Shown here: positions 1-64,000 of the stretch, one piece after another
Numbering within the stretch: position 1 is the first letter of the stretch
Layout of the letters: each line of letters starts with the position of its first letter
Source of the DNA: Escherichia phage rV5_ev147
Sequence record: LR597647
Length of the DNA: 64,000 bases
Strand: one strand, 5' to 3'
Program-made: the position numbers and the translations under genes
The notes under the pieces: model-generated
The model's database searches: none
Seen by the model: the letters and a program-made list of their open reading frames with translations, nothing else
What the model was told of the DNA's origin: nothing

Positions 1-258
1 TCGCTTCGCTCCCACACATGTTAACAGACCTTCATGTATGCACTTCTGTTATTGTGTGCACCAAGGAGGCCCGGCATCTCGCCCCTCGTAGGCGAGTGCC
101 AATGAAGGGCCGACACTACCTATAGTAAGTAATAAATTTAAAACATGGTACTTAGGATCTAGTATATTCTACATAAGTTAAGTATATGTACTTAGTACCA
201 TAAGTACTAGATCTTTTATTTTTTTTTATTATTTAGTTATTTTAGTTATATTCTTTAT

Positions 259-341
259 GTGTCCGTATCACGGACAGTTAGTGTCCGTATTACGGACAGA
301 TGTGTCCGCGTGACGGACAGTAGTGTCCGTATCACGGACAG
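259..341. repeat. Four tandem 19-bp palindromic sites (GTGTCCGTATCACGGACAG and variants) phased every 21-22 bp
   Basis: Copies start at 259, 281, 302, 323; half-sites TGTCCG/CGGACA; no T-tract after the stems, so operator-like rather than terminator. Confidence 0.8.
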
Positions 342-415
342 TTACTAACCTCTGTTCCAGAGTGAACATAAAACATACGAATCCTTATAGTACAGATATT
401 TAAGTTTTTACTGGT

Positions 416-766
416 CTAACCAGTTGTTGACATTCGAATAACTTCTTCTGGTGGCAAAACTTTGGAAAATGTGCATCTTTTACCTCTCCCTTGTGTGGAT
501 ATTTCAACCACTCCTGCACATTCTAAAGTTTTAACGCACGCTGCTGCTTTTGTTTTCTTTATCCCAATATCTGCTGCAATTTTCCTTGTGCTGGGCGTGA
601 AGCGTGAATTTCCTCCAAGCTTATACCAGTTGTGCAGGTAGCAGTATACGATCTTGTCATATAAGTCAAGAACAACAACCTCACCAGTTGTGTCATTCAA
701 AACTTTTGACATAGACAGTATTTCAAGGGGGACTTTAAGATATAGCAGCTTATCCCCATCTTTCAT
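416..766 (-). CDS. Putative helix-turn-helix DNA-binding protein
   Basis: ATG at 766 with AGGAG upstream; segment STRKIAADIGIKKTKAAACVKTLECAGVV resembles an HTH; lies next to the palindromic site array. Confidence 0.4.
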   Translation of the reverse strand: MKDGDKLLYLKVPLEILSMSKVLNDTTGEVVVLDLYDKIVYCYLHNWYKLGGNSRFTPSTRKIAADIGIKKTKAAACVKTLECAGVVEISTQGRGKRCTFSKVLPPEEVIRMSTTG

Positions 767-813
767 ATCTCCTGATTCTCCTTGTGTGGCAATTTTCTTT
801 AAAATAGCAGGGA

Positions 814-1368
814 TTACTCCACGCTGTCAATAGCAAGACTCATTGCAATACGGTATGCCTCTTCTAATGGTAAGAGTCTCCCCCACACATCCCAACCGAC
901 ATCAAACTGCCTGCCAAACAACTGCTGTGTGGTTCCGTGAGCATGACCGAACAGTTGGACCGATCCGTGAGGCTTTCTGTTCCACTTTGCAAACTGGTAA
1001 TGGCTCATACAGATCAAATTCTTGTTGTGGCGAAGCTCGTAATAATCTACAACCTCATGACCGAACTCTTTCATAATTCTGACAGTCGTCCTTGTGTCAT
1101 GGTTACCACGAACAAGAATAATATGTCCGTTCAACATATTTAGAACATCTGGGAGCAATTTGTTAATATTCTTATCATTAGTGCACGCAATATCTCCTAA
1201 GTGAAACACAGTGTCTGCAGGTGACACAACAGAGTTCCACTTGGTGATGATCCCCGCATTCATACTGTCAAGATTGTGATCATACTGAGATCTGTGTTTT
1301 TGACATGAGTCAAACTCCATGACCCGCTGGTGGAGAAAGTGTGTGTCGCTTGTTACAAAGTATTTCAT
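814..1368 (-). CDS. Calcineurin-like metallophosphoesterase (Ser/Thr phosphatase or polynucleotide 3'-phosphatase type)
   Basis: Start refined to ATG 1368 (MKYFVTSDTHF) with GAGGA SD; motifs DTHF, GDIACTND, GNHD typical of metallophosphoesterases. Confidence 0.65.
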   Translation of the reverse strand: MKYFVTSDTHFLHQRVMEFDSCQKHRSQYDHNLDSMNAGIITKWNSVVSPADTVFHLGDIACTNDKNINKLLPDVLNMLNGHIILVRGNHDTRTTVRIMKEFGHEVVDYYELRHNKNLICMSHYQFAKWNRKPHGSVQLFGHAHGTTQQLFGRQFDVGWDVWGRLLPLEEAYRIAMSLAIDSVE

Positions 1369-1375
1369 ACATTCC

Positions 1376-1786
1376 TCATTTAAGTTTAATGCAGTTTTTA
1401 AGCTGGCGTTCCATACGATCCACAACCCTGTCTGGAACATCATGAATGCTTTTACTACCATGGCGGTTTTCAACCACGATTACGGTATAACTATACCCAT
1501 GACTGATCGCCATGTCAATATATTCTTGCACATATTTTTCTTTTGTAAATGTATTACTTACCACGATACGGTCGTATCCCATACGCATCATATCTTCTAC
1601 GTTATCTTTGCACCATTTTGCTGCAAGTGTTACTTTACTTGCATCCCAGTTGTAATTTCCATCATCGTCGTACCAGAACATGTCGTTCTCAAAATGTGGA
1701 TACAGACCTTCTAAAGATAGCGCACTTGCCAGTGTTGATTTGCCAGACCCTGGTAGACCACGCACGATATATAGCATTTTAGACAT
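1376..1786 (-). CDS. P-loop kinase, polynucleotide-kinase-like
   Basis: Start refined to ATG 1786 (GGAGGA SD); Walker A GLPGSGKST near N-terminus; stop overlaps the SD of the phosphoesterase gene. Confidence 0.5.
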   Translation of the reverse strand: MSKMLYIVRGLPGSGKSTLASALSLEGLYPHFENDMFWYDDDGNYNWDASKVTLAAKWCKDNVEDMMRMGYDRIVVSNTFTKEKYVQEYIDMAISHGYSYTVIVVENRHGSKSIHDVPDRVVDRMERQLKNCIKLK

Positions 1787-1886
1787 AGTAATCCTCCGTT
1801 TTAATTTCAACGATAGTATACCTAACTGTTTTGTTAATTTCAAGTGTTGACACTAGGTTATTTGTGTGGCAGGATAGACTGACAAA

Positions 1887-2822
1887 ATGACAAATGAGGA
1901 ACGTATGATGAAGTATTTTAATGCAGACGACCTAGTTGACAAAGGTCTTGTAACCAGCAGATATCACCCAGACCTTGGGTTAAAGATCTATAAATATGCC
2001 AGAAAAGTATTCTACAACAACTTATGGCATTTGTCTCCTCGATTACTGGAGTGCCGAGGCATTGTTGTCGGTAATGAAGGAAATGTTGTGGCATGGCCCT
2101 TTACAAAAGTGTTTAACTTGGGAGAAAATTCCACCAACCTGCCTGACAATAAGCTTGTGACGGCGGTAGAGAAAAAGAACGGATTCCTTGGTGTGGTGTC
2201 ATCTCATAAAGGTGAACTATTGTTCTCAACAACCGGGTCTCTTGATTCTCCATATTGTAACCTTGCAAAGGAAACCATCCAGGAGCAATGTGGTAATTTA
2301 GATCTTATCAAGAAGGTTATGGGCAATGAAAATATGACATTCATGTTTGAAATTTGTCACCCCTCAGATCCGCATATTGTTCAGGAAGATCATGGCGCAT
2401 ATTTGATAGGTTGCAGATATAATGATTCTGGAATAATGCTACCAGAAGCAGCTTTAGATGGGATTGCCAAATACCTTGGTGCAAAACGTCCTCACACTGT
2501 GCGTGAAATTCCGTTCAGTTATGCAAAAGAATTAGCTGCAGAAACAAGAGGTGAAGGGTATATGATTCGTAAGCCTTACTACCCTTATGATCTGCAGCTG
2601 AAGATTAAGTCTCCATACTATCTGGCACGGAAGGCCGTAATGAGGGGTAAAGCTTGGAAGATTTGGGATGATGATATCTTTAAACGTGTTGACGAAGAGT
2701 TTTACGGCATGGTAAACTTCATTCGTAACAACTACACAGAGGATGTATGGAACTGCCTCCTGGAGCAGGAACGCCGTGAGATACTCGATTACTATTTCCA
2801 CAACGAGAACTATATGCAATGA
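1887..2822 (+). CDS. Putative RNA ligase (Rnl2-like nucleotidyltransferase)
   Basis: Candidate motif I EKKNGF, motif IV EGYMIRK, motif V LKIKS; divergent from the kinase/phosphoesterase pair. Confidence 0.45.
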   Translation: MTNEERMMKYFNADDLVDKGLVTSRYHPDLGLKIYKYARKVFYNNLWHLSPRLLECRGIVVGNEGNVVAWPFTKVFNLGENSTNLPDNKLVTAVEKKNGFLGVVSSHKGELLFSTTGSLDSPYCNLAKETIQEQCGNLDLIKKVMGNENMTFMFEICHPSDPHIVQEDHGAYLIGCRYNDSGIMLPEAALDGIAKYLGAKRPHTVREIPFSYAKELAAETRGEGYMIRKPYYPYDLQLKIKSPYYLARKAVMRGKAWKIWDDDIFKRVDEEFYGMVNFIRNNYTEDVWNCLLEQERREILDYYFHNENYMQ

Positions 2823-3169
2823 AGAAGTTGATTGTGTGGCTAGATGACTTGAGAGATCCGTCAAAGTACGGGCTCCAAGACGCTGTTTGGCTAAAGAATT
2901 CCTCCGAGTTTATAGATTTTATTAACGATAATAGAAAGCTCTACAGACGCGTTTCTGAGTGGCATATGGACAACGACCTTGGAGAGGTATTCGAAGGGTA
3001 CGATTGCCTATCTATGTTGGAGGAAAAATTTGTATTTGGTAAGCCTCCTGTAGTTGACAACGTGAAGATTTTCGTGCATACTTCTAACCCATCAGCGGCT
3101 CGTAAATTCATGCTTGCAGCTGACTCGTTTAAAAAGTTTGGAATAGAGATTAAACAAAACATCTACTGA
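2819..3169 (+). CDS. Hypothetical protein, first gene of the Sir2 operon
   Basis: ORF overlaps the upstream stop (ATGA); 9 bp before the Sir2 gene; no motif recognised. Confidence 0.45.
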   Translation: MKKLIVWLDDLRDPSKYGLQDAVWLKNSSEFIDFINDNRKLYRRVSEWHMDNDLGEVFEGYDCLSMLEEKFVFGKPPVVDNVKIFVHTSNPSAARKFMLAADSFKKFGIEIKQNIY

Positions 3170-3177
3170 GGACACTT

Positions 3178-3939
3178 ATGCGACGACTGATTATTATCTC
3201 CGGTGCTGGTTTGAGCGCTGAATCTGGTATTCCCACTTTCCGATCTGGTAGCACTGCAATGTGGGAGAATTTCAGCATCGATGAGGTGTGCAACATCCAC
3301 ACCTTTGCCAAGAACTACTATAAGGTGCATGACTTTTACAATGCACGTCGTGTAGCTTTAGGCAGTGTTGAGCCTAACCTTGCACATCTTCGGATCGCTG
3401 AGTGGTATTCCCGCTGGTCTGGTCGTGTGATCAACCTTACCACCAATGTAGATGATTTGCTGGAGCGTGCTGGTGTAAAACATGAAGATATTTTACATGT
3501 CCACGGGTATTTGCCAGAAATAGTCTATGAGGACGATGAAGGAAGTGACGTCATTAAGGACATTGGATACTCTGAGGTAGACGCAGGAAAGTATACCTGG
3601 GTTAAGCCTAATGTGGTGTTCTTCGGAGAAGTAGCTCCGAAGTATACAGACATGTATGACCTGTTGACTTCTCTTACGAGCAATGATATGGTTATCCTTG
3701 TAGGGTGCTCCAACACAGTTATCAATTTTAACTGGGAGCTATTCCCTGCCTGCAATAAGGGAACCAAACTACTGATCGTTAATAAATACGACTCACAGCA
3801 TCTAGAGGAGAATGGCATTTCACGTAGTGATATTTACCAGTATGAGGATCGTGGCATCCCAGTTTGGTTTAACGGTGCGGTTGATGCCTTCTCTGATAAA
3901 ACATTCATTGAGACTGTAGAAAACTTTATGGAACTTTAA
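3178..3939 (+). CDS. SIR2-family NAD-dependent deacylase / ADP-ribosyltransferase-like protein
   Basis: Canonical sirtuin motifs GAGLSAESGIPTFRS, TTNVDDL, HVHG; no CxxC zinc module seen. Confidence 0.7.
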   Translation: MRRLIIISGAGLSAESGIPTFRSGSTAMWENFSIDEVCNIHTFAKNYYKVHDFYNARRVALGSVEPNLAHLRIAEWYSRWSGRVINLTTNVDDLLERAGVKHEDILHVHGYLPEIVYEDDEGSDVIKDIGYSEVDAGKYTWVKPNVVFFGEVAPKYTDMYDLLTSLTSNDMVILVGCSNTVINFNWELFPACNKGTKLLIVNKYDSQHLEENGISRSDIYQYEDRGIPVWFNGAVDAFSDKTFIETVENFMEL

Positions 3940-3952
3940 AAGGAGACCTTTA

Positions 3953-4666
3953 ATGCTGAATACTAAATTAATTGACAACCTGGAAAAACTATCCCAACCT
4001 GAAAACTACCTTTGGTCTGCCAACTGGGTGGAAAACTGGAACCGTGTGGCAGCTAAAGTGAAAAAATCATACACACCATTCGAATTACAGCTTAGCTTCA
4101 TTGAGGAAGAGTTCAATGAAGTTTTGGAAGAGCTGGAGAAAGGTGATGGTGGAGATCACCTGCTAAAGGAGGCCTGCGATCTTCACGTTGTCACAAGTTA
4201 TGCAGCTTATCTTGTTAATGACAATCACGAAAAGTGGTCAAACCTGTTTGATAATCCACGAGGTCTTAAGTTCAAGATCGGTGAGTTCTATGATACACTG
4301 ATCGCTGCGAAAAACACCTCTAAGCAAAGAGCATCCGCTTACCGCTTAGCAGAGTTGTCAACAGCTTTGCTGTTCCAGCTTCGCGGCGATGTGTGCGGGA
4401 TGATGCGTAAGGTTCTCAAATCGAATGACAGCAAGTTTGCACGGGTCAACCATCTACGGTATTCACACGGTGCCAGTGCAGATATGCCTGCTGAACAACT
4501 CATCGAGTTGGAGATTAAAGATCTTGAGCGACGCTTTGATGGTCGATATGAAGGTTTTGTTGCTAAGGAAGAATTCTACAACGGTAATAAAGTTATCATA
4601 TTCCTTGACAGTAAAGGTAAGATCATGAAGCCTTCGAGCTTCAAGGATGTAACAGAGTATATTTAA
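3953..4666 (+). CDS. Putative MazG-like nucleotide pyrophosphohydrolase
   Basis: EEEFNEVLEELEK...EACDLH resembles the EExxE...ExxD MazG motif; 14 bp after Sir2. Confidence 0.35.
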   Translation: MLNTKLIDNLEKLSQPENYLWSANWVENWNRVAAKVKKSYTPFELQLSFIEEEFNEVLEELEKGDGGDHLLKEACDLHVVTSYAAYLVNDNHEKWSNLFDNPRGLKFKIGEFYDTLIAAKNTSKQRASAYRLAELSTALLFQLRGDVCGMMRKVLKSNDSKFARVNHLRYSHGASADMPAEQLIELEIKDLERRFDGRYEGFVAKEEFYNGNKVIIFLDSKGKIMKPSSFKDVTEYI

Positions 4667-4672
4667 CAACAT

Positions 4673-4698
4673 AGCCGGGATTACCCGGCTTTACTTGT
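4673..4698 (+). terminator. Rho-independent terminator after the Sir2 operon
   Basis: AGCCGGG-atta-CCCGGCT stem-loop followed by TTTACTTGTT. Confidence 0.5.
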
Positions 4699-4699
4699 T

Positions 4700-5038
4700 G
4701 TGGAAAGTATGCAAGTGAGGCAGATAGTTATGTACAAGCACTCTAGAGATCTTGAAAACGATGCTGTGTTTGGGGATCAGATGAAAGAGTTGGTTAAACT
4801 CATAGGCAGGATAGAGGATAAGTTTGACACTAAGATCTACATCGACAGCAAAGTATTCAACCACAAAATATGGACAAATCTGTGTGTTGGACTACATGGA
4901 GATAAAGATGCGGTAAATTTAGTTGTAATTAAGTTCATAGTGTGGCAGAATAAAACTATAAATTATTACGATCCACATCTGCTTGTTTACCCGATAAAAG
5001 ACCTATTAGATAAGGAGGACTGCAATGCCGTTATTTAA
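4700..5038 (+). CDS. Hypothetical protein
   Basis: ORF in dense co-directional array; start not refined. Confidence 0.4.
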   Translation: MESMQVRQIVMYKHSRDLENDAVFGDQMKELVKLIGRIEDKFDTKIYIDSKVFNHKIWTNLCVGLHGDKDAVNLVVIKFIVWQNKTINYYDPHLLVYPIKDLLDKEDCNAVI

Positions 5039-5294
5039 TCTTGCTAAACCTGTAGAAGCACACCAGTTTGACGGAAGCTCTTCATCAGTATCTGATCTGC
5101 AACGGTGGATTGATACAGGTGTGTTTACATCGTCACCTGTTCGGACCAGAGATCTTCGTCGTATGTGTGAGCTTGTAGAGCCGTTTGGTAACCTAGTCTT
5201 GCACCAGGGTGATTGGCTTGTTGATTTTATGGGGGACTGGTTGGTAATGAGTAAAGAAGAGATGTTTAAAATTTTTAAGGAAGAGGTAGAGTAA
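5025..5294 (+). CDS. Hypothetical protein
   Basis: ORF with GGAGGA-like SD upstream; no motif recognised. Confidence 0.4.
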   Translation: MPLFNLAKPVEAHQFDGSSSSVSDLQRWIDTGVFTSSPVRTRDLRRMCELVEPFGNLVLHQGDWLVDFMGDWLVMSKEEMFKIFKEEVE

Positions 5295-6577
5295 TGCATC
5301 AAATCAAAACAACACTGTACGCACTGAACAAAGATGGCAGCTACCAACAGTGGAAAGTATTCACGGATGGTGATAAGGTTATCGTAGAGTTTGGCAAGCT
5401 TGATGGTAAACTGCAATACAAAGAGACGATCTGCACACCTAAGAACGTGGGTCGCGCCAATGAGACTACAGCTGAGCAACAGGCCGAGCTGGAAGCGATC
5501 AGTAAGTGGGAAAAACAGGTCCGACTAGGGTACGTGGAGAGTATGGAAGATTGTGAGCAAGGTGTTGATCTTTTACCAATGTTAGTGCATGACTACCTGA
5601 AGCGTGGCAAGGCACTTAAATTACCTTGCTGGATCTTGCGTAAGTTAGATGGCCTTCGTCTACTTGTTGTTTTCCAGAATGGTGAGCCTAAATTTATTTC
5701 CCGTGGTAATAAGTCCTACCCTATTCAAGGAAAGCTTCTGGAGCAACTTCGCTCTTTCCACCTAACCACCGGGATTAAACAGCTCGACGGAGAGCTCTAT
5801 ATTCATGGTCTTCCTCTGCAGAAAATAGTGTCTCTTGCTAAACGGTGGCGCACACAGGAAGAAATTCAGGCCGAGATCGATAAAGACTACAAGGCAGATA
5901 AAAAACGCCGTCAGGCTGCGATTAAGGCAGGTTTAGCAACATACAAAAACTTCAACAAGATGGACATTCCTGTTGATGTTGAGCCTGTTCGTGATGATTT
6001 GCGTTACGGAGGGTACTGCAGCTACGACTTAGAGTATCATATTTTCGATATTCCTAGCGATAAGGTGTGGTGGGATCCTGAAACAGAGTCTGGACGCTGT
6101 AAGGATCTTATGGAGGCAAATGGTGCTATTGCTTCTTTGATGCTTGATCATATTAAGGTTGTTGATGCAGAGCTTGCATACACAGTTGATCGGTGCGAAG
6201 AGTCTGTTGGTATATTTATGTCTGAGGGATATGAAGGTACCATTATGCGTAACTTCTGTGGTAAATATGAGTATGGTCAGCGAACATCTGAAGCATTGAA
6301 ATGGAAAAAGTTCAACGACGCAGAGGTGAAAGTTATTGACGTTGAGAAAGATAAGAATGATGAAGGTGTTCTTATCTGTGTTGACAAGGAAGGTGTTGTT
6401 GTTAAAATGAAGATGAAAGGCACGCACGAGGAGCGTAGCTATGACAGGATGCAGGAAATGATCGGCAAGTTTGTCACCTTCAAATATCAAGCAAGGACAG
6501 AAGACAACAACTACCAATTCCCTGTCGGTATCTGCGTCCGAAATGTTAACCCAGACACTTGGGAGGTGCTGGAATGA
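5294..6577 (+). CDS. ATP-dependent DNA ligase
   Basis: Motif I KLDGLR, motif IV-like EGTIMRN, motif V-like KWKKF; ATGA overlap with upstream ORF. Confidence 0.55.
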   Translation: MHQIKTTLYALNKDGSYQQWKVFTDGDKVIVEFGKLDGKLQYKETICTPKNVGRANETTAEQQAELEAISKWEKQVRLGYVESMEDCEQGVDLLPMLVHDYLKRGKALKLPCWILRKLDGLRLLVVFQNGEPKFISRGNKSYPIQGKLLEQLRSFHLTTGIKQLDGELYIHGLPLQKIVSLAKRWRTQEEIQAEIDKDYKADKKRRQAAIKAGLATYKNFNKMDIPVDVEPVRDDLRYGGYCSYDLEYHIFDIPSDKVWWDPETESGRCKDLMEANGAIASLMLDHIKVVDAELAYTVDRCEESVGIFMSEGYEGTIMRNFCGKYEYGQRTSEALKWKKFNDAEVKVIDVEKDKNDEGVLICVDKEGVVVKMKMKGTHEERSYDRMQEMIGKFVTFKYQARTEDNNYQFPVGICVRNVNPDTWEVLE

Positions 6578-6701
6578 TGTAGGGAGGTTCAGTAGGTAAC
6601 GGTAGCCAATTGAATGATGGTTTTTCAATTGGCACCTACATAACCACACTATGCAGTGTTGTTGATCGGGTTAGTTATGAGTAAACTGGAGAGTATGAAA
6701 A

Positions 6702-7190
6702 ATGAAACTTGATAAAAATGTTCAACGAAAAGCTTTCTTGGATATGATCGCATATTCGGAAGGCACAGATAATGGTAGACAACCTACCAAGGATCGGGGG
6801 TACGATGTCATAGTCGGAGGCAAGCTGTTCAGCGATTACAGCAAGCATCCCGGTGTTTACGTTAAGCTAAATGCTAAGCTTACCTCCTCCGCTGCTGGGC
6901 GTTACCAGGTTTTGGAGAAGTTTGCTAAACACTACATGAAACAGTTAGGATTACCAGATTTTGGCCCTGACAGTCAGGACAAGATTGCGTTGCAACTGAT
7001 CCGTGAGTGCAAGGCTCTCGCCGACATTGATGAAGGGCGTATTCATCAGGCCATTTATAAATGCCGCAGCCGCTGGGCAAGCTTCCCACCACCGCCAGGG
7101 GCTGGAAAGCTGTACAATCAGCGAGCAGAAAGTATAGACAAGATGCTGGAGATCTTTAAGAAGGCAGGTGGAGTTGTTACAGATGAGTAA
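6702..7190 (+). CDS. Lysozyme, lambda R-type lytic transglycosylase
   Basis: QRKAFLDMIAYSEGTDNGRQPTKDRGYDVIVGG and C-terminal KEAGG closely match lambda R as recalled. Confidence 0.85.
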   Translation: MKLDKNVQRKAFLDMIAYSEGTDNGRQPTKDRGYDVIVGGKLFSDYSKHPGVYVKLNAKLTSSAAGRYQVLEKFAKHYMKQLGLPDFGPDSQDKIALQLIRECKALADIDEGRIHQAIYKCRSRWASFPPPPGAGKLYNQRAESIDKMLEIFKKAGGVVTDE

Positions 7191-7866
7191 CGGGATTGAC
7201 TGGTGGAGTGTCTTTAGATACGATACAGGCACTGGAAGGTTGTTTTGGAAGTCCCCACCAAAAAACAAACCTCAACTGATGGGAAAGGAGGCTGGATGTA
7301 CTAACATGGACGGGTACAGGGATATAATCTATCGCGGCGTGCATTACTACAGGCATAGATTGGTGTGGGAGATGCATTATGGACCAATTCCAGAAGGGTA
7401 CGAAGTTGATCACATAAAGCCACTTTTCTATTCCGATGGTGTTGCTGATGACAGGATAGAAAACCTACAACTGTTAACACCAGAAGAAAACGCAAAAAAG
7501 GCGGCAGATGACGGATGCCTGGCACGCAAGATACCTAAATCTAACACTGGACACTTGGGTGTATATTTTCATGCTAGAACTGGAAGGTATGCTGCTTTTG
7601 GTAAGGTAGGTCATTACTATAAGAAAGACCTAGGAGAATACGATACCTTAGAAGAGGCCCTTGCTGCTCAAAAGTCTTTTGAAAGTGGCACGTTTGTCAG
7701 GGAATATCGTGGACAGCCTTTAGGGAGGGATAAATCTAGAGGTGTCAGATTTGAAGCAGATAGGGGCAAATGGAAAGTAACTTTCAGAGGAAAAACGCTA
7801 GGCAGGTTTGACACCAAAGAGTCTGCTGAAGCGTGTTACGCAAAGGCTCTTGCTGAAAGATTGTAA
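7183..7866 (+). CDS. HNH homing endonuclease with AP2-like DNA-binding domain
   Basis: Start refined to ATG 7183; HNH region GYEVDHIKPL...ENLQLLTPEEN; overlaps the lysozyme stop. Confidence 0.6.
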   Translation: MSNGIDWWSVFRYDTGTGRLFWKSPPKNKPQLMGKEAGCTNMDGYRDIIYRGVHYYRHRLVWEMHYGPIPEGYEVDHIKPLFYSDGVADDRIENLQLLTPEENAKKAADDGCLARKIPKSNTGHLGVYFHARTGRYAAFGKVGHYYKKDLGEYDTLEEALAAQKSFESGTFVREYRGQPLGRDKSRGVRFEADRGKWKVTFRGKTLGRFDTKESAEACYAKALAERL

Positions 7867-7934
7867 CAGTATCATTGACATGACCACACGGACGTGGTAT
7901 TGTTACCTCATACAATGTTAGGGAGGGTTTAACC

Positions 7935-8141
7935 ATGAAAGATTTTCTGTTGGCAATTTTGTTCATGGCAGCATGTCTGGCCTGTGGTGTCGTGTTTGCA
8001 GGTGAAACAGCGTATCTTGTCGATGTATATCGGGACAATGGTAAACGTATTTGCCTTTATGAGACAAGCCAAGGTGAGCTCTACGAGCTTGTGAAACAAG
8101 GCGAGGCAGGTTCCTGCCCTCGCACCCATTTCTTTGAATAA
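7935..8141 (+). CDS. Small secreted protein or lipoprotein
   Basis: N-terminal hydrophobic signal MKDFLLAILFMAACLACGVVFA with Cys near the cleavage region; GGAGGG SD. Confidence 0.45.
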   Translation: MKDFLLAILFMAACLACGVVFAGETAYLVDVYRDNGKRICLYETSQGELYELVKQGEAGSCPRTHFFE

Positions 8142-8150
8142 GGGGGATAC

Positions 8151-8615
8151 GTGGAAGACGGACGTTTAATGAAGTCTGAACGCAGGCTTATTGTGCAACT
8201 GATCCCAGAAACAGCTTGGTATAATAACCTCCGAAACGCTGTAAAGAAGAGTGAGTGGGATAAGATCCGCAAGAAGTGCTATAGAGAAGCCAACTACACC
8301 TGTGAGGTGTGCGGCGGTAAAGGCAGCAAACACCCAGTGGAGTGTCATGAACTTTACACTTTCGAAGAGGGAGTGATCCGGCTTGTCGGACTGATAGCGT
8401 TGTGCCCAGATTGTCACACATCTGTGCATCCTGGGTTAGCAAATATCCGTGGAAAGTATGCTCAGGCAGTTAGTCAGTTGGCTAAGGTGAATAAGATCAC
8501 CAAGGGTATGGCAGAGGCGTATTACCGAGACTGCTTTGCAGAGTGGCGTGAGCTTAGTAAAGTTCCAGAATGGAAGACTGACTTTTCGTGGATAGAGGGT
8601 TACCTTGATGGCTAA
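8151..8615 (+). CDS. Putative HNH-type zinc-finger nuclease
   Basis: CEVCGG...HPVECHEL...CPDCH arrangement of Cys/His pairs. Confidence 0.35.
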   Translation: MEDGRLMKSERRLIVQLIPETAWYNNLRNAVKKSEWDKIRKKCYREANYTCEVCGGKGSKHPVECHELYTFEEGVIRLVGLIALCPDCHTSVHPGLANIRGKYAQAVSQLAKVNKITKGMAEAYYRDCFAEWRELSKVPEWKTDFSWIEGYLDG

Positions 8616-8898
8616 GAAACCTTTAAAAGAGAAATTTGATAAGACAGCTTTTGTATTCGATACACCTCTGGACGACATCATCAGAGGTATGCAATCCTTG
8701 TATCGGAAGGCTGAATCTGAGCAGTTGTCTGAATCAGAACTTTACTGGCTTGGTTGGTGGGAGTTAAACCTGCCTAAAGCTGAAAGTTCTTGTCTGAGAA
8801 CTGTTAAAACGTGCGCCCAAGAAAACGCTGCACTTGGAATCTACCACAAAAGGAAAAGATCAACAAAAAGCTCTCCAAGAAAGACCAAAAAGTCTTGA
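8605..8898 (+). CDS. Hypothetical basic protein
   Basis: ORF overlapping upstream stop; Lys/Arg/Ser-rich C-terminus. Confidence 0.35.
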   Translation: MMAKKPLKEKFDKTAFVFDTPLDDIIRGMQSLYRKAESEQLSESELYWLGWWELNLPKAESSCLRTVKTCAQENAALGIYHKRKRSTKSSPRKTKKS

Positions 8899-8924
8899 CA
8901 AAAGTGTTATTAATCTGATATTAT
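8895..8924 (+). promoter_or_regulatory. Sigma70-type promoter
   Basis: TTGACA (8895-8900), 18-bp spacer, TATTAT (8919-8924); precedes ORF 8958. Confidence 0.5.
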
Positions 8925-8957
8925 CGGTCAGATATCTATAAACTAGGAGAACTAGAT

Positions 8958-9266
8958 ATGCTTAAAATTTTTATTGTTGAAGATAAAGATATTGTCCAGT
9001 TGTATGCAAACGAGAATCATAAAGGTATGATTCTGAAGAAGGCAAGCAACCTTCATGAAAACACAATTCAACCTGGCGATGTAATTAAGATCTGTGGTTA
9101 TATGATATCAGACTCCTTGATGAAAATAACCCACCACTGGGGGTCTAATCCGTTCCTTTTTGAAAAGTATTGGGATGTTGAGTCACTTATTGCAGAGAGT
9201 GATGATGCATTCCATTACAGCATCCAACCATCTTGCAGAATAACTAACAGGAGGGTCTTTGAGTAG
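8958..9266 (+). CDS. Hypothetical protein
   Basis: ORF with AGGAGAA SD downstream of predicted promoter. Confidence 0.45.
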   Translation: MLKIFIVEDKDIVQLYANENHKGMILKKASNLHENTIQPGDVIKICGYMISDSLMKITHHWGSNPFLFEKYWDVESLIAESDDAFHYSIQPSCRITNRRVFE

Positions 9267-10398
9267 AGAATATCCACTTATTGAGTCCATAGATTGTCTG
9301 GCTGATCTTCTTGAACCTGACGCTATAGTTTATTATGACTTCGATCAGGTTGCATATCAAGCTGCAGCAAGTTGTGAAAAAAGGACAATTGAGGTAACAC
9401 ACAAAGCCTCCGGACGTAAGAAGATGTTTAAAACACGAACAGAGTTCTGGGGGCGGCAGAAGAACACCGTTGGTGGTTGGTTAAAAGCTGAGAATACCAA
9501 CCGTGAAGCTGCATGTAAAAAGGCTGGCAAGGAGTTTATTCCGTGGACACGAGAAGATTTCGATGTCTTGGATATCCAAACCCCTGATCCTGTAGAGAAC
9601 TGCTTGCACACAATTAAGTGTAAAGCTAATGCAGTCCTTAATTATCTCGGTATTCCGGAAGATCGGTGCGTGGGGGTACTTGGAGGCACAGGTAATTTCA
9701 GACTAGATCTTCCCATGCCGGAAAGATATAAAGCCAACCGTAACAATACTCTTCGACCACTGCTGCTTGGAGATGCAAGACAGTATCTCCAAAAGCAGTA
9801 TAATGCTCAAGTGATCAACGGTATCGAGGCTGACGACTGGTTAGCTATCCAGCAATTTGAAGGTTGGAACCACTACCAAAAAACAGGTAAGTTCAACAAG
9901 TTTATTATCTCTATTGATAAGGACCAAAGAACACTACCGGGGCTTGTGTTCGATCCCATGCGAAACGATAAGGGAGATTTTGTAAGAGAAACCCCTATGC
10001 TGATCGATAACGGTATGGGGAACATCTTCATGAAGCCTAATGGAGAGGTTGGTGGTTACGGAATGCTGTTCTTCGGATACCAAATGCTGTGTGGTGACTC
10101 TGCTGACAACATTAAGCCGTATCAAGGACTTATCGGTAAGGGTAAGTTCGGAGATGCCTCAGCATTCTACCTACTGTCTCAGTGCAGCACTCCAAAGGAG
10201 ATGTGGGTGGCTATTATTGATCAGTACAAGAAGTGGTTCCCAAAAGGTGTTGTTAAGTATACTGACTTCAATGGTATTGATCGTAGAATTTCCGTAGGTC
10301 AGTGGATGAGTATAATTTTTGACTGTTTGTATATGAAGCGAACATTCAATGATCAAACAAAACTTGTTAACGTTCTTAGAAATGTTGGAGCAATTTGA
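9259..10398 (+). CDS. 5'-3' exonuclease / flap endonuclease, T4 RNase H-like
   Basis: YKANR, GIEADDWLA and ISIDKD parallel T4 RNase H YKKNR / YEADDHIA / ISSDGD. Confidence 0.6.
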   Translation: MSREYPLIESIDCLADLLEPDAIVYYDFDQVAYQAAASCEKRTIEVTHKASGRKKMFKTRTEFWGRQKNTVGGWLKAENTNREAACKKAGKEFIPWTREDFDVLDIQTPDPVENCLHTIKCKANAVLNYLGIPEDRCVGVLGGTGNFRLDLPMPERYKANRNNTLRPLLLGDARQYLQKQYNAQVINGIEADDWLAIQQFEGWNHYQKTGKFNKFIISIDKDQRTLPGLVFDPMRNDKGDFVRETPMLIDNGMGNIFMKPNGEVGGYGMLFFGYQMLCGDSADNIKPYQGLIGKGKFGDASAFYLLSQCSTPKEMWVAIIDQYKKWFPKGVVKYTDFNGIDRRISVGQWMSIIFDCLYMKRTFNDQTKLVNVLRNVGAI

Positions 10399-10730
10399 TG
10401 ACTAAAAATTCTGTAGATAACGCAATTATGGAAGCTGTTTTTGAGGATGATCACACAACAGGGACACTTAAAACAAAAAATACATTCGTTGTTGCCACAG
10501 GTATGTGGCGGTTGTATGAAGATGACACCATTTCATACATCCTGTACACGGATGATTACGCAGATGACCGTGTATGGTCTGCTGTTTTAAAAGAGGATTG
10601 TGAGCTGATTGAGGGCGAGCGGTTATGCATGTTCACCAGTGTGGAAACAGATGTTAAGCTTTGCTCTCTCGTATTGTTCAAAGATAAGGCTTATGCTCCT
10701 GATGAAGGAGAGGAGGATGAGGAAGCATGA
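10395..10730 (+). CDS. Hypothetical acidic protein
   Basis: ORF, acidic C-terminus EGEEDEEA. Confidence 0.4.
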   Translation: MMTKNSVDNAIMEAVFEDDHTTGTLKTKNTFVVATGMWRLYEDDTISYILYTDDYADDRVWSAVLKEDCELIEGERLCMFTSVETDVKLCSLVLFKDKAYAPDEGEEDEEA

Positions 10731-11356
10731 GAGAGCGTCTATTATCCATAGACCAGTCGTTGACACACACAGCTTGCGTTGTATGGGACGATGGAAAGCC
10801 TGTTCATAAGGTTGTGTTACGAACTCAAAGCTCATCTGCAAAAGAGAAGAAACCAGGGACGGTTTCTTTTGCAACAGCTGCTGAGCGTATTGACTGGATC
10901 TGCAAACAGGTCAGATATTATATCCACACGCACGGCGTTGACACTGTAGTTATGGAAGGGCTTTCCTTTGGATCACGCGGGGATGCCACACGTGAACTGG
11001 CTGGGTTGTTTTACGGTCTTGAAGTTATGCTTTGGGATGCCTTAGCTGATTGTGAAAATGACGGCCTGTTTAAGGTCCACACAGTGACACCAACAACTGC
11101 CAAAAAGTTTGCTCGTGGTCATCTTCCTGAGGAACTTGCTTTCGAGGAGAAGAAAAAGCTTGACAAAAAGACAGGTAAAGAGCATACTGTGAAGAAACCT
11201 GTTACGATGGATAAAAAGTTGATGGTTAAGGCCTGCGAAGTATCTGAACCTGGGTTCCTAGATGGGATCAATTTGGTACAAGGTAAGGCCGATCTCGCAG
11301 ATGCTTATTGGATAGGCAGGGCGCATCTGGAGGGATTATCGCAAAGCGTAAAATAA
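10727..11356 (+). CDS. Putative RuvC-like resolvase (RNase H fold)
   Basis: LSIDQS, VVMEGLSFGSRG, acidic residues spaced as in RuvC/YqgF; weak. Confidence 0.3.
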   Translation: MRERLLSIDQSLTHTACVVWDDGKPVHKVVLRTQSSSAKEKKPGTVSFATAAERIDWICKQVRYYIHTHGVDTVVMEGLSFGSRGDATRELAGLFYGLEVMLWDALADCENDGLFKVHTVTPTTAKKFARGHLPEELAFEEKKKLDKKTGKEHTVKKPVTMDKKLMVKACEVSEPGFLDGINLVQGKADLADAYWIGRAHLEGLSQSVK

Positions 11357-11913
11357 GAAAGAAAGCTGTCAAAGCCCCCGTTCATAACGGGTGGTTAAAA
11401 GATTCTAAGGACATAGCCAACTTTCGAAAAGAATTGTCAGAGGAGCAGGATGGTCTTGATCCTATCTTGTGCGAGCCACTTCGTAAGCCTTGTTTGGATC
11501 ATGACCATCTGACTGGTCGTTGCAGGGGTGTTTTGTCCCAATGCACTAATACCTTTGAGGGGTATGTGCTTAAATACTGGATGAAATACTGTAACGAGTA
11601 TACAGATTGCAGTTTATCAGAGGCGTTGCGCCGGATGGCTGACTATTTGGAGAAAGACTACAGCGACTCCCCGCTCCACAAAAACTACAGAGATGATATG
11701 ACAAAGTTCTTGAGGAGATGCTCTAAAGCTACGATCATTGCACGAGCAGAATCAGATCTCAATCTTGTCATTAATCCGGAGTGCACCAAGCATGAGGCTA
11801 TTGAGTTCTACATGCAGGAGTTTATAAAGAAAACTGAGGAGAGAGATTTCTATGGGGATGAAAAAGGTATTCAATCCTTGCGATTCAGTTCTGATCAGGA
11901 TGAAATACCGTAA
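11308..11913 (+). CDS. Recombination endonuclease VII-like protein
   Basis: CLDHDHLTGRCRGVLSQCTN matches the T4 endo VII zinc/HNH core; start is non-ATG and uncertain. Confidence 0.65.
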   Translation: MDRQGASGGIIAKRKIRKKAVKAPVHNGWLKDSKDIANFRKELSEEQDGLDPILCEPLRKPCLDHDHLTGRCRGVLSQCTNTFEGYVLKYWMKYCNEYTDCSLSEALRRMADYLEKDYSDSPLHKNYRDDMTKFLRRCSKATIIARAESDLNLVINPECTKHEAIEFYMQEFIKKTEERDFYGDEKGIQSLRFSSDQDEIP

Positions 11914-12073
11914 CTGGAAAGGTGTTGTTGCAGATCGCTGCGTTACTGAACCTAATTTATGGTTTGGCTCTACAGAGTATCATAAAGAAGAGCAGTGGTT
12001 GATGCGTGCCTTCGATGTAGACAAGGGCGAATATCGTGACTTCGCTTTAAAAGACATTCTTCAGTTTTACTAA
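11852..12073 (+). CDS. Hypothetical protein
   Basis: ORF between endo VII and the exonuclease gene. Confidence 0.3.
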   Translation: MGMKKVFNPCDSVLIRMKYRNWKGVVADRCVTEPNLWFGSTEYHKEEQWLMRAFDVDKGEYRDFALKDILQFY

Positions 12074-12085
12074 GGAATCTTAACG

Positions 12086-13069
12086 ATGATGACAAAGTTA
12101 ACTCTTGAGCAAATTTTAACACTAAAGCAACAGGGATACACTAATAGACAAATTGCTCGTGAATTTTTAGGCCGTGAGTCACGTGAGAGCTGGATCCGAC
12201 TACAGCTTAAACGTGCACAAGAGAATATGTCAGAGATTGTAGGAGAAGCAACGGAGCGCTTCCTTGAAGAGCACAAAGGTGCTAAAGTTTGGGTGTATGA
12301 TACAGAGACATCTCCAACAAACGGCTGGTTCTTTGGGCACTATAAGACCAACATTCAAACCTGCGGTATTGAAATTATGCCCTACATGCTAACTTTCGCA
12401 GGTAAGTGGTTAGACAGTCCTAGTGTGGTTGACTGCGCTCTTCCTGATTACAAAATGTGGGATGAGGATATTCACAATGATCTCGAATTGATTCAGGATT
12501 TGTGGTATTATCTGGATAAATGTGATGTCGCAGTAGCCCACAATTCAGGTTTTGACTGTGGGTGGGCCAACCAACGATTTGCATTTCACGGATTGCCTCC
12601 AACAAGCCCCTACAAAGAGGTTGACACCCTTAAAATGATCAAGAAGGCATTCCGTTTGAATGCAAACACTTTGGAGTATGCATGCAAATACTTCCAACTT
12701 GCCCGACAGAAACTGATTGACCACACATTTGAAATGTGGATCAAGTGTGTTCACGGTGATCTTGAGGCGTTTAAACAGATGCGGGAGTACAATGTTGGCG
12801 ATATCCTATCTCTGGAAGGCCTGTATTTGCTGGCTCGCCCGTTTGCTAAGCAGCACCCCAACATGTCATTGTACTACCAGGATGAGGAGCCAAAAGTTCG
12901 TTGCCCACGCTGTGGTGGAGAACACCTTCACGAGGAAGAAGCTTTGGCGTATACTCAACTGAGTGCATTTAAAACATACCGCTGCGAAGGTTGTGGATCT
13001 GTTGTTCGTGACCGTAACAACATCCGCACCAGAGAAGAAATGAAAAATACCCTGATTCAGATAATCTAA
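12086..13069 (+). CDS. DEDD-family 3'-5' exonuclease with C-terminal zinc ribbon
   Basis: VWVYDTETS and HNSGFDCGW exonuclease motifs; CPRCGG...CEGCG ribbon. Confidence 0.5.
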   Translation: MMTKLTLEQILTLKQQGYTNRQIAREFLGRESRESWIRLQLKRAQENMSEIVGEATERFLEEHKGAKVWVYDTETSPTNGWFFGHYKTNIQTCGIEIMPYMLTFAGKWLDSPSVVDCALPDYKMWDEDIHNDLELIQDLWYYLDKCDVAVAHNSGFDCGWANQRFAFHGLPPTSPYKEVDTLKMIKKAFRLNANTLEYACKYFQLARQKLIDHTFEMWIKCVHGDLEAFKQMREYNVGDILSLEGLYLLARPFAKQHPNMSLYYQDEEPKVRCPRCGGEHLHEEEALAYTQLSAFKTYRCEGCGSVVRDRNNIRTREEMKNTLIQII

Positions 13070-13077
13070 CAATTATA

Positions 13078-13105
13078 GGGAGGCTTGCGCCTCCCTTTTC
13101 CTTTT
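13078..13105 (+). terminator. Rho-independent terminator
   Basis: GGGAGGC-ttgc-GCCTCCC followed by TTTTCCTTTT. Confidence 0.5.
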
Positions 13106-13114
13106 GGAGGCACT

Positions 13115-13933
13115 TTGAGCAAGAAAGAGTCCAACGACAAATACTACACAAACCCTGAGTATGCAGAATATCTTGTTGGTAAAGTAAAAGATAAGTATGG
13201 GAATTGTGCATACGTTGAGCCTTCTGCTGGAAGGGGTTCTTTTTCAAAACTATTTTCAGAGATACTGTCGTACGATTTAGTACCAGATCCTGAATTTGAA
13301 GGACCAACACCGTGCATTCAGGCAAACTTCTTGGAGGTGCATCCCAAGGCAGATGTCTTCATAGGTAACCCACCATTTGGCAAGAATTCATCCTTAGCTT
13401 GCAAATTCTTTAACCATTGTGCATCATTGCTAGAGCTTGGAGGGGCTATAGCCTTCATCTTGCCACGGACATTTGAAAAAATATTTTTTGCAAACAAACT
13501 GGACATGTCGATGCACCTTGTCTACAGCGAAAGGTGCCCTAAGAATTCGTTTTTACTTAATGGCAAACCTTATGACGTGCCATGTGTTTTCCAAATTTGG
13601 GAGAAAAAGGCGTGCAATAGGGATCCTGTAGAGATTGGAGAGAATAAGTTATTTTCTTTTAGCACACCAGATGACTACGACTTCTGTGTAAGACGTGTTG
13701 GGTATAATGCTGGAAAAGTATTGGGGGATGATGACCCAAAATCTGAAGAATCAACATATTTCATAAAATCTTTAGTTAACGGTGTTGACAGAGTGTTTGC
13801 TGAATGCTATTCTTCTTTTCAAGAAGAAGCAGGTAAGACTGCTGGAATGAAGAGTATAGGTAAGAAAGAACTACAATACATTTTGGAGACCAGGTATGAT
13901 CAAAAGCATAGACTTGACCAAAGAACTTACTGA
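13115..13933 (+). CDS. N6-adenine (or N4-cytosine) DNA methyltransferase
   Basis: Motif I-like EPSAGRGSF and motif IV FIGNPPFG; start moved to in-frame TTG 13115 after GGAGG because the longer ORF begins inside the terminator. Confidence 0.55.
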   Translation: MSKKESNDKYYTNPEYAEYLVGKVKDKYGNCAYVEPSAGRGSFSKLFSEILSYDLVPDPEFEGPTPCIQANFLEVHPKADVFIGNPPFGKNSSLACKFFNHCASLLELGGAIAFILPRTFEKIFFANKLDMSMHLVYSERCPKNSFLLNGKPYDVPCVFQIWEKKACNRDPVEIGENKLFSFSTPDDYDFCVRRVGYNAGKVLGDDDPKSEESTYFIKSLVNGVDRVFAECYSSFQEEAGKTAGMKSIGKKELQYILETRYDQKHRLDQRTY

Positions 13934-14354
13934 TGCAAAAGCTTTTGGTGAGACAGCGGTACAAAGAGGACAGGCGATGGGACTGGCACTACCTTTCGTC
14001 TTAAAAGAGCACTTTACAGATTTTCAACTTATCAAAGGTGATAAGGGAATGCTTATCCTGGAGCATAAGTTGAGTAAGAAACGCTATAAAGTCGTTTTTA
14101 ATTCTAAAGCTCCAACAAAACTGGGATTCAGAACTTACAATCTTAACCCATCCTACACTAAGGGTGTTGGAAGGGTAGAACAACAGCATTTCAGTGCCAG
14201 AGCTTCTTTAGCCCCTTTGATGCTAAATTTCTCAGGGGTGGCTTTAGGATACCTTGATAAGAAAAGGGTTCTTCATGTTCGTTTCACAGACTTTGTAACG
14301 CTTTTAGCTAACAACGAGGTTGATGAGAAGGGACGTGTAAAAACAAACTTCTAA
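13896..14354 (+). CDS. Hypothetical protein
   Basis: 152-aa ORF; no motif recognised. Confidence 0.4.
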   Translation: MIKSIDLTKELTDAKAFGETAVQRGQAMGLALPFVLKEHFTDFQLIKGDKGMLILEHKLSKKRYKVVFNSKAPTKLGFRTYNLNPSYTKGVGRVEQQHFSARASLAPLMLNFSGVALGYLDKKRVLHVRFTDFVTLLANNEVDEKGRVKTNF

Positions 14355-14369
14355 TAACGCATAGTATGA

Positions 14370-14573
14370 TTGGAGACCGAAATGACACTAGAGTTAACAA
14401 TTCCAGACAGCTTTTCAGAAAACTTTATCCCAGAAATGATGAGTAAGATGCGATCATTGCTTGATCAGATTGAGGAGGTTGTTTGGGAAGACGATGCTGT
14501 AGTGGCTAACGAGCTGGTAGATAAGTGTAAAAGTATTATTGATGCAGTTGAAGAATACCACGGAGGTTTTTAA
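14370..14573 (+). CDS. Hypothetical small acidic protein
   Basis: ORF with GGAGACC-like SD. Confidence 0.35.
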   Translation: METEMTLELTIPDSFSENFIPEMMSKMRSLLDQIEEVVWEDDAVVANELVDKCKSIIDAVEEYHGGF

Positions 14574-15187
14574 TGGATATTATTGTTCTTAACGCCCCAC
14601 CCAGCAGTGGTAAGGATCACATTGCAGATCTCTTGTTGGAAGCTATTCCTAACTCACACCACCGTGAGGTTAAGGAAATGCTCTTCAGTGTGGCAATTAA
14701 GGCAGCTGGTGTAACTCCTCAACTCTGGAATGCACTTTATGACCGCCACTACAAAGAAGAGCCTTGCCCTTTCTTAATGATAGACGGCAAGCATGTTTCT
14801 CCGCGAGAATGGATGATCCATTGTAGTGAAAATCTGATTAAACCTATCTTTGGTGAAGATGCTTTCGGTAAAGCCGCAGTCGCATCTTTGAAGAAAGATT
14901 TCCCTGAAGGTAAAGGGGTTATTGTTTACTCCGATGGGGGATTCAAAGAGGAGCTGGCATGCCTTAGCGAGTACGCATACAGCACAGGTGGAGATCTGTT
15001 GTTGTTCCGTATTCACCGTGTAGGATATGACTGGGGAAATGATTCCAGAACCTATCTAAGTCTGGAAAAGAACGGAATAAAAGGGGTTGAGTTTGATGTT
15101 GTAAACCCTGAAGGTGCACCTTGGGAGTGTGCATCGGAGATTGTGTGCAAGTATATTGATGCTAAAGAGGCCCAAGAAGAATGTTAA
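14573..15187 (+). CDS. Putative deoxynucleoside monophosphate kinase
   Basis: N-terminal P-loop variant NAPPSSGKD resembles T4 gp1 SGKD. Confidence 0.45.
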   Translation: MDIIVLNAPPSSGKDHIADLLLEAIPNSHHREVKEMLFSVAIKAAGVTPQLWNALYDRHYKEEPCPFLMIDGKHVSPREWMIHCSENLIKPIFGEDAFGKAAVASLKKDFPEGKGVIVYSDGGFKEELACLSEYAYSTGGDLLLFRIHRVGYDWGNDSRTYLSLEKNGIKGVEFDVVNPEGAPWECASEIVCKYIDAKEAQEEC

Positions 15188-15774
15188 TCGGAATTGATGT
15201 AGATCTGACACTGGTAGATTCAGGAACAGCATGGTGGGAGTGGTTGGAGCGTTTGTATGGTCCAGCCAGTAAGACAGTAGCTAAACCTTCTAATGGGCTA
15301 ATGTATTACGATCTGTCAAAGTATTGGCCTGATCGTCCCAAAGAAAACATCATAGGACCTTTTGATTTCTGGAGTGATCCGTTCCTCTACGACTTCCTTA
15401 AGCCTGAAGAGGGGGCTATTGAGGTTATGAAAGATTTGGTGGCTCGTGGTCACAAGCTTGCATTTATCTCGGTATGCAAGAAAGGTCACCTTGCATCTAA
15501 ATCAAGGTTCTTAAAGCGTTGGACCAGTGATTTTATGGATCTGGACGATCACACCCAGGGCCACGGCTTCTACGCCACACATTTCAAAGGGAATGTGGCT
15601 GTAGATGTTATAATTGACGACAGGCATGAATACCTGAACCAATTCGCTTCACGACCTGAAGTTATTAAAATCCTAAAAGATACGCCTTATGAGCAATTCG
15701 AGGAGTTAAAGGTCAGTGTTGACTATACCGCTAATAGCTGGTATAAAATAGGAAAATTTTTAGAAGGTATTTGA
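15181..15774 (+). CDS. HAD-superfamily hydrolase (possible 5'-nucleotidase)
   Basis: HAD motif I IGIDVDLTLVDS; later IIDD motif. Confidence 0.5.
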   Translation: MLIGIDVDLTLVDSGTAWWEWLERLYGPASKTVAKPSNGLMYYDLSKYWPDRPKENIIGPFDFWSDPFLYDFLKPEEGAIEVMKDLVARGHKLAFISVCKKGHLASKSRFLKRWTSDFMDLDDHTQGHGFYATHFKGNVAVDVIIDDRHEYLNQFASRPEVIKILKDTPYEQFEELKVSVDYTANSWYKIGKFLEGI

Positions 15775-15775
15775 A

Positions 15776-15976
15776 ATGGGCAGATGTTCTAAAGGTGGCG
15801 ATCCTGTAGTCAGATACGGTGACTGGCTAGAGGTGTATGATCTAGGAGGTAAGCTAGTGTATGCCTCTAGGATCACCCAAGATATGTGCTCTGACATGTT
15901 CAACAGATACCTTGCATTTAAGGCCAACATAAACCCAGACGAAATTTCCAAAATTAAAACAAGGAGAGCTAAATAA
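15776..15976 (+). CDS. Hypothetical protein
   Basis: 66-aa ORF tightly packed between HAD and thyX. Confidence 0.35.
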   Translation: MGRCSKGGDPVVRYGDWLEVYDLGGKLVYASRITQDMCSDMFNRYLAFKANINPDEISKIKTRRAK

Positions 15977-16959
15977 TGCTAAAACTGTGCACTGCAAAGA
16001 TTATTGCTGACAGCATTTCCGAGAAAGGTAAGCGTATCACCACTTTTGAACTAGAGTATCCTCGAATTATTCACTCAGAGCTTATGACGCACCGAGTGTT
16101 CAGCCGAAACGCCATGTCTTCCCGTGCAGTACCTGTCGGCAAGATGCTGCAACAGATTGTGGAGAATCCGGCAATGCCAGTTCGCTTCGGTGTAAATAAG
16201 CGAGGAATGGAAGATGGTGGGGAACACGATCAAAAGATCCGTGTAGAGTACACTGACATGGAGCTAACTCCTGAAGAGTTTTGGAAAGAAGCTGCAAAAA
16301 ACGCCGCTTGGCATGCAGAGAAGTTCGCCCTTGCTGGTTACCATAAGCAAGTATGTAACCGCTTAGTGGAGCCGTTCCAGCGCATGAAAACAGTTGTAAC
16401 AAGCACCGAGTGGAATAATTTTTTCCACCTCCGTTGCTGGCACGATGCGGATCCTACGATTCAGATGTTAGCTAATTGTATGTGGGAGGCTCTTGAGAAT
16501 AGCACTCCTGAAATCCTTAAACCGGGTCAATGGCACACCCCATATGTAGAGCACGTTTATTTGGACGGAGAGTTTAACTACGCTGTACGTGACACAGAAG
16601 GAAAGCTCTGCATTCTCGATACTAAAGAAGCTCTGTCTATCAGTGCTAGTTGCTGTGCACAAGTATCTTATCGAAATATTGACAGCACGTTTGAAAAGGC
16701 AGATAGTGTGGCTAAAAAATTGATTGGTGGGGATCGTATTCATGCAAGCCCTTACGAGCACCAGGCAACACCTATGGATCACGATAACGCAATGGAACGT
16801 TTAAACTACTACCTGTCTTCATGTGAAATCACACAAGACATCAGTACTTGGCAGGAAGGTGTAACCCATCAAGACCGTGATGGTAAATTCTGGTCTGCCA
16901 ACTTTTGTGGGTGGGTTCAGCACAGACAACTGCTTAATAACCACTTCGTGAAAGGTTAA
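15976..16959 (+). CDS. thyX: Flavin-dependent thymidylate synthase (ThyX-like)
   Basis: HRVFSRNAMSSRA resembles the ThyX RHRxxxxxxS signature; protein is longer than typical ThyX. Confidence 0.55.
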   Translation: MLKLCTAKIIADSISEKGKRITTFELEYPRIIHSELMTHRVFSRNAMSSRAVPVGKMLQQIVENPAMPVRFGVNKRGMEDGGEHDQKIRVEYTDMELTPEEFWKEAAKNAAWHAEKFALAGYHKQVCNRLVEPFQRMKTVVTSTEWNNFFHLRCWHDADPTIQMLANCMWEALENSTPEILKPGQWHTPYVEHVYLDGEFNYAVRDTEGKLCILDTKEALSISASCCAQVSYRNIDSTFEKADSVAKKLIGGDRIHASPYEHQATPMDHDNAMERLNYYLSSCEITQDISTWQEGVTHQDRDGKFWSANFCGWVQHRQLLNNHFVKG

Positions 16960-16988
16960 TCCTATCACAGCGATAGGTAACTTTTGTG

Positions 16989-17018
16989 TTGACTAATAGT
17001 ATTAGATAATCTATAATA
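16989..17018 (+). promoter_or_regulatory. Sigma70-type promoter
   Basis: TTGACT (16989-16994), 18-bp spacer, TATAAT (17013-17018). Confidence 0.5.
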
Positions 17019-17057
17019 ATGGCTCACTTTGTTGGTGAGCCAGAAATGGAGACAGAT

Positions 17058-17519
17058 ATGAGTAATGTTATGATTCCTAAAAAGACATTTATTTCAGTTA
17101 CTTTAGATTTTCTATCTACCGTCCCCGGGTTTAACGTTCGCACACGAAACGGTCTCCGAGCTGCACTCTTTGCCGTAGGGTTTGATTTAAAAAGTATTGA
17201 TGTTCTTCGTGGAAAAAACGTTCGATGCAAAAATAAGCCAACACATTATCGAAAGGCAGATGTATTTGCTGGTGTCATGCGTGCAGACTTTAGATACCCA
17301 CAAATGTATAACGGTGTAGATATTTTAGATGTAGATAAAGCACCTGGTGAGGCAATGCTTGTTCAAGATCTCCCGTATGATATCCCTGTAGAGGATCGTG
17401 TTAATGTAAGAAAGTATACAAAACAATCTGAAAAGGCTGAAGATATTCATATTGTTGATGAACCTTTCAATTTTGAAGATCTGCATCGCCTGGAAAAATT
17501 ATTCGGTATTGAAAGCTAA
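17058..17519 (+). CDS. Hypothetical protein
   Basis: Start refined to ATG 17058 downstream of the promoter. Confidence 0.4.
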   Translation: MSNVMIPKKTFISVTLDFLSTVPGFNVRTRNGLRAALFAVGFDLKSIDVLRGKNVRCKNKPTHYRKADVFAGVMRADFRYPQMYNGVDILDVDKAPGEAMLVQDLPYDIPVEDRVNVRKYTKQSEKAEDIHIVDEPFNFEDLHRLEKLFGIES

Positions 17520-17529
17520 GGTGGTGAAG

Positions 17530-17760
17530 ATGAGTCATAACTCCAAGTGGAAGGATCTTGGTTTTGCAAGTCGGGCAGAGTATGTTGGTTGGCTTTGGTT
17601 CAATGGCCTGACAAACGATATTAAAATGTATGATGATGTCTATTATGACGAGTATACAGGTAAAATTATAAATATCTCTGTAGAAGAGGATACTTTTATC
17701 CAGCAAGATACTGATACCTGCCTTGATAAATACGTTAGTGAAGTGGAGGAAGCAAATTGA
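17530..17760 (+). CDS. Hypothetical protein
   Basis: Start refined to ATG 17530 with AAGGTGGTG SD. Confidence 0.4.
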   Translation: MSHNSKWKDLGFASRAEYVGWLWFNGLTNDIKMYDDVYYDEYTGKIINISVEEDTFIQQDTDTCLDKYVSEVEEAN

Positions 17761-20072
17761 TCACCAAGGTAATTAAAAGCAACGGATGTGAAGTGGCATT
17801 CGATCCAGAACGTTTAAATAAGGCAGCTATTTTCGGTGACGATGGTAACGGCAATTGGTCACATATTGCACTGGATGCCTACAAGCGGTTGTATGATGGA
17901 TGTACAACCAAAGAAGTTAACCAAGCTATTATAGACTCTTGTGTTAGCCGTAAAGACGAAGCACATTCCCGTATGGCTGGTCGTGTTCTTATTGGTCAGA
18001 TCTATAAAGAGGCTTTTGGAGGGTTTACAAAGATCCCTTCCTTACCATCATTTTACAATGACATGGTTGAGAAAGGTTATTGGGAGGATATGGGTTATAG
18101 CTTTACCGAGCTAAACACTTTAGACGCTGTTATTGACCACAGTAAAGATCTCGGTTATGGCTATGCAGTCCTTAAACAGTTTCGCGACAAATACGGGATC
18201 AAGGATACTCTTAAAGACACCTTGTTTGAATCTCCCCAGATGATGTTTATGGGGATAGCAATGGCTGTCATGAAGAATATGCCGAAAGAACGTCGTATCA
18301 ACGATGTTGTAAAATTATACACTTATCTGTCCGACTTAAAGATCAATGCCCCAACACCGTACTTAAACGGGCTGCGCACAGGTAAGACAGGGTATGCATC
18401 TTGTTGTGTAATAAAAGCTGACGATACAGCAAAATCTATTGGTGTGGCACGTGAAGTTGCGTACACAATGACGGTTAACCAAGCAGGTATCGGCTACTAC
18501 TTATCCTCAAGATCTGCAGGCGATGGTGTTCGTGGTAACACTATTAAACATATGGGTAAGATTCCATATTATCGAGGTATTGATGCTGGGGTTAAGGAGA
18601 ACAGACAACAATCACGTGGTGGTTCTGCAACAGTATCATTCCTTGCACTGGACCCGCAGATTGATGAGCTAATCCGTTTGAGAAACCCTATGACTGTTGC
18701 TTCAAAAAGAATCAACACCATGGACTACTCCATCGGTATTAATAGGTCGTTTATCAACCGTGTGGCTAAGAATTTAGATTGGATGCTTGTTTCTTATAAG
18801 CACGCGCCTCAACTGCATGAGGGTATCTTCACCATGTCTATGGAGGAGTTTGATGCAGAGGTTGATCGTATTGCTAAAGATGACAGTATTCCTAAAACAT
18901 GGATCCGAGCTAGAGATCTTGCTGTTGAACTGATCACGCAGCGCACTGAGGTGGGAAGGCTGTACGTATACTGGACAGATGAGATGAATAGACATACACC
19001 TTTTAAAGATGTGATCTATTCAAGTAACCTGTGTGCAGAAATAGCCCTCCCGACAAAAGGCTATTCAGATATGCGTAATATCTTCAAGTACGATGCTGAT
19101 GATGGAGAGGTTGCATTGTGCTTCCTGTCATCTCTTGTAGCTGGAAGGGTTACTCCAGAGGAGTATGAGGATGTTGCATACTACACGGTGCTTATGATTG
19201 ACAATGTTATGGAAATCATGACATATCCGTATGAAAATATGGAAAGCACAGTTAAAAAACGCAGATCCATCGGGGTTGGCCTTACCAATGTTGCACATTT
19301 TATTGCCAGCCACAAGGTTACTTACGGGTCTCCTGAAAGTAAACAGCTCGTTCACGATCTTGCAGAACTTCACAGCTACAGCTTGCATAAGGCAAGTTTA
19401 CGGTTGGCAAAAGAGCGTGGTGTCTGCGAGTGGATGCATAAAACAAAATATCCAGAAGGTTGGTTACCAATCGACACCTATAACAAAGAGGTCGATAGCG
19501 TGGTGAAAGATCCTTCTCTTAAACAGGATTGGGAAGGGTTACGTAAAGAAATCATTGAGAATGGTGGGCTACGTAATAGCGTTCTTGAAGCATATATGCC
19601 TAATGAAAGCTCTTCGCTGGCAACAAACACCACTAACGGGGTTTATCCTGTCCGTGAGCACATTATCTTTAAAAAGTCGCCACAAGGGCAGGTGCTGTTT
19701 ATCGTTCCTGACTATGATGAGTTGAAAGAGTATTACACCTCGGCTTGGGACGTTGATACTAACGACATGATCGATATGTATGCCGTGATTCAAAAATTCA
19801 CAGGTCAGGCAATCAGCGCGGATTTATACATAGACTACACCAAGTTGAAAGATGGTAAAATTTCAATGAAGGAGCAGTTAGGGTACCTTATCCGTGCCAC
19901 TAAATTCGGGATGAAGACATGGTATTATTTAAACTCTAGGGTTGGTGCTGGTGACTCCTTGGCAGAGGAACTTCATGCCAAGAAACAGGCTGAAGATGAA
20001 ACCAGAAAGAACTATCCTTTGATTGCAGATAGTTCAGTTGAAGATCCGTATTGCGAAAGCTGTGCACTATAA
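17757..20072 (+). CDS. nrdA: Ribonucleotide reductase class Ia large subunit
   Basis: 771 aa; ATP-cone-like N-terminus (VIKSNGCEVAFDPERL), C-terminal Cys pair CESCAL; TTG start after GGAGG. Confidence 0.85.
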   Translation: MITKVIKSNGCEVAFDPERLNKAAIFGDDGNGNWSHIALDAYKRLYDGCTTKEVNQAIIDSCVSRKDEAHSRMAGRVLIGQIYKEAFGGFTKIPSLPSFYNDMVEKGYWEDMGYSFTELNTLDAVIDHSKDLGYGYAVLKQFRDKYGIKDTLKDTLFESPQMMFMGIAMAVMKNMPKERRINDVVKLYTYLSDLKINAPTPYLNGLRTGKTGYASCCVIKADDTAKSIGVAREVAYTMTVNQAGIGYYLSSRSAGDGVRGNTIKHMGKIPYYRGIDAGVKENRQQSRGGSATVSFLALDPQIDELIRLRNPMTVASKRINTMDYSIGINRSFINRVAKNLDWMLVSYKHAPQLHEGIFTMSMEEFDAEVDRIAKDDSIPKTWIRARDLAVELITQRTEVGRLYVYWTDEMNRHTPFKDVIYSSNLCAEIALPTKGYSDMRNIFKYDADDGEVALCFLSSLVAGRVTPEEYEDVAYYTVLMIDNVMEIMTYPYENMESTVKKRRSIGVGLTNVAHFIASHKVTYGSPESKQLVHDLAELHSYSLHKASLRLAKERGVCEWMHKTKYPEGWLPIDTYNKEVDSVVKDPSLKQDWEGLRKEIIENGGLRNSVLEAYMPNESSSLATNTTNGVYPVREHIIFKKSPQGQVLFIVPDYDELKEYYTSAWDVDTNDMIDMYAVIQKFTGQAISADLYIDYTKLKDGKISMKEQLGYLIRATKFGMKTWYYLNSRVGAGDSLAEELHAKKQAEDETRKNYPLIADSSVEDPYCESCAL

Positions 20073-20079
20073 TTTTAAA

Positions 20080-20099
20080 GGGGCTTCGGCCCCATTTTA
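20080..20099 (+). terminator. Possible attenuating terminator between nrdA and nrdB
   Basis: GGGGC-ttcg-GCCCC followed by ATTTTAG. Confidence 0.35.
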
Positions 20100-20110
20100 G
20101 AGGTAGAATA

Positions 20111-21199
20111 ATGGCTGTATTTAATGCTGAGAACACCGCTCATAAAACTGGTGACTATCCGCTGTTTCTGGGACAGCAAATGGGTATGTACGACTCTATC
20201 AACAAAAAATATCCACAACTGTTTGAACTATACAAAAAACAAAAAGAGCAAGATTGGGCAGAGGATGAAGTGGATTTGTCGCAATCTATTTCAGATTTTG
20301 TAACATGCTCAAAGTCAACTTATGACGTGATGGTGCAGACCTTGATGTGGCAATGGGAGGCTGATAGCGTTGCGGCAAGATCGATCATCTGCCTCTTTTC
20401 ACCATTCATCACTAATAGTGAGCTTTTCACTTTATTGATGAAACAGTCAGAGATTGAAGTTCTTCACGCACTAACTTACTCAGAGATTGTTAGACAATGC
20501 CTCCCCAATGCCCGTGAGATTATAGAAGAGATTCAGGAAAACCAAAACGTTCTGAGCAGATCCGGCGTTATTGTCAAATACATGCAAGAGCTTGAGGTTA
20601 TTGGTGCAAAATACCGCCTGGATCCTTCTAGTGTTGAAGAAGATATTGTGCGGAAATGCATTCTTAGAGCGCTTTTTGCGCTTTTAGCTCTGGAAAGTAT
20701 TGAGTTTATTGCAAGTTTTGCATGCACTTTCGCAGTAGCTGAACAGGGTATCTTTGTTCAGGTGGCGCAGCTTGTTCAAAAAATCATGCTTGACGAAATG
20801 CTACATTCGAAAGGTGATTTTGCCATCATTGATATCTTGCTTAATGATCCCGCATGGGAGAAAAGCTTCCTTGAGATAAAGGGGGAGTTAAAAGAGATTC
20901 TTGATGAAGTACGAACCAAAGAGTACGGTTGGAGTGACTATATTTTCAGCGAAGGAAGAGCGATTATAGGTCTTAACTCACCGTTGCTTAAAGAGTGGGT
21001 TGACTATAACTGCTCACCGATTTATGATTACTACGACATCGACAAAGACTTTGTGCCGCCAACAAAGGACCCGCTACCGTTTATGCAGGTGTGGATGAAA
21101 CCTTCATTACAACAGACGGCGAACCAAGAAATGTCGAACACTGACTACCGCGTCAACACAACTGTTAACGACGCTGAAGAAGAAATTTGGGAGTTTTAA
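20111..21199 (+). CDS. nrdB: Ribonucleotide reductase class Ia small subunit
   Basis: Start refined to ATG 20111; size and position after nrdA; ferritin-like E/H-rich helices. Confidence 0.75.
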   Translation: MAVFNAENTAHKTGDYPLFLGQQMGMYDSINKKYPQLFELYKKQKEQDWAEDEVDLSQSISDFVTCSKSTYDVMVQTLMWQWEADSVAARSIICLFSPFITNSELFTLLMKQSEIEVLHALTYSEIVRQCLPNAREIIEEIQENQNVLSRSGVIVKYMQELEVIGAKYRLDPSSVEEDIVRKCILRALFALLALESIEFIASFACTFAVAEQGIFVQVAQLVQKIMLDEMLHSKGDFAIIDILLNDPAWEKSFLEIKGELKEILDEVRTKEYGWSDYIFSEGRAIIGLNSPLLKEWVDYNCSPIYDYYDIDKDFVPPTKDPLPFMQVWMKPSLQQTANQEMSNTDYRVNTTVNDAEEEIWEF

Positions 21200-21202
21200 T
21201 AT

Positions 21203-21481
21203 ATGAGCTGCGAAAAATCTTTTTTCATCATCATTTACGGTAAGGATAACTGCCCACATTGTGTCAGAGCAAAAGAATTTGCAATCAGCAAAGGTCTGCC
21301 TTTTGTATATAAGACACTTGGCGAGGGCTACACAAAAGAAGAGCTTATTGAGAAGTGCAGTCCAATTGTCCCCAGAACGTTGCCGCAGATCTTCTTAGAA
21401 AGCGATCTTGACAGTGTCCATATAGGCGGTGCCGACGATTTCATCTCTTTTGTTAAGAATGGTTTTGGAGAGAAAAAGTGA
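21203..21481 (+). CDS. Glutaredoxin/NrdH-like redoxin
   Basis: CPHC active site near N-terminus; 92 aa between nrdB and nrdD. Confidence 0.6.
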   Translation: MSCEKSFFIIIYGKDNCPHCVRAKEFAISKGLPFVYKTLGEGYTKEELIEKCSPIVPRTLPQIFLESDLDSVHIGGADDFISFVKNGFGEKK

Positions 21482-23601
21482 AAGTTGTAAAACGGGACGG
21501 TAGAGAAGAGTTCTATAACGGAATTAAGGTGATCAAGGCGGCAGAGTCCGCCTTACTTGAGTCTGGACATACTGAAGAAGAAGCTTACCGGATCGCCTGC
21601 GCGGTTAATGAAGTTGTTGCTAACAATCTACCAACCGACCAGTGCACGATCTCTGTAAAAAATATCCATATCCTTGTTGAAGATGCTCTTATGGATATGG
21701 GTTTAAAATGTGCAGCCAGAGAATACATCCAGTATAGACAGACAAGAGATAATAACAGAGAGGCAGGTGGAAAACTGCTTGCAGATATTAGTGGCTTCTT
21801 GGATCGAACTTGTGATGAATTTACAAAAGAAAACGCAAATAAGCCTACTAATCATGTACACACTCATCGCGACCTGCTTGCAGGTATTCTTAGCAAACAC
21901 CTTGCATCAACACAGATCCTGCCAGACCGTGTCTCCGAAGAGCACAATAAAGGATTCATCCATGTGCATGATCTTGACTACTTGATCAGTCCGTTAACAA
22001 ACTGTTGTTTGGTAAATTATCCAGATATGTTGGAAAACGGATTCAACATTGGTAACGCCCATGTCAGTAAGCCGAAGTCAATAGGGGTTGCAACAACAAT
22101 CCTTAGCCAAATCTCTAGTGCGGTAGCTAGTGCTCAATATGGTGGTCAGACTATGAGCCATATTGATCATTATCTGGCACAGTATGCTGAAGCAACCTAT
22201 GAGAAGAACCTTAAATTTTGCCAGGAACATTGGTTGCCGGATGCTGAAACTGTTGCAATGCAAATGACAGATAAAGACGTATTTGACAGCATGCAGACTT
22301 TGCTCTATCAAATCAACACGTTAACTTCTGTCAACGGGCAAACTCCATTCATCACATTGAGTTTAGGACTGGATACCTCGGTCTTTGGTAGAATGATTAC
22401 CAAAAACTACCTGAAAGTCCACAAAATGGGTCTTGGTGAAGAACGTATCACACCTGTGTTCCCTAAAGTGCTGTTCTTCCTGGAAGAGGGTGTCAACATG
22501 AACCCTGGGGATCCTAACTATGATTTGAAACGATTAGCTCTGGAATGCTGTGCAGAACGTATCTATCCTGACTTCGTATCTGTACCACTAAATAGAAAAG
22601 TGACAGGCTCGACAGATGGCAAAGTAACTAGCATGGGTTGCAGGAGTTTTCTTAGCAAATACAATGACTTGGAAACAGGCGAGGAGAAATACCTTGGCAG
22701 ATTTAACTTAGGCGTTGTTAGCCTTAACCTGCCAATGATTGCGGCAAAAGCCAAGACGGAAGGTGTTGATTTCTTTGCAGTTCTTGACGAATACTTGGAT
22801 CTTGCATACGAGGCTCACCTTGTAAGGGTTAATCGTCTAAAAGGAACAAAGGCAGGGCAGAACCCCATCATGTGGTGTGAAGGCGCTCTTGCTCGCCTGG
22901 ATCCTGAAGAGAGTATTGATAAACTCTTCTATGACGGGTACGCTTCCATCAGTATTGGGTATATCGGTGTGTATGAAACCTGTCAGATTTTGGGCAGAGA
23001 GGGTGACAAGGCTTTAGCTCTTGGAATCCTTCAGCACATGAGAGATGCTTGTGAGCGATACAAGAAGGAAAGTAGACTAGCATTTAGCTTGTACGGCACT
23101 CCTTCTGAGAGTCTATGCTATAAAGCTGCAACCTGTCTGGATCGTGAATATCCGGAAGTGTTGAAGCACGAGCATGAATATCTCACCAACAGTTTCCATC
23201 AGCCAGTATGGATAAATAGCTCTCCTTTTGATAAGTGGGAGTATGAGGAAGGTTTTGCTATGATCTCCTCTGGTGGCAACATCGGATACGTAGAAACACC
23301 TAACCTGAAAAACAACCTAGATGCTTTAGAGGCTCTTGTTGACTTCGGGTATAAACACATTATGTATTTTGGTATTAACCAACCTGTGGATAAATGTCTC
23401 AAGTGTGGTTTCTCTGGTGAGTTCAGTGCAACAGCTAAAGGCTTTGTATGCCCAGAGTGTGGAAACCATGAAGAGGGAACGATCAGTGTAATTCGACGTG
23501 TGTCTGGATACCTTTCCAGTCCTAACTCCCGTCCTTACAATAAAGGTAAGCAAGCGGAAGTTATCGAGCGAGTTAAGCACTACGGAAGTTGTGGTTGCTG
23601 A
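21478..23601 (+). CDS. nrdD: Anaerobic ribonucleoside-triphosphate reductase (class III)
   Basis: 707 aa; C-terminal zinc ribbon CLKCG...CPECG and glycyl-radical motif RRVSGYL; GTG start after GGAGAG. Confidence 0.85.
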   Translation: MKVVKRDGREEFYNGIKVIKAAESALLESGHTEEEAYRIACAVNEVVANNLPTDQCTISVKNIHILVEDALMDMGLKCAAREYIQYRQTRDNNREAGGKLLADISGFLDRTCDEFTKENANKPTNHVHTHRDLLAGILSKHLASTQILPDRVSEEHNKGFIHVHDLDYLISPLTNCCLVNYPDMLENGFNIGNAHVSKPKSIGVATTILSQISSAVASAQYGGQTMSHIDHYLAQYAEATYEKNLKFCQEHWLPDAETVAMQMTDKDVFDSMQTLLYQINTLTSVNGQTPFITLSLGLDTSVFGRMITKNYLKVHKMGLGEERITPVFPKVLFFLEEGVNMNPGDPNYDLKRLALECCAERIYPDFVSVPLNRKVTGSTDGKVTSMGCRSFLSKYNDLETGEEKYLGRFNLGVVSLNLPMIAAKAKTEGVDFFAVLDEYLDLAYEAHLVRVNRLKGTKAGQNPIMWCEGALARLDPEESIDKLFYDGYASISIGYIGVYETCQILGREGDKALALGILQHMRDACERYKKESRLAFSLYGTPSESLCYKAATCLDREYPEVLKHEHEYLTNSFHQPVWINSSPFDKWEYEEGFAMISSGGNIGYVETPNLKNNLDALEALVDFGYKHIMYFGINQPVDKCLKCGFSGEFSATAKGFVCPECGNHEEGTISVIRRVSGYLSSPNSRPYNKGKQAEVIERVKHYGSCGC

Positions 23602-23604
23602 TTC

Positions 23605-23636
23605 TTGACAAAAGCCACAAGGATGTGGCATATTAT
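23605..23636 (+). promoter_or_regulatory. Sigma70-type promoter
   Basis: TTGACA (23605-23610) and TATTAT (23631-23636); spacer about 20 bp, so alignment uncertain. Confidence 0.35.
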
Positions 23637-23664
23637 TGACACACAGTGAGCTAGGAGGTGCAGT

Positions 23665-23781
23665 ATGTCATCAGGTATTTATAAAATTTGCAAGTGCGGC
23701 TGTAGTTGTAATCTTCGTTGGTGCAAGGCACTAGACGATTTTATTTGGCATTGCCCTAAATGTGATGCGGAGTATCTATGA
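23665..23781 (+). CDS. Small Cys-rich zinc-ribbon protein (38 aa)
   Basis: ATG 23665 after AGGAGGTG; CKCGCSC...CPKC; stop overlaps nrdG start (ATGA); below the ORF-track size cutoff. Confidence 0.4.
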   Translation: MSSGIYKICKCGCSCNLRWCKALDDFIWHCPKCDAEYL

Positions 23782-24251
23782 ACATTGCTGGATACACAGA
23801 AATATCTTACACCGAAGGACCAGGTATTAGAACTGCCTTGTGGGTATCTGGGTGCCCACACGCTTGCCCTGGTTGCTTTAATCAGGCATTTTGGTCAAAA
23901 GATAAGGGGAGGAAGTTCACTGAAGAAGACTTGCAAAAAATCTTGTCAGATTTAGATAACCCGTCTGTGTGCGGTATCTCTCTACTGGGTGGAGAACCCT
24001 TAGCATACTATAATGAGCCAGATATTATTAGCCTGATGGAGAAAATTAAGGAAAAATTTGGTGACAAGAAAACTATTCTTGTATATACTGGGTTCACATT
24101 TGACCATATCTCTAGTGATGTTCTTAAACTGGCTGATATCATCATTGACGGTAAGTATGTAAAAGATTTACCAACCAAGAAACCGTTCCGAGGCAGTGAT
24201 AACCAAAGAATGTTTAAAAAAGTATCAGGCGGTTGGGTTCAGGTAGACTAG
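23778..24251 (+). CDS. nrdG: Anaerobic RNR activating enzyme (radical SAM)
   Basis: CPHACPGC radical-SAM cluster motif; directly follows nrdD. Confidence 0.8.
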   Translation: MNIAGYTEISYTEGPGIRTALWVSGCPHACPGCFNQAFWSKDKGRKFTEEDLQKILSDLDNPSVCGISLLGGEPLAYYNEPDIISLMEKIKEKFGDKKTILVYTGFTFDHISSDVLKLADIIIDGKYVKDLPTKKPFRGSDNQRMFKKVSGGWVQVD

Positions 24252-24254
24252 TTG

Positions 24255-24284
24255 TTGACAAAGCTTTGTTGAGTTGGTTATAAT
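24255..24284 (+). promoter_or_regulatory. Sigma70-type promoter
   Basis: TTGACA (24255-24260), 18-bp spacer, TATAAT (24279-24284). Confidence 0.55.
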
Positions 24285-24423
24285 TGCCGTAATGAAAGCA
24301 GAGGAGGTGCCAAATGGCTAAAAAAGCCTTGAAGAAGGCGTACAAGAAAGAGATTGCGCTTGAGCTTAAGAAAAAACACAAGCGTGAAAAGAAACATCAT
24401 GAAGATGAAGAGGGGGTGCAACA

Positions 24424-24774
24424 GTGACACAAGAACGTATCGATTTGGCTAATAAGTTTGTAGATCTCATTTTGCCACGGTTAGTTACTCAACATGCAGA
24501 TGCTATTTCTACTAATCTTGATGGCTTACGCCTAATGCTGAATCGCACAGATGACCCTCGTATTCGGGCTGATTTAGAAGCCTCTGCCAACAAACTGGAA
24601 AAGTTCTTGCAAGTAGACACGCAAGAAGCCTTGCACAAGATTATGGTGGAAGGTTTCTCTAAAGAATTTACCATTAAAGAGCTTAAGGAGCTGATCCACC
24701 AAGAAGAGATGAATATCCGAGTTCAGGCTGTTGCAAGCAGCATGGAAGCGGCTATTGAAAAACTGTTGCAGTAA
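24424..24774 (+). CDS. Hypothetical protein
   Basis: 116-aa ORF; a short Lys-rich ORF (24313-24426) lies just upstream. Confidence 0.4.
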   Translation: MTQERIDLANKFVDLILPRLVTQHADAISTNLDGLRLMLNRTDDPRIRADLEASANKLEKFLQVDTQEALHKIMVEGFSKEFTIKELKELIHQEEMNIRVQAVASSMEAAIEKLLQ

Positions 24775-24812
24775 AAGTACTTGGCACATCTCAATCTGAA
24801 AGGAGTCCCAAC

Positions 24813-25601
24813 ATGGGTCGAGCTAAAGAAACAAAACGCATGCGTGATGAAGCTAGAGAGGCTCGCAAATCTGATCGCCTGCGTAAGGCTGCTGAGAAAT
24901 TTGCTGACGAAAGAGAGCACACCGCTCCAGCTCTCCGACCAATGAATAAGAAGCAGCAAAAGTATCTTGATTATCTAGGGTCACGTAAGATTATTATTGT
25001 AAACGGTGTGTTTGGATCCGGTAAGACATTCATGGCATCTGCATATGCAGGTGATCTTCTGCGTAAGAACGAGATTGATAAGATTATTGTTGCACGTCCT
25101 TACGTTCAGACAGGAAAGACTTCAGGATTTAAACCTGGAAATGCAATGCAGAAACTGTGGCCCTATCTTCGAAGCATGATGGACACGATTTGTCGTCGTG
25201 TTGGCAAAGGTGCTTTTGCCGCAATGCTGGGAGACGGTCAGAACAGCCGTATCGAGATTTGTGAAGTTGAAAGCATTCGTGGTCGTAGTTTCGATGAGCG
25301 ATGCTTTGTCCTGATTGACGAGGCACAGCAAACTAACCCTGAAGAAATGTTGTCAATTATCACAAGGATCTCTGATCAAGCCACCCTTGTAATTATGGGT
25401 GATAATAGCCAACGTGACATCCCTGGTAAATCTGGCCTTGCATGGGTGACGGATTTCTTTACTCGTCATCCAGATCCTGAGGTTGGAATGATCAGCTTTG
25501 ATAGTCCAGACGATGTCGTTCGTTCTGGGTTGGGTCGTCAGATCGCACTCAATCTTATTGAGGATCGTGCAAATCATATTTGGACCCCTGTTTCCGAGTA
25601 A
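24813..25601 (+). CDS. phoH: PhoH-like ATPase
   Basis: Walker A GVFGSGKTFMA, DEAQ Walker B-like box; AGGAG SD. Confidence 0.8.
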   Translation: MGRAKETKRMRDEAREARKSDRLRKAAEKFADEREHTAPALRPMNKKQQKYLDYLGSRKIIIVNGVFGSGKTFMASAYAGDLLRKNEIDKIIVARPYVQTGKTSGFKPGNAMQKLWPYLRSMMDTICRRVGKGAFAAMLGDGQNSRIEICEVESIRGRSFDERCFVLIDEAQQTNPEEMLSIITRISDQATLVIMGDNSQRDIPGKSGLAWVTDFFTRHPDPEVGMISFDSPDDVVRSGLGRQIALNLIEDRANHIWTPVSE

Positions 25602-25645
25602 TACAGAAGGGTGGTTATTCCACCCTTAAATATCTAAAACAGTTG

Positions 25646-25674
25646 TTGACAAATAGGTAAGCTTTAGATATTAT
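25646..25674 (+). promoter_or_regulatory. Sigma70-type promoter
   Basis: TTGACA (25646-25651), 17-bp spacer, TATTAT (25669-25674). Confidence 0.5.
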
Positions 25675-25702
25675 TATCGGACAAAACAGAGAGAAGGACA
25701 GT

Positions 25703-26014
25703 ATGGCTACAATACAAGAGAAACTGAATAAAATATACTGCCTGTTTGTCTATAACGGCGAGACAATTTTGGCAAATAAGGGATCCAAGAATGTGTGGAC
25801 CAAGGACAGCGGTGGTAATATAATTAACTTAGCGTTGCTACGTGAGCGCCGACACAGATTCTTTATCGAGTCTCGAATTATTGAAAGCAGCACTTGCTAC
25901 AGAACAGGCGATAAAGTAATTGTTGACAATGATACGTGGTATGTGGTAGACTGGCAATCATCGAGTTGTGATGCTTCTGACAATCGTAAGTATTCCATAG
26001 TGATTGCTAAATAA
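25703..26014 (+). CDS. Hypothetical protein
   Basis: 103-aa ORF downstream of predicted promoter. Confidence 0.4.
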   Translation: MATIQEKLNKIYCLFVYNGETILANKGSKNVWTKDSGGNIINLALLRERRHRFFIESRIIESSTCYRTGDKVIVDNDTWYVVDWQSSSCDASDNRKYSIVIAK

Positions 26015-26074
26015 AGGTAAATGTGAATCAGGTTTAAATAAATAGCTTTCAACTTCCAATATTAAGGATTTCTC

Positions 26075-27124
26075 ATGAATTTAACACCTCGCAGAACCAT
26101 GGTACACGGCATGAAAGAAAAACAGAACGGTTTCGAACCTATGAGTAATAAAATGTTTGGTATGCCGGGCGGTATCATGGAAACATACAGCTACCCAACA
26201 CCTGTTGTTGACCACGTTCTTTATATCGACGATTTGGAAGACTTACAAGATCATATGTCTCGTCTGCAGACGATCCGTATGGCTCAGCCGGAAGAAAGCA
26301 TTCGGGTGATCATCAATAGCCCTGGGGGTTGCGTGCACATTGCAATGGCTTATCTGCAGGCATTCCGAGAGTCTCAGGCAAGCGTTGTTGCACATGCTGA
26401 AGGGATGTGCTGCTCTGCTGGAACAATCTTATGGCTTGGTTGTAAAGAACGTACTGTGGCTCCGGACACAGAGTTTATGTTCCACTACTATCAAGGTGGC
26501 ACTTATGGTAACGGTGTGAACATGAATACTCAGGTCAGCTACTGGAAAAAACGTTTTGAACGCCTGATCGAAAAATACTACGGTGGGGTGCTGACAGAAG
26601 ATGAGATCGCATCCATCACAGCTGGTGGCGAAGTGTGGTTGGACGGAGAAGAGCTGGCAGCACGCACTGGAGCTATTATTCTGGATGAAGGCAACATACA
26701 ACGCATCCAGAACGGACAAAAACCGAAAAAGCTTCTGGCAAAAGGTGATGAAGAAGGCGTGTTAGGTGAAGCAGGTCTTCCGGAGATTCACCAGTGCACA
26801 TCTTTAGATGAGTTAGTTCATGCTGTTGAATCTGCAAAAGCGGGTGGTTCGAAAGGTGATGTTCACACTGTGTTCCTGAATCTGCAGATGGAAAGTGGCG
26901 AGACCGTCAGAATTGCCCTGAGTGAGATTACTTCAGAAGATCTGCAGAGATTCTCTGTCGTTGAACTTCAGGATATTCTGTCTCAATTGAAGACTACTCT
27001 GAACGGCGGTGAAGAGGTTAAGGTGAAAGATAAGACTCGCAAGCGTCTGGTGGACAATATTATTAAAACAGCAAAAGAGCTCAATGAAAAAATCCTGGGT
27101 GCAGGAATTGTCGAAGAAGCTTAA
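26075..27124 (+). CDS. ClpP-like serine peptidase with C-terminal extension
   Basis: INSPGGCVH and GMCCSAG resemble ClpP active-site regions; 349 aa. Confidence 0.55.
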   Translation: MNLTPRRTMVHGMKEKQNGFEPMSNKMFGMPGGIMETYSYPTPVVDHVLYIDDLEDLQDHMSRLQTIRMAQPEESIRVIINSPGGCVHIAMAYLQAFRESQASVVAHAEGMCCSAGTILWLGCKERTVAPDTEFMFHYYQGGTYGNGVNMNTQVSYWKKRFERLIEKYYGGVLTEDEIASITAGGEVWLDGEELAARTGAIILDEGNIQRIQNGQKPKKLLAKGDEEGVLGEAGLPEIHQCTSLDELVHAVESAKAGGSKGDVHTVFLNLQMESGETVRIALSEITSEDLQRFSVVELQDILSQLKTTLNGGEEVKVKDKTRKRLVDNIIKTAKELNEKILGAGIVEEA

Positions 27125-27136
27125 ACATTAATTCTA

Positions 27137-27161
27137 AAGCCCTCTTCGGAGGGCTTTTATG
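27137..27161 (+). terminator. Rho-independent terminator
   Basis: AAGCCCTC-ttcg-GAGGGCTT followed by TTAT. Confidence 0.55.
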
Positions 27162-27175
27162 ATCTGGAGATTTGC

Positions 27176-27709
27176 ATGACTTGTGCTAGAAAACCTGATG
27201 AACAACGTAACGCCTACGATGAGTATGTGACACCGGAGTGGTGTGCAGAAGGGCTGTATGACCTTATTCCGTTCCCAGAAGACTGGACCTACTTAGAGCC
27301 TTGCAGGAATAGTGCCTCAGGTGTGTTCTACTCCCGTATGCCGTTAGGATCTGCATGGGGAGAAATACAAGAAGGTGTTGACTATCTGAATACAGAATAC
27401 AACCATGTTGACTGTATTATCACCAACCCACCATACAGCCTGGCTCGTGAGTTTGTAGACAAGGCGTTGAAAGATGCTGACGTAGTTATTATGCTTTTGC
27501 GTCTTAATTTTCTGGAAAGCAAAGCCAGATTTGAATGGTGGCTTGATAATGCACCTACTACTGTGATCACAATATCTAAGCGTCCATCATTTCAATCAAA
27601 CGGCAGAACTGACGGGCAAGCATATGCATATTTTGTGTGGGATAAGAAAAACCGTTTAGACTTGCCGCCGTTTATGTGGTTGGCACCCCCAGAGGTAGAC
27701 CTGAAATGA
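27176..27709 (+). CDS. Small phage-type N6-adenine DNA methyltransferase
   Basis: Motif IV ITNPPYS; 177 aa. Confidence 0.5.
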   Translation: MTCARKPDEQRNAYDEYVTPEWCAEGLYDLIPFPEDWTYLEPCRNSASGVFYSRMPLGSAWGEIQEGVDYLNTEYNHVDCIITNPPYSLAREFVDKALKDADVVIMLLRLNFLESKARFEWWLDNAPTTVITISKRPSFQSNGRTDGQAYAYFVWDKKNRLDLPPFMWLAPPEVDLK

Positions 27710-27990
27710 AAATGAGTGCTAAGGACAAATTACACCAGCTAGCGCTAAAACGCCCTGTAACGCTCCCTGACGAGCTTAACTCCATTTATGATGCGATTGT
27801 AGGGGAGATACAAAATAAAGCGTTAGCAGGCTTTCTGGGGTGCGGATTTTCGATAAATCTACCCTCGCATCTCTCAGATTACTTCCCGCACATTGTTGGA
27901 GATTTAAGGGCAGGAGGTCTGCAGGTAGATGTTGTTGGCATCTCCCCAGAGAAAAATAATACGGTTGCCTACTTGACAGTAACCTGGTAG
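27706..27990 (+). CDS. Hypothetical protein
   Basis: Start refined to ATG 27706 (ATGA overlap). Confidence 0.35.
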   Translation: MKMSAKDKLHQLALKRPVTLPDELNSIYDAIVGEIQNKALAGFLGCGFSINLPSHLSDYFPHIVGDLRAGGLQVDVVGISPEKNNTVAYLTVTW

Positions 27991-28026
27991 TTGTGTATTG
28001 TTGTTTTCAACAAGAGGGGGTCATTT

Positions 28027-28266
28027 ATGTACAAGTCATTTTCAATCTACTCAAGACAGGCGAAACACTGCACAGAGATCCTGATCACTCAGAAAAAATC
28101 TGTGGAAGGTGAGTGGGAATATCACCATAAAATGTTGCGTCCAGACTGGGTTTTTGATAGACTTATTGCTATGATCCCTCTCGGAGAAGTATACCCTCTG
28201 ACAGCCCATCGCGATGCTTGGGATTTAATTGATTACATAGATTCATTTAAGGAGCCTAGATTATGA
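28027..28266 (+). CDS. Hypothetical protein
   Basis: Start refined to ATG 28027 after AGAGGGGG. Confidence 0.35.
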   Translation: MYKSFSIYSRQAKHCTEILITQKKSVEGEWEYHHKMLRPDWVFDRLIAMIPLGEVYPLTAHRDAWDLIDYIDSFKEPRL

Positions 28267-28661
28267 AGATTGAGATTACTAAAGAAGGTAAGAAAGTGTC
28301 CGGCAACTATGCAACAGTAATTCGGGATTTAATGTTTGAAGCCACCAAGATCGGTACATCTAAAGTTGGTCAAACTGTTAGTGTGAAAAGTAATATCTCC
28401 ACAGGAGAGAAGGTATTCATTGTGGTCAAAGGGCAGGATCCCGTGGAAGGAACAGTGGGCCGAGGTGGCTACCTGTGCATTTCTGAAGAGCCGCGTATGT
28501 TAGTGGCTGACGCTACTATGGGTGGGAAACGTGTGTGCGAGGCGGATGAGGTAATGATTATCCAACCTGTTGATCCAGATGACCCAGCAACTTGGGTGGT
28601 AGGAAATGAAATCTTCTCTTTAGAAGAGTTATCCTTCCCAGCACCGCGCTCTGTTCAGTAA
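28263..28661 (+). CDS. Hypothetical protein, possible distant member of the small acidic family
   Basis: MKIEITKEG start and acidic tail; GGAG SD. Confidence 0.4.
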   Translation: MKIEITKEGKKVSGNYATVIRDLMFEATKIGTSKVGQTVSVKSNISTGEKVFIVVKGQDPVEGTVGRGGYLCISEEPRMLVADATMGGKRVCEADEVMIIQPVDPDDPATWVVGNEIFSLEELSFPAPRSVQ

Positions 28662-28698
28662 TAATTTATCTTACCAGGGACGGTAGGTAGGAGGTAGC

Positions 28699-28932
28699 AT
28701 GAAAGTTAAATTTCTTACAGATTTAGGGTACCCTTCCTTGGTTGACTGTGTTGGTAAAATTGTGGAAGCAAAACGGCTATCTGCAAACGAGAATGTTGTC
28801 CTGGTTAAAGGGAAGGATTTACTAGCTGCAGGTGCAGAGTCTGGCAGGATCTCTCCTGATTATATGTATTACCTATCTTTAAGTAATCTGCCAGAGCGAG
28901 GCGGTAAAGGCCTTGAAGTTGTGGAGGAGTGA
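28699..28932 (+). CDS. Small acidic protein, paralog family A
   Basis: MKVKFL...VGKIVEA...VLVKGKDLLAAGA...LEVVEE aligns with ORFs 32258, 32475, 34346. Confidence 0.5.
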   Translation: MKVKFLTDLGYPSLVDCVGKIVEAKRLSANENVVLVKGKDLLAAGAESGRISPDYMYYLSLSNLPERGGKGLEVVEE

Positions 28933-29462
28933 CAGGTATGCTTCTGATTAACTGGGAAGACCTCTATGGGGACAAAGACCCTGTTGCGTTTGTTGATCGT
29001 AGGTGGAGATACACTGAAGAACAACTGGCGGCAAAAAATTTAACTGCAAAACGCAGAAAGATCATCCAGTGCAAGTACAAATACGCACAGTTTGCTGCAA
29101 AAGTGTCTCCACAAATCGAGAACTTTGTGCTTAAATTGTATGACGAGTACCTCAAATTCAAATTGGATTTTGTGCAGGTGTACCGTGCACAGGTACGACC
29201 AGATACCAACATATGTAGATGGAAGGTTGTTTGTGAAGGTAAAGATTTGCCGCTCAGCTTGACAATTGAGTGGCGTTATGGGTATCATGAGTGTGGTCTG
29301 TATGATATTTGGGATGTCATTGTAGATCCTGCTAAGCATCTGAACACAGAGGAGCTGGAATATATCAATAAGGTTATTCTCGATATGTTTTTCAGCTACA
29401 CACATGAAAACTCTGAGAAAGAACGGGATAATTTTCTTGACACCCTCAGCGACCATTTGTAG
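28929..29462 (+). CDS. Hypothetical protein
   Basis: 177-aa ORF; no motif recognised. Confidence 0.4.
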   Translation: MTGMLLINWEDLYGDKDPVAFVDRRWRYTEEQLAAKNLTAKRRKIIQCKYKYAQFAAKVSPQIENFVLKLYDEYLKFKLDFVQVYRAQVRPDTNICRWKVVCEGKDLPLSLTIEWRYGYHECGLYDIWDVIVDPAKHLNTEELEYINKVILDMFFSYTHENSEKERDNFLDTLSDHL

Positions 29463-29492
29463 TATACAATTTAACCTACAAAGGGAGGACCA

Positions 29493-29720
29493 ATGAGTAT
29501 AAATGTTGTGCTAATAGGTTACCTGGTAATGTCCGTTATAACAGCGGTATTCTTGACAGGTGTATGCATCGTGTCCAGACGAAGGGTGAAGTTTGATGAT
29601 TTTATCACCATCATCACTGCTGCACCTTTTTGGCCTGTTGTTATCTTCATCGTAATAATGTGCCTAGTTGATTACTACAAGAATATCAGGAAGGAGAGTA
29701 GGGATGGAGACCGCACCTAA
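29493..29720 (+). CDS. Small membrane protein (two predicted TM helices)
   Basis: Hydrophobic stretches VVLIGYLVMSVITAVFLTGVCIV and IITAAPFWPVVIFIVIMCLV. Confidence 0.4.
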   Translation: MSINVVLIGYLVMSVITAVFLTGVCIVSRRRVKFDDFITIITAAPFWPVVIFIVIMCLVDYYKNIRKESRDGDRT

Positions 29721-29921
29721 AACTATCTATACTGTTCTTAAAGAGATTGCGTTCTACGCAGATCTTAGCCAGGCACCTTTATGGGAAAAGAGCATGTATT
29801 TAAAATGGTGCGTTAATTTAGGGAGACCTTCCAGTGTTTCAAGCCATGTTTATTGAGATGCTATCTGGGATATTGTTACTGGTAGCCATCTTAGGTGGTG
29901 CAGTTCTGATGTATAACTATC

Positions 29922-30125
29922 TTGAAAAAGGAGACAGCAATGGTAAAAAATAAATCTTTAGAGCAGGCTGAAAACCTTCTCCACGAGCTGGTAAAGGAGT
30001 GGAAAGTTGAATACTCAGATTTTAATGCACGAGAGGGTGAAGATTATTGGCCTACGGAGCGCTCAGAGGGCGAATGGTATCAAGATTTTATAGAGTGGTT
30101 ATATCAGACGTGCGATGAGGGGTGA
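29922..30125 (+). CDS. Hypothetical protein
   Basis: 67-aa ORF. Confidence 0.3.
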   Translation: MKKETAMVKNKSLEQAENLLHELVKEWKVEYSDFNAREGEDYWPTERSEGEWYQDFIEWLYQTCDEG

Positions 30126-30592
30126 CGATGTTTGTTAAATATGTAAAAACGTGCCTCAACAGTCTTGGCAGAGAGCATTGGTACACCTTGCTTGAAAAAG
30201 GGGAAATTTTAACAAAATCTGGAAAGATAACTTTGATACCTCTTGATAGTAAAGGTAAAGACCCGTCACGACTTGTTATAGATGATTACGTTACAGGTGT
30301 GACGTTCGAGGTCTCTGTGGAGAGGTTAATACGCAGAGCTGGCGGCCCTTATGACCGAAGAGAGTATGTTTTCGATTCCGTTACAGAGATGGGGGAGCAT
30401 CCGTCTTTAATGTTCAGGATGGTAATCAGAGATATGAGGTCATCTATAGATAGGATCGTAAAGGACATTAAGGAACCTTTTAGAGTAAAAGTTAAGAAGT
30501 TTTTCGATTCTAAGATTAACATACTCGCCGTTGCACTAGGTGTAGTTCAACTTCTGTTAATTTTGCACTATTTTGAACTACTATTTAAGTAG
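30122..30592 (+). CDS. Hypothetical protein
   Basis: 156-aa ORF with hydrophobic C-terminus. Confidence 0.4.
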   Translation: MTMFVKYVKTCLNSLGREHWYTLLEKGEILTKSGKITLIPLDSKGKDPSRLVIDDYVTGVTFEVSVERLIRRAGGPYDRREYVFDSVTEMGEHPSLMFRMVIRDMRSSIDRIVKDIKEPFRVKVKKFFDSKINILAVALGVVQLLLILHYFELLFK

Positions 30593-30654
30593 TAGTTGAG
30601 ATATGGCACAAAGGATGTGCCATAGTGAAATAAACTAAGAAAGAGGTAGAGAGA

Positions 30655-31002
30655 ATGCCAAAGATTAAAACGTTATTACTGTGGGTAGCTGTTTTAGCTT
30701 TTATAGGGTACTGGACTTGGGAAACTGAATTAAAAGATATCGGATATACCAGTCTTGAGAGCAAGGCGTGCATTGGCATAACCGATGCGTTCAGGCAAAA
30801 TGCTATGGATCACGAATGTGTTGATGCAGATATAGATGAGAAACTGTCTAAGGACAAAGATTTTTACCATGGGCATGCTTTACTTGATAGTGGTGACACT
30901 GTAGAGTTCTGGTCGTGGTTTCGTGAAGATGGAACAATAAAAACAGCAGTAAAGATCTCTAACAAAGAGTTAATGCTGTTGCAGCAAAAGGAGGCTCAAT
31001 GA
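30655..31002 (+). CDS. Hypothetical membrane-anchored protein
   Basis: N-terminal TM segment LLLWVAVLAFIGYW; AGAGGTAGAGAG SD. Confidence 0.4.
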   Translation: MPKIKTLLLWVAVLAFIGYWTWETELKDIGYTSLESKACIGITDAFRQNAMDHECVDADIDEKLSKDKDFYHGHALLDSGDTVEFWSWFREDGTIKTAVKISNKELMLLQQKEAQ

Positions 31003-31286
31003 TCTGGATATCCTATGCTGATGGCACCATGCTGTATACTGCAGGTACCAGATATGAAGTTCAGGAGAACGATAAAAAATTTATCGTAAAAACATTTGAC
31101 AAGGACGACAACCTTTTGCTAGAATTGACTTACAAAGTTGGAGAGGTATCCAATATCCAGTTGGATTGTGGTCATAAAGATAATCCACTCAAAAAACCTG
31201 GAGTAGGTAAGGCTTCAGAAGAACGTCTGTCTCGTATTGCAGAAAGCGTTTCTCCCCAAAAATCTAAGAAGAGGACTAGAAAATGA
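30999..31286 (+). CDS. Hypothetical protein
   Basis: ORF overlapping by ATGA. Confidence 0.35.
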   Translation: MIWISYADGTMLYTAGTRYEVQENDKKFIVKTFDKDDNLLLELTYKVGEVSNIQLDCGHKDNPLKKPGVGKASEERLSRIAESVSPQKSKKRTRK

Positions 31287-31477
31287 AAAACTTACGTTTT
31301 AACACTTATTACTACAACACATTGAATGATTTGTATTATATTGTTCGAAGTAAAAGTCCTGAAACAGTCCTATTCTGCCGCGAACCTTTCAAAGGGGAGG
31401 AAGTAGAGTCTGAGATGAATGTTAGCCAGATCACCTCTTTGTTGCTCTCAGGCGCAATGGAAGAAGCAATATTCTAA
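31283..31477 (+). CDS. Hypothetical protein
   Basis: ORF overlapping by ATGA. Confidence 0.35.
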   Translation: MKNLRFNTYYYNTLNDLYYIVRSKSPETVLFCREPFKGEEVESEMNVSQITSLLLSGAMEEAIF

Positions 31478-31495
31478 ACCAGGCAGGAGGGTTTT

Positions 31496-31684
31496 ATGAA
31501 GCACTATTGCCTGTCTGGTAGAATGGGTGCAGATTGTGATTGGGTTTTCTTAAAACTTGTCAGCATTCGAGAGTTCATCCCAGAGGAAGAGCAAGAAAGC
31601 GAGCTGATGTCATGGATCAACCATTACGGTAACACTTTTCGGCATGTTAAGGTAGAAGAGTTGCCAAGCGAGGCTGAATTATGA
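31496..31684 (+). CDS. Hypothetical protein
   Basis: ORF with GGAGG SD. Confidence 0.35.
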   Translation: MKHYCLSGRMGADCDWVFLKLVSIREFIPEEEQESELMSWINHYGNTFRHVKVEELPSEAEL

Positions 31685-31977
31685 AACTTTTTGAGTGGTT
31701 TAAAAAGTTTAAATATAAAGCTGTAGCCATCGTGCCGTGGTCCATTCAGTGGGTTGATGAAGGTGGTCTACCGATACCTGGTGACAAAGATACTGGGTAC
31801 TGGATTATGATGGAGAACGGGTTTGGAAAGCGAAAGTATACGTGCACAAACTCTACTCGATCTGCACTTAATAGAGTGCCTGGTTACAAACTTATGGTTG
31901 TGTGGAAAATGTCAGGCGTGCCTCCAGCCAATGCTCAATTTCTTACTGACAATCCGACCACGGTAGAGGGAGATTGA
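31681..31977 (+). CDS. Hypothetical protein
   Basis: ORF overlapping by ATGA. Confidence 0.35.
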   Translation: MKLFEWFKKFKYKAVAIVPWSIQWVDEGGLPIPGDKDTGYWIMMENGFGKRKYTCTNSTRSALNRVPGYKLMVVWKMSGVPPANAQFLTDNPTTVEGD

Positions 31978-32261
31978 TAATGAAAAAGATTAACAGTAGT
32001 GAAGTAGAGTTTAAACTTGTCGGAAAAGGCACTTACTGGGAAGTTCGTCAAAAGGTATATTTGTTCGGTCTTATTCCCTACTGGTCTAAATTCTACTGGG
32101 GAGCTAACGAGTTGGGAAGATACGCCACCAAATCAATGGCACTTATTGGTATAGCAGAGTACATTGCAGCCCGAGACAGGGTTGGAACCACTTATTACTA
32201 CACTGCTGACGATATTCGTAACAGTGTTTACGTCCCACAACCACCTGATGGAGACCGTTGA
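31974..32261 (+). CDS. Hypothetical protein
   Basis: ORF overlapping by ATGA. Confidence 0.35.
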   Translation: MIMKKINSSEVEFKLVGKGTYWEVRQKVYLFGLIPYWSKFYWGANELGRYATKSMALIGIAEYIAARDRVGTTYYYTADDIRNSVYVPQPPDGDR

Positions 32262-32485
32262 TGAAAGTTAAAGTTTTAGATTCAAGCTTCTATATTGGTC
32301 AGGAGCCTTTAGTAGGAAAAGTGTTTACTGCTGTCCCTAACGAAGATTACCCTGACCTTTTAAAAATAAAAGGAGCAGATCTTATTGCCGCTGGTGCATC
32401 TCAGGAATGCTTTGACAGTCAGTGGACCTATAACTTTGCCCTAGGTGAGGATGTAGAGGTAGTGGAGGACGATCATGAAGGTTAA
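32258..32485 (+). CDS. Small acidic protein, paralog family A
   Basis: MKVKVLDSSFYIGQ...GKV...KGADLIAAGA...VEVVEDD. Confidence 0.5.
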   Translation: MMKVKVLDSSFYIGQEPLVGKVFTAVPNEDYPDLLKIKGADLIAAGASQECFDSQWTYNFALGEDVEVVEDDHEG

Positions 32486-32729
32486 AATTCTTGATTCTAA
32501 CGTCTACTTGGGACAATCCTTCCTGAATGGAAAGGTCGTTCCTGCGGTATACTTTGAAGGGTTGCCGTGGGATGATCCTGTGCGGCAACATCACAGTTAT
32601 GTAGGCCACAACGTGGTGTTTATCTTGGGATCAGACCTGATCACCGCTGGTGCACCTGAATATTATTTCGGGGAAGAGTCCTATTATGCCTTTGGGGCAG
32701 GGTCAGATGCAGATATTGTAGAACTGTGA
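32475..32729 (+). CDS. Small acidic protein, paralog family A
   Basis: MKVKILDSNVYLGQ...GKVV...LGSDLITAGA...DIVEL. Confidence 0.5.
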   Translation: MKVKILDSNVYLGQSFLNGKVVPAVYFEGLPWDDPVRQHHSYVGHNVVFILGSDLITAGAPEYYFGEESYYAFGAGSDADIVEL

Positions 32730-32741
32730 TGGGTAACCGTT

Positions 32742-33140
32742 GTGAAAAATAAACTATTCAAAGTTACAATGAAAATTCGCGGAGCTTGGAGCGTAAAGCA
32801 AGGGCGTATCCCAGAATTTGAGAAAGACTTCTACGTAGTCTCCACCTCGGAGGAGGCTGCATGCTGGCAGGCTGGCTATGCCTATGCAAGAACCTGGTAC
32901 GAAGGATACCAGACCGGGGGATATGACGGAGAAATTATCAGCAGGGGTGTGGAAGAAATTAATGTGTTGACAAGTGAAAAAGTTTTTGTTATAGTGCATC
33001 CAGATTCCAGAGTGAAGCATTACTGGAACGCCAGAACAAAAACTTGGACACCGTTTGCAGATTCTGCTACGCCACTTTTAAACCAGAAAGCTCTTGACTC
33101 TGCCCCAAGTTATGGGATTGTTGAAGAAAAGCTAAACTGA
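32742..33140 (+). CDS. Hypothetical protein, paralog of ORF 34946
   Basis: FVIVHPDSRVKHYWNARTKTWTP matches FVMRHPHSNIAYYWDVLNNEWTP in ORF 34946-35341. Confidence 0.45.
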   Translation: MKNKLFKVTMKIRGAWSVKQGRIPEFEKDFYVVSTSEEAACWQAGYAYARTWYEGYQTGGYDGEIISRGVEEINVLTSEKVFVIVHPDSRVKHYWNARTKTWTPFADSATPLLNQKALDSAPSYGIVEEKLN

Positions 33141-33157
33141 AACAGTGAGGTACTAAC

Positions 33158-33448
33158 ATGATGGATTTAGTTCTGGACACGGATAACACCGGAGAGTTTA
33201 AAAAGGATGGTGTAACAAGCGTTGACCAATCCTTCCCTGCCAAGATTGACTCAAAATGGACCTACAAGTTTGATGGAGAGATCTTCGCAAATGATGAGAA
33301 GGTTGTAGATGCTGCAGCCATTTTGAACGCTCTAGGGTACGACCCTGTGAATTCTTTGATCAAGGATCCTGTTGAGTTTGCAGAGTATGTTCGAAAAATG
33401 GCAGATCTTGCTGTGGATATTTTAAAAACTATCGACGACAAGCTGTAA
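33158..33448 (+). CDS. Hypothetical protein
   Basis: 96-aa ORF. Confidence 0.35.
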   Translation: MMDLVLDTDNTGEFKKDGVTSVDQSFPAKIDSKWTYKFDGEIFANDEKVVDAAAILNALGYDPVNSLIKDPVEFAEYVRKMADLAVDILKTIDDKL

Positions 33449-33454
33449 AAACTG

Positions 33455-33484
33455 TTGACACAACGCTTCAGATTTAGTATCATT
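33455..33484 (+). promoter_or_regulatory. Sigma70-type promoter upstream of hpf
   Basis: TTGACA (33455-33460), 18-bp spacer, TATCAT (33479-33484). Confidence 0.45.
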
Positions 33485-33530
33485 GTTTTAAAAGAGGGTT
33501 TGGTTCCCTCTTCTTTAAAAGGAACACGTT

Positions 33531-33848
33531 ATGCAAATTGAAATCACTGGCAACGTAGAAATCACTGAAGGTATGGTGTCTTTCATTTCCCACAAAATGT
33601 CTAAGCTGGAGCGTTTGCACCCATCTGCCAACTATGCACGTGTGAGTGTAAAAGTTGAAAATGATCACCAGGAAGTTATGGCGTTCATTTTTGACAATTC
33701 TGGAAAAGAAGTTATTGCCAAGGCTAAAGGCAGTGATGCTTACGAGGCAACTGACCGTATGGTAGATGTTGCAGCACGTCAGCTGGCTAAATGCGGTGGA
33801 AAGAAAGGTAAGGGGAAAGGCAAAGTAAAGATTGACTTTGGAGAATGA
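33531..33848 (+). CDS. hpf: Ribosome hibernation promoting factor / RaiA-family protein
   Basis: MQIEITGNVEITEG...KLERL...VSVKVEN...AKGSDAYEATD...ARQLAK parallels E. coli HPF over its length, as recalled. Confidence 0.7.
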   Translation: MQIEITGNVEITEGMVSFISHKMSKLERLHPSANYARVSVKVENDHQEVMAFIFDNSGKEVIAKAKGSDAYEATDRMVDVAARQLAKCGGKKGKGKGKVKIDFGE

Positions 33849-33985
33849 GGTGCTACAATGGGTGTGATTGAGAAATTAGTCCCAAATGTAGAGATTGCAT
33901 GCTTTGAAATTATGTTTGCAATCGCAGTTGTAGTTAATGTGTTAGGTTACGGCTATTAATATCAAATAATTGAGGAGACCTCTAA

Positions 33986-34255
33986 ATGAAAATTAAATTA
34001 TTCAAAACTGAGCTGGCAGACAAAAATTGTGGTCTGGTTGAAGGCATGATTGTTGAAGCACAACCAGTGGACTATATGAAGGTGGTTCGTGATGCCCTGG
34101 GTGAAGGTTTTGATCTGATGGAGCCAGCCCTGCGGGAAGATGTTATCGAGATGGCTAAAAAGCACACACCTGAAGGTTTGGTGGTGTTTATTGCACCGGG
34201 TAACGGAGAAGAGTTGATTGTAACTCCTGATGTGTATGAGATTGTAGAGGAATAA
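33986..34255 (+). CDS. Small acidic protein, paralog family B
   Basis: MKIKLFK...GEGFDL...VVFIAPGNGEE...YEIVEE aligns with ORFs 35418 and 35679. Confidence 0.45.
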   Translation: MKIKLFKTELADKNCGLVEGMIVEAQPVDYMKVVRDALGEGFDLMEPALREDVIEMAKKHTPEGLVVFIAPGNGEELIVTPDVYEIVEE

Positions 34256-34345
34256 TCCTGCTTGGATTAGCATACTTCCTCGATAAGGAAGGTTTGTAAT
34301 TATTTGTGGGAAAGGAATCCCATCTCTTACCAGAGGTGATACTAT

Positions 34346-34609
34346 ATGATTGTTTATTTTAAAACTTCAGGTGGATACCCTGATTCTCAAAGCTTGATCG
34401 GAAAAACGTGCACAGCATACTCACCTCTTGATGAGGAGGTAAGCGATATTCTACGAAATATGTATCGGATTGATCCCCAAGAAGCTTTTGATCAAAACCT
34501 TGTATTTGTCAAGGGCTCAGACATGAAGTCTTTGGGAGCATTCCCTGAAGCAGATGATGATGCCGTTTATTCGTTCATGACCCCTTTTGAAGCTATGGTT
34601 GTTGGGTGA
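34346..34609 (+). CDS. Small acidic protein, paralog family A
   Basis: GGYPDSQSLIGK...LVFVKGSDMKSLGA shared with ORF 28699. Confidence 0.45.
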   Translation: MIVYFKTSGGYPDSQSLIGKTCTAYSPLDEEVSDILRNMYRIDPQEAFDQNLVFVKGSDMKSLGAFPEADDDAVYSFMTPFEAMVVG

Positions 34610-34613
34610 TAAT

Positions 34614-34946
34614 ATGAAAGTACGCTTTATTGGTGAAACAATTCCTGTGCATCTCAGGTCGCCTGAAGATTCTGCGGATCTTGCATCTCAGAAGGCGAGA
34701 GGTTATGATAAGAAAGTAATCTCAACCGATGTAGAACTTGAGGCTACTAGTCTACCTGACCCTGCTGCATTCTTTAATCATTATGGATACTATTTCAGCA
34801 ATCTGATGAATATCGGTGAGCTTGTGTTTATTAGTGGTGGAGAAATTGTTAGCAAGCTTGGCGGCGATCCGGATATCTTTCATGAAACCTGTCCTTTTGC
34901 ATTTGTGGTAGGTTCAGATGTGGAAGTTATTGAGGAGGTGCGGTAA
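34614..34946 (+). CDS. Small acidic protein, family-related
   Basis: Start refined to ATG 34614 (MKVRFIGE); ends VEVIEEVR. Confidence 0.4.
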   Translation: MKVRFIGETIPVHLRSPEDSADLASQKARGYDKKVISTDVELEATSLPDPAAFFNHYGYYFSNLMNIGELVFISGGEIVSKLGGDPDIFHETCPFAFVVGSDVEVIEEVR

Positions 34947-35341
34947 TGGTAAGCCTATACCGTGTTGAGTATAGCTCAGATACTGTATACAACGTAAGAA
35001 GCAAAGATCGCAGCGACAGAGTGCAAGAAATGTATGTTCTTGCCGACAGTCCGTTATCTGCAGCGTTCAAGGCAGGGGCTCTTGCATCTCGTTGGAAATT
35101 TGAAGGTGGATCTTTCTATGAAGAAACCCTTGAAGATTCTGTTGTTATTTCTTCTGTAGAGGTTTCAGATGACTACGAAGGGAAAAAGTTCGTAATGCGG
35201 CACCCACACAGCAACATTGCGTACTACTGGGATGTTCTGAACAACGAGTGGACCCCAGATCTTCAGAAGGCTACTGTGCTAACACCGTTTTTGGCAGATA
35301 AGTTCCCACCAGAAGGTAATTTATCCGCACTGTTTCAGTAA
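34946..35341 (+). CDS. Hypothetical protein, paralog of ORF 32742
   Basis: Shared HP(D/H)S...YW...WTP block with ORF 32742-33140. Confidence 0.45.
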   Translation: MVSLYRVEYSSDTVYNVRSKDRSDRVQEMYVLADSPLSAAFKAGALASRWKFEGGSFYEETLEDSVVISSVEVSDDYEGKKFVMRHPHSNIAYYWDVLNNEWTPDLQKATVLTPFLADKFPPEGNLSALFQ

Positions 35342-35417
35342 TTTTCTTGCACACAGGTGTTGACAACGCCAACCCTGTGTGAAATAATACCTTCATCTTA
35401 ACAAGACAGGGGACCGA

Positions 35418-35678
35418 TTGATGAAGATTAAATTGAAAAACCTTGAAACGGCAGAGATTCAGGACGGTGTTGATTTCCGTTCTAAAGATGGTGACATCTT
35501 AGAGGTAAATATTCCAACCTACGAGCTGATTAAAGGTTTTGGCAACGTTCCGGAAGAGGATATTACAGAAATTCTTATGATGTTGATTCTTGACGGAACT
35601 GTGTTTGTAGGTGAAGGTGAGAACGCTATTGCAATCCCAGGCCATTTTTATGAAGTAGTTGACGAAGAGGTGCTGTAA
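35418..35678 (+). CDS. Small acidic protein, paralog family B
   Basis: MMKIKLKNL...KGFGNVPEEDITEILMM...VFVGEGENAIAIPGHFYEVVDEE. Confidence 0.45.
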   Translation: MMKIKLKNLETAEIQDGVDFRSKDGDILEVNIPTYELIKGFGNVPEEDITEILMMLILDGTVFVGEGENAIAIPGHFYEVVDEEVL

Positions 35679-36029
35679 ATGAAAGTAGAAATTACCGGTT
35701 TTGATGTGAATGTGGTTCCGGAAGATATTTTAGCTAAACTTCCAGAAGGTTTTGGTAACGGCGTTGTGGTGGATGCTGTTCCTCCTACCAAAGACATTCT
35801 GCTGCAGTATGGTGTAGCAGAGGAAGATGTCGATAAAGTTCTTACAATGATGGCAATCGATCGTGTTGTCGTTGTTAAAGGTCTCGATAATTTTGAGAGT
35901 GATCCCCTGATTATTCGTGGAGATGACTACAAAATCATCGATAATGAAGGCCAAGAGTTCTATGAACCTTGTGCAGAAGATATTCTTAACTTATTACTGG
36001 AAGCAGGTACCGAAGAGGAGGACGAATAA
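35679..36029 (+). CDS. Small acidic protein, paralog family B
   Basis: MKVEITGF...EGFGNG...VLTMMAIDRVVVVKG; acidic tail. Confidence 0.45.
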   Translation: MKVEITGFDVNVVPEDILAKLPEGFGNGVVVDAVPPTKDILLQYGVAEEDVDKVLTMMAIDRVVVVKGLDNFESDPLIIRGDDYKIIDNEGQEFYEPCAEDILNLLLEAGTEEEDE

Positions 36030-36358
36030 TGAAGATTGACCCGTTACTGAAGGCTCGTGCAGAAAAAGCGTACACCATTAAGTTGACCAACTTGGTTCCT
36101 ACTTGTCATCCGGATGTAGGTTGGCCCGAAGGTTTGGTGGAGGGAACTGTAACAGCTGCATACCTTCCTAACATCAAATACCTCATGGAAATCTTGGAGC
36201 TGGATGAGGAAACGGCAGAAGAGTTCCAGTTGGACATGAAACAAAGTGGGACTCTGGTTATTCACGGGTGGTACAATACTAAAGATGCAGAAGACCCTCT
36301 GGTAACTTCTAATCTGGCATATGAAATCTTAGGGCCTTTGAACCTGGAGGAAGACTAA
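36029..36358 (+). CDS. Hypothetical acidic protein, possible family member
   Basis: 109-aa ORF, ATGA overlap, acidic C-terminus. Confidence 0.4.
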   Translation: MKIDPLLKARAEKAYTIKLTNLVPTCHPDVGWPEGLVEGTVTAAYLPNIKYLMEILELDEETAEEFQLDMKQSGTLVIHGWYNTKDAEDPLVTSNLAYEILGPLNLEED

Positions 36359-36645
36359 TGAAAGATCTGGTTAAGATTAAGATTAAAGATACCAATGGAG
36401 AACTCAGCCATTTTGGAATTAATGATGGTGACGAGCTGATCGCACACCTGCCTACCAAGGAGGTTGTAAGCAAAGCAGTTGCCGGAGAAGAAGCTGCAAT
36501 GCAGGCTGCAGGTGTGGATGAAAACTATGTAGCTATGTGCATGTGCCGAGATCAGGTTGTTCTGTATAAAGCGTATCGACCAAACGGAGCCACGGAGTGG
36601 CTTGTATTCCGACCCGAAGGATATGAAATCTTAGAGGCACTATGA
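36358..36645 (+). CDS. Hypothetical acidic protein, possible family member
   Basis: 95-aa ORF ending YEILEAL. Confidence 0.4.
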   Translation: MKDLVKIKIKDTNGELSHFGINDGDELIAHLPTKEVVSKAVAGEEAAMQAAGVDENYVAMCMCRDQVVLYKAYRPNGATEWLVFRPEGYEILEAL

Positions 36646-36734
36646 TAAATCTTGCCAAGGTTGCAACGGCACTGTTAATTATTTGCTGGTCAGTAACCTT
36701 AACACTGTGTCTTGTATTTCAGTGAGGTGCTTGT

Positions 36735-36998
36735 ATGAACATCCTGATGTGGGTTATAGCAGTGGCGTTTGTTGCATGTTTTTGCTGCTGGGTTGCGGTG
36801 AGGATTTCTGTAGCTACCCTTCGGAAGTTGGGGTTCTCAGAATGGGATATTAATATCCTTTCTTTTCGCAATGAAACAATCTCAGCCGCCCTGCTTTGTA
36901 AGAAATTTAAGTGGGAACCTTGTGAGGTCATGAGCTATCTAAGAACAGGCGATATCCCTGAAAGATTTAAAAAAGTTCTTGACGGCAAGGATAAATGA
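36735..36998 (+). CDS. Small membrane protein
   Basis: N-terminal TM segment ILMWVIAVAFVACFCCWVAV. Confidence 0.4.
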   Translation: MNILMWVIAVAFVACFCCWVAVRISVATLRKLGFSEWDINILSFRNETISAALLCKKFKWEPCEVMSYLRTGDIPERFKKVLDGKDK

Positions 36999-37153
36999 CA
37001 GTATAGTGACTAACAAGAGGTGAGGGGTGACTGATTTTACTGAAGCTTTAATGATGGCCTTGTCTGTTTTAGCGCTATCGGTGTGTTTTGGGGCGTTATT
37101 CACATCTCTGGTTAAAGTTTTACATACAGTATTATTACCCAAGGAGCGCAGTA

Positions 37154-37405
37154 ATGACGAAGATTGACTTGAATGCTGGTGATCATGTTGTTGTCAAATG
37201 CGTTGGAGATTATCTTGGATTCACAATCGGCAATACTTACGAGGCGGTAGTGGCGAAGGTTTATCATGATAAAGTCCTCAGTCTTGTATTTGACTGTGAT
37301 GATGACGGAGATGACCGTTACGTCTGTGAGGTGCTGGCTCGTGACGATAGTGAAGACCAGAAATTCCTGGTTATTGAACTGAACGGTATTTTTGTAGAAC
37401 GTTAA
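37154..37405 (+). CDS. Hypothetical acidic protein
   Basis: Start refined to ATG 37154 after AAGGAG. Confidence 0.4.
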   Translation: MTKIDLNAGDHVVVKCVGDYLGFTIGNTYEAVVAKVYHDKVLSLVFDCDDDGDDRYVCEVLARDDSEDQKFLVIELNGIFVER

Positions 37406-37433
37406 TTTAAAACAACATAAGGAGACTCTTACT

Positions 37434-37739
37434 ATGGCTAAATCTAAAGTTGAACTGTTCACCTCTCTTCCTTCTGACACTGCAGAACGTGATCGCCTTC
37501 GCAAAACAATTGAAGAACTGGTGGAACTCCAGCTTCAGATTAAAGATTTGAAAGATGCCATCAAGGATATCATTCTTGTTGAGAAGCAGGATCATCTGTA
37601 TTCTCCTAAATTCATCAAATCTTTGGTGGCTACAGAGTTTGATATCCGCTACGAAGCTGAAAAACGTCGCGCTAAGATTGAAGAAGAGGTTGAGCACATG
37701 TCTGAGGCAGACATTCTGTTCAAACGCTCTGTAGAATAA
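37434..37739 (+). CDS. Hypothetical coiled-coil protein
   Basis: AAGGAGA SD; charged heptad-like sequence. Confidence 0.45.
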   Translation: MAKSKVELFTSLPSDTAERDRLRKTIEELVELQLQIKDLKDAIKDIILVEKQDHLYSPKFIKSLVATEFDIRYEAEKRRAKIEEEVEHMSEADILFKRSVE

Positions 37740-37745
37740 TATGGC

Positions 37746-37776
37746 AGAGGGGCTACGGCCCCTCTTTCACTATTTG
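37746..37776 (+). terminator. Rho-independent terminator
   Basis: AGAGGGGC-tac-GGCCCCTCT followed by TTCACTATTT. Confidence 0.5.
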
Positions 37777-37791
37777 CAAAAGGAACCAGCT

Positions 37792-38118
37792 ATGAGAATG
37801 CCAATCACTGTGAAAGAGCTAAATGAACGTGATGCAGGTGGTCTATGGCCTGCACGAAAAATCCGCTACGTCTATATGAAAGAGAATCTTGAACATCTTG
37901 ATCAACAGATCAAGGTCGGTGATATTTTCGAGGTCTTCTATTCCAATCGTCGCAACTGGGAAACCATTCAGCCTTCTGGTTTTGTTCTTGCCAAACTTGA
38001 CACTGGAGAAGTGATTATTCCTGGGTTGGATATTGTCTTCAAAATTATCCAGGAGTGGGATCCGGATAAGATTAGATATGAAGAGTTATTCGGTGAAGGT
38101 ATTATCAAACCTGTGTGA
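37792..38118 (+). CDS. Hypothetical protein
   Basis: Start refined to ATG 37792 downstream of the terminator. Confidence 0.4.
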   Translation: MRMPITVKELNERDAGGLWPARKIRYVYMKENLEHLDQQIKVGDIFEVFYSNRRNWETIQPSGFVLAKLDTGEVIIPGLDIVFKIIQEWDPDKIRYEELFGEGIIKPV

Positions 38119-38126
38119 GGTGGATT

Positions 38127-38426
38127 ATGTCTACAAAGGCGGCTAAATACTCCTATATGCCATCAACCTCTGCAGAGGTAGACTTTAGTTTCGATGTGTT
38201 TCCACTGTTTGAGGTGGTTCTGGCATACCCAACAATACTATCTACTCCTGAATCACTTGTACCTGTTAAGTTGCAGAACGCTATGCATTCCATGCACTAC
38301 AACAACAAATGTAGGCACAGATGGTGTCAGGACGAGGAAAAAGATTTGGATAGTTTGAGAGATTTTGACAGTCACCTTTTGACACCTTTCAGCTACTCCA
38401 ACCTTGATAAGCCCTCGTGGGTATAG
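38127..38426 (+). CDS. Hypothetical protein
   Basis: Start refined to ATG 38127 after GAGGTGG. Confidence 0.4.
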   Translation: MSTKAAKYSYMPSTSAEVDFSFDVFPLFEVVLAYPTILSTPESLVPVKLQNAMHSMHYNNKCRHRWCQDEEKDLDSLRDFDSHLLTPFSYSNLDKPSWV

Positions 38427-38450
38427 CAAAATATCAAATTTAAGACACCT

Positions 38451-38479
38451 AGGACGCTCTGTGGCGTCCTTTTCTTTAT
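38451..38479 (+). terminator. Rho-independent terminator
   Basis: AGGACGC-tctgtg-GCGTCCT followed by TTTCTTTAT. Confidence 0.55.
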
Positions 38480-38786
38480 CTGGTGCACGATTGCATACCT
38501 TGGGTAGTTAATCTCATTACAGAGCGTTTAAGAGCTCCCTACAAACAACTCCATATTTCGAGCGTAGCGAGAACGCACGTCCGTTTTGACCCAAATCACC
38601 ATACGCTCGGATTTTAACCAAACCCTCGCGGCGTTTCTGTTGACACATTACCGATCCAGTGATAGTATCCACACATAGTTTGTAGAATATGGAGTACACA
38701 ATGAGAACATTGTCCGAAGTTTTAGTGGTGATCCTGATGATCATTACGTCCATAGCGGCTGTTGCCGGAATACTCACGGGTGGAAC

Positions 38787-38999
38787 ATGATCAACACACA
38801 TGCATCTGAAGAGACATCCGAAGGAGTGACCATCTGTCCCTTGGCCGAGCCGGGGAAAGAGGAAAACTTCGATTCTGAAGATTCTCCATCTCCGTCCCAG
38901 GTAGACCCTGAGGCTGATGACCTGACGTGGGAGGACATCGTAGACATCTGGTTCTCTATTATGCCTGAGCACGAAGAGTTCAGAGGTGGTAGACTATGA
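38787..38999 (+). CDS. Hypothetical acidic protein
   Basis: 70-aa ORF preceded by a 29-codon hydrophobic ORF at 38700-38789. Confidence 0.3.
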   Translation: MINTHASEETSEGVTICPLAEPGKEENFDSEDSPSPSQVDPEADDLTWEDIVDIWFSIMPEHEEFRGGRL

Positions 39000-39120
39000 A
39001 GCACCGAGCCCACACCGGTTCCTCATGCTAAAGCATGGCCTGAAGAGGCAAACGTGTATAATTCCTGTGCATTAGAACGTATAAAACCCTGTTCACACTT
39101 TCATTCCCAGAGGAGATTTT

Positions 39121-39336
39121 ATGAAGATAGAGATATTTGGTGGAGCTGACAACACTCGTGGCCTGATTTACCTTGAATTCGATGAATCATACCTGCCAGA
39201 GGTGTTAAATATAGACTCTGTTGCTGAGGCTTTGGGAGTAAACCCTAAAGAACTCCACTCTTGTGCTGAGATCGATGGTTGGGAAGAGACCATGAACATT
39301 GATTTCAGTGAAGTAGAGGATGAACCGCTGGACTGA
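39121..39336 (+). CDS. Hypothetical small acidic protein
   Basis: MKIEIFGG start, acidic tail; last + strand gene before the non-coding region. Confidence 0.4.
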   Translation: MKIEIFGGADNTRGLIYLEFDESYLPEVLNIDSVAEALGVNPKELHSCAEIDGWEETMNIDFSEVEDEPLD

Positions 39337-39463
39337 CACACAATTAGCTGCCCGGCTAAAGTGCTGGAAGCACCTATAACACATCTTTCAACTAAATTTC
39401 CTACCACCACAATCACTTACCTCCCACACATGACTGTTTGCTTGTTTAGTGAGCAGTCATGCC

Positions 39464-39491
39464 TTGACATTCTTGCCTATCCTGATAAAAT
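39464..39491 (+). promoter_or_regulatory. Sigma70-type promoter with extended -10 and overlapping 8-bp inverted repeat
   Basis: TTGACA (39464-39469), 16-bp spacer, TGaTAAAAT; CATGACTG...CAGTCATG palindrome just upstream; no ORF follows. Confidence 0.45.
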
Positions 39492-39497
39492 TAAGTT

Positions 39498-39775
39498 CTT
39501 CTCTTTTCTTTTACCGAGTAATTCGGGTTTTCTGTTCTCTTCGGTTTGAAGGGGTATAGAGATACACCTGAGTGAACAGGGTGAACAACCGAACCATTAG
39601 CTATGGCATTAGCATGGCGAAGCGGACGGGTGACGAAAGAGGGGCCGGAGGACACCAGTCACTGCCATATGATATATGGGTGATAACCTGAAGAGTCTGA
39701 ATAAGTGTTTAAGTACCAGTCAGAGGAAAAGGTGAATGGTAGCCGAAGGGGGGGAGGGGGGTTTCTTGTATCTTT
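39498..39775 (+). ncRNA. Candidate non-coding RNA ending in a G-rich tract
   Basis: About 280 nt downstream of a good promoter with no ORF; local hairpin CCGAGtaatTCGG; ends GGGGGGGAGGGGGGG + T-run. Confidence 0.25.
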
Positions 39776-40806
39776 AATTTGTATATTATGTATACACTTG
39801 TAAACCAATCTAATCTGAATCTGTTTACCACACAAAGCGGATAGAGACAAATATTGCCTATTAAACTTGAATTATTTATAGAAAATACCACAACACCCCT
39901 TAAGTCTTTGATTTTACACACAAATCCTACAGATATTCAACCTCCATATTTAACATACTTGTAACATATTCCATACTCTACCTGTCTGATCAATTTCCCC
40001 AACTACATTCTCATATTTTCCCTGTCTGTACTACCCCTGCCCCGCCGGGAGTCCCGTCATATCTGGCTTTCCAGCAAATATCACACCCACAAATATCATT
40101 GCCTGAAGAGGGTTTCATCCCATAATACCTGCCTTACCTGAAGAGCGCTTCATACACCACGTAAATTTTTTAATTGACCTCCCCCTGCCCCGCCGGAGAG
40201 GTTGGCTTTTCCCACACAGACCTGAAGAGTCAGCCAGAAATATCTGAATAGGCCCAATTCTACCACGATTTTGACCTGACCTACAGGGAGGCCCGAAGGG
40301 TCTAGCTTTCAGCTAGAGTCCTTGCAGGACCTACAGGAGCGCTGCCAGGCGGACGGAATGGGAATACTTCTCATTCTTATAACAATTCTCAAATATCGAG
40401 GCAGTGAGAGAAATTAATAGGCCAGGCCGTTCACACAGTGGCACAACATTTGCAACCTATTTTGTGTGGATGAATGAGAATACCTATCATTGTGAGAACT
40501 GTTATCATTACGGGCAATTTAACATAATACCCATTATGCGCACCACTGGCGATACATACAAGGATTGATAACATGAGTTACAGTTTACGCATATAACAAT
40601 CATATTTCTTACTATTTGTGTGGGATATAGTTAGCAGCCAATAGATTAGATATTGACCTGCGGACTTCCAACCGTCTAGACGTCTAAACGCCCACACAAC
40701 AAGGATTATACATACATTACTGAATGTAAACAGGACCGCAAAAATGCTACCATACCAGTTTGTAAATTTTTCATGCAGCACTTGACAAAGAGGAGGAAAA
40801 CTTGTC

Positions 40807-40852
40807 TGACATAATGGTGACATAACTGACACGATTGACATAATTGACATGC
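40807..40852. repeat. Five tandem TGACA(T/C)(A/G) boxes at about 10-bp phasing
   Basis: TGACATAA at 40807, 40818, 40836 and variants at 40827, 40845. Confidence 0.7.
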
Positions 40853-40936
40853 CTGACTGTTCACGCTCTCATTATTCCCGCCCTTACTATTCACGCCCTT
40901 TACTGCTTACATTCTTGATAGTCTACATGCTTAATG

Positions 40937-40992
40937 GTTTACATGACTAATAGTTTACATAGCTAACTGTTTACGCATAAACTGTTTACACA
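40937..40992. repeat. Four GTTTAC(A/G) iteron-like repeats at 15-16 bp spacing
   Basis: GTTTACATG 40937, GTTTACATA 40953, GTTTACGCA 40969, GTTTACACA 40984. Confidence 0.7.
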
Positions 40993-41002
40993 GATATGAT
41001 AA

Positions 41003-41302
41003 GCCATGCCATTCGTTTGCATGATAACAATAACGATCAACAACAATAAAGACTGAAATGATAACGTTGTTGATTTGACTGACTAACAATTAACAGGCTA
41101 ATAATCTATGACATAATATAAAAGCAGGGCAACTATTAGCAGATCTATAGTTGCCTTGCTTGTTATGTCATGATTAACTAAATACAAGGCAACTATGATC
41201 TGATTAATAGTTTGCAGACAAACTATCACGGGGGTGATGGTTACTGCTTTTATATTATGTCGCGACTCCGTCGCGCCATGCCATTCGTTTGCATAGTTGC
41301 CT
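41003..41302. repeat. Composite repeat locus: 20-bp direct repeat, 18-bp inverted repeat and GGCAACTAT palindromes
   Basis: GCCATGCCATTCGTTTGCAT at 41003 and 41275; GACATAATATAAAAGCAG (41110) with exact reverse complement at 41244; GGCAACTAT/ATAGTTGCC palindrome at 41128-41155. Confidence 0.75.
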
Positions 41303-41955
41303 TATTGTTACAGATAAAATAATTGTATTGTTAATTATTTCTTATCTTTCTATTAGTCATCTAATGATTCCAGTTAGTATAGTAACGTACAGTAAACATT
41401 AGACGACTAAAGATTTCTCTGATTATGATAACTTGCCGTGACAATTTCAGACTGTTTACGAAAAATGTTGACACCTGAGCTGATTTATGTTATGCAATTT
41501 AAACGAATAATTATTTTATGCAGGTATTGACTATTCTGTTATTCTATGGTCGGAATAAATACTTAGCAGGCTATAGAATGGTGAGCGTACGTAAATTCTG
41601 AGATCTGTCGGCTATAGTTATACTCGATTTTTCACGTAGAACACGCTTTTTGGTTTGTGTAAGTGTATGACTTATAAAGATTTTTAGTTGTTGACAAGAT
41701 ATTGAAGATGTGCATCAGGTTAAATTTTGTGCAATAGCTGCATTACGTGCAATTTTGGAAGGAAAACGGGTAAAAATAGCACCGCTACCACACAATGAAA
41801 GGTTATGCAATAGTTATTTTACATGTATATTTGTACAGTGTGTGGGATTGATGGCTCGTCAATTATTCCACTTGCCAGGTAGGGCCGTTTATGGTAGGGA
41901 GGAAGAGCAGACAAAAAGAAAGGGACCTAAGCCCCTTGATAATTCAGTTAAAAAA

Positions 41956-42375
41956 TTATAATGATTCGTATATTTCAAAAATCCGATTTGCCAGGTCGTT
42001 ACGGTACCGGAATTTTTCATCACGTTTGATCATAAGATCTTTATAGCCGTACTCTTTAAGCACTTCATTAACTTTATGGCGGCACACCTTCATATTATCC
42101 TGAGCGTCACCAATAAACCTGTTGCTATGGTGCATGGCTTTAATTTCTTCTTCCAGGACCAGGGCAACTATGCGGACCGGATCAAGCTGATAGGCGGTAA
42201 CATCCATGCGGCATTGTAAACGGCTTTTTACGTCTGCCACCGGATATACTGCAACCTCTTCCCCGTCAACATTGACAATAATTAGTTTACCATCGATTTC
42301 GAATCCTTTCGCCGCCGGACCGTGACAAAAAGCGTTATCAAAGCTATATGCCGGATTATTAGATTTAATGTTCAT
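41956..42375 (-). CDS. Hypothetical protein
   Basis: 139-aa ORF with minus-strand promoter 42424-42452 and SD upstream. Confidence 0.45.
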   Translation of the reverse strand: MNIKSNNPAYSFDNAFCHGPAAKGFEIDGKLIIVNVDGEEVAVYPVADVKSRLQCRMDVTAYQLDPVRIVALVLEEEIKAMHHSNRFIGDAQDNMKVCRHKVNEVLKEYGYKDLMIKRDEKFRYRNDLANRIFEIYESL

Positions 42376-42423
42376 GGTGTTTTTACCTCTTAGTTAATTT
42401 TCTTACAACTTCCCTTCAAAAAA

Positions 42424-42452
42424 GAATATAGCAAAACTGCCGATCCCTGTCA
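42424..42452 (-). promoter_or_regulatory. Sigma70-type promoter (minus strand)
   Basis: On minus strand TTGACA (42452-42447), 17-bp spacer, TATATT (42429-42424). Confidence 0.5.
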
Positions 42453-42518
42453 ACCAGGGATAGCATAATTTTTATGTGATCAAGGGGCTTTAAGCCCCTG
42501 ACCGTGCACCTTGTTGTA

Positions 42519-42782
42519 TTATTTGTTGCTCATCCAGTTTTCCCAAGCTGCCTGATAATCTGCCTCACTACGGCGGATCTCTTCTTGCTCTTCAAGTCGG
42601 ATCTCTTCTTCCAGGTACCCCAAGATGTCAGCCTTTTTGGTCTGGCGTAGCATCCAGTCATCTTTTTTGCGAGTGAAGATCTTATAAGCTTTCTCGCAAA
42701 CCTCTTTTTTGCTACCTTTCTGGACTTCAAGAACACGATAAGCCATATATTGAACTAATTTGAGCTGATCAAGGCGTTTCAT
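42519..42782 (-). CDS. Hypothetical protein
   Basis: 87-aa ORF; 5' hairpin GGGCCaaaaGGCCC then AAAGAGGAAAAA SD. Confidence 0.45.
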   Translation of the reverse strand: MKRLDQLKLVQYMAYRVLEVQKGSKKEVCEKAYKIFTRKKDDWMLRQTKKADILGYLEEEIRLEEQEEIRRSEADYQAAWENWMSNK

Positions 42783-42844
42783 GATGTTTTTCCTCTTTAT
42801 GTGGTTTTTGTTTAGTGGGCCTTTTGGCCCGTGTCATTATCTTA

Positions 42845-43117
42845 TTACTTACGGCGGCAGAATTCAAGCGTTTTTAATTGATAATCTTCCTCAGCCTGGA
42901 GTACAACCGCCTCGATCATTTCGTTGGCATTGTTGAAGCCATATCCTTTAGCGAATTCATCCGCACCACCTTCGTGATCATGTTCTGCGTTCATCGCTTC
43001 CACGAAATGGAATTCAAGATTATTGAGATAAGGGCTTGATGTTCCGTCCTCTTTTTCGATGAGATCCCAAATAGCATTGAAACGTGATTCAACTTCTTGG
43101 TTAATCCAGCTTAACAT
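42845..43117 (-). CDS. Hypothetical protein
   Basis: Start refined to ATG 43117 (GGAAGAGAGG SD); minus-strand promoter TTGACA-18-TAGCAT at 43202-43173. Confidence 0.45.
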   Translation of the reverse strand: MLSWINQEVESRFNAIWDLIEKEDGTSSPYLNNLEFHFVEAMNAEHDHEGGADEFAKGYGFNNANEMIEAVVLQAEEDYQLKTLEFCRRK

Positions 43118-43329
43118 GGCGTTTTCCTCTCTTCCGGTTGTTGTGTGGGCGCTTTTGCCCCCTTCGAGATAAATGCTACCCCACCACCTGGCAGATGTCA
43201 ACGGTTTTTATAGTTTTTATATAGCAGGCACACCCGGTGATTGTCTCCCCCCGTCGCCAGGTGCCTGCCGTGAAACAAGTATAACAAAAAACAGGACCAT
43301 TGCAAGCCCTGTTTTGTAGTTTATAAGGA

Positions 43330-43521
43330 TTATATTTTTTCGCCTATGTAGTCCGGTCGGTTTTTCTCTGTCATGCGCTTTAGCAATTCTTGCATGTTAC
43401 TTATGGCTTGTAGTGTATCCCCTTCCAGGCTTGAATCGACATAATCAGGATCGTCTATGACCTTTCTATGATTATGATAACGCAGTACCGCCAATACCTT
43501 TCTAACTTGTTCGATATTCAT
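43330..43521 (-). CDS. Hypothetical protein
   Basis: 63-aa ORF. Confidence 0.3.
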   Translation of the reverse strand: MNIEQVRKVLAVLRYHNHRKVIDDPDYVDSSLEGDTLQAISNMQELLKRMTEKNRPDYIGEKI

Positions 43522-43670
43522 TTTTACCGCTCTTTAAAACAAGGTGCCAACCGTTTCCAATAGATCACTGACTACCAGGACAATACCGATCAGTACATAC
43601 CTAACCATAAGGAGAAAGAGCGCCAGCGATCCCGCCACAATCCCCAAGGTGATGATTATCTTTCTCATGG

Positions 43671-43955
43671 TTAACGGTTTACGTAAGTTTTCCCGTTTAC
43701 GGTGATGGGCAGATCCTCCAGGTCTGGATCTTCCTTAAGGTCGCGAGCAAGTTCACCGCACCGGACACCCTCGAATCCGTAGTACTCTGTCGTGCCGTCC
43801 TTAAAAGTTTTAGCGGCAAGGCATAAGCGATAAGTAACCCCGATTCGATTGACGGCATGAATATCCGTTAGATTAACCTCTTTTGCCAGCTCTTTAGCCA
43901 TTACAGGCGCATTAAGTCCAACAACCAGGGCAACCACTGCGATCATCTTTTTCAT
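43671..43955 (-). CDS. Small secreted protein
   Basis: Signal-peptide-like MKKMIAVVALVVGLNAPVMA. Confidence 0.45.
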   Translation of the reverse strand: MKKMIAVVALVVGLNAPVMAKELAKEVNLTDIHAVNRIGVTYRLCLAAKTFKDGTTEYYGFEGVRCGELARDLKEDPDLEDLPITVNGKTYVNR

Positions 43956-44046
43956 TGTGTCTATCCTCTTTCTGCTACGTTTAAGGCGGCGGTAACCGCC
44001 TGTTTATGCTTTGTTGGTTAATTTTCGGGTATCGGTATAAATTAAA

Positions 44047-44262
44047 CTATGCTGTACGCTCAACTATAACAACGGTTTGAGGGATCTCACCTTCCACCAC
44101 TATCAAGGCCTTTTTCTGCGTGATGGATATCTTTGCCCGTTGCAGCGTGGCGGTGAAGTCTTTCATTTCGTCACGTGGTGTTTTAGTGCAATACCAGATC
44201 TCAGGCTTGCCGATCTGTAAGTTGCGTAAAAATTCCGTTTTGCCTGTTTTGTTAGTGATCAT
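44047..44262 (-). CDS. Hypothetical protein
   Basis: 71-aa ORF. Confidence 0.35.
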   Translation of the reverse strand: MITNKTGKTEFLRNLQIGKPEIWYCTKTPRDEMKDFTATLQRAKISITQKKALIVVEGEIPQTVVIVERTA

Positions 44263-44271
44263 TTGCCAACC

Positions 44272-44376
44272 TCACCCGATACCGTTGGAAGACAAGATCA
44301 CATTAGCCATGGTTGCAATCAGGCCAATACCCAGGGCAATAACCAGGATCACCGCATCAATTAATTTCTGTTTCAT
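44272..44376 (-). CDS. Small hydrophobic peptide (34 aa)
   Basis: ATG 44376 after GAGGAAAA SD; MKQKLIDAVILVIALGIGLIATMANVILSSNGIG; below ORF-track cutoff. Confidence 0.35.
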   Translation of the reverse strand: MKQKLIDAVILVIALGIGLIATMANVILSSNGIG

Positions 44377-44466
44377 TTTGTTTTCCTCTTCTTGTTCCAG
44401 GTGGCGGACCATTCCACCGCCTTATGTATTATGCTTTGTAAGATGGTTGTTTGTTTTCAAACTATT

Positions 44467-44646
44467 TTAACGATAATCATCGTACGCTTTATTAACCTGG
44501 CGAATATAACATTCAAAAGCCAGATCAATAGATTTATATTCACGGATATACTCACCATAGGAAACCACATACATTTCTATAGCTTCCTCATATGCGAGGA
44601 GAATAGAATCCAAGCCTACGATCTCAGTCTTTGCAATAATAGCCAT
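44467..44646 (-). CDS. Hypothetical small protein (59 aa)
   Basis: ATG 44646 after AGAGGATAAAAA SD; below ORF-track cutoff. Confidence 0.35.
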   Translation of the reverse strand: MAIIAKTEIVGLDSILLAYEEAIEMYVVSYGEYIREYKSIDLAFECYIRQVNKAYDDYR

Positions 44647-44717
44647 GATTTTTATCCTCTTTGTGGTTGGTGGGGCTTGCCCCTTTGATTTATATACTAC
44701 AGTCTTATATGGTCATG

Positions 44718-44951
44718 TCAACTATTTTCAAAAAATTTTTCTGCTGTGATATTTTTCCCGGTAGGGTTCGCTACTTTCAAAATTTTATCATGCACTGGAC
44801 GCCCAAAAGAATAAGCGCCGTACACAGTACACCAATAATCGCCGTCAGGCTGTACTATTACCGCCGCATAGGGTACGCCTTTTTCGTTTTTGCTGACAAA
44901 ATAGATCACGTTGCCATTAATAGCCTCGGCGCGTTTAATTTGTTCCATCAT
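44718..44951 (-). CDS. Hypothetical protein
   Basis: 77-aa ORF; 5' hairpin GGGGCCgaaaaGGCCCC and AAGAGAGG SD. Confidence 0.45.
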   Translation of the reverse strand: MMEQIKRAEAINGNVIYFVSKNEKGVPYAAVIVQPDGDYWCTVYGAYSFGRPVHDKILKVANPTGKNITAEKFFENS

Positions 44952-45006
44952 GATGATTTGCCTCTCTTTATTTTCATAATTGGGGGCCTTTTCGGCCCCG
45001 CCAGGT

Positions 45007-45291
45007 TTATTTGTTGATAGCGTGCAGCGGGAAAGGTACGCCAGGTTGATAGATAACTTTTACAACCTCATCAGGGCAAAAGAAATTACAAAATTCACCC
45101 TGATAAGCCTCATCCTCTTTTAATTCTTCATCAACATACTGGAAAAAGTAGTCAATGCTTGGATAATCCTGACCGGGATTATATTCAACCATGGTTAATA
45201 ACAATTCTTGATCATTCCGTATGATATGCATACCAGCTTTTAAGTATTTGGCTTCCATTTCTACTACATCGCCAACGGTAACAATAGCCAT
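45007..45291 (-). CDS. Hypothetical protein
   Basis: 94-aa ORF. Confidence 0.4.
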   Translation of the reverse strand: MAIVTVGDVVEMEAKYLKAGMHIIRNDQELLLTMVEYNPGQDYPSIDYFFQYVDEELKEDEAYQGEFCNFFCPDEVVKVIYQPGVPFPLHAINK

Positions 45292-45498
45292 GGTTTTAAC
45301 TCCTATCTATCCGGTTAATGATTGGAGGCCTCACCGCCCCCCCGACACCCTTTATTATCCATATTGTAGGACTTGATGCAAGTACTTCTTTAAAAATTTT
45401 TTAAGCGCCTTGGGGGCCGCTGTAACGCCAAAATAATAAAGGCTATGCAACCGCATAGCCTTTATGTGATTATATCGCTGCAGGCCCTGCCAGGGGCC

Positions 45499-45849
45499 TT
45501 ATTTTGCATTCTTTCCTATATTGCCGCTACGGTACCAGCGTTTACGGTGAAAATGGTAATAATCACCATCGGCATTAAACATCAGATGATTTTCAATAAC
45601 CAGCTTACGAAGGTGGGCCGGATCTTGTTCCATTCTTGCCAGATTCTGGCGGCTGTTACGTAAGCGGATAAATTCCATATTCAGGCCGTTGATTGCAGCA
45701 TGGATGTCAAAGTAACCACCTTTGAGACGTTCACGCATGGAGTTAAGCTCAACACAATATACAGATTTCTCACAAATCAAGGTATTAGCCAGGGCGCGGA
45801 CCTGGGCAAGGGGGTTAAGCTCATTAAGGTAATATAGTTTTACTTTCAT
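45499..45849 (-). CDS. Hypothetical protein
   Basis: 116-aa ORF. Confidence 0.4.
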   Translation of the reverse strand: MKVKLYYLNELNPLAQVRALANTLICEKSVYCVELNSMRERLKGGYFDIHAAINGLNMEFIRLRNSRQNLARMEQDPAHLRKLVIENHLMFNADGDYYHFHRKRWYRSGNIGKNAK

Positions 45850-45866
45850 AAAATCACCTGCTGAAA

Positions 45867-46172
45867 TTAGTTTGAGAAAACATCGTTCACAATAGCGATC
45901 ACAATGCCGCCCACCTTGTCACGGTCAACAATGCACAAATCACCATAGATCATGTGGTAGTCTGGATGATCTTTCACGGAATAATCAATGAGTGTTTTCT
46001 TGTCATCCAGCTTACTAACTTCCATTCTCATAACGATATGAGAATCATCAAAGGCATTATTCCGAAAAGTCATAACCTGACCGCCAGGGCACCCGGTGAT
46101 TTCCACCTCCACGCCGTCTACGATCTGACCATCAAAGAAATAAAGATTATTAGCCTGGATAAACATGATCAT
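45867..46172 (-). CDS. Hypothetical protein
   Basis: Start refined to ATG 46172 after AAGGAG; driven by 44-bp repeat copy 1. Confidence 0.4.
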   Translation of the reverse strand: MIMFIQANNLYFFDGQIVDGVEVEITGCPGGQVMTFRNNAFDDSHIVMRMEVSKLDDKKTLIDYSVKDHPDYHMIYGDLCIVDRDKVGGIVIAIVNDVFSN

Positions 46173-46210
46173 TACTCCTTTTTGCACTGATTATTTTAAC
46201 AGGGTTTAAA

Positions 46211-46254
46211 TTTACTTTATTGATGGCCCTGGAGTCAAGGCCATCTAAAAATAA
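46211..46254 (-). promoter_or_regulatory. Conserved 44-bp element copy 1: promoter-like with palindrome around -35
   Basis: Exact 44-mer TTTACTTTATTGATGGCCCTGGAGTCAAGGCCATCTAAAAATAA; on minus strand GATGGCC-TTGACTCCAG-GGCCATC then 18 bp to TAAATT. Confidence 0.5.
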
Positions 46255-46257
46255 ATT

Positions 46258-46458
46258 TTACAGGCCTACAATCTCTTTAATTCGTTTTACTGCTGCCTCA
46301 GCGCCTTGAGGGTAAAAATTATGGTAACCAATCACGCGAGTGATACTAATCGCCGTTTGATGATCTTCATAATCACCTTTAAAGATTTCTTGACCGTCAA
46401 TCAGCACGGCAATTTTTTCTTCTTTTTTGAAGTTAATAACGCGGATATTGTTGCTCAT
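46258..46458 (-). CDS. Hypothetical protein
   Basis: 66-aa ORF; 5' hairpin GGGGAGacaCTCCCC and AAGGAG SD. Confidence 0.4.
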   Translation of the reverse strand: MSNNIRVINFKKEEKIAVLIDGQEIFKGDYEDHQTAISITRVIGYHNFYPQGAEAAVKRIKEIVGL

Positions 46459-46552
46459 TTTGTTTCTCCTTTTGGAACTTTGTCTATGCGGTGGGGAGTG
46501 TCTCCCCGTTGATTGTTATTATCCATATTCTGGATCGGATTGCAACACTCAG

Positions 46553-46594
46553 GGAGAAAAAAATTTGAAAAGTTAGGCCCCAGGGATCGGGGCC
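46553..46594 (-). terminator. Rho-independent terminator (minus strand)
   Basis: On minus strand GGCCCC-gatccct-GGGGCC followed by TAACTTTTCAAATTTTTTT. Confidence 0.5.
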
Positions 46595-46598
46595 GTTA

Positions 46599-46718
46599 TC
46601 AATTACTTACAGCGATAAAATACATCCCTACGCCTAACAATATTTCAAGGGCGATGATCTCAAGCCATACCATAACACGGCGCGCCTTATCGGTGCGGGG
46701 CTTATCCTTGGGTGTCAT
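46599..46718 (-). CDS. Small hydrophobic peptide (39 aa)
   Basis: ATG 46718 after GAGGAAA SD; hydrophobic core; below ORF-track cutoff. Confidence 0.3.
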   Translation of the reverse strand: MTPKDKPRTDKARRVMVWLEIIALEILLGVGMYFIAVSN

Positions 46719-46937
46719 CGTCTCCCCCTTTCCTCCTGTTAGCAGTGACGTGGTTTGCAATGGCCCCCAGGAGTATTATCACCACGCACATTACAAGAAA
46801 AATTATCTCTGTCGTTGTTCGATCCATTGTTATAAAATTCCTTAAGATCAGGCCTGAAAATAAAGCTTTCGTTATTGAATCCATCCCGCCAGGCGGCTGG
46901 CTTCAAATCTTCACTAAAGGGGTTAATTAACGTGGCA

Positions 46938-47309
46938 TTATTTAAACGGCTGGTCCACATATTTTCTATTCCTCTCAAATAGGCGATCCGCCTCAGTTAA
47001 ACAAATCTCATGGGCGTGATCTCTGGTTTTAGCTTCATCGAAAACCTGTTGTGCAAGGCTGCAACGTAGGGAGACTGGAAGATCGCTGTAGTAGGCGTTG
47101 ACAAATGTTTGAGCGTCGTACAGGTCTGAAAATACTTTACCCTTTCTATTATTCCCCTTGTCAACAATTGCAAGGATAACAAGTACAATAGTTGCAACCA
47201 CCCCCAGGAAAATAGATATAATAAACCATAAAAAAGCGGATCTACCCATCTTGCCAGCGATCCAGGCGTTGAACAAGGCAACTACTACAGCCAAAATAAT
47301 AAATTCCAT
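46938..47309 (-). CDS. Membrane protein (two TM helices)
   Basis: Start refined to ATG 47309 after AAGAGG; MEFIILAVVVALFNAWIAG...FLWFIISIFLGVVATIVLVILAIV. Confidence 0.45.
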   Translation of the reverse strand: MEFIILAVVVALFNAWIAGKMGRSAFLWFIISIFLGVVATIVLVILAIVDKGNNRKGKVFSDLYDAQTFVNAYYSDLPVSLRCSLAQQVFDEAKTRDHAHEICLTEADRLFERNRKYVDQPFK

Positions 47310-47373
47310 TCTATGTACCTCTTTTGCAGTTCTGTTTAACAATAAGGCGGCAAATATGCCGCCTGTTACCTGA

Positions 47374-47754
47374 TTAAAAAATATCGCCGTAAATCTTTCC
47401 GCTTTCTGCCCACACCACCACGCGGGGCATGTTATCCCATACATCTTGTTTCAGATTTAACGCGTGCAATTCTTCGGTGGTGCTCATACCGGGCACGGGC
47501 TGATTGTATACTGCAAAACGACCGCCTGCATAATCATAGGCCAGAGTTAAATCACACTGGATCATCTTTTTGATCATGGCGTTAAGCATAGCGTTAGCCG
47601 CGTACTGGTCACGTTTTAAAGGCAACTCTTTGATTAGTTTGCGATAGTTTTCGATATGGTCGCACACTGTTTCACGTGGAAGATCTTTCATATCTTCACG
47701 GAATGTAACCAGGTTAAACATAACGGTGTCAATAGCTTTAGTAGTGTTTTTCAT
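47374..47754 (-). CDS. Hypothetical protein
   Basis: Start refined to ATG 47754 after AAGAGGAAAA. Confidence 0.45.
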   Translation of the reverse strand: MKNTTKAIDTVMFNLVTFREDMKDLPRETVCDHIENYRKLIKELPLKRDQYAANAMLNAMIKKMIQCDLTLAYDYAGGRFAVYNQPVPGMSTTEELHALNLKQDVWDNMPRVVVWAESGKIYGDIF

Positions 47755-47844
47755 GATGTTTTCCTCTTTGTTTTGTGGGGGGCAAGTCATCTCGCCCCTT
47801 GAGTTTTTAATATAGCAGGTTTTTAGATTATTGCAACACTTTAT

Positions 47845-48468
47845 TTATGAAAAACTCATCTCCCCATATTCATCCACATCAAACCGCCAATCATTGGCTT
47901 CAATAAGGCCGATCAGGTTTTCGGTAGTAAACTGTTCAAGATAGGCCTCCTCCAGGTCTACGTAAACCTTGCGGGATAGCTCCCGTACCGTCTCGGTGAT
48001 CAGCTCTTCCAGCTCTTCAACTTTGTCCTCTTGCTTGGTGGTCAGGTCTAGCCAATTAGTATCGATGCACCCTCCTATTGTGTTTTCGTGATGATAATGG
48101 CTAAACGGGATACGTTCAACACTGGCTGATAACTCGCCATCGTGCATTGTGCCGAACAAGTGACGAATTGATCGGAACTTGGTCAGGGCCTTTACTTTAC
48201 GCAAGAATTTTTCTAAATCCACGTTTTCAGCACTGATTGACGCGCCATCGCCTTGACACCAAAAGCCGGACCAACGTACTTCGGTATCTTCAAGGCCGTA
48301 CTCTGGAAAGACATATTCTTTATAGTGTTCAATTACACTTTCTGCAAAAAAATTATCCCCGCTGTGTTCTTCTCTTTCGCGGACCATTTCAATAGCTTTT
48401 TCTTTTTGTTCGTCGGTCAGCACGTCGAAAGATAAATTGTAACCTGTGGTAATGTTAACGGTGGTCAT
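47845..48468 (-). CDS. Hypothetical protein
   Basis: 207-aa ORF; promoter TTGACA-16-TATACT, 5' hairpin GGCGGGAAaactTTCCCGCC, AGGAG SD. Confidence 0.5.
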   Translation of the reverse strand: MTTVNITTGYNLSFDVLTDEQKEKAIEMVREREEHSGDNFFAESVIEHYKEYVFPEYGLEDTEVRWSGFWCQGDGASISAENVDLEKFLRKVKALTKFRSIRHLFGTMHDGELSASVERIPFSHYHHENTIGGCIDTNWLDLTTKQEDKVEELEELITETVRELSRKVYVDLEEAYLEQFTTENLIGLIEANDWRFDVDEYGEMSFS

Positions 48469-48542
48469 GATATTTTCTCCTATTTTCTTTGTTAGTGGCG
48501 GGAAGTTTTCCCGCCTGTGTGTTTAAGTATACTTATCGAGAT

Positions 48543-48803
48543 TTACTTGTCAACACTATTTTTTAAATTATTGTGGCGTAAAATGTTCAAGATCTCTTCA
48601 ACGTCATCAACACGGCGGCAATTTTTAAACGCTACCAGTTGCCCCAGTATTTTAATCACTGGACGGCCTTGCCAGTGCCCTTGGAGAAAGCGAGCTTTAA
48701 CTTTATCGGTGGAACTATCACGCCACCAAATGGCCTTGTTGTTGCAGTAGTAAAAATTATTCAGGACAACATCAACTTTATCAAAATTTTTTAATTTACG
48801 CAT
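48543..48803 (-). CDS. Hypothetical protein
   Basis: 86-aa ORF. Confidence 0.4.
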   Translation of the reverse strand: MRKLKNFDKVDVVLNNFYYCNNKAIWWRDSSTDKVKARFLQGHWQGRPVIKILGQLVAFKNCRRVDDVEEILNILRHNNLKNSVDK

Positions 48804-49045
48804 GGCGTTTACTCCTTTCTCTCTTTGATGTGGTTAGTATAGCTAACCTGTTTAAGATGTCAAGCTTTAAATAAAATCACTGTCAATGATATTTTTAACG
48901 CCATAAAACGGCCCTAAGCGATGTTTTCAGGTTAAAGGGGGGGCGATTGCATAGGTGGGGCCTTTTTGGCGCTTACAGGGCCAACCGGGGGCGCTATTCG
49001 TAGGATAGAAATAAAAAGCCCCGCACAATGGCGGGGCGTTGGTTG

Positions 49046-49243
49046 TTATTTGCCTTTGTGGCGGTATCGTTCCGCCTGTCGTTCACGTTCCAAAAGCAGG
49101 CCCGGTAATTTGCGATCATAATGATTCCGCCAGATCTTCCCAAATCTTTTTGGCTTATTCAGTTTATTGTTGCGCTGGCGGCGTTCCGGCAGCTCTTCGG
49201 AAGCATGAGATCGCTTTACAATCTTCTCAAAATTAATCTTCAT
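49046..49243 (-). CDS. Hypothetical basic protein
   Basis: Start refined to ATG 49243 after AAGGGGGG; Arg/Lys-rich. Confidence 0.4.
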   Translation of the reverse strand: MKINFEKIVKRSHASEELPERRQRNNKLNKPKRFGKIWRNHYDRKLPGLLLERERQAERYRHKGK

Positions 49244-49297
49244 ATATTCCCCCCTTGCTAACTTCAATATTGGCCTGAATAGCCCGGATACGGCGCT

Positions 49298-49585
49298 TTA
49301 TAACTTCCTGATCTGTGTGATCGTATCCCAAAAGTCTACGATTTTTGCGCCTCCAGCCTTTAGGCGGTATAGTGTTTCTTGCATCTTGTAAGCCGGGATC
49401 GGTCGCGGTGTTACCTGGTCGCCCTTCTCATTCTTGTACTTGATAATATAGTCTTCATTGTCGTTGAATACCCAAAACGGGTATTCTGTAAGGGCGTTGC
49501 TATCTTTTTCGTTTTTAGATTGGATCTTGTTTACAATTAAAGCCGTAGCAATAGCGCCAATAATAAAACTTGCCCCGCTGATCAT
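49298..49585 (-). CDS. Membrane-anchored protein
   Basis: Start refined to ATG 49585 after AAAGGAGAAAG; N-terminal TM ISGASFIIGAIATALIV. Confidence 0.45.
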   Translation of the reverse strand: MISGASFIIGAIATALIVNKIQSKNEKDSNALTEYPFWVFNDNEDYIIKYKNEKGDQVTPRPIPAYKMQETLYRLKAGGAKIVDFWDTITQIRKL

Positions 49586-49660
49586 GTACTTTCTCCTTTC
49601 ATTGTATTGATAAACTATCTTTATAGATGGCCCTGCTACCAGGACCACCGAAAAAACAGC

Positions 49661-49906
49661 TTATTTGACGATACCGACAAAACAGATCCCGCCTTCCCCT
49701 ATATAGGCAATATCGGTAATTTTATAATTTGTCAAGATCCGCGTGTTCAGATCATTAATAAAATCGGTCATCGCGTTGGTGTAGTTGTCTTCCGTGTCTA
49801 AGGCATAATCCCAGGTGTACACCTTTTTACGTCCGAAGCCTTTTACCATGATACGGGCGCTTTTGGTGTTGGTAGGGGCATAATATTTGGTGATTAGTGC
49901 TGCCAT
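49661..49906 (-). CDS. Hypothetical protein
   Basis: 81-aa ORF driven by 44-bp repeat copy 2; TAGGAG SD. Confidence 0.45.
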   Translation of the reverse strand: MAALITKYYAPTNTKSARIMVKGFGRKKVYTWDYALDTEDNYTNAMTDFINDLNTRILTNYKITDIAYIGEGGICFVGIVK

Positions 49907-49949
49907 GGTTTTAACTCCTATGCATTAGTTCAGTGTTAACAGTATAAAG

Positions 49950-49993
49950 TTTACTTTATTGATGGCCCTGGAGTCAAGGCCATCTAAAAATAA
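49950..49993 (-). promoter_or_regulatory. Conserved 44-bp element copy 2
   Basis: Identical 44-mer to 46211-46254. Confidence 0.5.
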
Positions 49994-49995
49994 TC

Positions 49996-50337
49996 TTACT
50001 CGTTTTCTTCCAGTTCTGCAAGCTCTTCTTTTGCTTCTTCTAACTCTGTCTGTAATTCCTGGTATTCTTCATCGTCCTCAATATCCAGGCTGTCGATGTA
50101 GTCGCTAAATCCGCAGCGGTAAGCGATAGGATCTAGCTCCTTGAGGATACGCGACGGAAGAAAAGAAATGTTTCCGATCATAATTTCGCCGTAGATCTCG
50201 TCTAACCATTCATCATAGTTTTCGTCGTACTTGTCCTCGTCGATTTCAAAGTTATCGATCTTGTTCTCAAGGTCTGCGATCTGTTTTTTCAGTGCGGCGA
50301 TCTGAATAGCTTTTTCTGCGGCGGTCATAGTAGTCAT
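49996..50337 (-). CDS. Hypothetical acidic coiled-coil protein
   Basis: 113-aa ORF; promoter TTGACA-16-TATACT and 5' hairpin GGGAAaactTCCC upstream. Confidence 0.45.
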   Translation of the reverse strand: MTTMTAAEKAIQIAALKKQIADLENKIDNFEIDEDKYDENYDEWLDEIYGEIMIGNISFLPSRILKELDPIAYRCGFSDYIDSLDIEDDEEYQELQTELEEAKEELAELEENE

Positions 50338-50416
50338 GGTGTTTTCTCCTTTTGTGTGCTCTGGGAAGTTTTCCCGTTTACGTGTTTAAGTATATCAATC
50401 TAAGTTAGCTTGTCAA

Positions 50417-50536
50417 TTAAAAATTTAAGAAAAATTTTGCAAAACTGTTAGCGCTACTCATTAACATTTGCGCCAGGATGTAACCGACAACGCAGGCGAT
50501 AATAGTTACCTTTGTGTATTGGCGTGTAGTGCTCAT
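50417..50536 (-). CDS. Small hydrophobic peptide (39 aa)
   Basis: ATG 50536 after AAGGGGG; MSTTRQYTKVTIIACVVGYILAQMLM...; driven by 44-bp repeat copy 3; below ORF-track cutoff. Confidence 0.35.
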   Translation of the reverse strand: MSTTRQYTKVTIIACVVGYILAQMLMSSANSFAKFFLNF

Positions 50537-50570
50537 CTTAAAGCCCCCTTTTTCGCTTAGCTGAGATTAA

Positions 50571-50614
50571 TTTACTTTATTGATGGCCCTGGAGTCAAGG
50601 CCATCTAAAAATAA
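50571..50614 (-). promoter_or_regulatory. Conserved 44-bp element copy 3
   Basis: Identical 44-mer to 46211-46254. Confidence 0.5.
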
Positions 50615-50616
50615 AT

Positions 50617-51021
50617 TTAGTAAGTTTTAAGTACTTTACCGTCTAACCTGTCAAGCTGGATCTCAATAGCTGCAGAGAATCTATTGTACACCACATCGCC
50701 CATAGAATCCAACCAGTCTATGACATTATACACTTGCTCTTTGTTCTTGCAGGTCCGGATCCGTTTCATGATGTAAGCCGGATCAATATTGGTACTCTCG
50801 TTGGTGCTCCCCTGTACCTGGTTTGCCGTATTAGTTACATCTTTAATGGCCTTTACCACCACCTGGAATGGCTTTAAGGTGCCTTTTGCGTTCATCTCAC
50901 GCGCTTTTGCGGCGCGGTTGTTATATGTTACACAACGGCGGCAAATGTTGATCAAATGCATGTCAATAATTTTTTCATCGTTTGCCAGTTCATTCATGAT
51001 GCGGCGTACGTTCTTATTCAT
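50617..51021 (-). CDS. Hypothetical protein
   Basis: 134-aa ORF; 5' hairpin GGCGGGAAtgtTTCCCGCC and SD upstream. Confidence 0.45.
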   Translation of the reverse strand: MNKNVRRIMNELANDEKIIDMHLINICRRCVTYNNRAAKAREMNAKGTLKPFQVVVKAIKDVTNTANQVQGSTNESTNIDPAYIMKRIRTCKNKEQVYNVIDWLDSMGDVVYNRFSAAIEIQLDRLDGKVLKTY

Positions 51022-51103
51022 GATCTTTTTCCTTTGTGTTGGCGGGAAACATTCCCGCCTTTTGTGACTAGTTTACTTGAATTTTGCAGCGTGTCAACAA
51101 TTT

Positions 51104-51502
51104 TTATTCGTGGGCGCATGTTACAATGTGCTTTTTATAGCCAAGGTGGTTAGCAAGTGCCGACAAAAACTCTTCTTCATAGATCCAGCCGTTGGCAGTG
51201 ATCCCCATAGCATTTAATGCGCTCTCAAGTGCTGCATTAGCTTTATCGTAACCGTGACCGCTCGCCTTCCCGCCAGTATAACCGTACTTATTGTTCTTGT
51301 TGTCGTGAATCCAAAAAACGCAGTATTGAGTGTTCCCGCTGGCGGCGGCATAATACCGGATCTCAGCTACTTCGTGCAAATTATTGTCATCGTCCAGGCC
51401 AACCAGATTATAAGCCTTGTAGAATCCACGATCACGGCGGCAGTTCTTGACATCAGAAAAAGAAAAGTCCGCATTATCAAAGTTAAAGGTAGTGGTTTTC
51501 AT
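51104..51502 (-). CDS. Hypothetical protein
   Basis: 132-aa ORF. Confidence 0.4.
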   Translation of the reverse strand: MKTTTFNFDNADFSFSDVKNCRRDRGFYKAYNLVGLDDDNNLHEVAEIRYYAAASGNTQYCVFWIHDNKNNKYGYTGGKASGHGYDKANAALESALNAMGITANGWIYEEEFLSALANHLGYKKHIVTCAHE

Positions 51503-51566
51503 GATTTTATCCTCTTAGTGTCTTTTGTGCTTTTAGTGTATTTGGTGTCGGACTATATGTCAATAC

Positions 51567-51764
51567 CTATTTTTTATTAAACCAGTGGTTGATCTGGCCT
51601 TTTGTCAGGGCGCAACGATTAAGCTGTTGCCGGGTATAGCTCTGACCGCGACGGAATTTATAAAGGCCTTGCCCGTTGTTGATGGTTACGTCCGCCTGGC
51701 AAACCATTTGATCGGTGACGGCCTGGCGAGTGTTGCGACGTACTTTAATTCCGTAGGCGTTCAT
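51567..51764 (-). CDS. Hypothetical basic protein
   Basis: 65-aa ORF. Confidence 0.35.
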   Translation of the reverse strand: MNAYGIKVRRNTRQAVTDQMVCQADVTINNGQGLYKFRRGQSYTRQQLNRCALTKGQINHWFNKK

Positions 51765-51851
51765 GATTTTTATCCTCTCTGTTAATTAGTGTGGTGTTGT
51801 TCACCTTGCGAGGATAAGAATAACAGAACTATCCGAGCTGTCAACCATTGG

Positions 51852-52022
51852 TTAGAATTTTTTTGGTAAGAATTCTCCAGCCGCCGCCCCTGCCAGGTTA
51901 ACCATCATTTTTTCGTACTCTTCTTTATGTTCCAACGCTCCCGCCATAGCCTTTTCAACCAGGGCGATAGCCTCAGCGTCATTAATAGCTACATTTTCCA
52001 GGGGGATCATATTACCTTTCAT
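51852..52022 (-). CDS. Hypothetical small protein (56 aa)
   Basis: ATG 52022 after GAGGAGG SD; below ORF-track cutoff. Confidence 0.35.
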   Translation of the reverse strand: MKGNMIPLENVAINDAEAIALVEKAMAGALEHKEEYEKMMVNLAGAAAGEFLPKKF

Positions 52023-52239
52023 TTTTGTACCTCCTCTTCAATTGTTACCTATCCTATAGCATAGGCCCACCAGGTTTGCAAGCCTTCATTCTCTCCTACC
52101 TGGTCAGTTAGGTCCTGCCAGGCTGGCCCCGCCAGGTTGCAGCGGTCAGCGCATCAGGTTAGAAAAATTTTTTTGAAAAGTGTTGACAGCGGCCCCGCCA
52201 GGTGGCACAATATACCTATCGAAAGGACGGCAGGCACCG

Positions 52240-52440
52240 GTGACGGGGAGACAACCACCGGGGATGGGCGCTGCATAAAATGAGAACGGTTATCATTATC
52301 GTCTAAAAATTTATGCAAAAACTTCTTGCTTTCTTTGTCCTGTGTGTTACTATAATAACAAGCCGGGGCAGTAGGGGCCGGGAGACAATCACCGGGGGTG
52401 CCCGTTATTCTGCAAACGAGAATGATTATCATTCAAAATT
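52240..52440. repeat. Two tandem diverged GC-rich units, each followed by an ATGAGAA/GAGAATGA box
   Basis: GGGGAGACAACCACCGGGG (about 52248) and GGGAGACAATCACCGGGGG (about 52383), each followed by ...TGAGAA...TTATCATT; ATGAGAActtttCTCATTTC hairpin at about 52445. Confidence 0.6.
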
Positions 52441-52566
52441 CTAAATGAGAACTTTTCTCATTTCATAAATTTAGTTAGCATGCTAATTACCTACCGTGAC
52501 AATTCTATATAAAATAATACCTCCTAAAATATTTCCATATACAAATTTTAAAAATCCATTTCCGAA

Positions 52567-52718
52567 AACGAAAAATCGCTTTCGTTCCCAAAAATTTTAG
52601 ACCTGGTGCTGGACCAATTTCAAGAAAATCCGATTCAGAAAACGAAAAACAGATCGAGTACTGAGAAGTTTATCGAGAAAAATTTTCAGAAAATTCAATC
52701 TTTGAAACGAAAAACAGA
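52567..52718. repeat. GAAAACGAAAAA direct repeats in a non-coding stretch
   Basis: GAAAACGAAAAACAGATCGAGTAC at about 52637 and 52695 (24 bp, exact); related GAAAACGAAAAATCGCTTTCGTT palindrome at about 52567. Confidence 0.6.
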
Positions 52719-53038
52719 TCGAGTACCTAGAAAGCTGCACCGCAATTTCAAGATGGTGGTTAGATTATTACCATAAAAGGTCAAGGGTGAGTGGGAAAGT
52801 TCTGGTAGAGGGGTGTGAGCATACGCGGAAAATCTAGAATGGTAGTCCGGAATATGGTGCAAACGATAGGATGAGTGGTTCAGCTCGTCGTGCCTACTCT
52901 GAAAAAATCCATTTTAGTTTTCGATCCATTTTCTGATTTTCTAACAATTTTAAAATATCTGGCCGGGTGAAATATCAAAAGGAGGAAATCCATTTTAGAA
53001 ATCCTCCTTATACTTGATATGTCAGAAATTTTCAAGTA

Positions 53039-53368
53039 TCAGCTATCTTTGTTTTTAGGTTTATACATGCGGAGAGGTATAGTCTTTGTAACATTCCATT
53101 TACTCAACCCTTCCCAGCTCCAGTTGTGGGCATGGTATCCGGTTATGCATGCACTGCTGGAGTGATCGTAAGCATAAGAGAACGCTAAGCGCACCAGGTG
53201 AGGCCAGTCTTTCCACGGTTGTGGTCCGTAAGCTTTTCTCCAACACCGACACAAACTAAATGTCTCAAGAATAGGCAGGATAACAAATCCATACACCGCC
53301 ACCAGAATAGCCAGCGCAATGATTGTCAGGAATACATACCCTGCAGTTGAAACGATGATCTCTGTCAT
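53039..53368 (-). CDS. Membrane protein
   Basis: N-terminal TM segments IIVSTAGYVFLTIIALAILVAVYGFVILPI. Confidence 0.45.
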   Translation of the reverse strand: MTEIIVSTAGYVFLTIIALAILVAVYGFVILPILETFSLCRCWRKAYGPQPWKDWPHLVRLAFSYAYDHSSSACITGYHAHNWSWEGLSKWNVTKTIPLRMYKPKNKDS

Positions 53369-53568
53369 TTGTCGTCCCCTTTCTTACGGATATAGATGTG
53401 AGAGCCTGCCTGTATATAAATTTCTCGACCATCTTCTGCAAAGATATGAAATACACGATCACCTTCATACTCGATACGTGATATCTTCATAATGGTCTTT
53501 CCACCTGGGATGCGGATCTCGTCCCCCACAGCGATGTTCCATGCAGATTTAAGCTTAAACATCTGCAC
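53365..53568 (-). CDS. Hypothetical protein
   Basis: 67-aa ORF, ATGA-type overlap. Confidence 0.4.
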   Translation of the reverse strand: MQMFKLKSAWNIAVGDEIRIPGGKTIMKISRIEYEGDRVFHIFAEDGREIYIQAGSHIYIRKKGDDK

Positions 53569-53800
53569 CCTCCTTTGGGAACTTAAACTCTGGCATAGCC
53601 ATATACGCTACAACAGGGTTGTGATCAAAGTAGAACTGACCGTTAATTATCCCGGTTTTGTCCACATAGTTACCAGATCCTGCAAGAACAACCTCGCAAG
53701 CTCCGAAATCCACATTGCCATCCTCATCAGCCATGGCTACGATATACTTTCCAAGAGGCATGTTTTTAACGCCGTCTACAAATGTCCACCCTTTGTTCAT
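53555..53800 (-). CDS. Hypothetical protein
   Basis: 81-aa ORF. Confidence 0.4.
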   Translation of the reverse strand: MNKGWTFVDGVKNMPLGKYIVAMADEDGNVDFGACEVVLAGSGNYVDKTGIINGQFYFDHNPVVAYMAMPEFKFPKEGADV

Positions 53801-53820
53801 ACTTTATCTCCTGCATTCTC

Positions 53821-54153
53821 TTAAGGTAACCAGTAAACAATCTCGCCTTTCAGCTTCATGTCGTTTCCAACATAAATTTGCCAGCCATCCATCTTAGCAG
53901 CTGCAGGCCCAAAGTCATCCGCACCCCTTACCTCTTTCCAGGTCCCGTAGTCAGGTTGCCAGATGTAAAATCCACCTTCTTTGTCCCATGCTCCATACAC
54001 TACGTTTAACAAGTTTCCCATTGCAACAATAGTGGGCCGTGGGAACAATGCATCTACAGATGCGCCACAATATCTGGTATCTTTTAAATTGCACTCCCAA
54101 AAGATGTCTGCCAGTGTGGCGGCGATAGCTTTACGTCTTTCTAATGTTACCAT
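53821..54153 (-). CDS. Hypothetical protein
   Basis: 110-aa ORF. Confidence 0.4.
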   Translation of the reverse strand: MVTLERRKAIAATLADIFWECNLKDTRYCGASVDALFPRPTIVAMGNLLNVVYGAWDKEGGFYIWQPDYGTWKEVRGADDFGPAAAKMDGWQIYVGNDMKLKGEIVYWLP

Positions 54154-54160
54154 ATCATAC

Positions 54161-54352
54161 TCACTTGTTGTTAATAAGTTCTAAAACTTTCTGTCTTACC
54201 TTATCAATATCTGTTGATTCAAAAACTGTACGATATCCCCAACTTTGCCCATAAGAATGGCTGCAATCACCATAACACCATTGCTCAATTTGATAGTATT
54301 CAAGGAACGGGTGCTGTCTAACTATGATACCGTCCCGGTTAAAAATTACCAT
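54161..54352 (-). CDS. Hypothetical protein
   Basis: 63-aa ORF. Confidence 0.35.
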   Translation of the reverse strand: MVIFNRDGIIVRQHPFLEYYQIEQWCYGDCSHSYGQSWGYRTVFESTDIDKVRQKVLELINNK

Positions 54353-54415
54353 AATACATCACTCTCTGTTAGTTTATGCGTATATTATACACTGCAGTTT
54401 TCAGATGTCAACCTC

Positions 54416-54610
54416 TTACAGATTGCTCCAGTACAATCGGCATTTACATTTTGGGCAATGAGGTTCTTTTATGTAATAACCGTCAGTCTTTGGAACACTT
54501 TTTGGTGCAGTTTTAATATTGTACCTGGTAAAACATCGGAAGCAGGTTACCTCTCCAATCTGTTGATCGTTGATCCACTCGCCAGAGTAAAGTTCTTTCT
54601 TGTTCCTCAT
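54416..54610 (-). CDS. Small zinc-ribbon protein
   Basis: CFRC...CPKCKC Cys pairs. Confidence 0.4.
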   Translation of the reverse strand: MRNKKELYSGEWINDQQIGEVTCFRCFTRYNIKTAPKSVPKTDGYYIKEPHCPKCKCRLYWSNL

Positions 54611-54819
54611 AAGCCCTCCTCAGTCCTCCAGAACAAATACCAACTCTCCGGTAAATGTTTTTGCAAAGTAATAGCCTGAACATTCATCACTTTTGTACAG
54701 CCACCACGTGTCCCAGTCAGGAAGTCGTACAAGGATATGCTAGGCCCATCTATTACTGGGTATTCTTCAAACGGCCCTTGATTATCCGATTGCGTGGACA
54801 CACATATGCAGGTTTTCAT
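54607..54819 (-). CDS. Hypothetical protein
   Basis: Start refined to ATG 54819; a 56-codon GTG-initiated ORF (about 54816-54986) with AGGAGAG SD lies just upstream. Confidence 0.35.
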   Translation of the reverse strand: MKTCICVSTQSDNQGPFEEYPVIDGPSISLYDFLTGTRGGCTKVMNVQAITLQKHLPESWYLFWRTEEGL

Positions 54820-55040
54820 GCCAGAATCTCCAGCCAGAAAGCGCACGGGAACACTTTGATGATTGAATCTTTACCCGGTTCGGCAGTTCTTTTTCCGTAG
54901 GGTAGGTAGAAATACCCTCCTGCAGATTCGAACACAGCCCCTTCGGTTGTATCTATCACAGCTAGAATTAAGATTTTAGTCTCCACAGTGCTCTCCTCTC
55001 TTAGTTGTTGTGGAAACTATATCACCTCAGAAGATGGTCG

Positions 55041-55499
55041 TCAACACTTTTTGTACTCTACTACAACCACATCAATATCTGTGGTTGCAAGATTAATTAC
55101 ATCTTCTACATGTTCCCACTTTAGACCGCCAATACCGCATCCGATTTTAGGAATGTAGAACGGCAATGACACACCTTTGAATACCTCGTTGACTCGCTCA
55201 AAACCTTTCATGATTGAGAAGTATTCAGCATTGGGCCCTGGGTAGAACTGGGTATACAGGTTGATTCCATATACGACCCTGTTCTTGGCAAAATGCTCCC
55301 AACAAGAAAACATACCCAGCTTGTCTAGATTCCCATAAGCAGTCTCTTTGTCGGCTGCCAGTGCTTGAGGGAACTCACGGGCAATATCTTTCGCTATGCC
55401 TGCACCCATTGTGTGAAAGCAGTTACAACCGTGGATCATGTGGCCTGACCCTTTCTTGAAAATGGAGATTAGATCTCCCTTTACAGTATCAATAATCAC
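55041..55499 (-). CDS. Macro-domain protein (ADP-ribose binding/processing)
   Basis: GDLISIF...HGCNCFHTMGAGIAKDIAREFP and C-terminal IPKIGCGIGGL resemble macro-domain motifs; start set to GTG 55499 after GAGGAG, ATG alternatives lack SD. Confidence 0.55.
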   Translation of the reverse strand: MIIDTVKGDLISIFKKGSGHMIHGCNCFHTMGAGIAKDIAREFPQALAADKETAYGNLDKLGMFSCWEHFAKNRVVYGINLYTQFYPGPNAEYFSIMKGFERVNEVFKGVSLPFYIPKIGCGIGGLKWEHVEDVINLATTDIDVVVVEYKKC

Positions 55500-55914
55500 G
55501 GTATTCCAGCTCCTCTTCTGCAATTTCCAAAAACTCATCCCAACCCTGTGGCATATTTGAGTTGCCGAAGTGGCTTTCGTAGTAGAGATTTTTACCACTT
55601 GGAAGGTAGAAATCTGTTACCTCATAGAATCCACAATCGTCGCACTCACCTTCTTCAAACTTGGCCTCAACCTTAATACCGAGGAAGGTGAAAAGTTTAT
55701 GGATATCTTCAGTTTCGAACTCCCAGTGAATGTTGTTTTCCGCATCGGTGTAGAACTGGATCAGCAGACCATTGTCCAGTTTACCAAAATACTCTGTGAA
55801 GTAACTTCCTTCCCAGAAATCTTTATGACAAATAATATCCATGCGTTTGCCCATAATAATGGTGTGAGCGTTTTGGGCATCGTCACGAATCAGTTTTGGC
55901 ATTTCATAGATCAT
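55489..55914 (-). CDS. Hypothetical protein
   Basis: 141-aa ORF overlapping the macro-domain gene start. Confidence 0.4.
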   Translation of the reverse strand: MIYEMPKLIRDDAQNAHTIIMGKRMDIICHKDFWEGSYFTEYFGKLDNGLLIQFYTDAENNIHWEFETEDIHKLFTFLGIKVEAKFEEGECDDCGFYEVTDFYLPSGKNLYYESHFGNSNMPQGWDEFLEIAEEELEYRDY

Positions 55915-55982
55915 CTTAGTTCTCCGGGTTCAACAGGTGGTGGTGCTACAGGAAGATCATAAAACATGGCTATCACAGTCTC

Positions 55983-56180
55983 TTACACAGGAATTGCTTC
56001 AAATAGACCGTTATCTATACCGTCCTTCAGATAGAGATTATATTCTATGTCGGTATCTGTATAAAGGGCAGCATCCAGCATTCTATCTGTGAGTCCATCC
56101 ATCGGGTGGAGAAACCACCACCCACGCCAGTCAAAGTAACAGCCTGGTGCATCTTCTCTTACACGGATTCGATAAATCAT
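55983..56180 (-). CDS. Hypothetical protein
   Basis: 65-aa ORF. Confidence 0.35.
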   Translation of the reverse strand: MIYRIRVREDAPGCYFDWRGWWFLHPMDGLTDRMLDAALYTDTDIEYNLYLKDGIDNGLFEAIPV

Positions 56181-56276
56181 GGGCAGTGGCCTCCTGTTAG
56201 TTATACATCCCAGTTTTCTTCGTTCATCACGTCCTCCCGTTCTATGAAGTTATAATTGCACACCTTTCAACTTGTG

Positions 56277-56693
56277 TCAACAGAAAACTTCAACAAATTC
56301 TTCCACAGTTTTAATGTCGTGGGAAAAAGGTTTACGGCTATAACGGGCAATAGCACTATCAACCACCGCCCGGTACTCCAAATCTTCAGAATATTTCATG
56401 AAGCATTGCAGCGTCTCTGGGCAGATAGCTAAATAGCTCCACCACCCCTCTTCAGATTGGTAGTCGAATCCCATACTCTCCAACCATGAAGCATATACGC
56501 CTGCACCTTCAAGCCAGTGAGTATTTTCATCCAGAAACTTGTTAATAGACATGTGAGCTTCTAAGCATTTATCCAGCTCTTTTCCGTTAACCAGCCATGC
56601 ACTGACTGTGGCGCATCCGAGGTCTACAGATTGAGTTGACAGGTTGTATTGGTCATAGTTCTCAGGTTTAACAATGATATCTTCTAATGTCAT
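56277..56693 (-). CDS. Hypothetical protein
   Basis: 138-aa ORF. Confidence 0.4.
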   Translation of the reverse strand: MTLEDIIVKPENYDQYNLSTQSVDLGCATVSAWLVNGKELDKCLEAHMSINKFLDENTHWLEGAGVYASWLESMGFDYQSEEGWWSYLAICPETLQCFMKYSEDLEYRAVVDSAIARYSRKPFSHDIKTVEEFVEVFC

Positions 56694-56755
56694 TTTTCAG
56701 ATCTCCTTATACAAAAATGCCCCACCCTTTCGGGCAGGGCTATGTTAACTAGATG

Positions 56756-57982
56756 TTAGAATGGGATGTCATCATCAAAGGCGTACTGTGCTGGATTCTG
56801 ATCCATCGGGTCATCTTCCTCGTCATTTACAGGAGGAGCGTCTACAGTGTTTTGCTGTGGAGCTGCTTCCTGTTTGGCAGCTTGAGGTTCTTGATGGTCA
56901 GTGGACTCAGCACCGTTCTTGATCCAATCGTACAACGGCTCAGCCAGATTAGTCAAGACATCTTTTGCTTCTGCAGTAATTGCCGCTGCAAAATCATCAA
57001 CTTTCGTTTTCTTGTCAATACGGCGACAAGCGTTCAACACCGCATTACCGACACTGGCACCTACTTCATCTTCAGTTCGGTTGGTGGCTTGAGCATACTC
57101 TTTCTTAAGCTCAATGGTGACTACGTGCAGTGTTTTAGCCACGCTTAGTGGGTCATCCACTTTAAACCCGCGATCCAGGATGATCTGCAAAGCATTGATG
57201 CTATGCCCCGTCTCTACACCAATAGGGTCGTAAGAGGATTTACGCTTGCCACCAGAGCCTTGAGTGCCGTTCTCTGCCTTAGGTGGATAGGCTTTGAAAC
57301 CACTGATAATGTTTCCGGTGTCTTTGTCAACAATGGCTGCAACACGACCACCTACTACCAGGTCTTTAAGCTGCTCATCAGTGACAACCATAGCACCTTC
57401 GCCAATCTTGTGGTCATTAACAGTAACCACGTTGCCAACAATCTGAGTCACATCACCATAGATGCGTAAAACGTCCTGATTGGCATTCTGCTGAGGTTTC
57501 TGCTTCTGGCCTTGTGATTGTGCACCTTGTTGCTGTTTTTGCTGTTGAGTCGCTGCTGGGGCCTCTCCTGCACCCAGCTTAACCATTTTAGCCAGTGATC
57601 CTTTATAATAGGTCTTACCGTTATGCTCGTTTGCCTTCAAAGGGATATTTACGATCCATCCCGGCGTTACGGTTTCCCACTTGTCATCAATTTTAACAGA
57701 GACAGAGTCTTGATGACCAGGTTTAAGCAGCTTATCACCCATACTGATCCAAACTTCTTCACCACCTTGAAGCAGGTTATCAGAGGAATCCAGTTCAGAA
57801 ATCAGTAAAGAGATGGTGTGGCTGGATTCAATTTTCTTACCTTGCCACACAGTGGTTTTAATACCTGTTGTAGGATCAGCACCTTTGATAGGTTTGATGC
57901 TGACACGTTTAATCATGCCGTGAGCCAGTAAAACAGTTTCACGCGGATTCATCGGGTTAGCAAATTGTTGAATAACGCTCAT
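56756..57982 (-). CDS. Putative single-stranded-DNA-binding protein with host-SSB-like C-terminal tail
   Basis: 408 aa; Gln-rich low-complexity linker; terminal residues FDDDIPF match the E. coli SSB tail; AAGGAGA SD; N-terminal OB fold not verified. Confidence 0.5.
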   Translation of the reverse strand: MSVIQQFANPMNPRETVLLAHGMIKRVSIKPIKGADPTTGIKTTVWQGKKIESSHTISLLISELDSSDNLLQGGEEVWISMGDKLLKPGHQDSVSVKIDDKWETVTPGWIVNIPLKANEHNGKTYYKGSLAKMVKLGAGEAPAATQQQKQQQGAQSQGQKQKPQQNANQDVLRIYGDVTQIVGNVVTVNDHKIGEGAMVVTDEQLKDLVVGGRVAAIVDKDTGNIISGFKAYPPKAENGTQGSGGKRKSSYDPIGVETGHSINALQIILDRGFKVDDPLSVAKTLHVVTIELKKEYAQATNRTEDEVGASVGNAVLNACRRIDKKTKVDDFAAAITAEAKDVLTNLAEPLYDWIKNGAESTDHQEPQAAKQEAAPQQNTVDAPPVNDEEDDPMDQNPAQYAFDDDIPF

Positions 57983-58347
57983 TATTTGTCTCCTTGTTCT
58001 TCGTTAGTGTTTGCCGTGTGTGCAAACCCTGCTTGAATTAATTTGTCCTGAACTTGAGCCAGCAGGCCCATTGCAAAACTTGTGGTCCCAGAGAGGGCCA
58101 TCAGCATATCTCGTTGTTGAGCTACCCAACCTAAGGCATAGTCCAAACGACGATATTTTTCTTCTTCACGCAAAGCTTGGAATAATTGTTCAGCCTCTGG
58201 CTGTTGTGTGAGCTCCTGAAGTCTTCCCATGAAAGAAGAAAGCACTAGCAGAAGAGACACTTGATCTTTACTTAACCCTAAGAAAAATTCTTGAGGTTGT
58301 TCTTGCTCGTTCATCGCAACCGACGCTTGATCGTTCATTTGTTCCAT
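57982..58347 (-). CDS. Hypothetical protein
   Basis: 121-aa ORF; stop overlaps the SSB start (TAATG). Confidence 0.45.
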   Translation of the reverse strand: MEQMNDQASVAMNEQEQPQEFFLGLSKDQVSLLLVLSSFMGRLQELTQQPEAEQLFQALREEEKYRRLDYALGWVAQQRDMLMALSGTTSFAMGLLAQVQDKLIQAGFAHTANTNEEQGDK

Positions 58348-58430
58348 TATGGAATCTCCGATTTTATTTGAACAACATAGAAGGAGACACTATTTTAGCA
58401 TCCCCTTCTGTAAATTACAATAGGTATTTG

Positions 58431-58676
58431 TTAGCCAATCACTTCGAAAGTTCCCCAATTCCCGTCCAGCAGGCAGGTGATCGGATCTCCATCGTCGTCA
58501 AAGATTTCAAAGTTTTCAGCATCCAGGATGTGGCCCTCGAACACAATACTCTCGTCGCCACCACCAGAAATAACAGCGTATTCCTTACCTTGAGTCAAGT
58601 TTTGACACCCTTTGCCACCAAAACCTACTTCCACACAACGTACTTTCTGTCCTGCGCGAGCAACTACTTCAGCCAT
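58431..58676 (-). CDS. Hypothetical protein
   Basis: 81-aa ORF. Confidence 0.4.
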   Translation of the reverse strand: MAEVVARAGQKVRCVEVGFGGKGCQNLTQGKEYAVISGGGDESIVFEGHILDAENFEIFDDDGDPITCLLDGNWGTFEVIG

Positions 58677-58693
58677 CTTAAGGTCTCCTGATA

Positions 58694-59014
58694 TTAATCG
58701 TCAAGTTCAAAATAGATTTTAACAGCTTCATCAAAGATTGGAATCCCGATGTTGTTGATAAGCTGCCAAACTACCATATCTTTACCTGGATCTGGGAGAA
58801 TGTCAACCTTTCTCCATGCGCTGTATATCCAGTTCGGACCACCTTCTGCACTAACTGGCAGATTTTCACCAGCTTCCTGTAGATACTTATACAGCAAAAG
58901 ATATTCTGGATACTCTAGAACACTGTCCTCTGTAGTATATAGCAGTTCACGGTATACTTTTAAAAACCCTGCGGGGGTGATGTTTTCAGTCTTCATTTGC
59001 TGCTTCTCCTGCAT
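58694..59014 (-). CDS. Hypothetical protein
   Basis: 106-aa ORF. Confidence 0.4.
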   Translation of the reverse strand: MQEKQQMKTENITPAGFLKVYRELLYTTEDSVLEYPEYLLLYKYLQEAGENLPVSAEGGPNWIYSAWRKVDILPDPGKDMVVWQLINNIGIPIFDEAVKIYFELDD

Positions 59015-59378
59015 TCATCAGATCTGCCATAGCGTCACCAACGAAGAGGACAACCACATCGTTGACAGCGTCAGCATCATCTTTGTTGACGTTGCTGAAT
59101 TTAGGACACACAGCAATGATCATATAGACACCGTTGCCCACCTGAACTGTCCGTGTGGTGCACATCATGGCGGTATTTGTGCCTTCTTTGAAGGCGAAGC
59201 CTTGAAGACGCTCCTCTAGAGTGTTACCGGTAGATTTCAGAAGCGCCAGCTCGTCCAAGGCATAGATGATATCTCCGGAAGTTAGTGTTGCCTTTCCATC
59301 AGACACCATAATCACTCCATCAGCACCGTCAAGCTTAGAGGCTTCAAAGATATCAATATCCCAAATATTTTTCATCAC
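58986..59378 (-). CDS. Hypothetical protein
   Basis: 130-aa ORF. Confidence 0.4.
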   Translation of the reverse strand: MMKNIWDIDIFEASKLDGADGVIMVSDGKATLTSGDIIYALDELALLKSTGNTLEERLQGFAFKEGTNTAMMCTTRTVQVGNGVYMIIAVCPKFSNVNKDDADAVNDVVVLFVGDAMADLMNAGEAANED

Positions 59379-59707
59379 GCTTCCTCGTCGTCTAAGTAAT
59401 CATCAAGAGAGGTGAAGATTTCACCGAAGTATTCTAAGATTTCTAGCTCACGTGTGGTGCAGCAAACATAATCTCCTTGGTCGTCCTTAATAGTGGCCTC
59501 TTTACCCAGAATATCTACTTCAAGTTCATCGTTCAACAGGACGGCCCCTGTGTAAACTTTGTCAGCTGTGCAGTCCCGAAAAGCAGAGTCCTTCTCCAGA
59601 TAGTCTGGCTTAACCTTGGCTTTAATTCGTTGATATTGTTTGGTCATTGCTGTGGTCCCCTTTCGTTTTGATAGGGCCATTATAGTAGGCCCTATCACTG
59701 TTGTCAA
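59375..59707 (-). CDS. Hypothetical protein, paralog of ORF 59711
   Basis: SAFRDCTADKVYTGA matches RAFKDCTVGAIYEAE in the neighbouring ORF. Confidence 0.4.
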   Translation of the reverse strand: MTTVIGPTIMALSKRKGTTAMTKQYQRIKAKVKPDYLEKDSAFRDCTADKVYTGAVLLNDELEVDILGKEATIKDDQGDYVCCTTRELEILEYFGEIFTSLDDYLDDEEA

Positions 59708-59710
59708 GTA

Positions 59711-59965
59711 TTAATGTTCAGGTTTTACAAAAACTACTTCATTAACAGTGCACCAGACAGAGTCTCCTTCATCATCTTTAAAGGTAAGGCACTGTGCTGA
59801 GTTTTCCAGCTCATCGATCTCTTCTTGTGATAAAGGGGCCCCTTCTTCCAGGAGGGCTTTTACCAGAGGGTTCTCACAAAACTCTGCTTCATAAATTGCA
59901 CCGACTGTGCAATCTTTAAAAGCTCGGTCATTTGCAACGCATTCTGACTTCAAAGTAATTTTCAT
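59711..59965 (-). CDS. Hypothetical protein, paralog of ORF 59375
   Basis: Shared (A)F(R/K)DCT block; acidic Cys-containing small protein. Confidence 0.4.
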   Translation of the reverse strand: MKITLKSECVANDRAFKDCTVGAIYEAEFCENPLVKALLEEGAPLSQEEIDELENSAQCLTFKDDEGDSVWCTVNEVVFVKPEH

Positions 59966-60041
59966 CTTAGCAGTCTCCTTAGTTATTTAAAAATCAACGC
60001 TCTGTTTGTGTAAAGCATCTTATATCTAATCTTACTTCTTG

Positions 60042-60413
60042 TCAATGACTATTTTCAATCAGCCACACAGGGTCGAGGTAAATTTGTTGGCGTGTTGCCC
60101 AATGACAAACTTCATTGTACATCTGAACCTCTTTGTCCGTCAGTTCACGAATAGGCTCATCTATACCCCCATTTTTGTGGTAATCCCAGTCGGCATCGAT
60201 TTCCCACAGCCATGACTTGTTGTCACCACGCTTACGCACACAGAAGTCACCAGGACGGCCTGCCAGTGCATTTAAGAACTCGTTCTCCGCTCGCTCCTGA
60301 AGAATACTAAGGAGCAAAACGTTGGAGCATGACCGTAAAATATGCTTCAGCTCACAATCATCAATCTCAACTTCAATACGTTGTTTGACTGTGTGGGTAC
60401 CTTTTACTAACAT
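60042..60413 (-). CDS. Hypothetical protein
   Basis: Start refined to ATG 60413 after GAGGAGG. Confidence 0.4.
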   Translation of the reverse strand: MLVKGTHTVKQRIEVEIDDCELKHILRSCSNVLLLSILQERAENEFLNALAGRPGDFCVRKRGDNKSWLWEIDADWDYHKNGGIDEPIRELTDKEVQMYNEVCHWATRQQIYLDPVWLIENSH

Positions 60414-60423
60414 ACTACCTCCT

Positions 60424-60618
60424 CTAAACGAACTCTGCAAGAGTTGTGTTGTTCACTGCACCGCAGTAAATGGAGTATCCCAGCCCATTAGAGTGCAGAA
60501 ACCACGGCGTGCCGAAATTATCTTTCACGTAGACATCACCGTTGTTTGTAAAGGGCCAATATTCTTCCCCAAGGGTAAAATACCTATTCATACCTTCAGC
60601 AAGATACTTTACTTTCAT
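60424..60618 (-). CDS. Hypothetical protein, paralog triplet member
   Basis: GTPWFLHSNGLGYSIYCG matches GVAWFISHLANGEYHIYG in ORF 60615. Confidence 0.4.
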   Translation of the reverse strand: MKVKYLAEGMNRYFTLGEEYWPFTNNGDVYVKDNFGTPWFLHSNGLGYSIYCGAVNNTTLAEFV

Positions 60619-60842
60619 AGGTCCTCTTCAACAACTACAAACTTGGCAAGCAAAGTGGTTCCGTAGATATGATACTCGCCGTTTGCCAGATGGGAGATAA
60701 ACCAGGCAACCCCTTCCTCGTCTTTAATCATTTTATTTGCACGAGCTTTATCGTAATAAACCTCGTAGGTCTTTCCTTCTTTAAAGAATGACAGGTCTGT
60801 CATCTTTTCTTCTACAAAAGTAGCTTTAACCAAAGTTGTCAT
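60615..60842 (-). CDS. Hypothetical protein, paralog triplet member
   Basis: Shared WF(L/I)SH...G...IYG block. Confidence 0.4.
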   Translation of the reverse strand: MTTLVKATFVEEKMTDLSFFKEGKTYEVYYDKARANKMIKDEEGVAWFISHLANGEYHIYGTTLLAKFVVVEEDL

Positions 60843-61156
60843 TGATCGGTCTCCTTCTTGTTAAGTCTGAATACTGCAATAATAGCATTCCCAAGGTGCA
60901 GTGTCAAATCATTTCCAAGATACCACAGCATCCCACGGTCATCTTTAATGAAAGGGTAGCAATTTGGTGCCTTCTCTTTAATGAAAGGGTGACAATCTGG
61001 TGCCTTCCAGACATTGTACACTTTCCCAACCTGAAAGAAATCAGGCCCTGTCGGGATTTTGGTGCCTGGCCACACTTGAGATACCTGAACACACTCCACC
61101 TGCATAATAACAGGGATAGTCATGGATGTAAATGTTTTTGTTGGCTCTACTACCAT
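60839..61156 (-). CDS. Hypothetical protein, paralog triplet member with internal 11-aa tandem repeat
   Basis: Start refined to ATG 61156 after AAGAGGAG; GMLWYLGNDLTLHLG block; 33-bp tandem duplication at 60943-61008. Confidence 0.4.
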   Translation of the reverse strand: MVVEPTKTFTSMTIPVIMQVECVQVSQVWPGTKIPTGPDFFQVGKVYNVWKAPDCHPFIKEKAPNCYPFIKDDRGMLWYLGNDLTLHLGNAIIAVFRLNKKETDQ

Positions 61157-61205
61157 AAAAGTCTCCTCTTTGCTCAACAACACTTCCATGTGTTGATAGT
61201 TTACA

Positions 61206-63983
61206 TTAGTGACAATCACCCCAATTACGACCACACAAGTATTCACCTGTGATCTGGAACGGGACTCCCATCATTTTAGAAGCTTGCCAGAAGCAATGCA
61301 CCACCATTTCACCCACAGGGCTCCAGATAAGTTCAAGCTTCCCGTCATCGTTCAGGATAGGATCGTACACCGTGTTTCCGTCTCTGTCAACCACTTCGTT
61401 TCCGTTCTCATCCTTGCGTGCCTTTTTGTACTTATGACCGTCAAACACATGAAGTTTGGCTTCCTGCTCTGCCTTAAATGCTTCCAATTCTTCAATTGTG
61501 TCGAAGGTGTACACAGTCTTATACTTAGGCGTGTCAGGGACTTGAAGTTGGTACTCATCATGGTAATAAATAATACGACGAACACCTTCATCGTACCACC
61601 CACGCTTCACCATTTGGTGGTGCATGAGTATCCCAACTAAGTCACACAACGATGCACCGCCATTTTGTTGGTATGCATTGAGTAAAGAGTGTTTAGATCG
61701 AGTCCAGATAGCATGACCATCAAAAGAGTAGATAAACTTCTTACCCGTTGCTTCCCAGAATTTCTCCAGATCTTCTTTACGCCCCTTAAGACCCGGGTTG
61801 GCATCCCAGAGTGCATCGATTACCCTTTGTCCCAACTCTGGAGAGATATCCAGCATATCTGCAACTTTATCTTTTTGTGCCCCGTACATAACCCCATACG
61901 TGATAGGTTTACCGTCGTTACGAGATACCTCTCTGCCTGCTACTTTTGTATATGCCTCGGCGTTGTTTTGGTGTGCGTCTCCGTTACTTACAACATCATA
62001 ATACAAGCCGTTGTCGAACTCAAAGGCACCCCAAGCCCCGATAAGCTGCTCTAAGTTGGACCCGTCAATACCGATCTCAAAGTATCCCGGAGGAACACCC
62101 CACAGACTACGCATCTCTTTACCCATAACCACTTTAGGAGATGGTTTAGGCATGTTCGCACAAATACTGTGTTTCTGTCGGGAAGTGTTTGTTAACCCAG
62201 AACTTTTAGCAGGAAGCTTATGGTCAATCTTCAAACGTGGGTGATTAAGAAGACCAGTATCAACCTTATCCTCCTTGATTGGATCAAGTACCGATCTGCG
62301 GTTTCGCAATGATAACCACAAGACGATATCTTTAGCCATCTCTCCGTTCAATTTTTCAAGATTAGGGCATAGGTGTCCAAACGTATCTTTCAGTTGCGGA
62401 GAAGTAATAAGTGCCCTAGCTTTTCTACGTATTTTCCCGAATACTTCCTTTTTAATCCTTTCGGAGTTAGGAAAGCTTCGGAACTTGTGCACGGTTGTCT
62501 GGAACTTAGCATCAGTTTTGTTCCAGAAGTTGATAATCAGGTCACAATACTCTGACTCTAAAAGCTCGTCCATATATGCATATACTCGTGCATCAACATC
62601 TGCATCAGGTAGAGCTTTCTTCTTGCTGTCTTTAGTTACATCCTTAGTTCTCCACATTGTCGGAAGCCAACCAGCACTGATCAGGTATCGCTTAATGTCG
62701 TCCTGGTTGCTGATTTTCATAGGTATCTTGCAGTCCGGCATTCGCTTCTGCTGTAGATCACTTATTGCCTGATCCATTAGCTCTTTAGGTAAAGGTTGTG
62801 GTGTGGAGGTGCCCTTAATATAGCCTCTCAAGAAATCAGCCATCTTATCGGGGTCTTTGCAGCCCATCTCTTCACACCATTTTATCCCCATCTTACTGAC
62901 ATCTCCTGTAGAGGTAAATGCTCGCTTAGGCGGGGCTTTGAACTCTAAAGCGCTCATATCTACAGGATAGCCAAGCTTATCTTTTAACCATTTCCAACCA
63001 TTATTGGAGATTGTCCCATCTTGGTTAAACGGCTTTTCAGGGAACTTGGGCCGCTGAGACATTGACAGCTCTTTTAAAGGTAGTTGCGGTTCAACACGAT
63101 CAGCGATTTCTTTCATCCACGCATCGCAACGGTCACGTAAAGCAATAGCCCCATCTATGTCAAAATACACACCCTGACGGGCCTGCAGCTCCATCAGGAA
63201 GTGCTGCAGCATGCCTCGGCGTAATGCGTTCTTCCAGGTGATCTTCTTGAACCCTTTCGGCTTCTCTTTGGCAGGATCGTACATAAAGTTCTGCATGTCA
63301 GATTTGCCGTAGAATACACCTTTTGATTCCGCTACCAGCTCTTTCCAGAGCAGCTCCTGGATGATAACGTCCTCGAATACACGATCCACATACTTCCACA
63401 ACGGAAGATCGCGCCAGTCATCAATTTGAACTTTCTGGTTACCAAGGGCGTAGCCCCATGCCATAAGGCCGTGAGGACCGACAGGCTGCATTTTCTTAGT
63501 AACCGGGTTGAATACAGAGTCCGGACAACCTTTTGGTAAAGGGCGATCAGGCCATAAGATTCGGCTCATCGCCAACGTATCAAACAGGTTGACCTGGTGG
63601 TCGTTGATAGTCCCCATGCATTTAGGATCACGGAACATATCAAAATGAATACCGGATAATCTTTCCATCAGCATAAAGTCATAACTGTAGCAGTTATGGC
63701 AGTTCAAAGCTGTTGGTGACCAGTCGGAATTGCCTGTAAGCCAACCTTCTAACTCCGAAAAATCTGCTATGCGAACTTCAAAATCTTTATAAAGAGTTTT
63801 CTTTGCCAGAATAAAGTTCTTAGCCTTCTCTATATCCTCCTCGGAGTAGTGTGTGCGGTCATTTAGAGGAAGGAACAGCATAAAACGGTTCTTATTCAGC
63901 TCTTTAAACAGGCCGCAGTGATAATAAAGATCTGGGTCTTCCAGCAAACCGGATGACTCAAAATCGAAAGACCACATGCTCAT
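61206..63983 (-). CDS. Family A DNA polymerase, T7 gp5-like, with 3'-5' exonuclease domain
   Basis: 925 aa; FDFESSG (Exo I), LMAWGYALGNQK, GIDGSNLEQL, TYGVMYGAQ (motif B), YYHDEYQ (motif C), C-terminal GRNWGDCH parallel T7 gp5 as recalled; AAGGAG SD. Confidence 0.8.
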   Translation of the reverse strand: MSMWSFDFESSGLLEDPDLYYHCGLFKELNKNRFMLFLPLNDRTHYSEEDIEKAKNFILAKKTLYKDFEVRIADFSELEGWLTGNSDWSPTALNCHNCYSYDFMLMERLSGIHFDMFRDPKCMGTINDHQVNLFDTLAMSRILWPDRPLPKGCPDSVFNPVTKKMQPVGPHGLMAWGYALGNQKVQIDDWRDLPLWKYVDRVFEDVIIQELLWKELVAESKGVFYGKSDMQNFMYDPAKEKPKGFKKITWKNALRRGMLQHFLMELQARQGVYFDIDGAIALRDRCDAWMKEIADRVEPQLPLKELSMSQRPKFPEKPFNQDGTISNNGWKWLKDKLGYPVDMSALEFKAPPKRAFTSTGDVSKMGIKWCEEMGCKDPDKMADFLRGYIKGTSTPQPLPKELMDQAISDLQQKRMPDCKIPMKISNQDDIKRYLISAGWLPTMWRTKDVTKDSKKKALPDADVDARVYAYMDELLESEYCDLIINFWNKTDAKFQTTVHKFRSFPNSERIKKEVFGKIRRKARALITSPQLKDTFGHLCPNLEKLNGEMAKDIVLWLSLRNRRSVLDPIKEDKVDTGLLNHPRLKIDHKLPAKSSGLTNTSRQKHSICANMPKPSPKVVMGKEMRSLWGVPPGYFEIGIDGSNLEQLIGAWGAFEFDNGLYYDVVSNGDAHQNNAEAYTKVAGREVSRNDGKPITYGVMYGAQKDKVADMLDISPELGQRVIDALWDANPGLKGRKEDLEKFWEATGKKFIYSFDGHAIWTRSKHSLLNAYQQNGGASLCDLVGILMHHQMVKRGWYDEGVRRIIYYHDEYQLQVPDTPKYKTVYTFDTIEELEAFKAEQEAKLHVFDGHKYKKARKDENGNEVVDRDGNTVYDPILNDDGKLELIWSPVGEMVVHCFWQASKMMGVPFQITGEYLCGRNWGDCH

Positions 63984-64000
63984 ATACAGTTCTCCTTAAA

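What the first reader, a model, noticed from the sequence alone, without database searches (positions are those of the whole stretch)
6702..8141. Lambda R-type lysozyme followed by an HNH-AP2 homing endonuclease and a small signal-peptide protein
The lysozyme is a very close lambda R homologue but sits among early/replication genes with no adjacent holin or Rz-like genes. An HNH-AP2 endonuclease gene overlaps its 3' end, which looks like a homing-endonuclease insertion. The next ORF encodes a 68-aa protein with a signal peptide and Cys near the cleavage site, which could be a lipoprotein such as an o-spanin or a receptor-blocking superinfection-exclusion lipoprotein.
Basis: partly seen in the sequence, partly recalled or inferred. 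Interest (0 to 1): 0.4.

Follow-up and report, generated by a model that had tools for sequence, protein, structure and literature searches.

The report
Phage endolysin invaded by homing endonuclease
In this rV5-like coliphage, a mobile HNH homing-endonuclease gene has inserted at the end of the lambda-R-type endolysin gene and replaced the gene's tail, and the small gene after it encodes a secreted periplasmic protein rather than a lipoprotein; all of this is ordinary and already annotated in public records.

Summary
All three ORFs are real. The window is 100% identical to Escherichia phage rV5_ev156 (Vequintavirus) over the 3 kb compared.

- **Endolysin (6702-7190):** a full-length lambda R homologue (E 3e-49). 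Its separation from the spanins, which sit next to the large-terminase gene, and from any holin was described for rV5 in 2013.
- **HNH gene (7183-7866):** a free-standing homing-endonuclease gene.
  - It is present in only 10 of 122 related phage records, always at the same site.
  - It travels with a foreign 3' end of about 113-130 bp of the endolysin gene, so the window's endolysin is a chimera of two alleles.
  - The cassette is 99.9-100% identical in backbones whose flanks differ by 2-7%.
  - Orthologues at 80-81% identity sit at the 3' end of the donor-type endolysin in two other genome contexts.
- **68-aa gene (7935-8141):** it has its own sigma-70-type promoter and is under strong purifying selection.
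  - Across the family the N-terminus is a variable signal peptide with small residues at -3/-1.
  - There is no conserved lipobox cysteine.
  - The conserved mature part of about 46 aa has two invariant cysteines.
  - It is best read as a Sec-secreted periplasmic mini-protein of unknown role, not an o-spanin or lipoprotein.

Interest is low.

The parts
6702..7190 (+). Endolysin gene (rV5 gp89 orthologue). It is lambda R-type and lacks a signal or SAR domain. It is a chimera: the 5' part is the common Vequintavirus 'type-1' allele and the 3' part is a 'type-2' allele.
   Evidence: Lambda R structures match at E 3e-49 and PHROG 90 at 3e-52. No hydrophobic segment was found. 30-nt window identity up to 7031 is 93-100% to JeffSchatz/rV5 (type 1). 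From 7062 to 7151 it is 50-60% to type 1 and 67-90% to type 2; in the last window (7152-7181) the contrast fades.
7062..7870 (+). Mobile cassette: an alternative (type-2-derived) endolysin 3' end plus the HNH gene plus a few nt after its stop. It replaces about 94 bp of the HNH-less allele. The left crossover lies somewhere in the conserved stretch 7032-7077. The right junction is at 7870|7871, within a microhomology of up to 10 bp (ATCATTGACA).
   Evidence: Multiple alignment of 7 HNH+ and 7 HNH- genomes. Segment identities. Breakpoint scan.
7183..7866 (+). Free-standing HNH (HNH_3, H-N-N motif H77/N94/N103) homing-endonuclease gene with AP2-like C-terminal repeats. The ATG overlaps the lysin stop (ATGAGTAA). 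A GGTGGAG Shine-Dalgarno at 7167-7173 is formed by synonymous lysin codons.
   Evidence: Pfam HNH_3 at 3.8e-14; AP2 at 1.3e-5, below cut-off. PHROG 99 at 3e-49. Invariant RHR, H77, ENL and N103 across homologues. pN/pS is about 0.14-0.20 against YN3, FV3 and L030.
7875..7903 (+). Sigma-70-type promoter (TTGACA-17-TATTGT, with TG before the -10) for the 68-aa gene. It equals promoter P90 annotated in the rV5 record. The HNH cassette ends just upstream of its -35 box.
   Evidence: Consensus scan. rV5 record annotation. Conserved in all aligned genomes. The same junction geometry is seen in another lineage.
7935..8141 (+). Gene for a 68-aa secreted mini-protein (rV5 gp90 family, PHROG 4641). The predicted signal peptide is codons 1-22 (7935-8000), cut at VFA|GE. 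The mature part of about 46 aa (8001-8138) has invariant C40 and C61. GGGAGGG Shine-Dalgarno at 7921-7927.
   Evidence: family alignment. (pS up to 0.24 with pN 0-0.006 in most pairs; ev168 is the exception at pS 0.044, pN 0.019). (AlphaFold2 pLDDT 82: N-terminal helix plus four strands).

Best explanation
The window is part of an rV5-like (Vequintavirus) coliphage genome, and the locus has three independent parts.

1. **Endolysin.** The phage's soluble lambda-R-type endolysin needs a holin encoded elsewhere.

2. **Homing-endonuclease cassette.** A free-standing HNH homing-endonuclease gene of about 0.8 kb has entered between the endolysin stop codon and the promoter of the next gene.
   - Inferred mechanism: in mixed infections the enzyme cuts or nicks HNH-less genomes near the end of the endolysin gene. 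Repair off the HNH-bearing genome then copies in the endonuclease gene together with adjacent donor sequence.
   - The visible trace is that every HNH-bearing genome carries a foreign endolysin 3' end, taken from a second ('type-2') endolysin allele that is the endonuclease's native neighbour.
   - The gene is translationally coupled to the endolysin: it has an overlapping start/stop and a ribosome-binding site built from synonymous endolysin codons.

3. **Small secreted protein.** The conserved 68-aa gene has its own sigma-70-type promoter. It encodes a Sec signal peptide cut by signal peptidase I, releasing a periplasmic beta-sheet protein of about 46 aa, probably with one disulfide.
   - Its role is not known.
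   - My best guess is an envelope-directed function such as superinfection exclusion or protection of the infected cell envelope.
   - I do not think it is an outer-membrane lysis or lipoprotein function.

Shown here: the gene content, the polymorphism, the junctions, the chimera and the selection pattern. Inferred: the cleavage activity and site, the secretion and disulfide, and the biological role of the 68-aa protein.
For: **Identity of the phage**
- 100% identity to rV5_ev156 over the 3 kb compared.

**Endolysin**
- Homology to lambda R.
- The spanins lie next to the large-terminase gene, about 10 kb away on the other strand (PMC6658697).
- A detached putative holin, gp129, was proposed for rV5 (PMC3606486). 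A 75-aa ORF with two transmembrane segments is at window 29493-29720.

**Homing-endonuclease cassette**
- Only 10 of 122 related records carry the HNH gene. The others lack exactly the extra 699 bp (1233 vs 534 bp from lysin start to the next gene).
- The same protein at 95% identity or more is found only in those 10 records; the next best match is below 60%.
- The right junction is identical in all HNH+ genomes.
- The endolysin 3' end is 62-66% identical between HNH+ and HNH- genomes, while the surrounding segments are mostly 93-100% identical.
- The cassette is 99.9-100% identical in window, nom, RudolfGeigy, ev168 and isim, although the ligase and lysin 5' flanks differ by up to 6.6%.
- isim has the cassette and Gotham lacks it, within one species.
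- The foreign 3' end matches type-2 endolysins of EduardKellenberger/V18 and of a metagenomic lineage.
- HNH orthologues at 80-81% identity overlap the 3' end of type-2 endolysins in two other genome contexts. One of these has an unrelated downstream gene.
- The catalytic H-N-N residues are intact and the gene is under purifying selection.

**68-aa protein**
- Zero or one amino-acid change in most pairs despite up to 12-13 nucleotide changes (ev168 has three changes).
- The family alignment shows a variable hydrophobic N-terminus ending in VFA|G, AWS|G, AHA|S or AEA|A. It then shows a conserved domain with invariant C40, C61, P62, Y32 and R33.
Against: - No enzyme assay exists, so cleavage, its site and actual homing are inferred.
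- The left crossover could equally come from ordinary homologous recombination between co-infecting phages, without any cut.
- The type-1 endolysin 3' end differs by about 35% from the presumed native (type-2) target. How the endonuclease first entered a type-1 genome is therefore unclear.
- No signal-peptide predictor was available. An uncleaved signal anchor or a SAR-type domain cannot be excluded.
- A natural nonsense mutation at codon 48 was read in bov10K2. Its three sister isolates show the same 98.5% match, so they probably share it. The protein is therefore dispensable for plaque growth.
Confidence: 0.8

Rival explanations
1. The 68-aa protein is an outer-membrane lipoprotein, either an o-spanin or a receptor-blocking exclusion lipoprotein like T5 Llp or Cor.
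For: In the window sequence FMAAC14 fits the residue pattern of the PROSITE lipobox as I recall it, and a second Cys follows at position 17. The gene lies next to the endolysin in two lineages.
Against: - C14 is one residue too early for the position rule (from memory), and C17 has Cys at -3.
- In close homologues the context breaks: P0003 has F at -1 of C17, and P0005 has L at -1 of C14 and Ser at position 17.
- P0006-P0010, P0012-P0019, Kashira and SSBI34 have no Cys in a lipobox at all.
- Conservation begins exactly after A22|G23.
- No i-spanin partner is nearby, and the o-spanin and i-spanin of this phage group are annotated next to the large-terminase gene (PMC6658697; PMC6139136).
Confidence: 0.05
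2. The 68-aa protein is a lysis-timing component: the missing holin, or an RI-like periplasmic antiholin that senses superinfection.
For: - No holin has been positively identified in rV5-like phages (PMC6658697; PMC3606486 offers only a candidate).
- The gene directly follows the endolysin in the rV5-type genomes, and in a rearranged metagenomic lineage in which the exonuclease gene lies upstream.
- T4 RI is likewise a small protein with an N-terminal export signal and a periplasmic domain (my own knowledge).
Against: - There is a single hydrophobic segment, poorly conserved and signal-like.
- The conserved part carries two invariant cysteines, which points to a periplasmic location.
- There is no basic cytoplasmic tail.
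- It has its own sigma-70-type promoter.
- In the distant Vequintavirinae Kashira and SSBI34 the homologue sits in the same ligase-to-exonuclease module with no endolysin nearby.
- A nonsense allele exists in a viable isolate.
Confidence: 0.12
3. The HNH gene is ancestral at this site and has simply been lost in most Vequintaviruses, so there was no active homing.
For: Presence/absence alone cannot give the direction of change. Older, more diverged copies exist in FV3 and YN3 (96-97% identity).
Against: - Every HNH+ genome carries a type-2-derived endolysin tail joined to a type-1 body, which is an import signature.
- The cassette is nearly identical in backbones that differ by 2-7% in the flanks.
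- The same gene is polymorphic at the same site in another lineage: L030 has it, L019-L021 lack it.
- A clean deletion would not restore a lambda-like SLPGAGYGQ tail.
Confidence: 0.08

Closest known systems
Bacteriophage lambda R endolysin (lytic transglycosylase; PDB 1am7, 3d3d)
   Same: Alignable over the full length (E 3e-49). The catalytic Glu in SEGTD is conserved. It has a similar size and no export signal, so it should depend on a holin.
   Different: It is not in a lysis cassette: the spanins are by the large-terminase gene and the holin is unidentified or distant (PMC3606486; PMC6658697). The C-terminal 37 residues come from a second allele with a PPPP..KL insertion.
Free-standing HNH homing endonucleases of phages (HNH_3 / I-HmuI-like catalytic domain, HNH-AP2 architecture)
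   Same: It has an HNH_3 domain with an H-N-N motif and AP2-like C-terminal DNA-binding repeats. It shows sporadic presence at one fixed intergenic site, co-converted flanking sequence and translational coupling to the upstream gene.
   Different: There is no sequence match to any solved structure. AP2 is below Pfam's cut-off. Activity and target are untested. The comparison with I-HmuI and intronless homing rests on my own knowledge.
T4 Spackle (Sp) and T4 RI: small exported periplasmic phage proteins
   Same: It is small, with an N-terminal export signal and a periplasmic domain. It is encoded by a virulent myovirus and is dispensable for plaque formation. The comparison itself is from my own knowledge.
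   Different: No sequence or fold similarity was detected. The predicted fold is all-beta. The function is untested.
Two-component spanin o-subunit (lambda Rz1, T4 PseT.3)
   Same: Small size and an N-terminal hydrophobic signal.
   Different: There is no conserved lipobox Cys and no partner i-spanin. The true o-spanin of this phage group is a different gene next to the large-terminase gene (PMC6139136).

Membership tests
Lambda R-type endolysin | Full-length sequence homology to lambda R | tested here: met
   phmmer against PDB: 1am7 at E 2.9e-49, residues 4-160 vs 3-154. PHROG 90 endolysin at 3.2e-52.
Lambda R-type endolysin | Catalytic glutamate (lambda E19) conserved | tested here: met
   YSEGTD aligns with WSEGTD in the alignment.
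Lambda R-type endolysin | Hit to a curated Pfam or NCBIfam lysozyme model | tested here: not met
   No family at E<=0.01 in Pfam-A or NCBIfam. This looks like a gap in those copies of the libraries rather than evidence against homology.
Lambda R-type endolysin | Lytic transglycosylase activity on murein | not testable with these tools
   Needs an enzyme assay.
Free-standing HNH homing endonuclease | HNH nuclease domain with intact catalytic residues | tested here: met
   Pfam HNH_3 at 52.5 bits (cut-off 24.8). H77, N94 and N103 are invariant in the alignment.
Free-standing HNH homing endonuclease | AP2-type DNA-binding domain (HNH-AP2 architecture) | tested here: inconclusive
   AP2 at 25.9 bits against a cut-off of 33.3. 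AP2 is listed among the precomputed Pfam domains of orthologues P0020-P0022, but marked 'faint'.
Free-standing HNH homing endonuclease | Sporadic presence at one defined site among close relatives | tested here: met
   10 of 122 records carry it. The junction is exact. It is polymorphic within one species and in a second lineage.
Free-standing HNH homing endonuclease | Donor-derived flanking sequence (co-conversion) | tested here: met
   The chimeric endolysin has its breakpoint in 7032-7077. The donor-type allele was identified.
Free-standing HNH homing endonuclease | Site-specific cleavage of the endonuclease-less allele and super-Mendelian inheritance | not testable with these tools
   Needs a cleavage assay and phage crosses.
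Bacterial lipoprotein / o-spanin | Lipobox with an invariant +1 cysteine | tested here: not met
   C14 and C17 are not conserved. Many homologues have no Cys in the signal region.
Bacterial lipoprotein / o-spanin | Partner i-spanin gene adjacent, overlapping or embedding | tested here: not met
   The neighbours are the HNH genes and a soluble 97-aa protein. The spanin pair is annotated elsewhere.
Sec / signal peptidase I secreted protein | n-h-c signal with small residues at -3/-1, and conservation starting at the mature N-terminus | tested here: met
   Family alignments. Hydrophobic segment at residues 4-22.
Sec / signal peptidase I secreted protein | Prediction by a trained signal-peptide predictor, or experimental processing | not tested
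   No SignalP or LipoP is available in this tool set.
Holin | Conserved transmembrane domain(s) with a charged cytoplasmic tail | tested here: not met
   There is one poorly conserved N-terminal hydrophobic segment. The C-terminal part is acidic, has paired cysteines and is the conserved part.

The most novel reading that the evidence does not exclude
The 68-aa family (rV5 gp90 / PHROG 4641) could be an uncharacterised class of phage-encoded periplasmic effector. One possibility is a Spackle-like inhibitor of the cell-wall-degrading enzyme of superinfecting phages. Another is a periplasmic sensor that delays lysis. Either would explain why it keeps its place right after the endolysin in two lineages. 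It would also give a handle on the still-unidentified lysis control of rV5-like phages.
Probability: 0.15. Interest if true: 0.5.

Novelty: new member of a known kind. Interest (0 to 1): 0.2.

Why it matters
- It gives a clean natural example of how a homing endonuclease reshuffles an essential phage gene. The endolysin here is a hybrid made by the invasion, and the endolysin locus of Vequintaviruses is a hot spot with at least three states.
- This matters in practice for phylogenies and for engineering these therapeutic-candidate phages.
- It corrects the lipoprotein guess for a conserved small gene.
- It points to naturally matched HNH+ and HNH- BASEL phages, and to a natural nonsense mutant of the 68-aa gene, as ready-made experimental material.
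- It does not change any concept.

Tried and rejected
- **Pfam and NCBIfam** on the lysin and the 68-aa protein: no hits.
- **PDB sequence search** with the HNH protein: nothing.
- **Profile search of 1.8 billion representatives:** only about ten hits. These were small secreted homologues plus three long repeat proteins, which I take to be spurious matches to short beta-hairpin repeats.
- **IMG/VR scan** for the HNH protein: only relatives at 47% identity or less.
- **E. coli genomes** searched for the cassette: no match, so it does not come from a prophage.
- **o-spanin, holin and lipoprotein readings** of the 68-aa protein: rejected or down-weighted, as set out under the rival explanations.
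- **Literature search** for a function of rV5 gp90 or for Vequintavirus superinfection exclusion: nothing relevant.
- **UE-M6 holin paper:** concerns an unrelated phage.
Full report
**What the window is.** Window 6000-9000 is 100% identical to Escherichia phage rV5_ev156 and to phage nom, and 94-99% identical to many other Vequintavirus (rV5-like) myoviruses. The public records annotate the three genes as lysin/endolysin, putative HNH or homing endonuclease, and putative membrane or hypothetical protein.

**Observation.** All three ORFs exist at the stated coordinates.
- The 162-aa protein aligns with lambda lysozyme R (PDB 1am7, 3d3d) over its whole length at E 3e-49, with the catalytic SEGTD glutamate in place. 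It matches PHROG 90 'endolysin'. Pfam and NCBIfam gave no hit. It has no hydrophobic N-terminus, so it is a soluble, holin-dependent endolysin.
- The next ORF carries a Pfam HNH_3 domain (3.8e-14, above cut-off) and a sub-threshold AP2 match (25.9 bits against 33.3). Its annotated ATG at 7183 overlaps the lysin stop codon (ATGAGTAA).
- The 68-aa ORF has one N-terminal hydrophobic stretch and belongs to PHROG 4641, of unknown function.

**Lysis-gene context.**
- The rV5 paper describes Gp89 as an isolated lysin and proposes a distant two-transmembrane-segment protein, gp129, as the holin (PMC3606486).
- The LL12 announcement places the i-spanin and o-spanin next to the large-terminase gene and states that the holin could not be identified (PMC6658697).
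- The spanin census lists an rV5 spanin family with separated genes (PMC6139136).
- In phage nom the spanin pair lies next to the large-terminase gene, about 10 kb away on the opposite strand.
- A 75-aa ORF with two hydrophobic segments and a basic tail, probably the gp129 counterpart, is at window 29493-29720.

**The HNH gene is a mobile insertion.**
- Of 122 related phage records, only 10 (nine distinct phages) cover the whole 3-kb query. The others match in two pieces spanning 2302 bases instead of 3001.
- In the 13 relatives I aligned, the distance from the lysin start to the start of the 68-aa gene is either 1233 or 534 bp, with nothing in between.
- The right junction is exact. In all HNH+ genomes the sequence resumes at ATCATTGACATGACC..., which in HNH-less genomes begins at the last base of the endolysin stop codon. 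This is the -35 box of a sigma-70-type promoter (TTGACA-17-TATTGT, window 7875-7903), annotated as P90 in the rV5 record.
- The left side is not a simple junction. From about 7062-7078 to the stop codon, every HNH+ genome carries a different endolysin 3' end: 15 extra bases and only 62-66% nucleotide identity to HNH-less genomes. The surrounding segments are mostly 93-100% identical.
- The protein therefore ends in SFPPPPGAGKLYNQRAESIDKMLEIFKKAGGVVTDE instead of the lambda-like SLPGAGYGQHEQKIEKLIEVFKKAGGVVLD.

**Origin of the foreign tail.**
- The same kind of tail belongs to a second, more diverged endolysin allele ('type 2', about 70% amino-acid identity overall).
- Type 2 is found in a few Vequintaviruses (EduardKellenberger, V18, JEP1, HMD-6, YP-6, WM) and in a metagenomic lineage with a rearranged gene order (L019-L021).
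- A 30-nt sliding comparison shows that the window's endolysin is type 1 up to 7031. The 7032-7061 stretch is conserved against JeffSchatz (type 1) and the HNH-bearing type-2 loci. From 7062 to about 7151 the sequence is closer to type 2.
- Orthologues of the HNH protein at 80-81% identity (P0021, P0022) sit at the same place, overlapping the 3' end of a type-2 endolysin, in two other backgrounds.
  - L030 belongs to the rearranged lineage. Its relatives L019 and L020 have no HNH gene in this region, and L021 has a different one upstream of the lysin.
  - L031 and L032 are a different context in which the downstream genes are an unrelated 62-aa ORF and NrdD.
  - In L030 the cassette again ends immediately before the TTGACA of the small gene's promoter.
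- So the endonuclease gene is tied to the end of the endolysin gene, not to what follows it, and the rV5-type genomes acquired it together with a stretch of donor endolysin.

**Evidence of recent spread and of function.**
- The cassette is 99.9-100% identical among the window, nom, RudolfGeigy, ev168 and isim. Their ligase and endolysin 5' segments differ by up to 6.6% and 4.5%.
- isim (HNH+) and Gotham (HNH-) are filed under the same species.
- FV3 and YN3 carry an older version, 96-97% identical.
- The ORF is intact in all of them, with pN/pS of about 0.14-0.20.
- The RHR, DH(77), ENL(94) and N103 residues are invariant across homologues down to 31% identity.
- Synonymous changes in the endolysin's last codons (GGT GGA G instead of GGC GGC G) create a Shine-Dalgarno 9 nt before the HNH start.
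- The family is common in enterobacterial phages: 668 records matched at E 1e-10 or better, all but these ten below 60% identity.
- All of this fits intronless homing by a free-standing endonuclease. Cleavage itself, and the exact target, remain inferred.
- One open point is how an enzyme native to type-2 genomes first entered a type-1 genome whose last 113 bp differ by about 35%. The right-hand crossover used at most 10 bp of shared sequence.

**A hot spot.** A different HNH_3 gene (238 aa, 30% identical to the window's) is inserted upstream of the endolysin in the type-2 Vequintaviruses and in L021. A third, conserved HNH gene follows the 68-aa gene (8151-8615, PHROG 5200). The endolysin locus therefore exists in at least three states in this genus.

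**The 68-aa protein.**
- It is a real gene. Against YN3, Gotham and FV3 there are 11-13 nucleotide differences but 0-1 amino-acid changes (pS 0.24, pN 0-0.006).
- The lipoprotein idea fails at the family level.
  - Homologues at 63-74% identity have signal regions such as MKTLWAVFISAMMFASGSAWS|GD with no cysteine, or with cysteines in non-lipobox contexts.
  - Distant homologues (36% identity or found only by profile) end their hydrophobic region in AHA|S, AHA|G, AQA|S, AEA|A or SYA|G.
  - What is invariant is the mature part: T25, L28, D30, Y32, R33, C40, Y42, G47, V53, G59, C61, P62. Conservation starts right after A22|G23.
- That pattern indicates a cleavable Sec signal and a periplasmic domain of about 46 aa with one probable disulfide.
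- AlphaFold2 gives an N-terminal helix followed by a four-stranded sheet (mean pLDDT 82). No informative structural neighbour was found.

**Where the 68-aa gene sits.**
- It keeps its own promoter.
- It directly follows the endolysin in the rV5-type genomes and in the rearranged L019 lineage.
- In Serratia phage Kashira and Salmonella phage SSBI34 the homologue sits in the same ligase-to-exonuclease module with no endolysin nearby. The tie to lysis is therefore weak.
- bov10K2 carries a stop at codon 48. Its three sister isolates show the same 98.5% match, so they probably share it. The gene is not essential for plaque growth.
- I favour an accessory envelope function, with superinfection exclusion or envelope protection as the leading guess at low confidence. 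A lysis-timing role is the main rival.

**Verdict.**
- The homing-endonuclease reading is well supported and sharpened: a defined cassette, a chimeric endolysin, an identified donor allele and the same site in three genome contexts.
- The lipoprotein / o-spanin reading is not supported.
- Everything belongs to known kinds and is already annotated in public records, so interest is low.

Noticed in passing
window 29493-29720 (+): A 75-aa ORF with two hydrophobic segments and a basic C-terminus (PHROG 10061, unknown function). It is probably the counterpart of rV5 gp129, the only holin candidate proposed for this phage group, and lies 22 kb from the endolysin.
   Followed up: partly
L017 436-1152 (EduardKellenberger); L021 2742-3422: A different HNH_3 endonuclease gene (226-238 aa, 30-32% identical to the window's) is inserted upstream of the type-2 endolysin, overlapping its start. 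JEP1 and V18 match only part of the query that spans this gene and the lysin, which suggests decay.
   Followed up: partly
window 8151-8615 (+): A third HNH gene (154 aa, PHROG 5200) is annotated in 12 of the 13 aligned Vequintavirus relatives (V18 has a shorter ORF there). It has a weak match to the HNH region of RNA-guided IscB (E 4e-4, far below cut-off).
   Followed up: no
L011 1437-1580 (bov10K2; probably also bov11CS3, bov22_2, bov25_3): The 68-aa gene carries a premature stop at codon 48 in bov10K2. Its three sister isolates show the same 98.5% match. This is a natural knockout in a viable phage.
   Followed up: partly
L014 1654-1872 (Gotham); L022 4218-4436: An extra 72-aa gene (Pfam DUF7205 in L022) is inserted between the 68-aa gene and the downstream HNH gene in some genomes. 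This is another small presence/absence polymorphism.
   Followed up: no
phage records MG0656xx: About 19 records named 'Campylobacter phage', with host Campylobacter jejuni, are 96-98% identical to E. coli rV5-like phages over this region. The host labels look doubtful, or the preparations were mixed.
   Followed up: no
L012 (KR698074.1, APCEc02): Product names in this public record appear shifted by one gene. 'ATP-dependent DNA ligase' is on the endolysin gene and 'lysozyme' is on the 68-aa gene.
   Followed up: no
window 6604-6632: There is a perfect 9-bp inverted repeat (CCAATTGAA-N9-TTCAATTGG) in the ligase-endolysin intergenic region, with no T-run after it. This is the region where the upstream endonuclease gene sits in type-2 genomes.
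   Followed up: no
L016 278-1543 (rV5 ligase): The rV5 ligase gene is 18 bp shorter (1266 vs 1284 bp), and its 3' part aligned at only 60% identity to the window in my alignment. This may be an alignment artefact or another mosaic segment.
   Followed up: no
H185-H187 (BP9, pangalan, CarlMeissner): These Vequintaviruses match the type-2 endolysin query at only 73-76% nucleotide identity over part of its length. This hints at further endolysin alleles beyond the two compared here.
   Followed up: no

Follow-up and report, generated by a model that had tools for sequence, protein, structure and literature searches.

Proteins of the HPF/YfiA family are now understood as ribosome hibernation factors. 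According to a cryo-EM preprint (bioRxiv 10.1101/2025.10.07.680626), the only residues identical in E. coli HPF and YfiA that touch the ribosome are K80, R83, K87 and K91. In that study, further contacts are made by K89 and by K26/Q29, the H55/E60 pair reaches the C-terminus of uS9, T53/H62 reach m2G966, and the tail of YfiA heads towards the RMF site (bioRxiv 10.1101/2025.10.07.680626).

Phages can also carry members of this family. Mizuno et al. (2019; Nat Commun 10:752, PMC6375957) counted gp139 of phage rV5 among the phage HPFs in their Table 1 and discussed its phylogeny. They also tested it: E. coli NM522 with the rV5 gene on pBAD24 was grown in 1 mM arabinose from the overnight pre-culture to an OD600 of 1, the ribosomes were pelleted through a 500 mM NH4Cl sucrose cushion and separated on 10-50% gradients, and the 70S and 100S ribosomes were analyzed by mass spectrometry. 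Gp139 was represented by four peptides in the crude extract and by none in the 70S or 100S ribosomes, and the small 100S peak was unaltered by gp139 expression. In this one published test, gp139 thus differed from E. coli HPF in showing neither stable ribosome association nor an effect on 100S ribosomes. In the same experiments the ribosomes did take up phage bS21 and bL12. The reasons considered possible are that the growth phase (end of exponential) was the wrong one, that gp139 was lost in the salt wash, or that ribosome binding has genuinely been lost (PMC6375957).

Two other phage proteins invite comparison. The bS21 of pelagiphage HTVC008M follows the same concept, in which a phage carries a host-derived ribosome-binding protein; it entered E. 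coli ribosomes, whereas gp139 was undetected there (PMC6375957). The HPF of Cronobacter phage GAP32 represents the same concept and, according to Mizuno et al. (2019, PMC6375957), a separate and more divergent acquisition. This protein was not recovered by our tblastn searches with the phage protein, E. coli HPF and a Firmicutes-like HPF core. In the literature that we searched, nothing on phage HPF went beyond Mizuno et al. (2019).

The locus reported here is in a 64,000-nucleotide stretch of Escherichia phage rV5_ev147 (record LR597647), which we refer to as the window. The window, which shows 100% identity to Escherichia phage rV5_ev156, belongs to a phage of the rV5 type (Vequintavirus), in agreement with a preliminary description, made from the sequence alone, that took the gene to be encoded by a phage. 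The ORF at 33531..33848 corresponds to rV5 gp139/ORF144, and its 105-aa product is identical to ABI79209 / YP_002003641. The gene, its family and its promoter are already known, and our finding is a re-discovery, because the rV5 records annotate both the gene and promoter P144, and because the study of Mizuno et al. covers exactly this protein (PMC6375957). What we add is the set of residue differences from cellular HPF (K80V, K89G, K64/K66 and the Gly/Lys tail), the conservation of the gene across the genus and a list of mis-annotated records. The features of the locus are as follows.

33455..33460, + strand: -35 hexamer TTGACA of promoter P144 (consensus match; annotated in NC_011041)
33478..33483, + strand: -10 hexamer TATCAT of P144, following a 17-nt spacer
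33492..33512, + strand: 7-bp hairpin AAGAGGG-N7-CCCTCTT at the predicted 5′ end of the mRNA (fold prediction)
33519..33523, + strand: Shine-Dalgarno-like AAGGA, 7 nt before the ATG (sequence reading)
33531..33848, + strand: ORF of the HPF homologue, ATG start, 105 aa
33531..33791, + strand: part of this ORF predicted to encode the S30AE domain (Pfam PF02482, AlphaFold2, Foldseek and dN/dS)
33792..33848, + strand: Lys/Gly-rich C-terminal tail, residues 88-105, plus the stop codon (pLDDT and composition)
33858..33959, + strand: 33-aa hydrophobic ORF, rV5 gp140, which starts 10 nt after the HPF stop

Residues 3-88 of gp139 match Pfam PF02482 (Ribosomal_S30AE) with an E-value of 1.8e-12 and 48.3 bits (gathering cut-off 23.7 bits), and the protein passes the TIGR00741 HPF/YfiA family model with 45.9 bits (cut-off 40.9). 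Its best sequence matches in the PDB are structures of E. coli HPF (2rql/4v8h/6h4n; HMMER, E = 5e-12, residues 1-89 aligned to 1-89), with which it shares 43% identity over 87-88 aa. The preliminary description had aligned the 105-aa product with E. coli HPF by shared motifs and placed it in the HPF/RaiA family; all of these motifs (MQ-I-ITGN-VEITE, KLE, VKVE, A-G-D-Y-A-D and RQL-K) are present in the HMMER alignment, and the Ribosomal_S30AE profile search and the predicted fold agree with the family that it named. Relative to E. coli HPF (YhbH; 2rql, 6h4n), with which the domain is shared over its whole length, gp139 is one residue shorter in the beta1-alpha1 loop and one residue longer in the beta3-beta4 loop, and the two numbering schemes coincide from about residue 60 on.

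The AlphaFold2 model of gp139 has an overall pLDDT of 85.5; the ten-residue blocks across residues 1-80 reach 90-96, and the block 81-90 has a value of 82. Its predicted secondary structure comprises strands at residues 2-7, 33-43, 46-55 and 60-67 and helices at residues 13-29 and 70-89. When this model was compared with the PDB using Foldseek, the top match was V. cholerae HPF (4hei; rmsd 1.0 Å, target-normalised TM 0.93), and E. coli HPF on the hibernating 100S ribosome (6h4n_x) was matched with a target-normalised TM of 0.92. All significant matches (37 of 37) are hibernation factors of the HPF/YfiA family. It is close to certain that gp139 is a homologue of the known HPF family, and membership judged from sequence and predicted fold appears as secure as computation allows.

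Within the family, the best-scoring NCBIfam model is the HPF equivalog NF007780 (55.8 bits, far under its cut-off of 125), whereas the RaiA/YfiA model NF007654 gave 17.6 bits, below its cut-off of 158. The identity of gp139 to E. coli YfiA is 26%, using a manually entered YfiA sequence as the query, and the tails cannot be aligned. These comparisons of sequence support a position on the HPF side of the family and not with RaiA. The RefSeq product name “RaiA” is imprecise, because both the model score and the identity are higher for HPF (55.8 vs. 17.6 bits; 43 vs. 26%). The C-terminal dimerisation domain of long HPF is absent from gp139, which is 105 aa in length and in which PF02482 (residues 3-88) was the only domain found. 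The best explanation of these results is that gp139 belongs to the short-HPF branch of the HPF/YfiA hibernation-factor family, as a divergent member adapted to the phage.

The names given to this gene are diverse. In rV5 records gp139 is called “sigma 54 modulation factor” or “RaiA,” and most related records annotate the gene too, under names that include HPF, ribosome hibernation factor and RaiA. If the first of these names were taken at its word, gp139 would regulate RpoN-dependent transcription. The label is the one point in favor of such a role, and it is a legacy of similarity to an ORF of the Klebsiella rpoN operon; every solved relative is ribosome-bound or ribosome-associated, and we give sigma-54 modulation almost no credence.

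In several vequintavirus records, the label “sigma 54 modulation factor” stands on a neighboring 89-aa gene (window 33986..34255, + strand), and in some it appears twice within one record. Records with the misplaced label are KR698074 (APCEc02_082), MN850593 (inoa_99), MN850626, MN850597 and MN850627, and in APCEc02 the true HPF is named “hypothetical protein.” The 89-aa neighbor was considered as a second HPF and rejected, as it has no Pfam match and its label reflects an annotation shift. In OR062525, OR062528, OR062530 and MT884008-MT884011 the name “ATP-dependent protease La type I” has been given to the HPF gene, which is clearly wrong.

We compared the residues through which E. coli HPF contacts the ribosome with their equivalents in gp139. 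Three of the four universally conserved basic residues that contact rRNA are retained (R83, K87 and K91), and the fourth, K80, is replaced by Val in gp139 and by Thr in an uncultured sister clade (see below). K89 is Gly in gp139, and the Gly-Gly at positions 89-90 is predicted to terminate helix alpha2, with K91 located after the break. Elsewhere on this surface, K26 and Q29 of E. coli HPF correspond to K25 and R28, E60 is retained, and both T53 and H55 are Phe. S64 and E66 are replaced by Lys in both phage clades, which places new residues K64/K66 on strand beta4. Overall, the contact positions of gp139 are kept no better than the 43% identity of the whole protein predicts. The contact surface thus appears, from the alignment, to be partly kept and partly remodelled, a pattern that fits weaker or altered binding and proves neither retention nor loss of binding.

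Our preferred reading, to which we assign a probability of roughly 0.45, is that host RNA polymerase would transcribe the gp139 gene from the sigma-70 promoter P144, presumably early in infection, and that gp139 would, as its cellular relatives do, dock in the 30S decoding channel of idle host ribosomes, but in a weak, reversible and salt-labile manner. There it may keep vacant ribosomes parked or protected as 70S monomers while the mRNA of the host is being lost. Docking would be weak and reversible because K80 and K89 have been lost and because the helical basic C-terminus has been exchanged for a flexible Lys/Gly tail. We infer this role from the family membership, the kept residues K25, R28, E60, R83, K87 and K91, the conservation of K64/K66 in both phage clades, the purifying selection, the genus-wide presence and the promoter. 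Against it stands the published observation that gp139 was missing from 70S and 100S ribosomes washed in 500 mM NH4Cl though it was in the extract, so that the protein may truly have ceased to bind ribosomes. The replacements at K80, K89 and T53/H55, and a retention of contact positions no higher than the overall identity, also count against it.

If binding has been lost, the HPF fold may have been neofunctionalised for a new ligand, for instance a host protein, a nucleotide signal or a different RNA. The Acb4 sponges, which have a dsRBD-like fold similar to that of hibernation factors, could be a model. The failure to find gp139 in salt-washed ribosomes (PMC6375957) would be expected in this case, and purifying selection is still strong although K80 and K89 are lost and the beta3/beta4 surface is altered; in addition, the authors who described Acb4 report structural similarity to V. 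cholerae HPF. However, the significant fold matches are hibernation factors without exception, R83, K87, K91, K25 and E60 are kept, and the negative binding result carries an obvious salt caveat. We consider a new ligand in place of the ribosome unlikely. An Acb4-like sponge in particular was rejected, as SPO1 Acb4 (9e4w) matched the gp139 model at E = 0.02 with a TM of about 0.51, at rank 46 behind every hibernation factor, and no PDB sequence match between Acb4 and gp139 was found at E <1. A T7 Gp1.2-like reading of gp139 was dropped on fold scores.

The C-terminal tail of gp139 (residues 88-105, CGGKKGKGKGKVKIDFGE) contains 6 Lys and 6 Gly in 18 residues and has a net charge of +4, as expected from the Lys/Gly-rich extension pointed out beforehand. 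It is predicted to be disordered, with pLDDT <50 at residues 93-100 of the AlphaFold2 model. E. coli HPF instead ends in the helical KHKDKLKQH. The predicted pI of gp139 is 8.7, compared with 6.5 for E. coli HPF, and the rise is due to the tail. Most orthologues have the tail intact; it is truncated in Murica (99 aa) and frameshifted in APCEc02 (101 aa). The HPF of the sister clade has another basic tail in its place (KYSKSKGIDKRTAKWDY). Between the most diverged pairs of orthologues the tail is also conserved, with synonymous vs. non-synonymous differences of 6 vs. 1 and 4 vs. 1. The constant property of the tail is its basic charge and not its exact sequence.

The tail bears on a proposal put forward by Mizuno et al. 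(2019, PMC6375957), in which gp139 would be an antagonist of host hibernation. The protein would compete with host HPF, YfiA or RMF for one and the same site, its tail might occlude the RMF site, and 100S formation would be prevented or reversed, leaving ribosomes for phage mRNAs, for example during slow growth or defence-induced dormancy. Consistent with this, gp139 has 18 residues past the RQLxK motif, compared with 8 in E. coli HPF, the tail of YfiA runs towards the RMF site, and the role of a competitor would suit weak and reversible binding. E. coli RaiA/YfiA (protein Y) has the fold predicted for gp139, and both extend C-terminally past the length of HPF. However, the basic, Gly-rich tail of gp139 is unrelated to that of YfiA in sequence and composition, and some viable isolates have it truncated or frameshifted. 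Moreover, the small 100S peak did not change when gp139 was expressed (PMC6375957), and ribosome binding by gp139 itself is unproven. We regard antagonism of hibernation as improbable.

The preliminary description had assigned the gene a promoter of its own, TTGACA-18-TATCAT, 50 bp upstream. The two hexamers and the start of the promoter stand, and the distances need correction: the hexamers are 17 nt apart, and 47 nt separate the end of the -10 hexamer from the ATG. The hexamers match the sigma-70 consensus at 11 of 12 positions, and the site is annotated as “Sigma70-type promoter; P144” in GenBank DQ832317 and RefSeq NC_011041. The -35 TTGACA is identical in every vequintavirus orthologue whose read stretch covers the hexamer and also in the sister clade with 64% identity, and the -10 is TATCAT or TATTAT, each matching 5 of 6 consensus positions. 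These in silico results support P144 as a near-consensus, host-type promoter of the HPF gene. The literature that we searched yielded no data on its transcription start site or timing.

A lone promoter-like match is weak evidence: a general promoter scan of the region from 30.5 to 37 kb gave 15 such sites, with 12.9 expected. Restricting the search to sites with at least 11 of 12 matches gave 19 in the window, compared with 1.9 ± 1.35 in first-order Markov resamples. The strand of these 19 sites tracks gene orientation (+ below 40 kb and - above 42 kb). P144 is, as a member of this class, more than a chance match, because 19 sites were found where about 2 were expected and because their strand follows that of the genes. 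Examples of near-consensus sites are at 6381, 24255, 29259, 33455 and 35360 on the + strand and at 59707, 54411 and 48553 on the - strand. The 19 near-consensus promoters, switching strand with the genes, suggest heavy reliance on unmodified host RNA polymerase.

Downstream of P144, a ribosome binding site is annotated in phage Murica at the position equivalent to that of the AAGGA. The hairpin at 33492-33512 has an MFE of -11.8 kcal/mol with a z-score of only -1.05, and it varies between orthologues. We rejected it as a regulatory element or terminator, given this z-score, the lack of a call in the terminator scan and its absence from the sister clade. A search of the region upstream of the HPF gene against Rfam (raiA motif and others) gave no match at E ≤1, and one chance match to RT-17 was found further downstream.

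A promoter close to the sigma-70 consensus suggests early expression, which would suit the function proposed in the preliminary description, namely that gp139 dimerises or silences ribosomes and possibly shuts off host protein synthesis. In this scenario, the decoding centre would be blocked or ribosomes dimerised, or translation-targeting defences would be evaded. Such an effect is the canonical activity of the HPF/YfiA family. However, occupancy of this site would block phage translation equally, with no selectivity for host over phage mRNA. The published results, in which washed 70S and 100S ribosomes lacked gp139 and 100S ribosomes did not increase, do not support the proposal (PMC6375957). 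Cells tolerated continuous expression up to an OD600 of 1 with normal ribosome profiles. From this growth under continuous induction and the normal 70S/100S profile, we infer that gp139 was no potent general translation inhibitor under those conditions. No RMF partner was found in the window either (tblastn with a manually entered RMF query gave nothing below E = 2.6), and gp139 is without the dimerisation domain of long HPF. It is unlikely that gp139 shuts off translation or drives the formation of 100S dimers, and we judge the shut-off scenario as a whole very doubtful. The preliminary description had also named a lack of detectable ribosome binding as an outcome that would speak against it. 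The published test was negative on this point (PMC6375957), which counts against that description in part, given the caveats of 500 mM NH4Cl and growth phase.

The gene that follows, gp140, is annotated at most of the orthologous loci, standing directly after the HPF gene in rV5, V18, JES2013, Murica, inoa and phita32, and it has no Pfam family. It is probably co-transcribed with the HPF gene. A promoter-like TTGACT-16-TACAAT at 33832..33859 overlaps the gp140 start codon. Paralogous small genes flank the HPF gene on both sides (32258..33140 and 34346..35341, + strand), none of them with a Pfam family. For instance, the products of 32258..32485 and 32475..32729 share 40% identity (E = 2e-14), and those of 32742..33140 and 34946..35341 share 28% (E = 2e-8). 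These paralogues are within a block of 88 mainly small ORFs described in the rV5 genome paper.

We examined the distribution of the gene using orthologues drawn from GenBank phage records, to which IMG/VR added only 2 loci and a word-indexed protein search 5 matches. Over the 2-kb region tested, 118 phage records are at least 90% identical to the window, almost all of them Vequintavirus. By tblastn with the phage protein, E. coli HPF and the Firmicutes-like HPF core, the HPF gene was detected in about 118 vequintavirus records, and the records with a DNA polymerase at least 90% identical to that of the window also number 118. Outside the vequintaviruses, the tblastn matches were limited to a few short contigs lacking annotation and a single bacterial contig that had been placed with the phages. 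In neighboring genera, whose polymerase is 53-59% identical (Klebsiella KB57-like, Av-05 and others), tblastn gave no HPF match. As the records with HPF equal those with the polymerase and the neighboring genera have none, the HPF gene looks like a genus-level core gene.

Several records in this set have peculiarities of their own. The family-A DNA polymerase gene (61206..63983, - strand) is intact in the window and is split by insertion of an HNH/homing endonuclease in MN850597, MZ501048 and MG065677, where tblastn returned it in two pieces. Eighteen UNVERIFIED “Campylobacter phage” records (MG0656xx; e.g., L015, MG065677.1), with C. jejuni given as the host, are vequintaviruses. With rV5-type coliphages they share an identity of at least 98% in HPF and at least 99% in DNA polymerase. 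Their host label is doubtful. The HPF of phage inoa (L012, MN850593.1 63964..64263) lacks six N-terminal residues and begins MQIEITEG... where others begin MQIEITGNVEITEG...; a deletion between the two EIT repeats would account for the difference and would take away part of strand beta1. JES2013 has GTG instead of ATG as its start codon.

When 1.84 billion cluster representatives were scanned exhaustively with HMMER, only one close relative emerged, a 103-aa protein (P0004) that is 64-65% identical to gp139. The syntenic phage contigs that encode it (~125-137 kb) come from assemblies of metagenomes and read archives and represent an uncultured sister clade. Sister-clade loci (L003-L006) are in the Logan assemblies ERR6997038, ERR4623478 and SRR25571739 and in ENA ERZ16268152. 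The variant was found in none of 50,697 phage genomes, and NCBI files the protein under Escherichia coli. The second-best match of the scan (P0006, 1160 aa, 8 matched stretches) was rejected as spurious, being a PPC-repeat protein whose score is amplified by the repeats. The true homologues that rank next are short HPFs of enterobacteria, with ~35-53 bits and up to 45% identity.

The GC content of the HPF gene is 42.8%, compared with 42.7% for the phage, and its GC3 is 38.7%, compared with 39.5 ± 4.7% for neighboring genes. This phage-like composition, together with an identity of only 43% to the host HPF, indicates an old transfer and not the “relatively recent” one that Mizuno et al. (2019) suggested. 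The best explanation is that the gene was acquired long ago by an ancestor of Vequintavirus and the one sister clade. In the core of the protein, dN/dS between the most diverged pairs is 0.04-0.11, about 0.05 (Nei-Gojobori; e.g., 25 synonymous vs. 5 non-synonymous differences and 23 vs. 5). The HPF gene is under strong purifying selection.

A broader conjecture is that the vequintavirus HPF is no stable silencer and that its fold was kept for a job specific to the phage. The protein could act as a fast-exchanging competitor, its tail set against RMF/HPF hibernation or ribosome-targeting toxins, or as a decoy or binder away from the ribosome. Such a job would explain why gp139 is absent from washed ribosomes and yet evolves with a dN/dS of about 0.05; we consider it unlikely. 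Phage genes that act directly on the ribosome are rare, and here a homologue of HPF has persisted throughout a genus of coliphages used in therapy and typing. The genus-wide presence of a phage HPF hints at viral control of the pool of idle ribosomes.

What the first reader, a model, noticed from the sequence alone, without database searches (positions are those of the whole stretch)
38700..50536. Multiple sub-60-codon hydrophobic peptide genes missed by the ORF track
Short ORFs with good SD sequences encode single-TM-like peptides: 38700-38789 (+), 44272-44376 (-), 46599-46718 (-) and 50417-50536 (-); others such as 33858-33959 (+) and 46702-46827 (-) are also candidates. Small membrane peptides in phage early regions often act as toxins, holin-like factors or inhibitors of host membrane machinery.
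Basis: seen in the sequence. Interest (0 to 1): 0.4.

Follow-up and report, generated by a model that had tools for sequence, protein, structure and literature searches.

The report
Small membrane-peptide genes in rV5-like phage
The short hydrophobic ORFs are real, conserved genes for tiny single-pass membrane peptides in an rV5-like E. coli phage, but most are already annotated as hypothetical proteins and their function remains unknown.

Summary
The window matches Escherichia phage rV5_ev156 (Vequintavirus). All six ORFs exist; the first is off by one base (38701-38790). Each has a transmembrane-like hydrophobic core, and five have a clear Shine-Dalgarno (SD) motif.

Comparison with 15-24 related genomes shows protein-coding selection for 38701-38790, 46599-46718 and 50417-50536 (synonymous excess, p = 6e-6 to 2e-4). 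Long genes served as positive controls and non-coding DNA as negative controls. 44272-44376 and an extra peptide at 43534-43668 are conserved across two phage subfamilies.

They are not new. 44272-44412, 46599-46718, 50417-50536 and 33858-33959 are CDS in the window's own GenBank record and in rV5 (gp168, gp176, gp188, gp140). Five of the six match PHROG families of unknown function.

The new result concerns 46702-46827, which no examined record annotates. The coding signature switches at its ATG from the annotated overlapping frame into its frame. It is probably a real embedded 41-aa gene, and the tail of the annotated 'gp177' CDS is probably not under selection.

None belongs to a known holin, toxin or small-regulator family, and none lies near the lysis genes. 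Function is inferred only: early-expressed inner-membrane peptides that probably bind larger membrane proteins.

The parts
38701..38790 (+). Peptide A, 29 aa (MRTLSEVLVVILMIITSIAAVAGILTGGT). Its stop overlaps the start of the next gene (ATGA at 38787-38790). An alternative upstream ATG lies at 38689.
   Evidence: S14/N3, p = 6e-6; S18/N9, p = 6e-6. The ORF was found in 15 of 15 relatives. It matches PHROG 34195 (29 aa). The four upstream codons are variable. The opposite-strand CDS that LR694165 calls here (38517-38801) has S14/N36 outside the overlap and in-frame stops in 7 of 16 relatives.
44272..44376 (-). Peptide B, 34 aa (MKQKLIDAVILVIALGIGLIATMANVILSSNGIG). A 46-aa form from the ATG at 44412 exists only in one allele group.
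   Evidence: Two alleles only 53% identical share the motif ATMANMILSS[NH]GIG. B occurs in Vequintavirus, Phapecoctavirus ESCO25 and Justusliebigvirus KKP_3264, in conserved synteny with the downstream 71-aa gene. It matches PHROG 14631 (34 aa) and is rV5 gp168. The selection test alone is weak: S6/N5, p = 0.056; S11/N14, p = 0.03.
46599..46718 (-). Peptide C, 39 aa (MTPKDKPRTDKARRVMVWLEIIALEILLGVGMYFIAVSN). It has a basic N-terminal tail and a TM segment containing two conserved Glu residues. It is the last gene of its operon.
   Evidence: S17/N12, p = 7e-5. It is full length in 118 of 118 matching records, all Vequintavirus. The TM segment is nearly invariant in the loci examined, while the N-terminal tail varies and tolerates an in-frame codon insertion. 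It matches PHROG 13629 and is rV5 gp176. A terminator-like hairpin follows at 46594-46576.
50417..50536 (-). Peptide D, 39 aa (MSTTRQYTKVTIIACVVGYILAQMLMSSANSFAKFFLNF).
   Evidence: S10/N4, p = 2e-4; S13/N7, p = 8e-5. The ORF and its AGGGGG/GGAGG SD are conserved. It matches PHROG 16391 and is rV5 gp188. A strong sigma-70-like promoter (TTGACA-16-TATACT with TG) lies immediately downstream at 50416-50389.
33858..33959 (+). Peptide E, 33 aa (MGVIEKLVPNVEIACFEIMFAIAVVVNVLGYGY), located 9 nt after the hpf-like gene.
   Evidence: The ORF is intact in 14 of 14 relatives and the GAGGTG SD is conserved. It matches PHROG 15151 and is rV5 gp140. There are too few variable sites for a test on its own (S4/N7). 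Pooled with H and I: S16/N18, p = 0.007. The ATG is replaced by ATT in three relatives.
46702..46827 (-). Peptide F, 41 aa (MDRTTTEIIFLVMCVVIILLGAIANHVTANRRKGGDDDTQG). It is embedded out of frame in the 3' part of the annotated 'gp177' CDS. Its tail overlaps the SD and start codon of C.
   Evidence: In 46739-46827 the F frame gives S12/N11 (p = 0.007) and all 11 replacements are conservative. The annotated frame there gives S5/N21 (p = 0.8). A Fisher test between the two frames gives p = 0.02. The ATG is present in 24 of 24 genomes. F has no PHROG match and is not annotated in any record examined.
46829..46960 (-). The selected N-terminal part (about 44 codons) of the annotated 'gp177' CDS (46739-46960). 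Downstream of 46828 this frame loses its coding signature.
   Evidence: The gp177 frame gives S14/N17 (p = 0.003) here and the F frame is neutral. The stop position of this frame varies between genomes, giving 73 or 81 aa.
46938..47309 (-). A 123-aa protein with two N-terminal TM segments (rV5 gp178). It is the first gene of the cluster gp178 > gp177' > F > C. The BASEL annotation labels it 'putative holin'.
   Evidence: S53/N13, p = 9e-21. It matches PHROG 13090, unknown function, and has no Pfam family above cut-off. The BASEL label came from a TM-helix heuristic (PMC8594841).
43534..43668 (-). Peptide G, 44 aa (MRKIIITLGIVAGSLALFLLMVRYVLIGIVLVVSDLLETVGTLF). It starts 2 nt after the stop of a 94-aa gene that begins with a signal-peptide-like stretch and has no SD of its own.
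   Evidence: The ORF is kept in 17 loci, including ESCO25 and KKP_3264 (unannotated in both) and an IMG/VR relative at 45% identity. It matches PHROG 16005 and is rV5 gp165. The synonymous excess is modest: S22/N22, p = 0.003.
37027..37167 (+). Peptide H, 46 aa, with a GTG start in the window (MTDFTEALMMALSVLALSVCFGALFTSLVKVLHTVLLPKERSNDED).
   Evidence: The start is GTG in some relatives and ATG in others, and the GAGGTGAGG SD is conserved. It matches PHROG 16755 and is rV5 gp151. There are too few variable sites for a test on its own (S6/N6).
36642..36725 (+). Candidate peptide I, 27 aa (MINLAKVATALLIICWSVTLTLCLVFQ). It fills the gap between two genes, and its ATG overlaps the upstream stop (ATGA).
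   Evidence: The ORF is intact in 14 of 14 relatives, with S6/N5, p = 0.05. It has no PHROG match and is unannotated in every record examined.
38640..38668 (+). Sigma-70-like promoter (TTGACA-17-TAGTAT with TG) just upstream of A. A terminator-like hairpin precedes it at 38451-38470.
   Evidence: Consensus scan only. The region holds 68 promoter-like sites, against 41.6 +/- 5.4 in shuffles.

Best explanation
These are genuine protein-coding genes for very small (27-46 aa) single-pass inner-membrane peptides. They are packed into operons of the two convergent non-structural arms of a Vequintavirus genome, and these operons carry sigma-70-type promoters, so they are probably early.

**Shown here.**
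- The ORFs, start codons and SD motifs are conserved.
- Substitutions are biased towards synonymous or conservative hydrophobic changes in the predicted frame.
- The genes are tightly coupled to their neighbours (ATGA overlaps, gaps of 2-10 nt).

**Inferred.** After synthesis by host ribosomes the peptides insert into the E. coli inner membrane. A, B, C, D and G would be N-in, from basic N-terminal flanks. F and H would be C-in, from basic C-terminal flanks. There they would act as membrane-embedded ligands, each binding a larger integral membrane protein of the host or the phage. Possible targets are a transporter, an envelope-synthesis enzyme, the divisome, or the entry machinery of superinfecting phage. 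This differs from generic pore formation.

The basis for that preference is the conservation of specific residues rather than hydrophobicity alone. C's TM segment, with two Glu residues, is nearly invariant in the loci examined (one Ala>Ser and one C-terminal variant). B keeps an ATMANMILSSxGIG motif across two subfamilies while the rest of its helix diverges to 53% identity.

F is a previously unannotated member. It is most simply translated from its own conserved ATG, embedded in the unconstrained 3' part of the annotated gp177 frame.
For: **Identity and annotation.** The window matches LR694165 at 100%. B (long form), C, D and E are CDS there and in rV5. A, B (short form), C, D, E, G and H are CDS in the BASEL phages.

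**Coding selection.**
- A: S14/N3, p = 6e-6.
- C: S17/N12, p = 7e-5.
- D: S10/N4, p = 2e-4.
- F region: S12/N11, p = 0.007.
- E+H+I pooled: S16/N18, p = 0.007.
- Controls behaved as expected.

**Protein-level conservation.** This includes in-frame indels and alleles shared across subfamilies. C is present in 118 of 118 matching Vequintavirus records.

**Enrichment.** Among supported sub-60-codon genes in 33-52 kb, 6 of 7 are TM-like, against 6 of 109 spurious-frame ORFs (Fisher p = 2e-6).

**Promoters.** Promoter-like sites are enriched (68 against 41.6 +/- 5.4), and the rV5 annotators marked sigma-70 promoters here.

**Precedents for the mechanism.** The 37-residue phage peptide LysM wedges into MurJ (PMC12506998). 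Bacterial small membrane proteins commonly act by binding larger membrane proteins (PMC12648545). The T4 ac gene product is assumed to act on AcrAB-TolC in the membrane (PMC13250531).
Against: **No experimental data.** I found no expression, localisation or phenotype data for any of these peptides.

**The mechanism is inference.** It rests on size, hydrophobicity and conservation pattern only.

**Weakly supported members.**
- G and F tolerate many hydrophobic replacements, which would also fit a non-specific membrane role.
- E, H and I individually have too few variable sites. E has ATT in place of ATG in three relatives, and one of those has no nearby ATG.
- B's selection test is weak on its own (p = 0.03-0.06).
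- F's SD is 11-12 nt from its ATG, and its significance is modest after allowing for the several frames and sub-regions tested.

**Timing.** 'Early' rests on consensus promoter matches, not on transcript data.
Confidence: 0.55

Rival explanations
1. Some or all of the ORFs are chance open frames in AT-rich intergenic DNA and are not translated.
For: - Hydrophobic ORFs do arise by chance: 6 of 109 spurious-frame small ORFs are TM-like, and several lie in the non-coding 39.3-41.9 kb gap.
- E, H and I each have too few variable sites for a test on their own.
- E has lost its ATG in three relatives.
- I has no PHROG match.
Against: - A, C and D have strong synonymous excess in the correct frame only, apart from the expected antisense echo.
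- B and G are conserved as ORFs between subfamilies whose DNA is about 78-80% identical.
- C is intact in 118 of 118 records.
- Non-hydrophobic gap ORFs show no such signal.
- The ORFs fit the intergenic gaps exactly and have conserved SD motifs.
Confidence: 0.07
2. The cluster gp178 (two TM segments) > gp177' > F > C, or another of the peptides, is the unidentified holin, antiholin or lysis-timing system of vequintaviruses. It would work by oligomerising in the membrane and collapsing the proton-motive force at a set time.
For: - The holin of the rV5-like phage LL12 'could not be positively identified' (PMC6658697).
- BASEL annotators labelled the gp178 homologue 'putative holin'.
- Three of the four consecutive, overlapping genes encode membrane proteins, and the cluster ends in a terminator-like hairpin.
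- C has acidic residues inside its TM segment.
Against: - No holin family matched any member.
- The BASEL label came from a TM-helix heuristic (PMC8594841).
- No endolysin or spanin is annotated in the neighbourhood in any record examined, and in LL12 these are gp90 and gp65/66 (PMC6658697).
- As far as I know, peptides of 29-41 aa with one TM segment are smaller than any canonical holin.
- The operons carry sigma-70-type promoters rather than an obviously late arrangement.
Confidence: 0.13
3. The peptides are non-specific membrane-depolarising toxins of the type I toxin kind (TisB, Hok, Ldr or TimP-like). They would be used for host shut-off or would kill the cell when infection is blocked.
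For: - Their size and hydrophobicity resemble type I toxins.
- F has a weak sub-threshold match to TimP (E = 0.03).
- Vequintaviruses are among the phages in which blocked infection produces a 'mutual destruction' phenotype, which the authors attribute to toxic phage products (PMC13250531).
Against: - No toxin family matched: F scores 14.5 bits against TimP's cut-off of 45, and the others have no match.
- No known antitoxin sRNA or other Rfam family occurs in the window.
- Specific residues are conserved strictly in B and C, which generic membrane damage does not require.
- Nine depolarising peptides would be redundant.
Confidence: 0.12
4. F is not an independent gene. It is the C-terminal part of a +1 frameshift product: ribosomes translating gp177 slip on TTT_T (GAA-TTT-TAT to TTT-ATA). 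The result would be an ~85-aa protein with a 42-aa N-terminal domain, F's TM segment and F's charged tail.
For: - The coding signature passes from the gp177 frame to the F frame within a few codons of a TTTT run.
- An SD-like [AG]AGGA lies 1-2 nt upstream of the TTT codon, an arrangement that recalls the prfB +1 site. The motif [AG]AGGA-N-TTTT is conserved in 24 of 24 genomes.
- F's SD-to-ATG spacing is poor for ordinary initiation.
Against: - The 0-frame A-site codon is UAU, an ordinary sense codon. It is not the stop or rare codon that known +1 sites use (established knowledge of prfB).
- An ATG sits at the start of the constrained F region in 24 of 24 genomes, although a synonymous AAT-to-AAC change in the gp177 frame would remove it.
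- The conserved motif also serves as F's SD and encodes conserved gp177 residues, so its conservation does not discriminate.
Confidence: 0.08

Closest known systems
PHROG families 34195, 14631, 13629, 16391, 15151 (also 16005 and 16755), corresponding to rV5 gp168, gp176, gp188, gp140, gp165 and gp151
   Same: A-E, G and H match these families over their full length at E = 1e-21 to 1e-36. They are the same genes as the rV5 and BASEL CDS.
   Different: The families carry no function. F and I have no family.
Bacterial small inner-membrane regulators (AcrZ, MgrB, KdpF, CydX, MgtS, PmrR and others; reviewed in PMC12648545)
   Same: They are 27-49 aa with one TM helix, and they act by binding a larger membrane protein. 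Constraint falls on particular helix or flank residues, as seen for B and C.
   Different: There is no sequence relationship. These peptides are phage-encoded, and no partner is known.
Single-gene lysis peptides of ssRNA phages, such as the 37-residue LysM that wedges into MurJ (PMC12506998), and embedded sgl genes (PMC7693330)
   Same: They are phage-encoded single-TM peptides of about 35-40 aa with no recognisable homologues. They are often embedded out of frame in another gene, as F is.
   Different: This is a large dsDNA myovirus that has an endolysin and spanins (PMC6658697), so it has no need for single-gene lysis. The genes here sit in operons with early-type promoters. No lysis phenotype is known.
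Canonical holins and pinholins
   Same: They are small phage membrane proteins. The holin of this phage group is still unassigned.
   Different: Canonical holins are larger, usually with 2-3 TM segments or a sizeable periplasmic domain. There was no family match, and the peptides are not adjacent to lysis genes (PMC6658697).
Type I toxin peptides (Hok, Ldr, TisB, Ibs, ShoB, TimP)
   Same: They are under 60 aa and hydrophobic, and insert into the inner membrane.
   Different: There was no family membership and no recognised antisense antitoxin RNA. These genes are arranged in operons and translationally coupled rather than as stand-alone toxin-antitoxin loci.
T4 early membrane proteins (Imm, Sp, Ac)
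   Same: They are early-expressed small phage inner-membrane proteins that act on entry of superinfecting phage or on host membrane machines. The ac product is assumed to act on AcrAB-TolC (PMC13250531).
   Different: Imm and Sp are larger (from memory, about 83-97 aa). I did not run a direct comparison with these proteins.

Membership tests
PHROG small-protein families of unknown function (34195, 14631, 13629, 16391, 15151) | Full-length HMM match | tested here: met
   A-E match end to end at E = 4e-21 to 7e-32. F and I have no match.
Holins (canonical classes I-III and pinholins) | At least one TM helix | tested here: met
   Hydrophobic cores have a mean Kyte-Doolittle value of 1.9-2.95 over 17-19 residues.
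Holins (canonical classes I-III and pinholins) | Match to a described holin family | tested here: not met
   No Pfam or NCBIfam holin family matched any peptide or gp178. The PHROG categories are all 'unknown function'.
Holins (canonical classes I-III and pinholins) | Typical size and architecture (roughly 60-220 aa, usually 2-3 TM segments or a large periplasmic domain) | tested here: not met
   The peptides are 27-46 aa with one hydrophobic core. Only gp178, at 123 aa with two TM segments, fits.
Holins (canonical classes I-III and pinholins) | Linkage to endolysin or spanin genes | tested here: not met
   No lysis gene appears among the annotated features in 33-56 kb of six annotated relatives. 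In LL12 the endolysin is gp90 and the spanins are gp65/66, elsewhere in the genome (PMC6658697).
Holins (canonical classes I-III and pinholins) | Late expression and triggered membrane permeabilisation | not testable with these tools
   Only consensus sigma-70-like promoters are available.
Type I toxins (Hok/Gef, Ldr, TisB, Ibs, ShoB, TimP) | Match to a toxin family model | tested here: not met
   The best match is F against TimP, at 14.5 bits versus a cut-off of 45. The others have no match.
Type I toxins (Hok/Gef, Ldr, TisB, Ibs, ShoB, TimP) | Cognate antisense RNA antitoxin | tested here: inconclusive
   No Rfam family was found in the whole window at gathering thresholds, or in 38.3-42.1 kb at E <= 0.1. 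A novel antisense RNA cannot be excluded.
Known bacterial small membrane regulators (AcrZ, MgrB, KdpF and others) | Match to the family model | tested here: not met
   No Pfam or NCBIfam match at E <= 1. The resemblance is functional analogy only.
Anti-phage defence proteins (PADLOC) | Match to any defence-system model | tested here: not met
   No matches at E <= 1.
prfB-type programmed +1 frameshift site (considered for gp177/F) | P-site codon that can re-pair in the +1 frame | tested here: met
   TTT_T is present in 24 of 24 genomes.
prfB-type programmed +1 frameshift site (considered for gp177/F) | SD-like element a few nt upstream of the shift codon | tested here: met
   [AG]AGGA lies 1-2 nt upstream of TTT in 24 of 24 genomes.
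prfB-type programmed +1 frameshift site (considered for gp177/F) | Slowly decoded 0-frame A-site codon (stop or rare codon) | tested here: not met
   The A-site codon is TAT (Tyr) in all genomes.
prfB-type programmed +1 frameshift site (considered for gp177/F) | Detected trans-frame product | not testable with these tools
   This needs mass spectrometry or a reporter assay.

The most novel reading that the evidence does not exclude
The gp178 > gp177' > F > C cluster contains a hidden, universally conserved 41-aa gene (F) embedded out of frame in an annotated CDS. Either this cluster is the long-missing holin or lysis-timing module of vequintaviruses, or F is expressed by a prfB-like +1 frameshift that anchors the gp177 N-terminal domain to the membrane.
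Probability: 0.15. Interest if true: 0.55.

Novelty: new member of a known kind. Interest (0 to 1): 0.25.

Why it matters
**Main message.** The four principal ORFs and one of the two secondary ones are real genes, but they are already in public annotation and in PHROGs as hypothetical proteins.

**What this analysis adds.**
- Direct evolutionary evidence that they are coding. In this region almost all genuine sub-60-codon genes are single-TM peptides.
- Start-codon assignments for A (29 aa) and B (34 aa).
- Three probable annotation errors in vequintavirus records: a spurious opposite-strand CDS over A in LR694165, an unconstrained tail on the 'gp177' CDS, and CDS calls without coding signature at 38483-38617 and 40578-40850.
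- Two unannotated candidates, F and I.

**Wider relevance.** rV5-like phages are widely isolated and used for E. coli biocontrol and therapy. About nine conserved early membrane peptides of unknown function make a compact, testable set for finding phage inhibitors of host membrane proteins. Such inhibitors have led to antibacterial targets elsewhere (LysM and MurJ).

Tried and rejected
- **IMG/VR search.** I searched with the neighbouring 207-aa protein to gather many relatives. Only 2 close loci came back, so the GenBank phage collection was used instead.
- **B, 46-aa form.** It returned only near-identical 'hypothetical' proteins.
- **B, exhaustive phmmer.** A search of 1.84 billion representatives found only B's own cluster.
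- **B, tblastn against phages.** Low-complexity masking crippled it and only 18 records were found, so it says nothing about breadth.
- **Distant blastn.** A, C, D, E, F, H and I have no DNA-level relatives outside Vequintavirus, so deeper comparative power was not available.
- **Family searches.** Pfam, NCBIfam and PADLOC at E <= 1 gave only sub-threshold compositional matches.
- **Rfam and tRNA.** Rfam on the gap and on the whole window found nothing, and tRNA search found nothing.
- **Literature.** I found no transcriptomic, Ribo-seq or proteomic data for vequintavirus early genes. The one 'proteomics' paper is in silico.
- **Long forms rejected.** The long form of C (TTG at 46760) and the long form of F (ATG at 46884) are not conserved.
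- **Antisense artefact.** Many small ORFs antisense to real genes scored p < 0.01 because the two frames share third codon positions. These were filtered out.
- **Structure prediction.** Not run. A helix prediction for a 30-40-aa hydrophobic peptide would not discriminate between the hypotheses.

Full report
**Identity of the window.** The 38-51 kb stretch matches Escherichia phage rV5_ev156 (LR694165.1; Vequintavirus) over its full length at 100.0% identity. Window coordinate equals record coordinate minus 64000, with a one-base length difference somewhere between 46.7 and 50.4 kb. More than 230 phage records share parts of the region. The finding spans two convergent arms of small non-structural genes. 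Plus-strand genes end near 39.3 kb and minus-strand genes end near 41.95 kb, with a 2.6-kb stretch between them that has no supported ORF.

**Checking the observation.** All six ORFs are present. The first is one base out of register, so 38700-38789 gives a meaningless translation. The intended ORF is 38701-38790 (MRTLSEV…, 29 aa), with an alternative ATG at 38689. The other coordinates are exact.
- Each peptide has a hydrophobic core well above the usual transmembrane threshold. The best-window Kyte-Doolittle means are 1.9-2.95.
- Five have a good SD motif at 3-8 nt.
- 46702-46827 has only AAGGA (GAGGA in most relatives) 11-12 nt upstream.

**Already annotated.** 'Missed by the ORF track' is true only because the ORFs are under 60 codons.
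- 44272-44412, 46599-46718, 50417-50536 and 33858-33959 are CDS in the window's own GenBank record.
- They are also CDS in the 2008 rV5 annotation, as gp168, gp176, gp188 and gp140.
- The BASEL phages additionally annotate 38689-38790 and use the 105-nt form of the 44272 gene.
- Five of the six match PHROG families of unknown function over their full length. 46702-46827 has no family.

**Method for testing whether they are real genes.** I collected the homologous region from 15-24 vequintaviruses, plus two phages of the neighbouring subfamily. For each ORF I counted single-nucleotide codon variants that are synonymous (S) or not (N). I compared the counts with the fraction expected for random mutation, about 0.25, in all six frames.

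**Results of the selection test.**
- Controls behaved as expected. Six neighbouring genes of 70-207 aa gave p = 4e-4 to 1e-35 in their own frame, and five of them were at or below 1e-9. Three non-coding segments gave nothing.
- Peptide A: S14/N3, p = 6e-6.
- Peptide C: S17/N12, p = 7e-5.
- Peptide D: S10/N4, p = 2e-4.
- In a census of all 216 ORFs of 20-59 aa between 33 and 52 kb, the only other strong signals came from frames antisense to real genes, which share third codon positions.
- After removing those, 1 of 55 control ORFs reached p < 0.01. Non-hydrophobic ORFs lying in intergenic gaps on the coding strand were all neutral.

**Candidate A against the opposite-strand CDS.** The window's own record annotates an opposite-strand CDS (38517-38801) instead of A. 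Outside the overlap with A that ORF has S14/N36, and in-frame stops interrupt it in 7 of 16 relatives. A is therefore the gene and the other call is spurious.

**Candidates with less statistical power.**
- **B.** It has few variable sites within an allele group (p = 0.03-0.06). However, it exists as two alleles only 53% identical that keep the same length and the C-terminal motif ATMANMILSS[NH]GIG. It occurs in Vequintavirus, Phapecoctavirus ESCO25 and Justusliebigvirus KKP_3264, always just upstream of the same 71-aa gene. The 12-codon extension to 44412 belongs to one allele group only.
It is likewise kept in 17 loci across both subfamilies. It starts 2 nt after the stop of a 94-aa gene that begins with a signal-peptide-like stretch.
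- **E, H (37027-37167) and I (36642-36725, unannotated).** They lie in a stretch that is 96-99% identical in all relatives and absent outside the genus. Each alone is untestable, but pooled they give S16/N18, p = 0.007.
- E's ATG is ATT in three relatives, and one of these has no nearby ATG.
- H alternates between GTG and ATG starts, which is what a real start codon does.

**The one new result: 46702-46827 (F).** Every annotated record examined calls a different frame here, a 73- or 81-aa 'gp177' (46739-46960 in the window). None calls F.
- Both ORFs are open in all 24 genomes.
- Upstream of F's ATG (46829-46960), the gp177 frame carries the coding signature (S14/N17, p = 0.003) and the F frame is neutral.
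- From the ATG onward (46739-46827), the F frame carries the signature (S12/N11, p = 0.007). All 11 replacements are conservative swaps of the kind a membrane helix tolerates, such as I>V, V>A and M>V. The gp177 frame is neutral there (S5/N21). The contrast between the frames gives Fisher p = 0.02.
- The gp177 stop position also varies between genomes.
- F's ATG is present in 24 of 24 genomes, although a synonymous AAT-to-AAC change in the gp177 frame would remove it.

The simplest reading is that F is a real 41-aa gene embedded in the unconstrained 3' tail of gp177. F's own tail overlaps the SD and start codon of C.

A less likely alternative is a +1 slip on TTT_T, 1-2 nt downstream of the conserved GAGGA. 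Two features of a prfB-type site are present. The third, a slow A-site codon, is not, because the codon is TAT. I put independent initiation at about 0.65, frameshifting at about 0.1, and no translation of F at about 0.25.

**Context.**
- Sigma-70-type promoter matches are enriched (68 against 41.6 +/- 5.4 in shuffles). They include 11-of-12 matches at sites the rV5 authors annotated as promoters.
- A follows a terminator-like hairpin and a promoter-like site.
- C is followed at once by a terminator-like hairpin, so gp178 (123 aa, two TM segments) > gp177' > F > C reads as one operon. Three of its four products are membrane proteins.
- D lies immediately upstream of a strong promoter.
- All neighbours fall in PHROG families of unknown function and none has a Pfam domain above cut-off.

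**Comparison with known families.**
- No peptide matches any Pfam, NCBIfam or PADLOC model. The best match is F against the TimP toxin, at 14.5 bits versus a cut-off of 45.
- B has no detectable relative beyond its own cluster among 1.84 billion representatives.
- C is confined to Vequintavirus and universal within it, present in 118 of 118 matching records.
- Rfam finds nothing in the window, so no known antitoxin RNA is present.
- The lysis genes of this phage group lie elsewhere. [quoted passage not shown]
- The BASEL 'putative holin' label on the gp178 homologue came from a TM-helix screen (PMC8594841).

The peptides are therefore not members of any holin, type I toxin or known small-regulator family. 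The resemblance to those classes is one of size and hydrophobicity only.

**Most likely mechanism (inference).** These are early-expressed peptides that insert into the host inner membrane and bind larger membrane proteins.
- The argument for specific binding over generic membrane damage is the pattern of constraint. C's TM segment, with two glutamates, is nearly invariant in the loci examined. B keeps a precise C-terminal motif while the rest of its helix drifts.
- Precedents are the 37-residue phage peptide LysM, which wedges into MurJ (PMC12506998), bacterial small membrane regulators (PMC12648545), and the T4 ac product, which is assumed to act on AcrAB-TolC (PMC13250531).
- G and F show looser constraint, so a less specific role cannot be excluded for them.
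- A lysis-timing role for the gp178-C cluster remains possible because the holin is unassigned.
- I found no expression or phenotype data for any of these genes.

**Verdict.**
- The gene-level interpretation is supported.
- The functional interpretation is untested.
- The novelty is low. These are catalogued hypothetical small membrane proteins, plus one probably new embedded gene (F), one further candidate (I) and several annotation corrections.

Noticed in passing
window 39340-41950: A 2.6-kb stretch between the convergent gene arms has no ORF with a coding signature, no tRNA and no Rfam match. It holds tandem and direct short repeats at 40807-40974 (TGACATAAT about 4.7 times; TTACATGCTTAATAGT about 3.4 times). 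ACTGTTTACGCATA-like repeats occur four times. An exact 20-nt repeat lies at 41003 and 41275. Nested inverted repeats lie at 41110-41310, including an 18-nt perfect pair. Cumulative GC skew peaks here. It looks like an origin of replication with iterons, or a regulatory region.
   Followed up: partly
window 40578-40850 (-): A 90-aa ORF is annotated as 'putative membrane protein' in phage A51.2 and as a hypothetical protein in LR694165. It shows no coding signature (S11/N43) and is intact in only 8 of 17 relatives, so it is probably a spurious call inside the non-coding gap.
   Followed up: yes
window 38483-38617 (+): A 135-nt CDS annotated in FV3 and the BASEL phages shows S7/N32, so there is no evidence of protein-coding selection. 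The 38430-38690 spacer instead holds a terminator-like hairpin (38451-38470) and a promoter-like site (38640-38668) upstream of peptide A.
   Followed up: partly
window 38517-38801 (-): The 'hypothetical protein' CDS in LR694165 on the opposite strand to peptide A is spurious. It has no coding signature outside the overlap with A, and in-frame stops occur in 7 of 16 relatives.
   Followed up: yes
window 36642-36725 (+): An unannotated 27-aa TM-like ORF (MINLAKVATALLIICWSVTLTLCLVFQ) fills the gap between two genes almost exactly. Its ATG overlaps the upstream stop, and a GAGG lies 4 nt upstream. It is intact in 14 of 14 relatives, with S6/N5.
   Followed up: partly
window 43671-43955 (-) with 43534-43668 (-): A 94-aa protein starts with a signal-peptide-like stretch (MKKMIAVVALVVGLNAPVMA…). 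The 44-aa peptide G follows it by 2 nt. The pair is syntenic in Vequintavirus, Phapecoctavirus and Justusliebigvirus, which suggests a secreted protein working with a membrane peptide.
   Followed up: partly
L025 4279-4398 (-) and L026 3762-3881 (-): The related Stephanstirmvirinae phages carry a further 39-aa peptide with a C-terminal TM segment: MSKYTVEYTVENPAVSEGKKMTFAISIIAFVVTILSIIL in L025 and MKIIPVQYSVINPAYEEGRKTSMVLCYIATIAMLLYIVF in L026. None of the window peptides I used as queries matched it. Small membrane peptides seem to be a general feature of these early regions.
   Followed up: no
window 33531-33848 (+): A phage-encoded homologue of the ribosome hibernation factor (RaiA/HPF, S30AE) lies immediately upstream of peptide E. 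It is annotated as such in relatives and matches PHROG 8990.
   Followed up: no
window 46719-50416: The window differs from LR694165.1 by a single-base length difference somewhere in this interval. Annotated coordinates of the 50417-50536 gene are offset by 1, although BLAST reports 100.0% identity.
   Followed up: no
phage records MG0656xx ('Campylobacter phage …', UNVERIFIED): About 24 records labelled as Campylobacter jejuni phages are 92-96% identical to E. coli vequintaviruses over this region. The host labels are probably wrong, or the records are contaminants.
   Followed up: no
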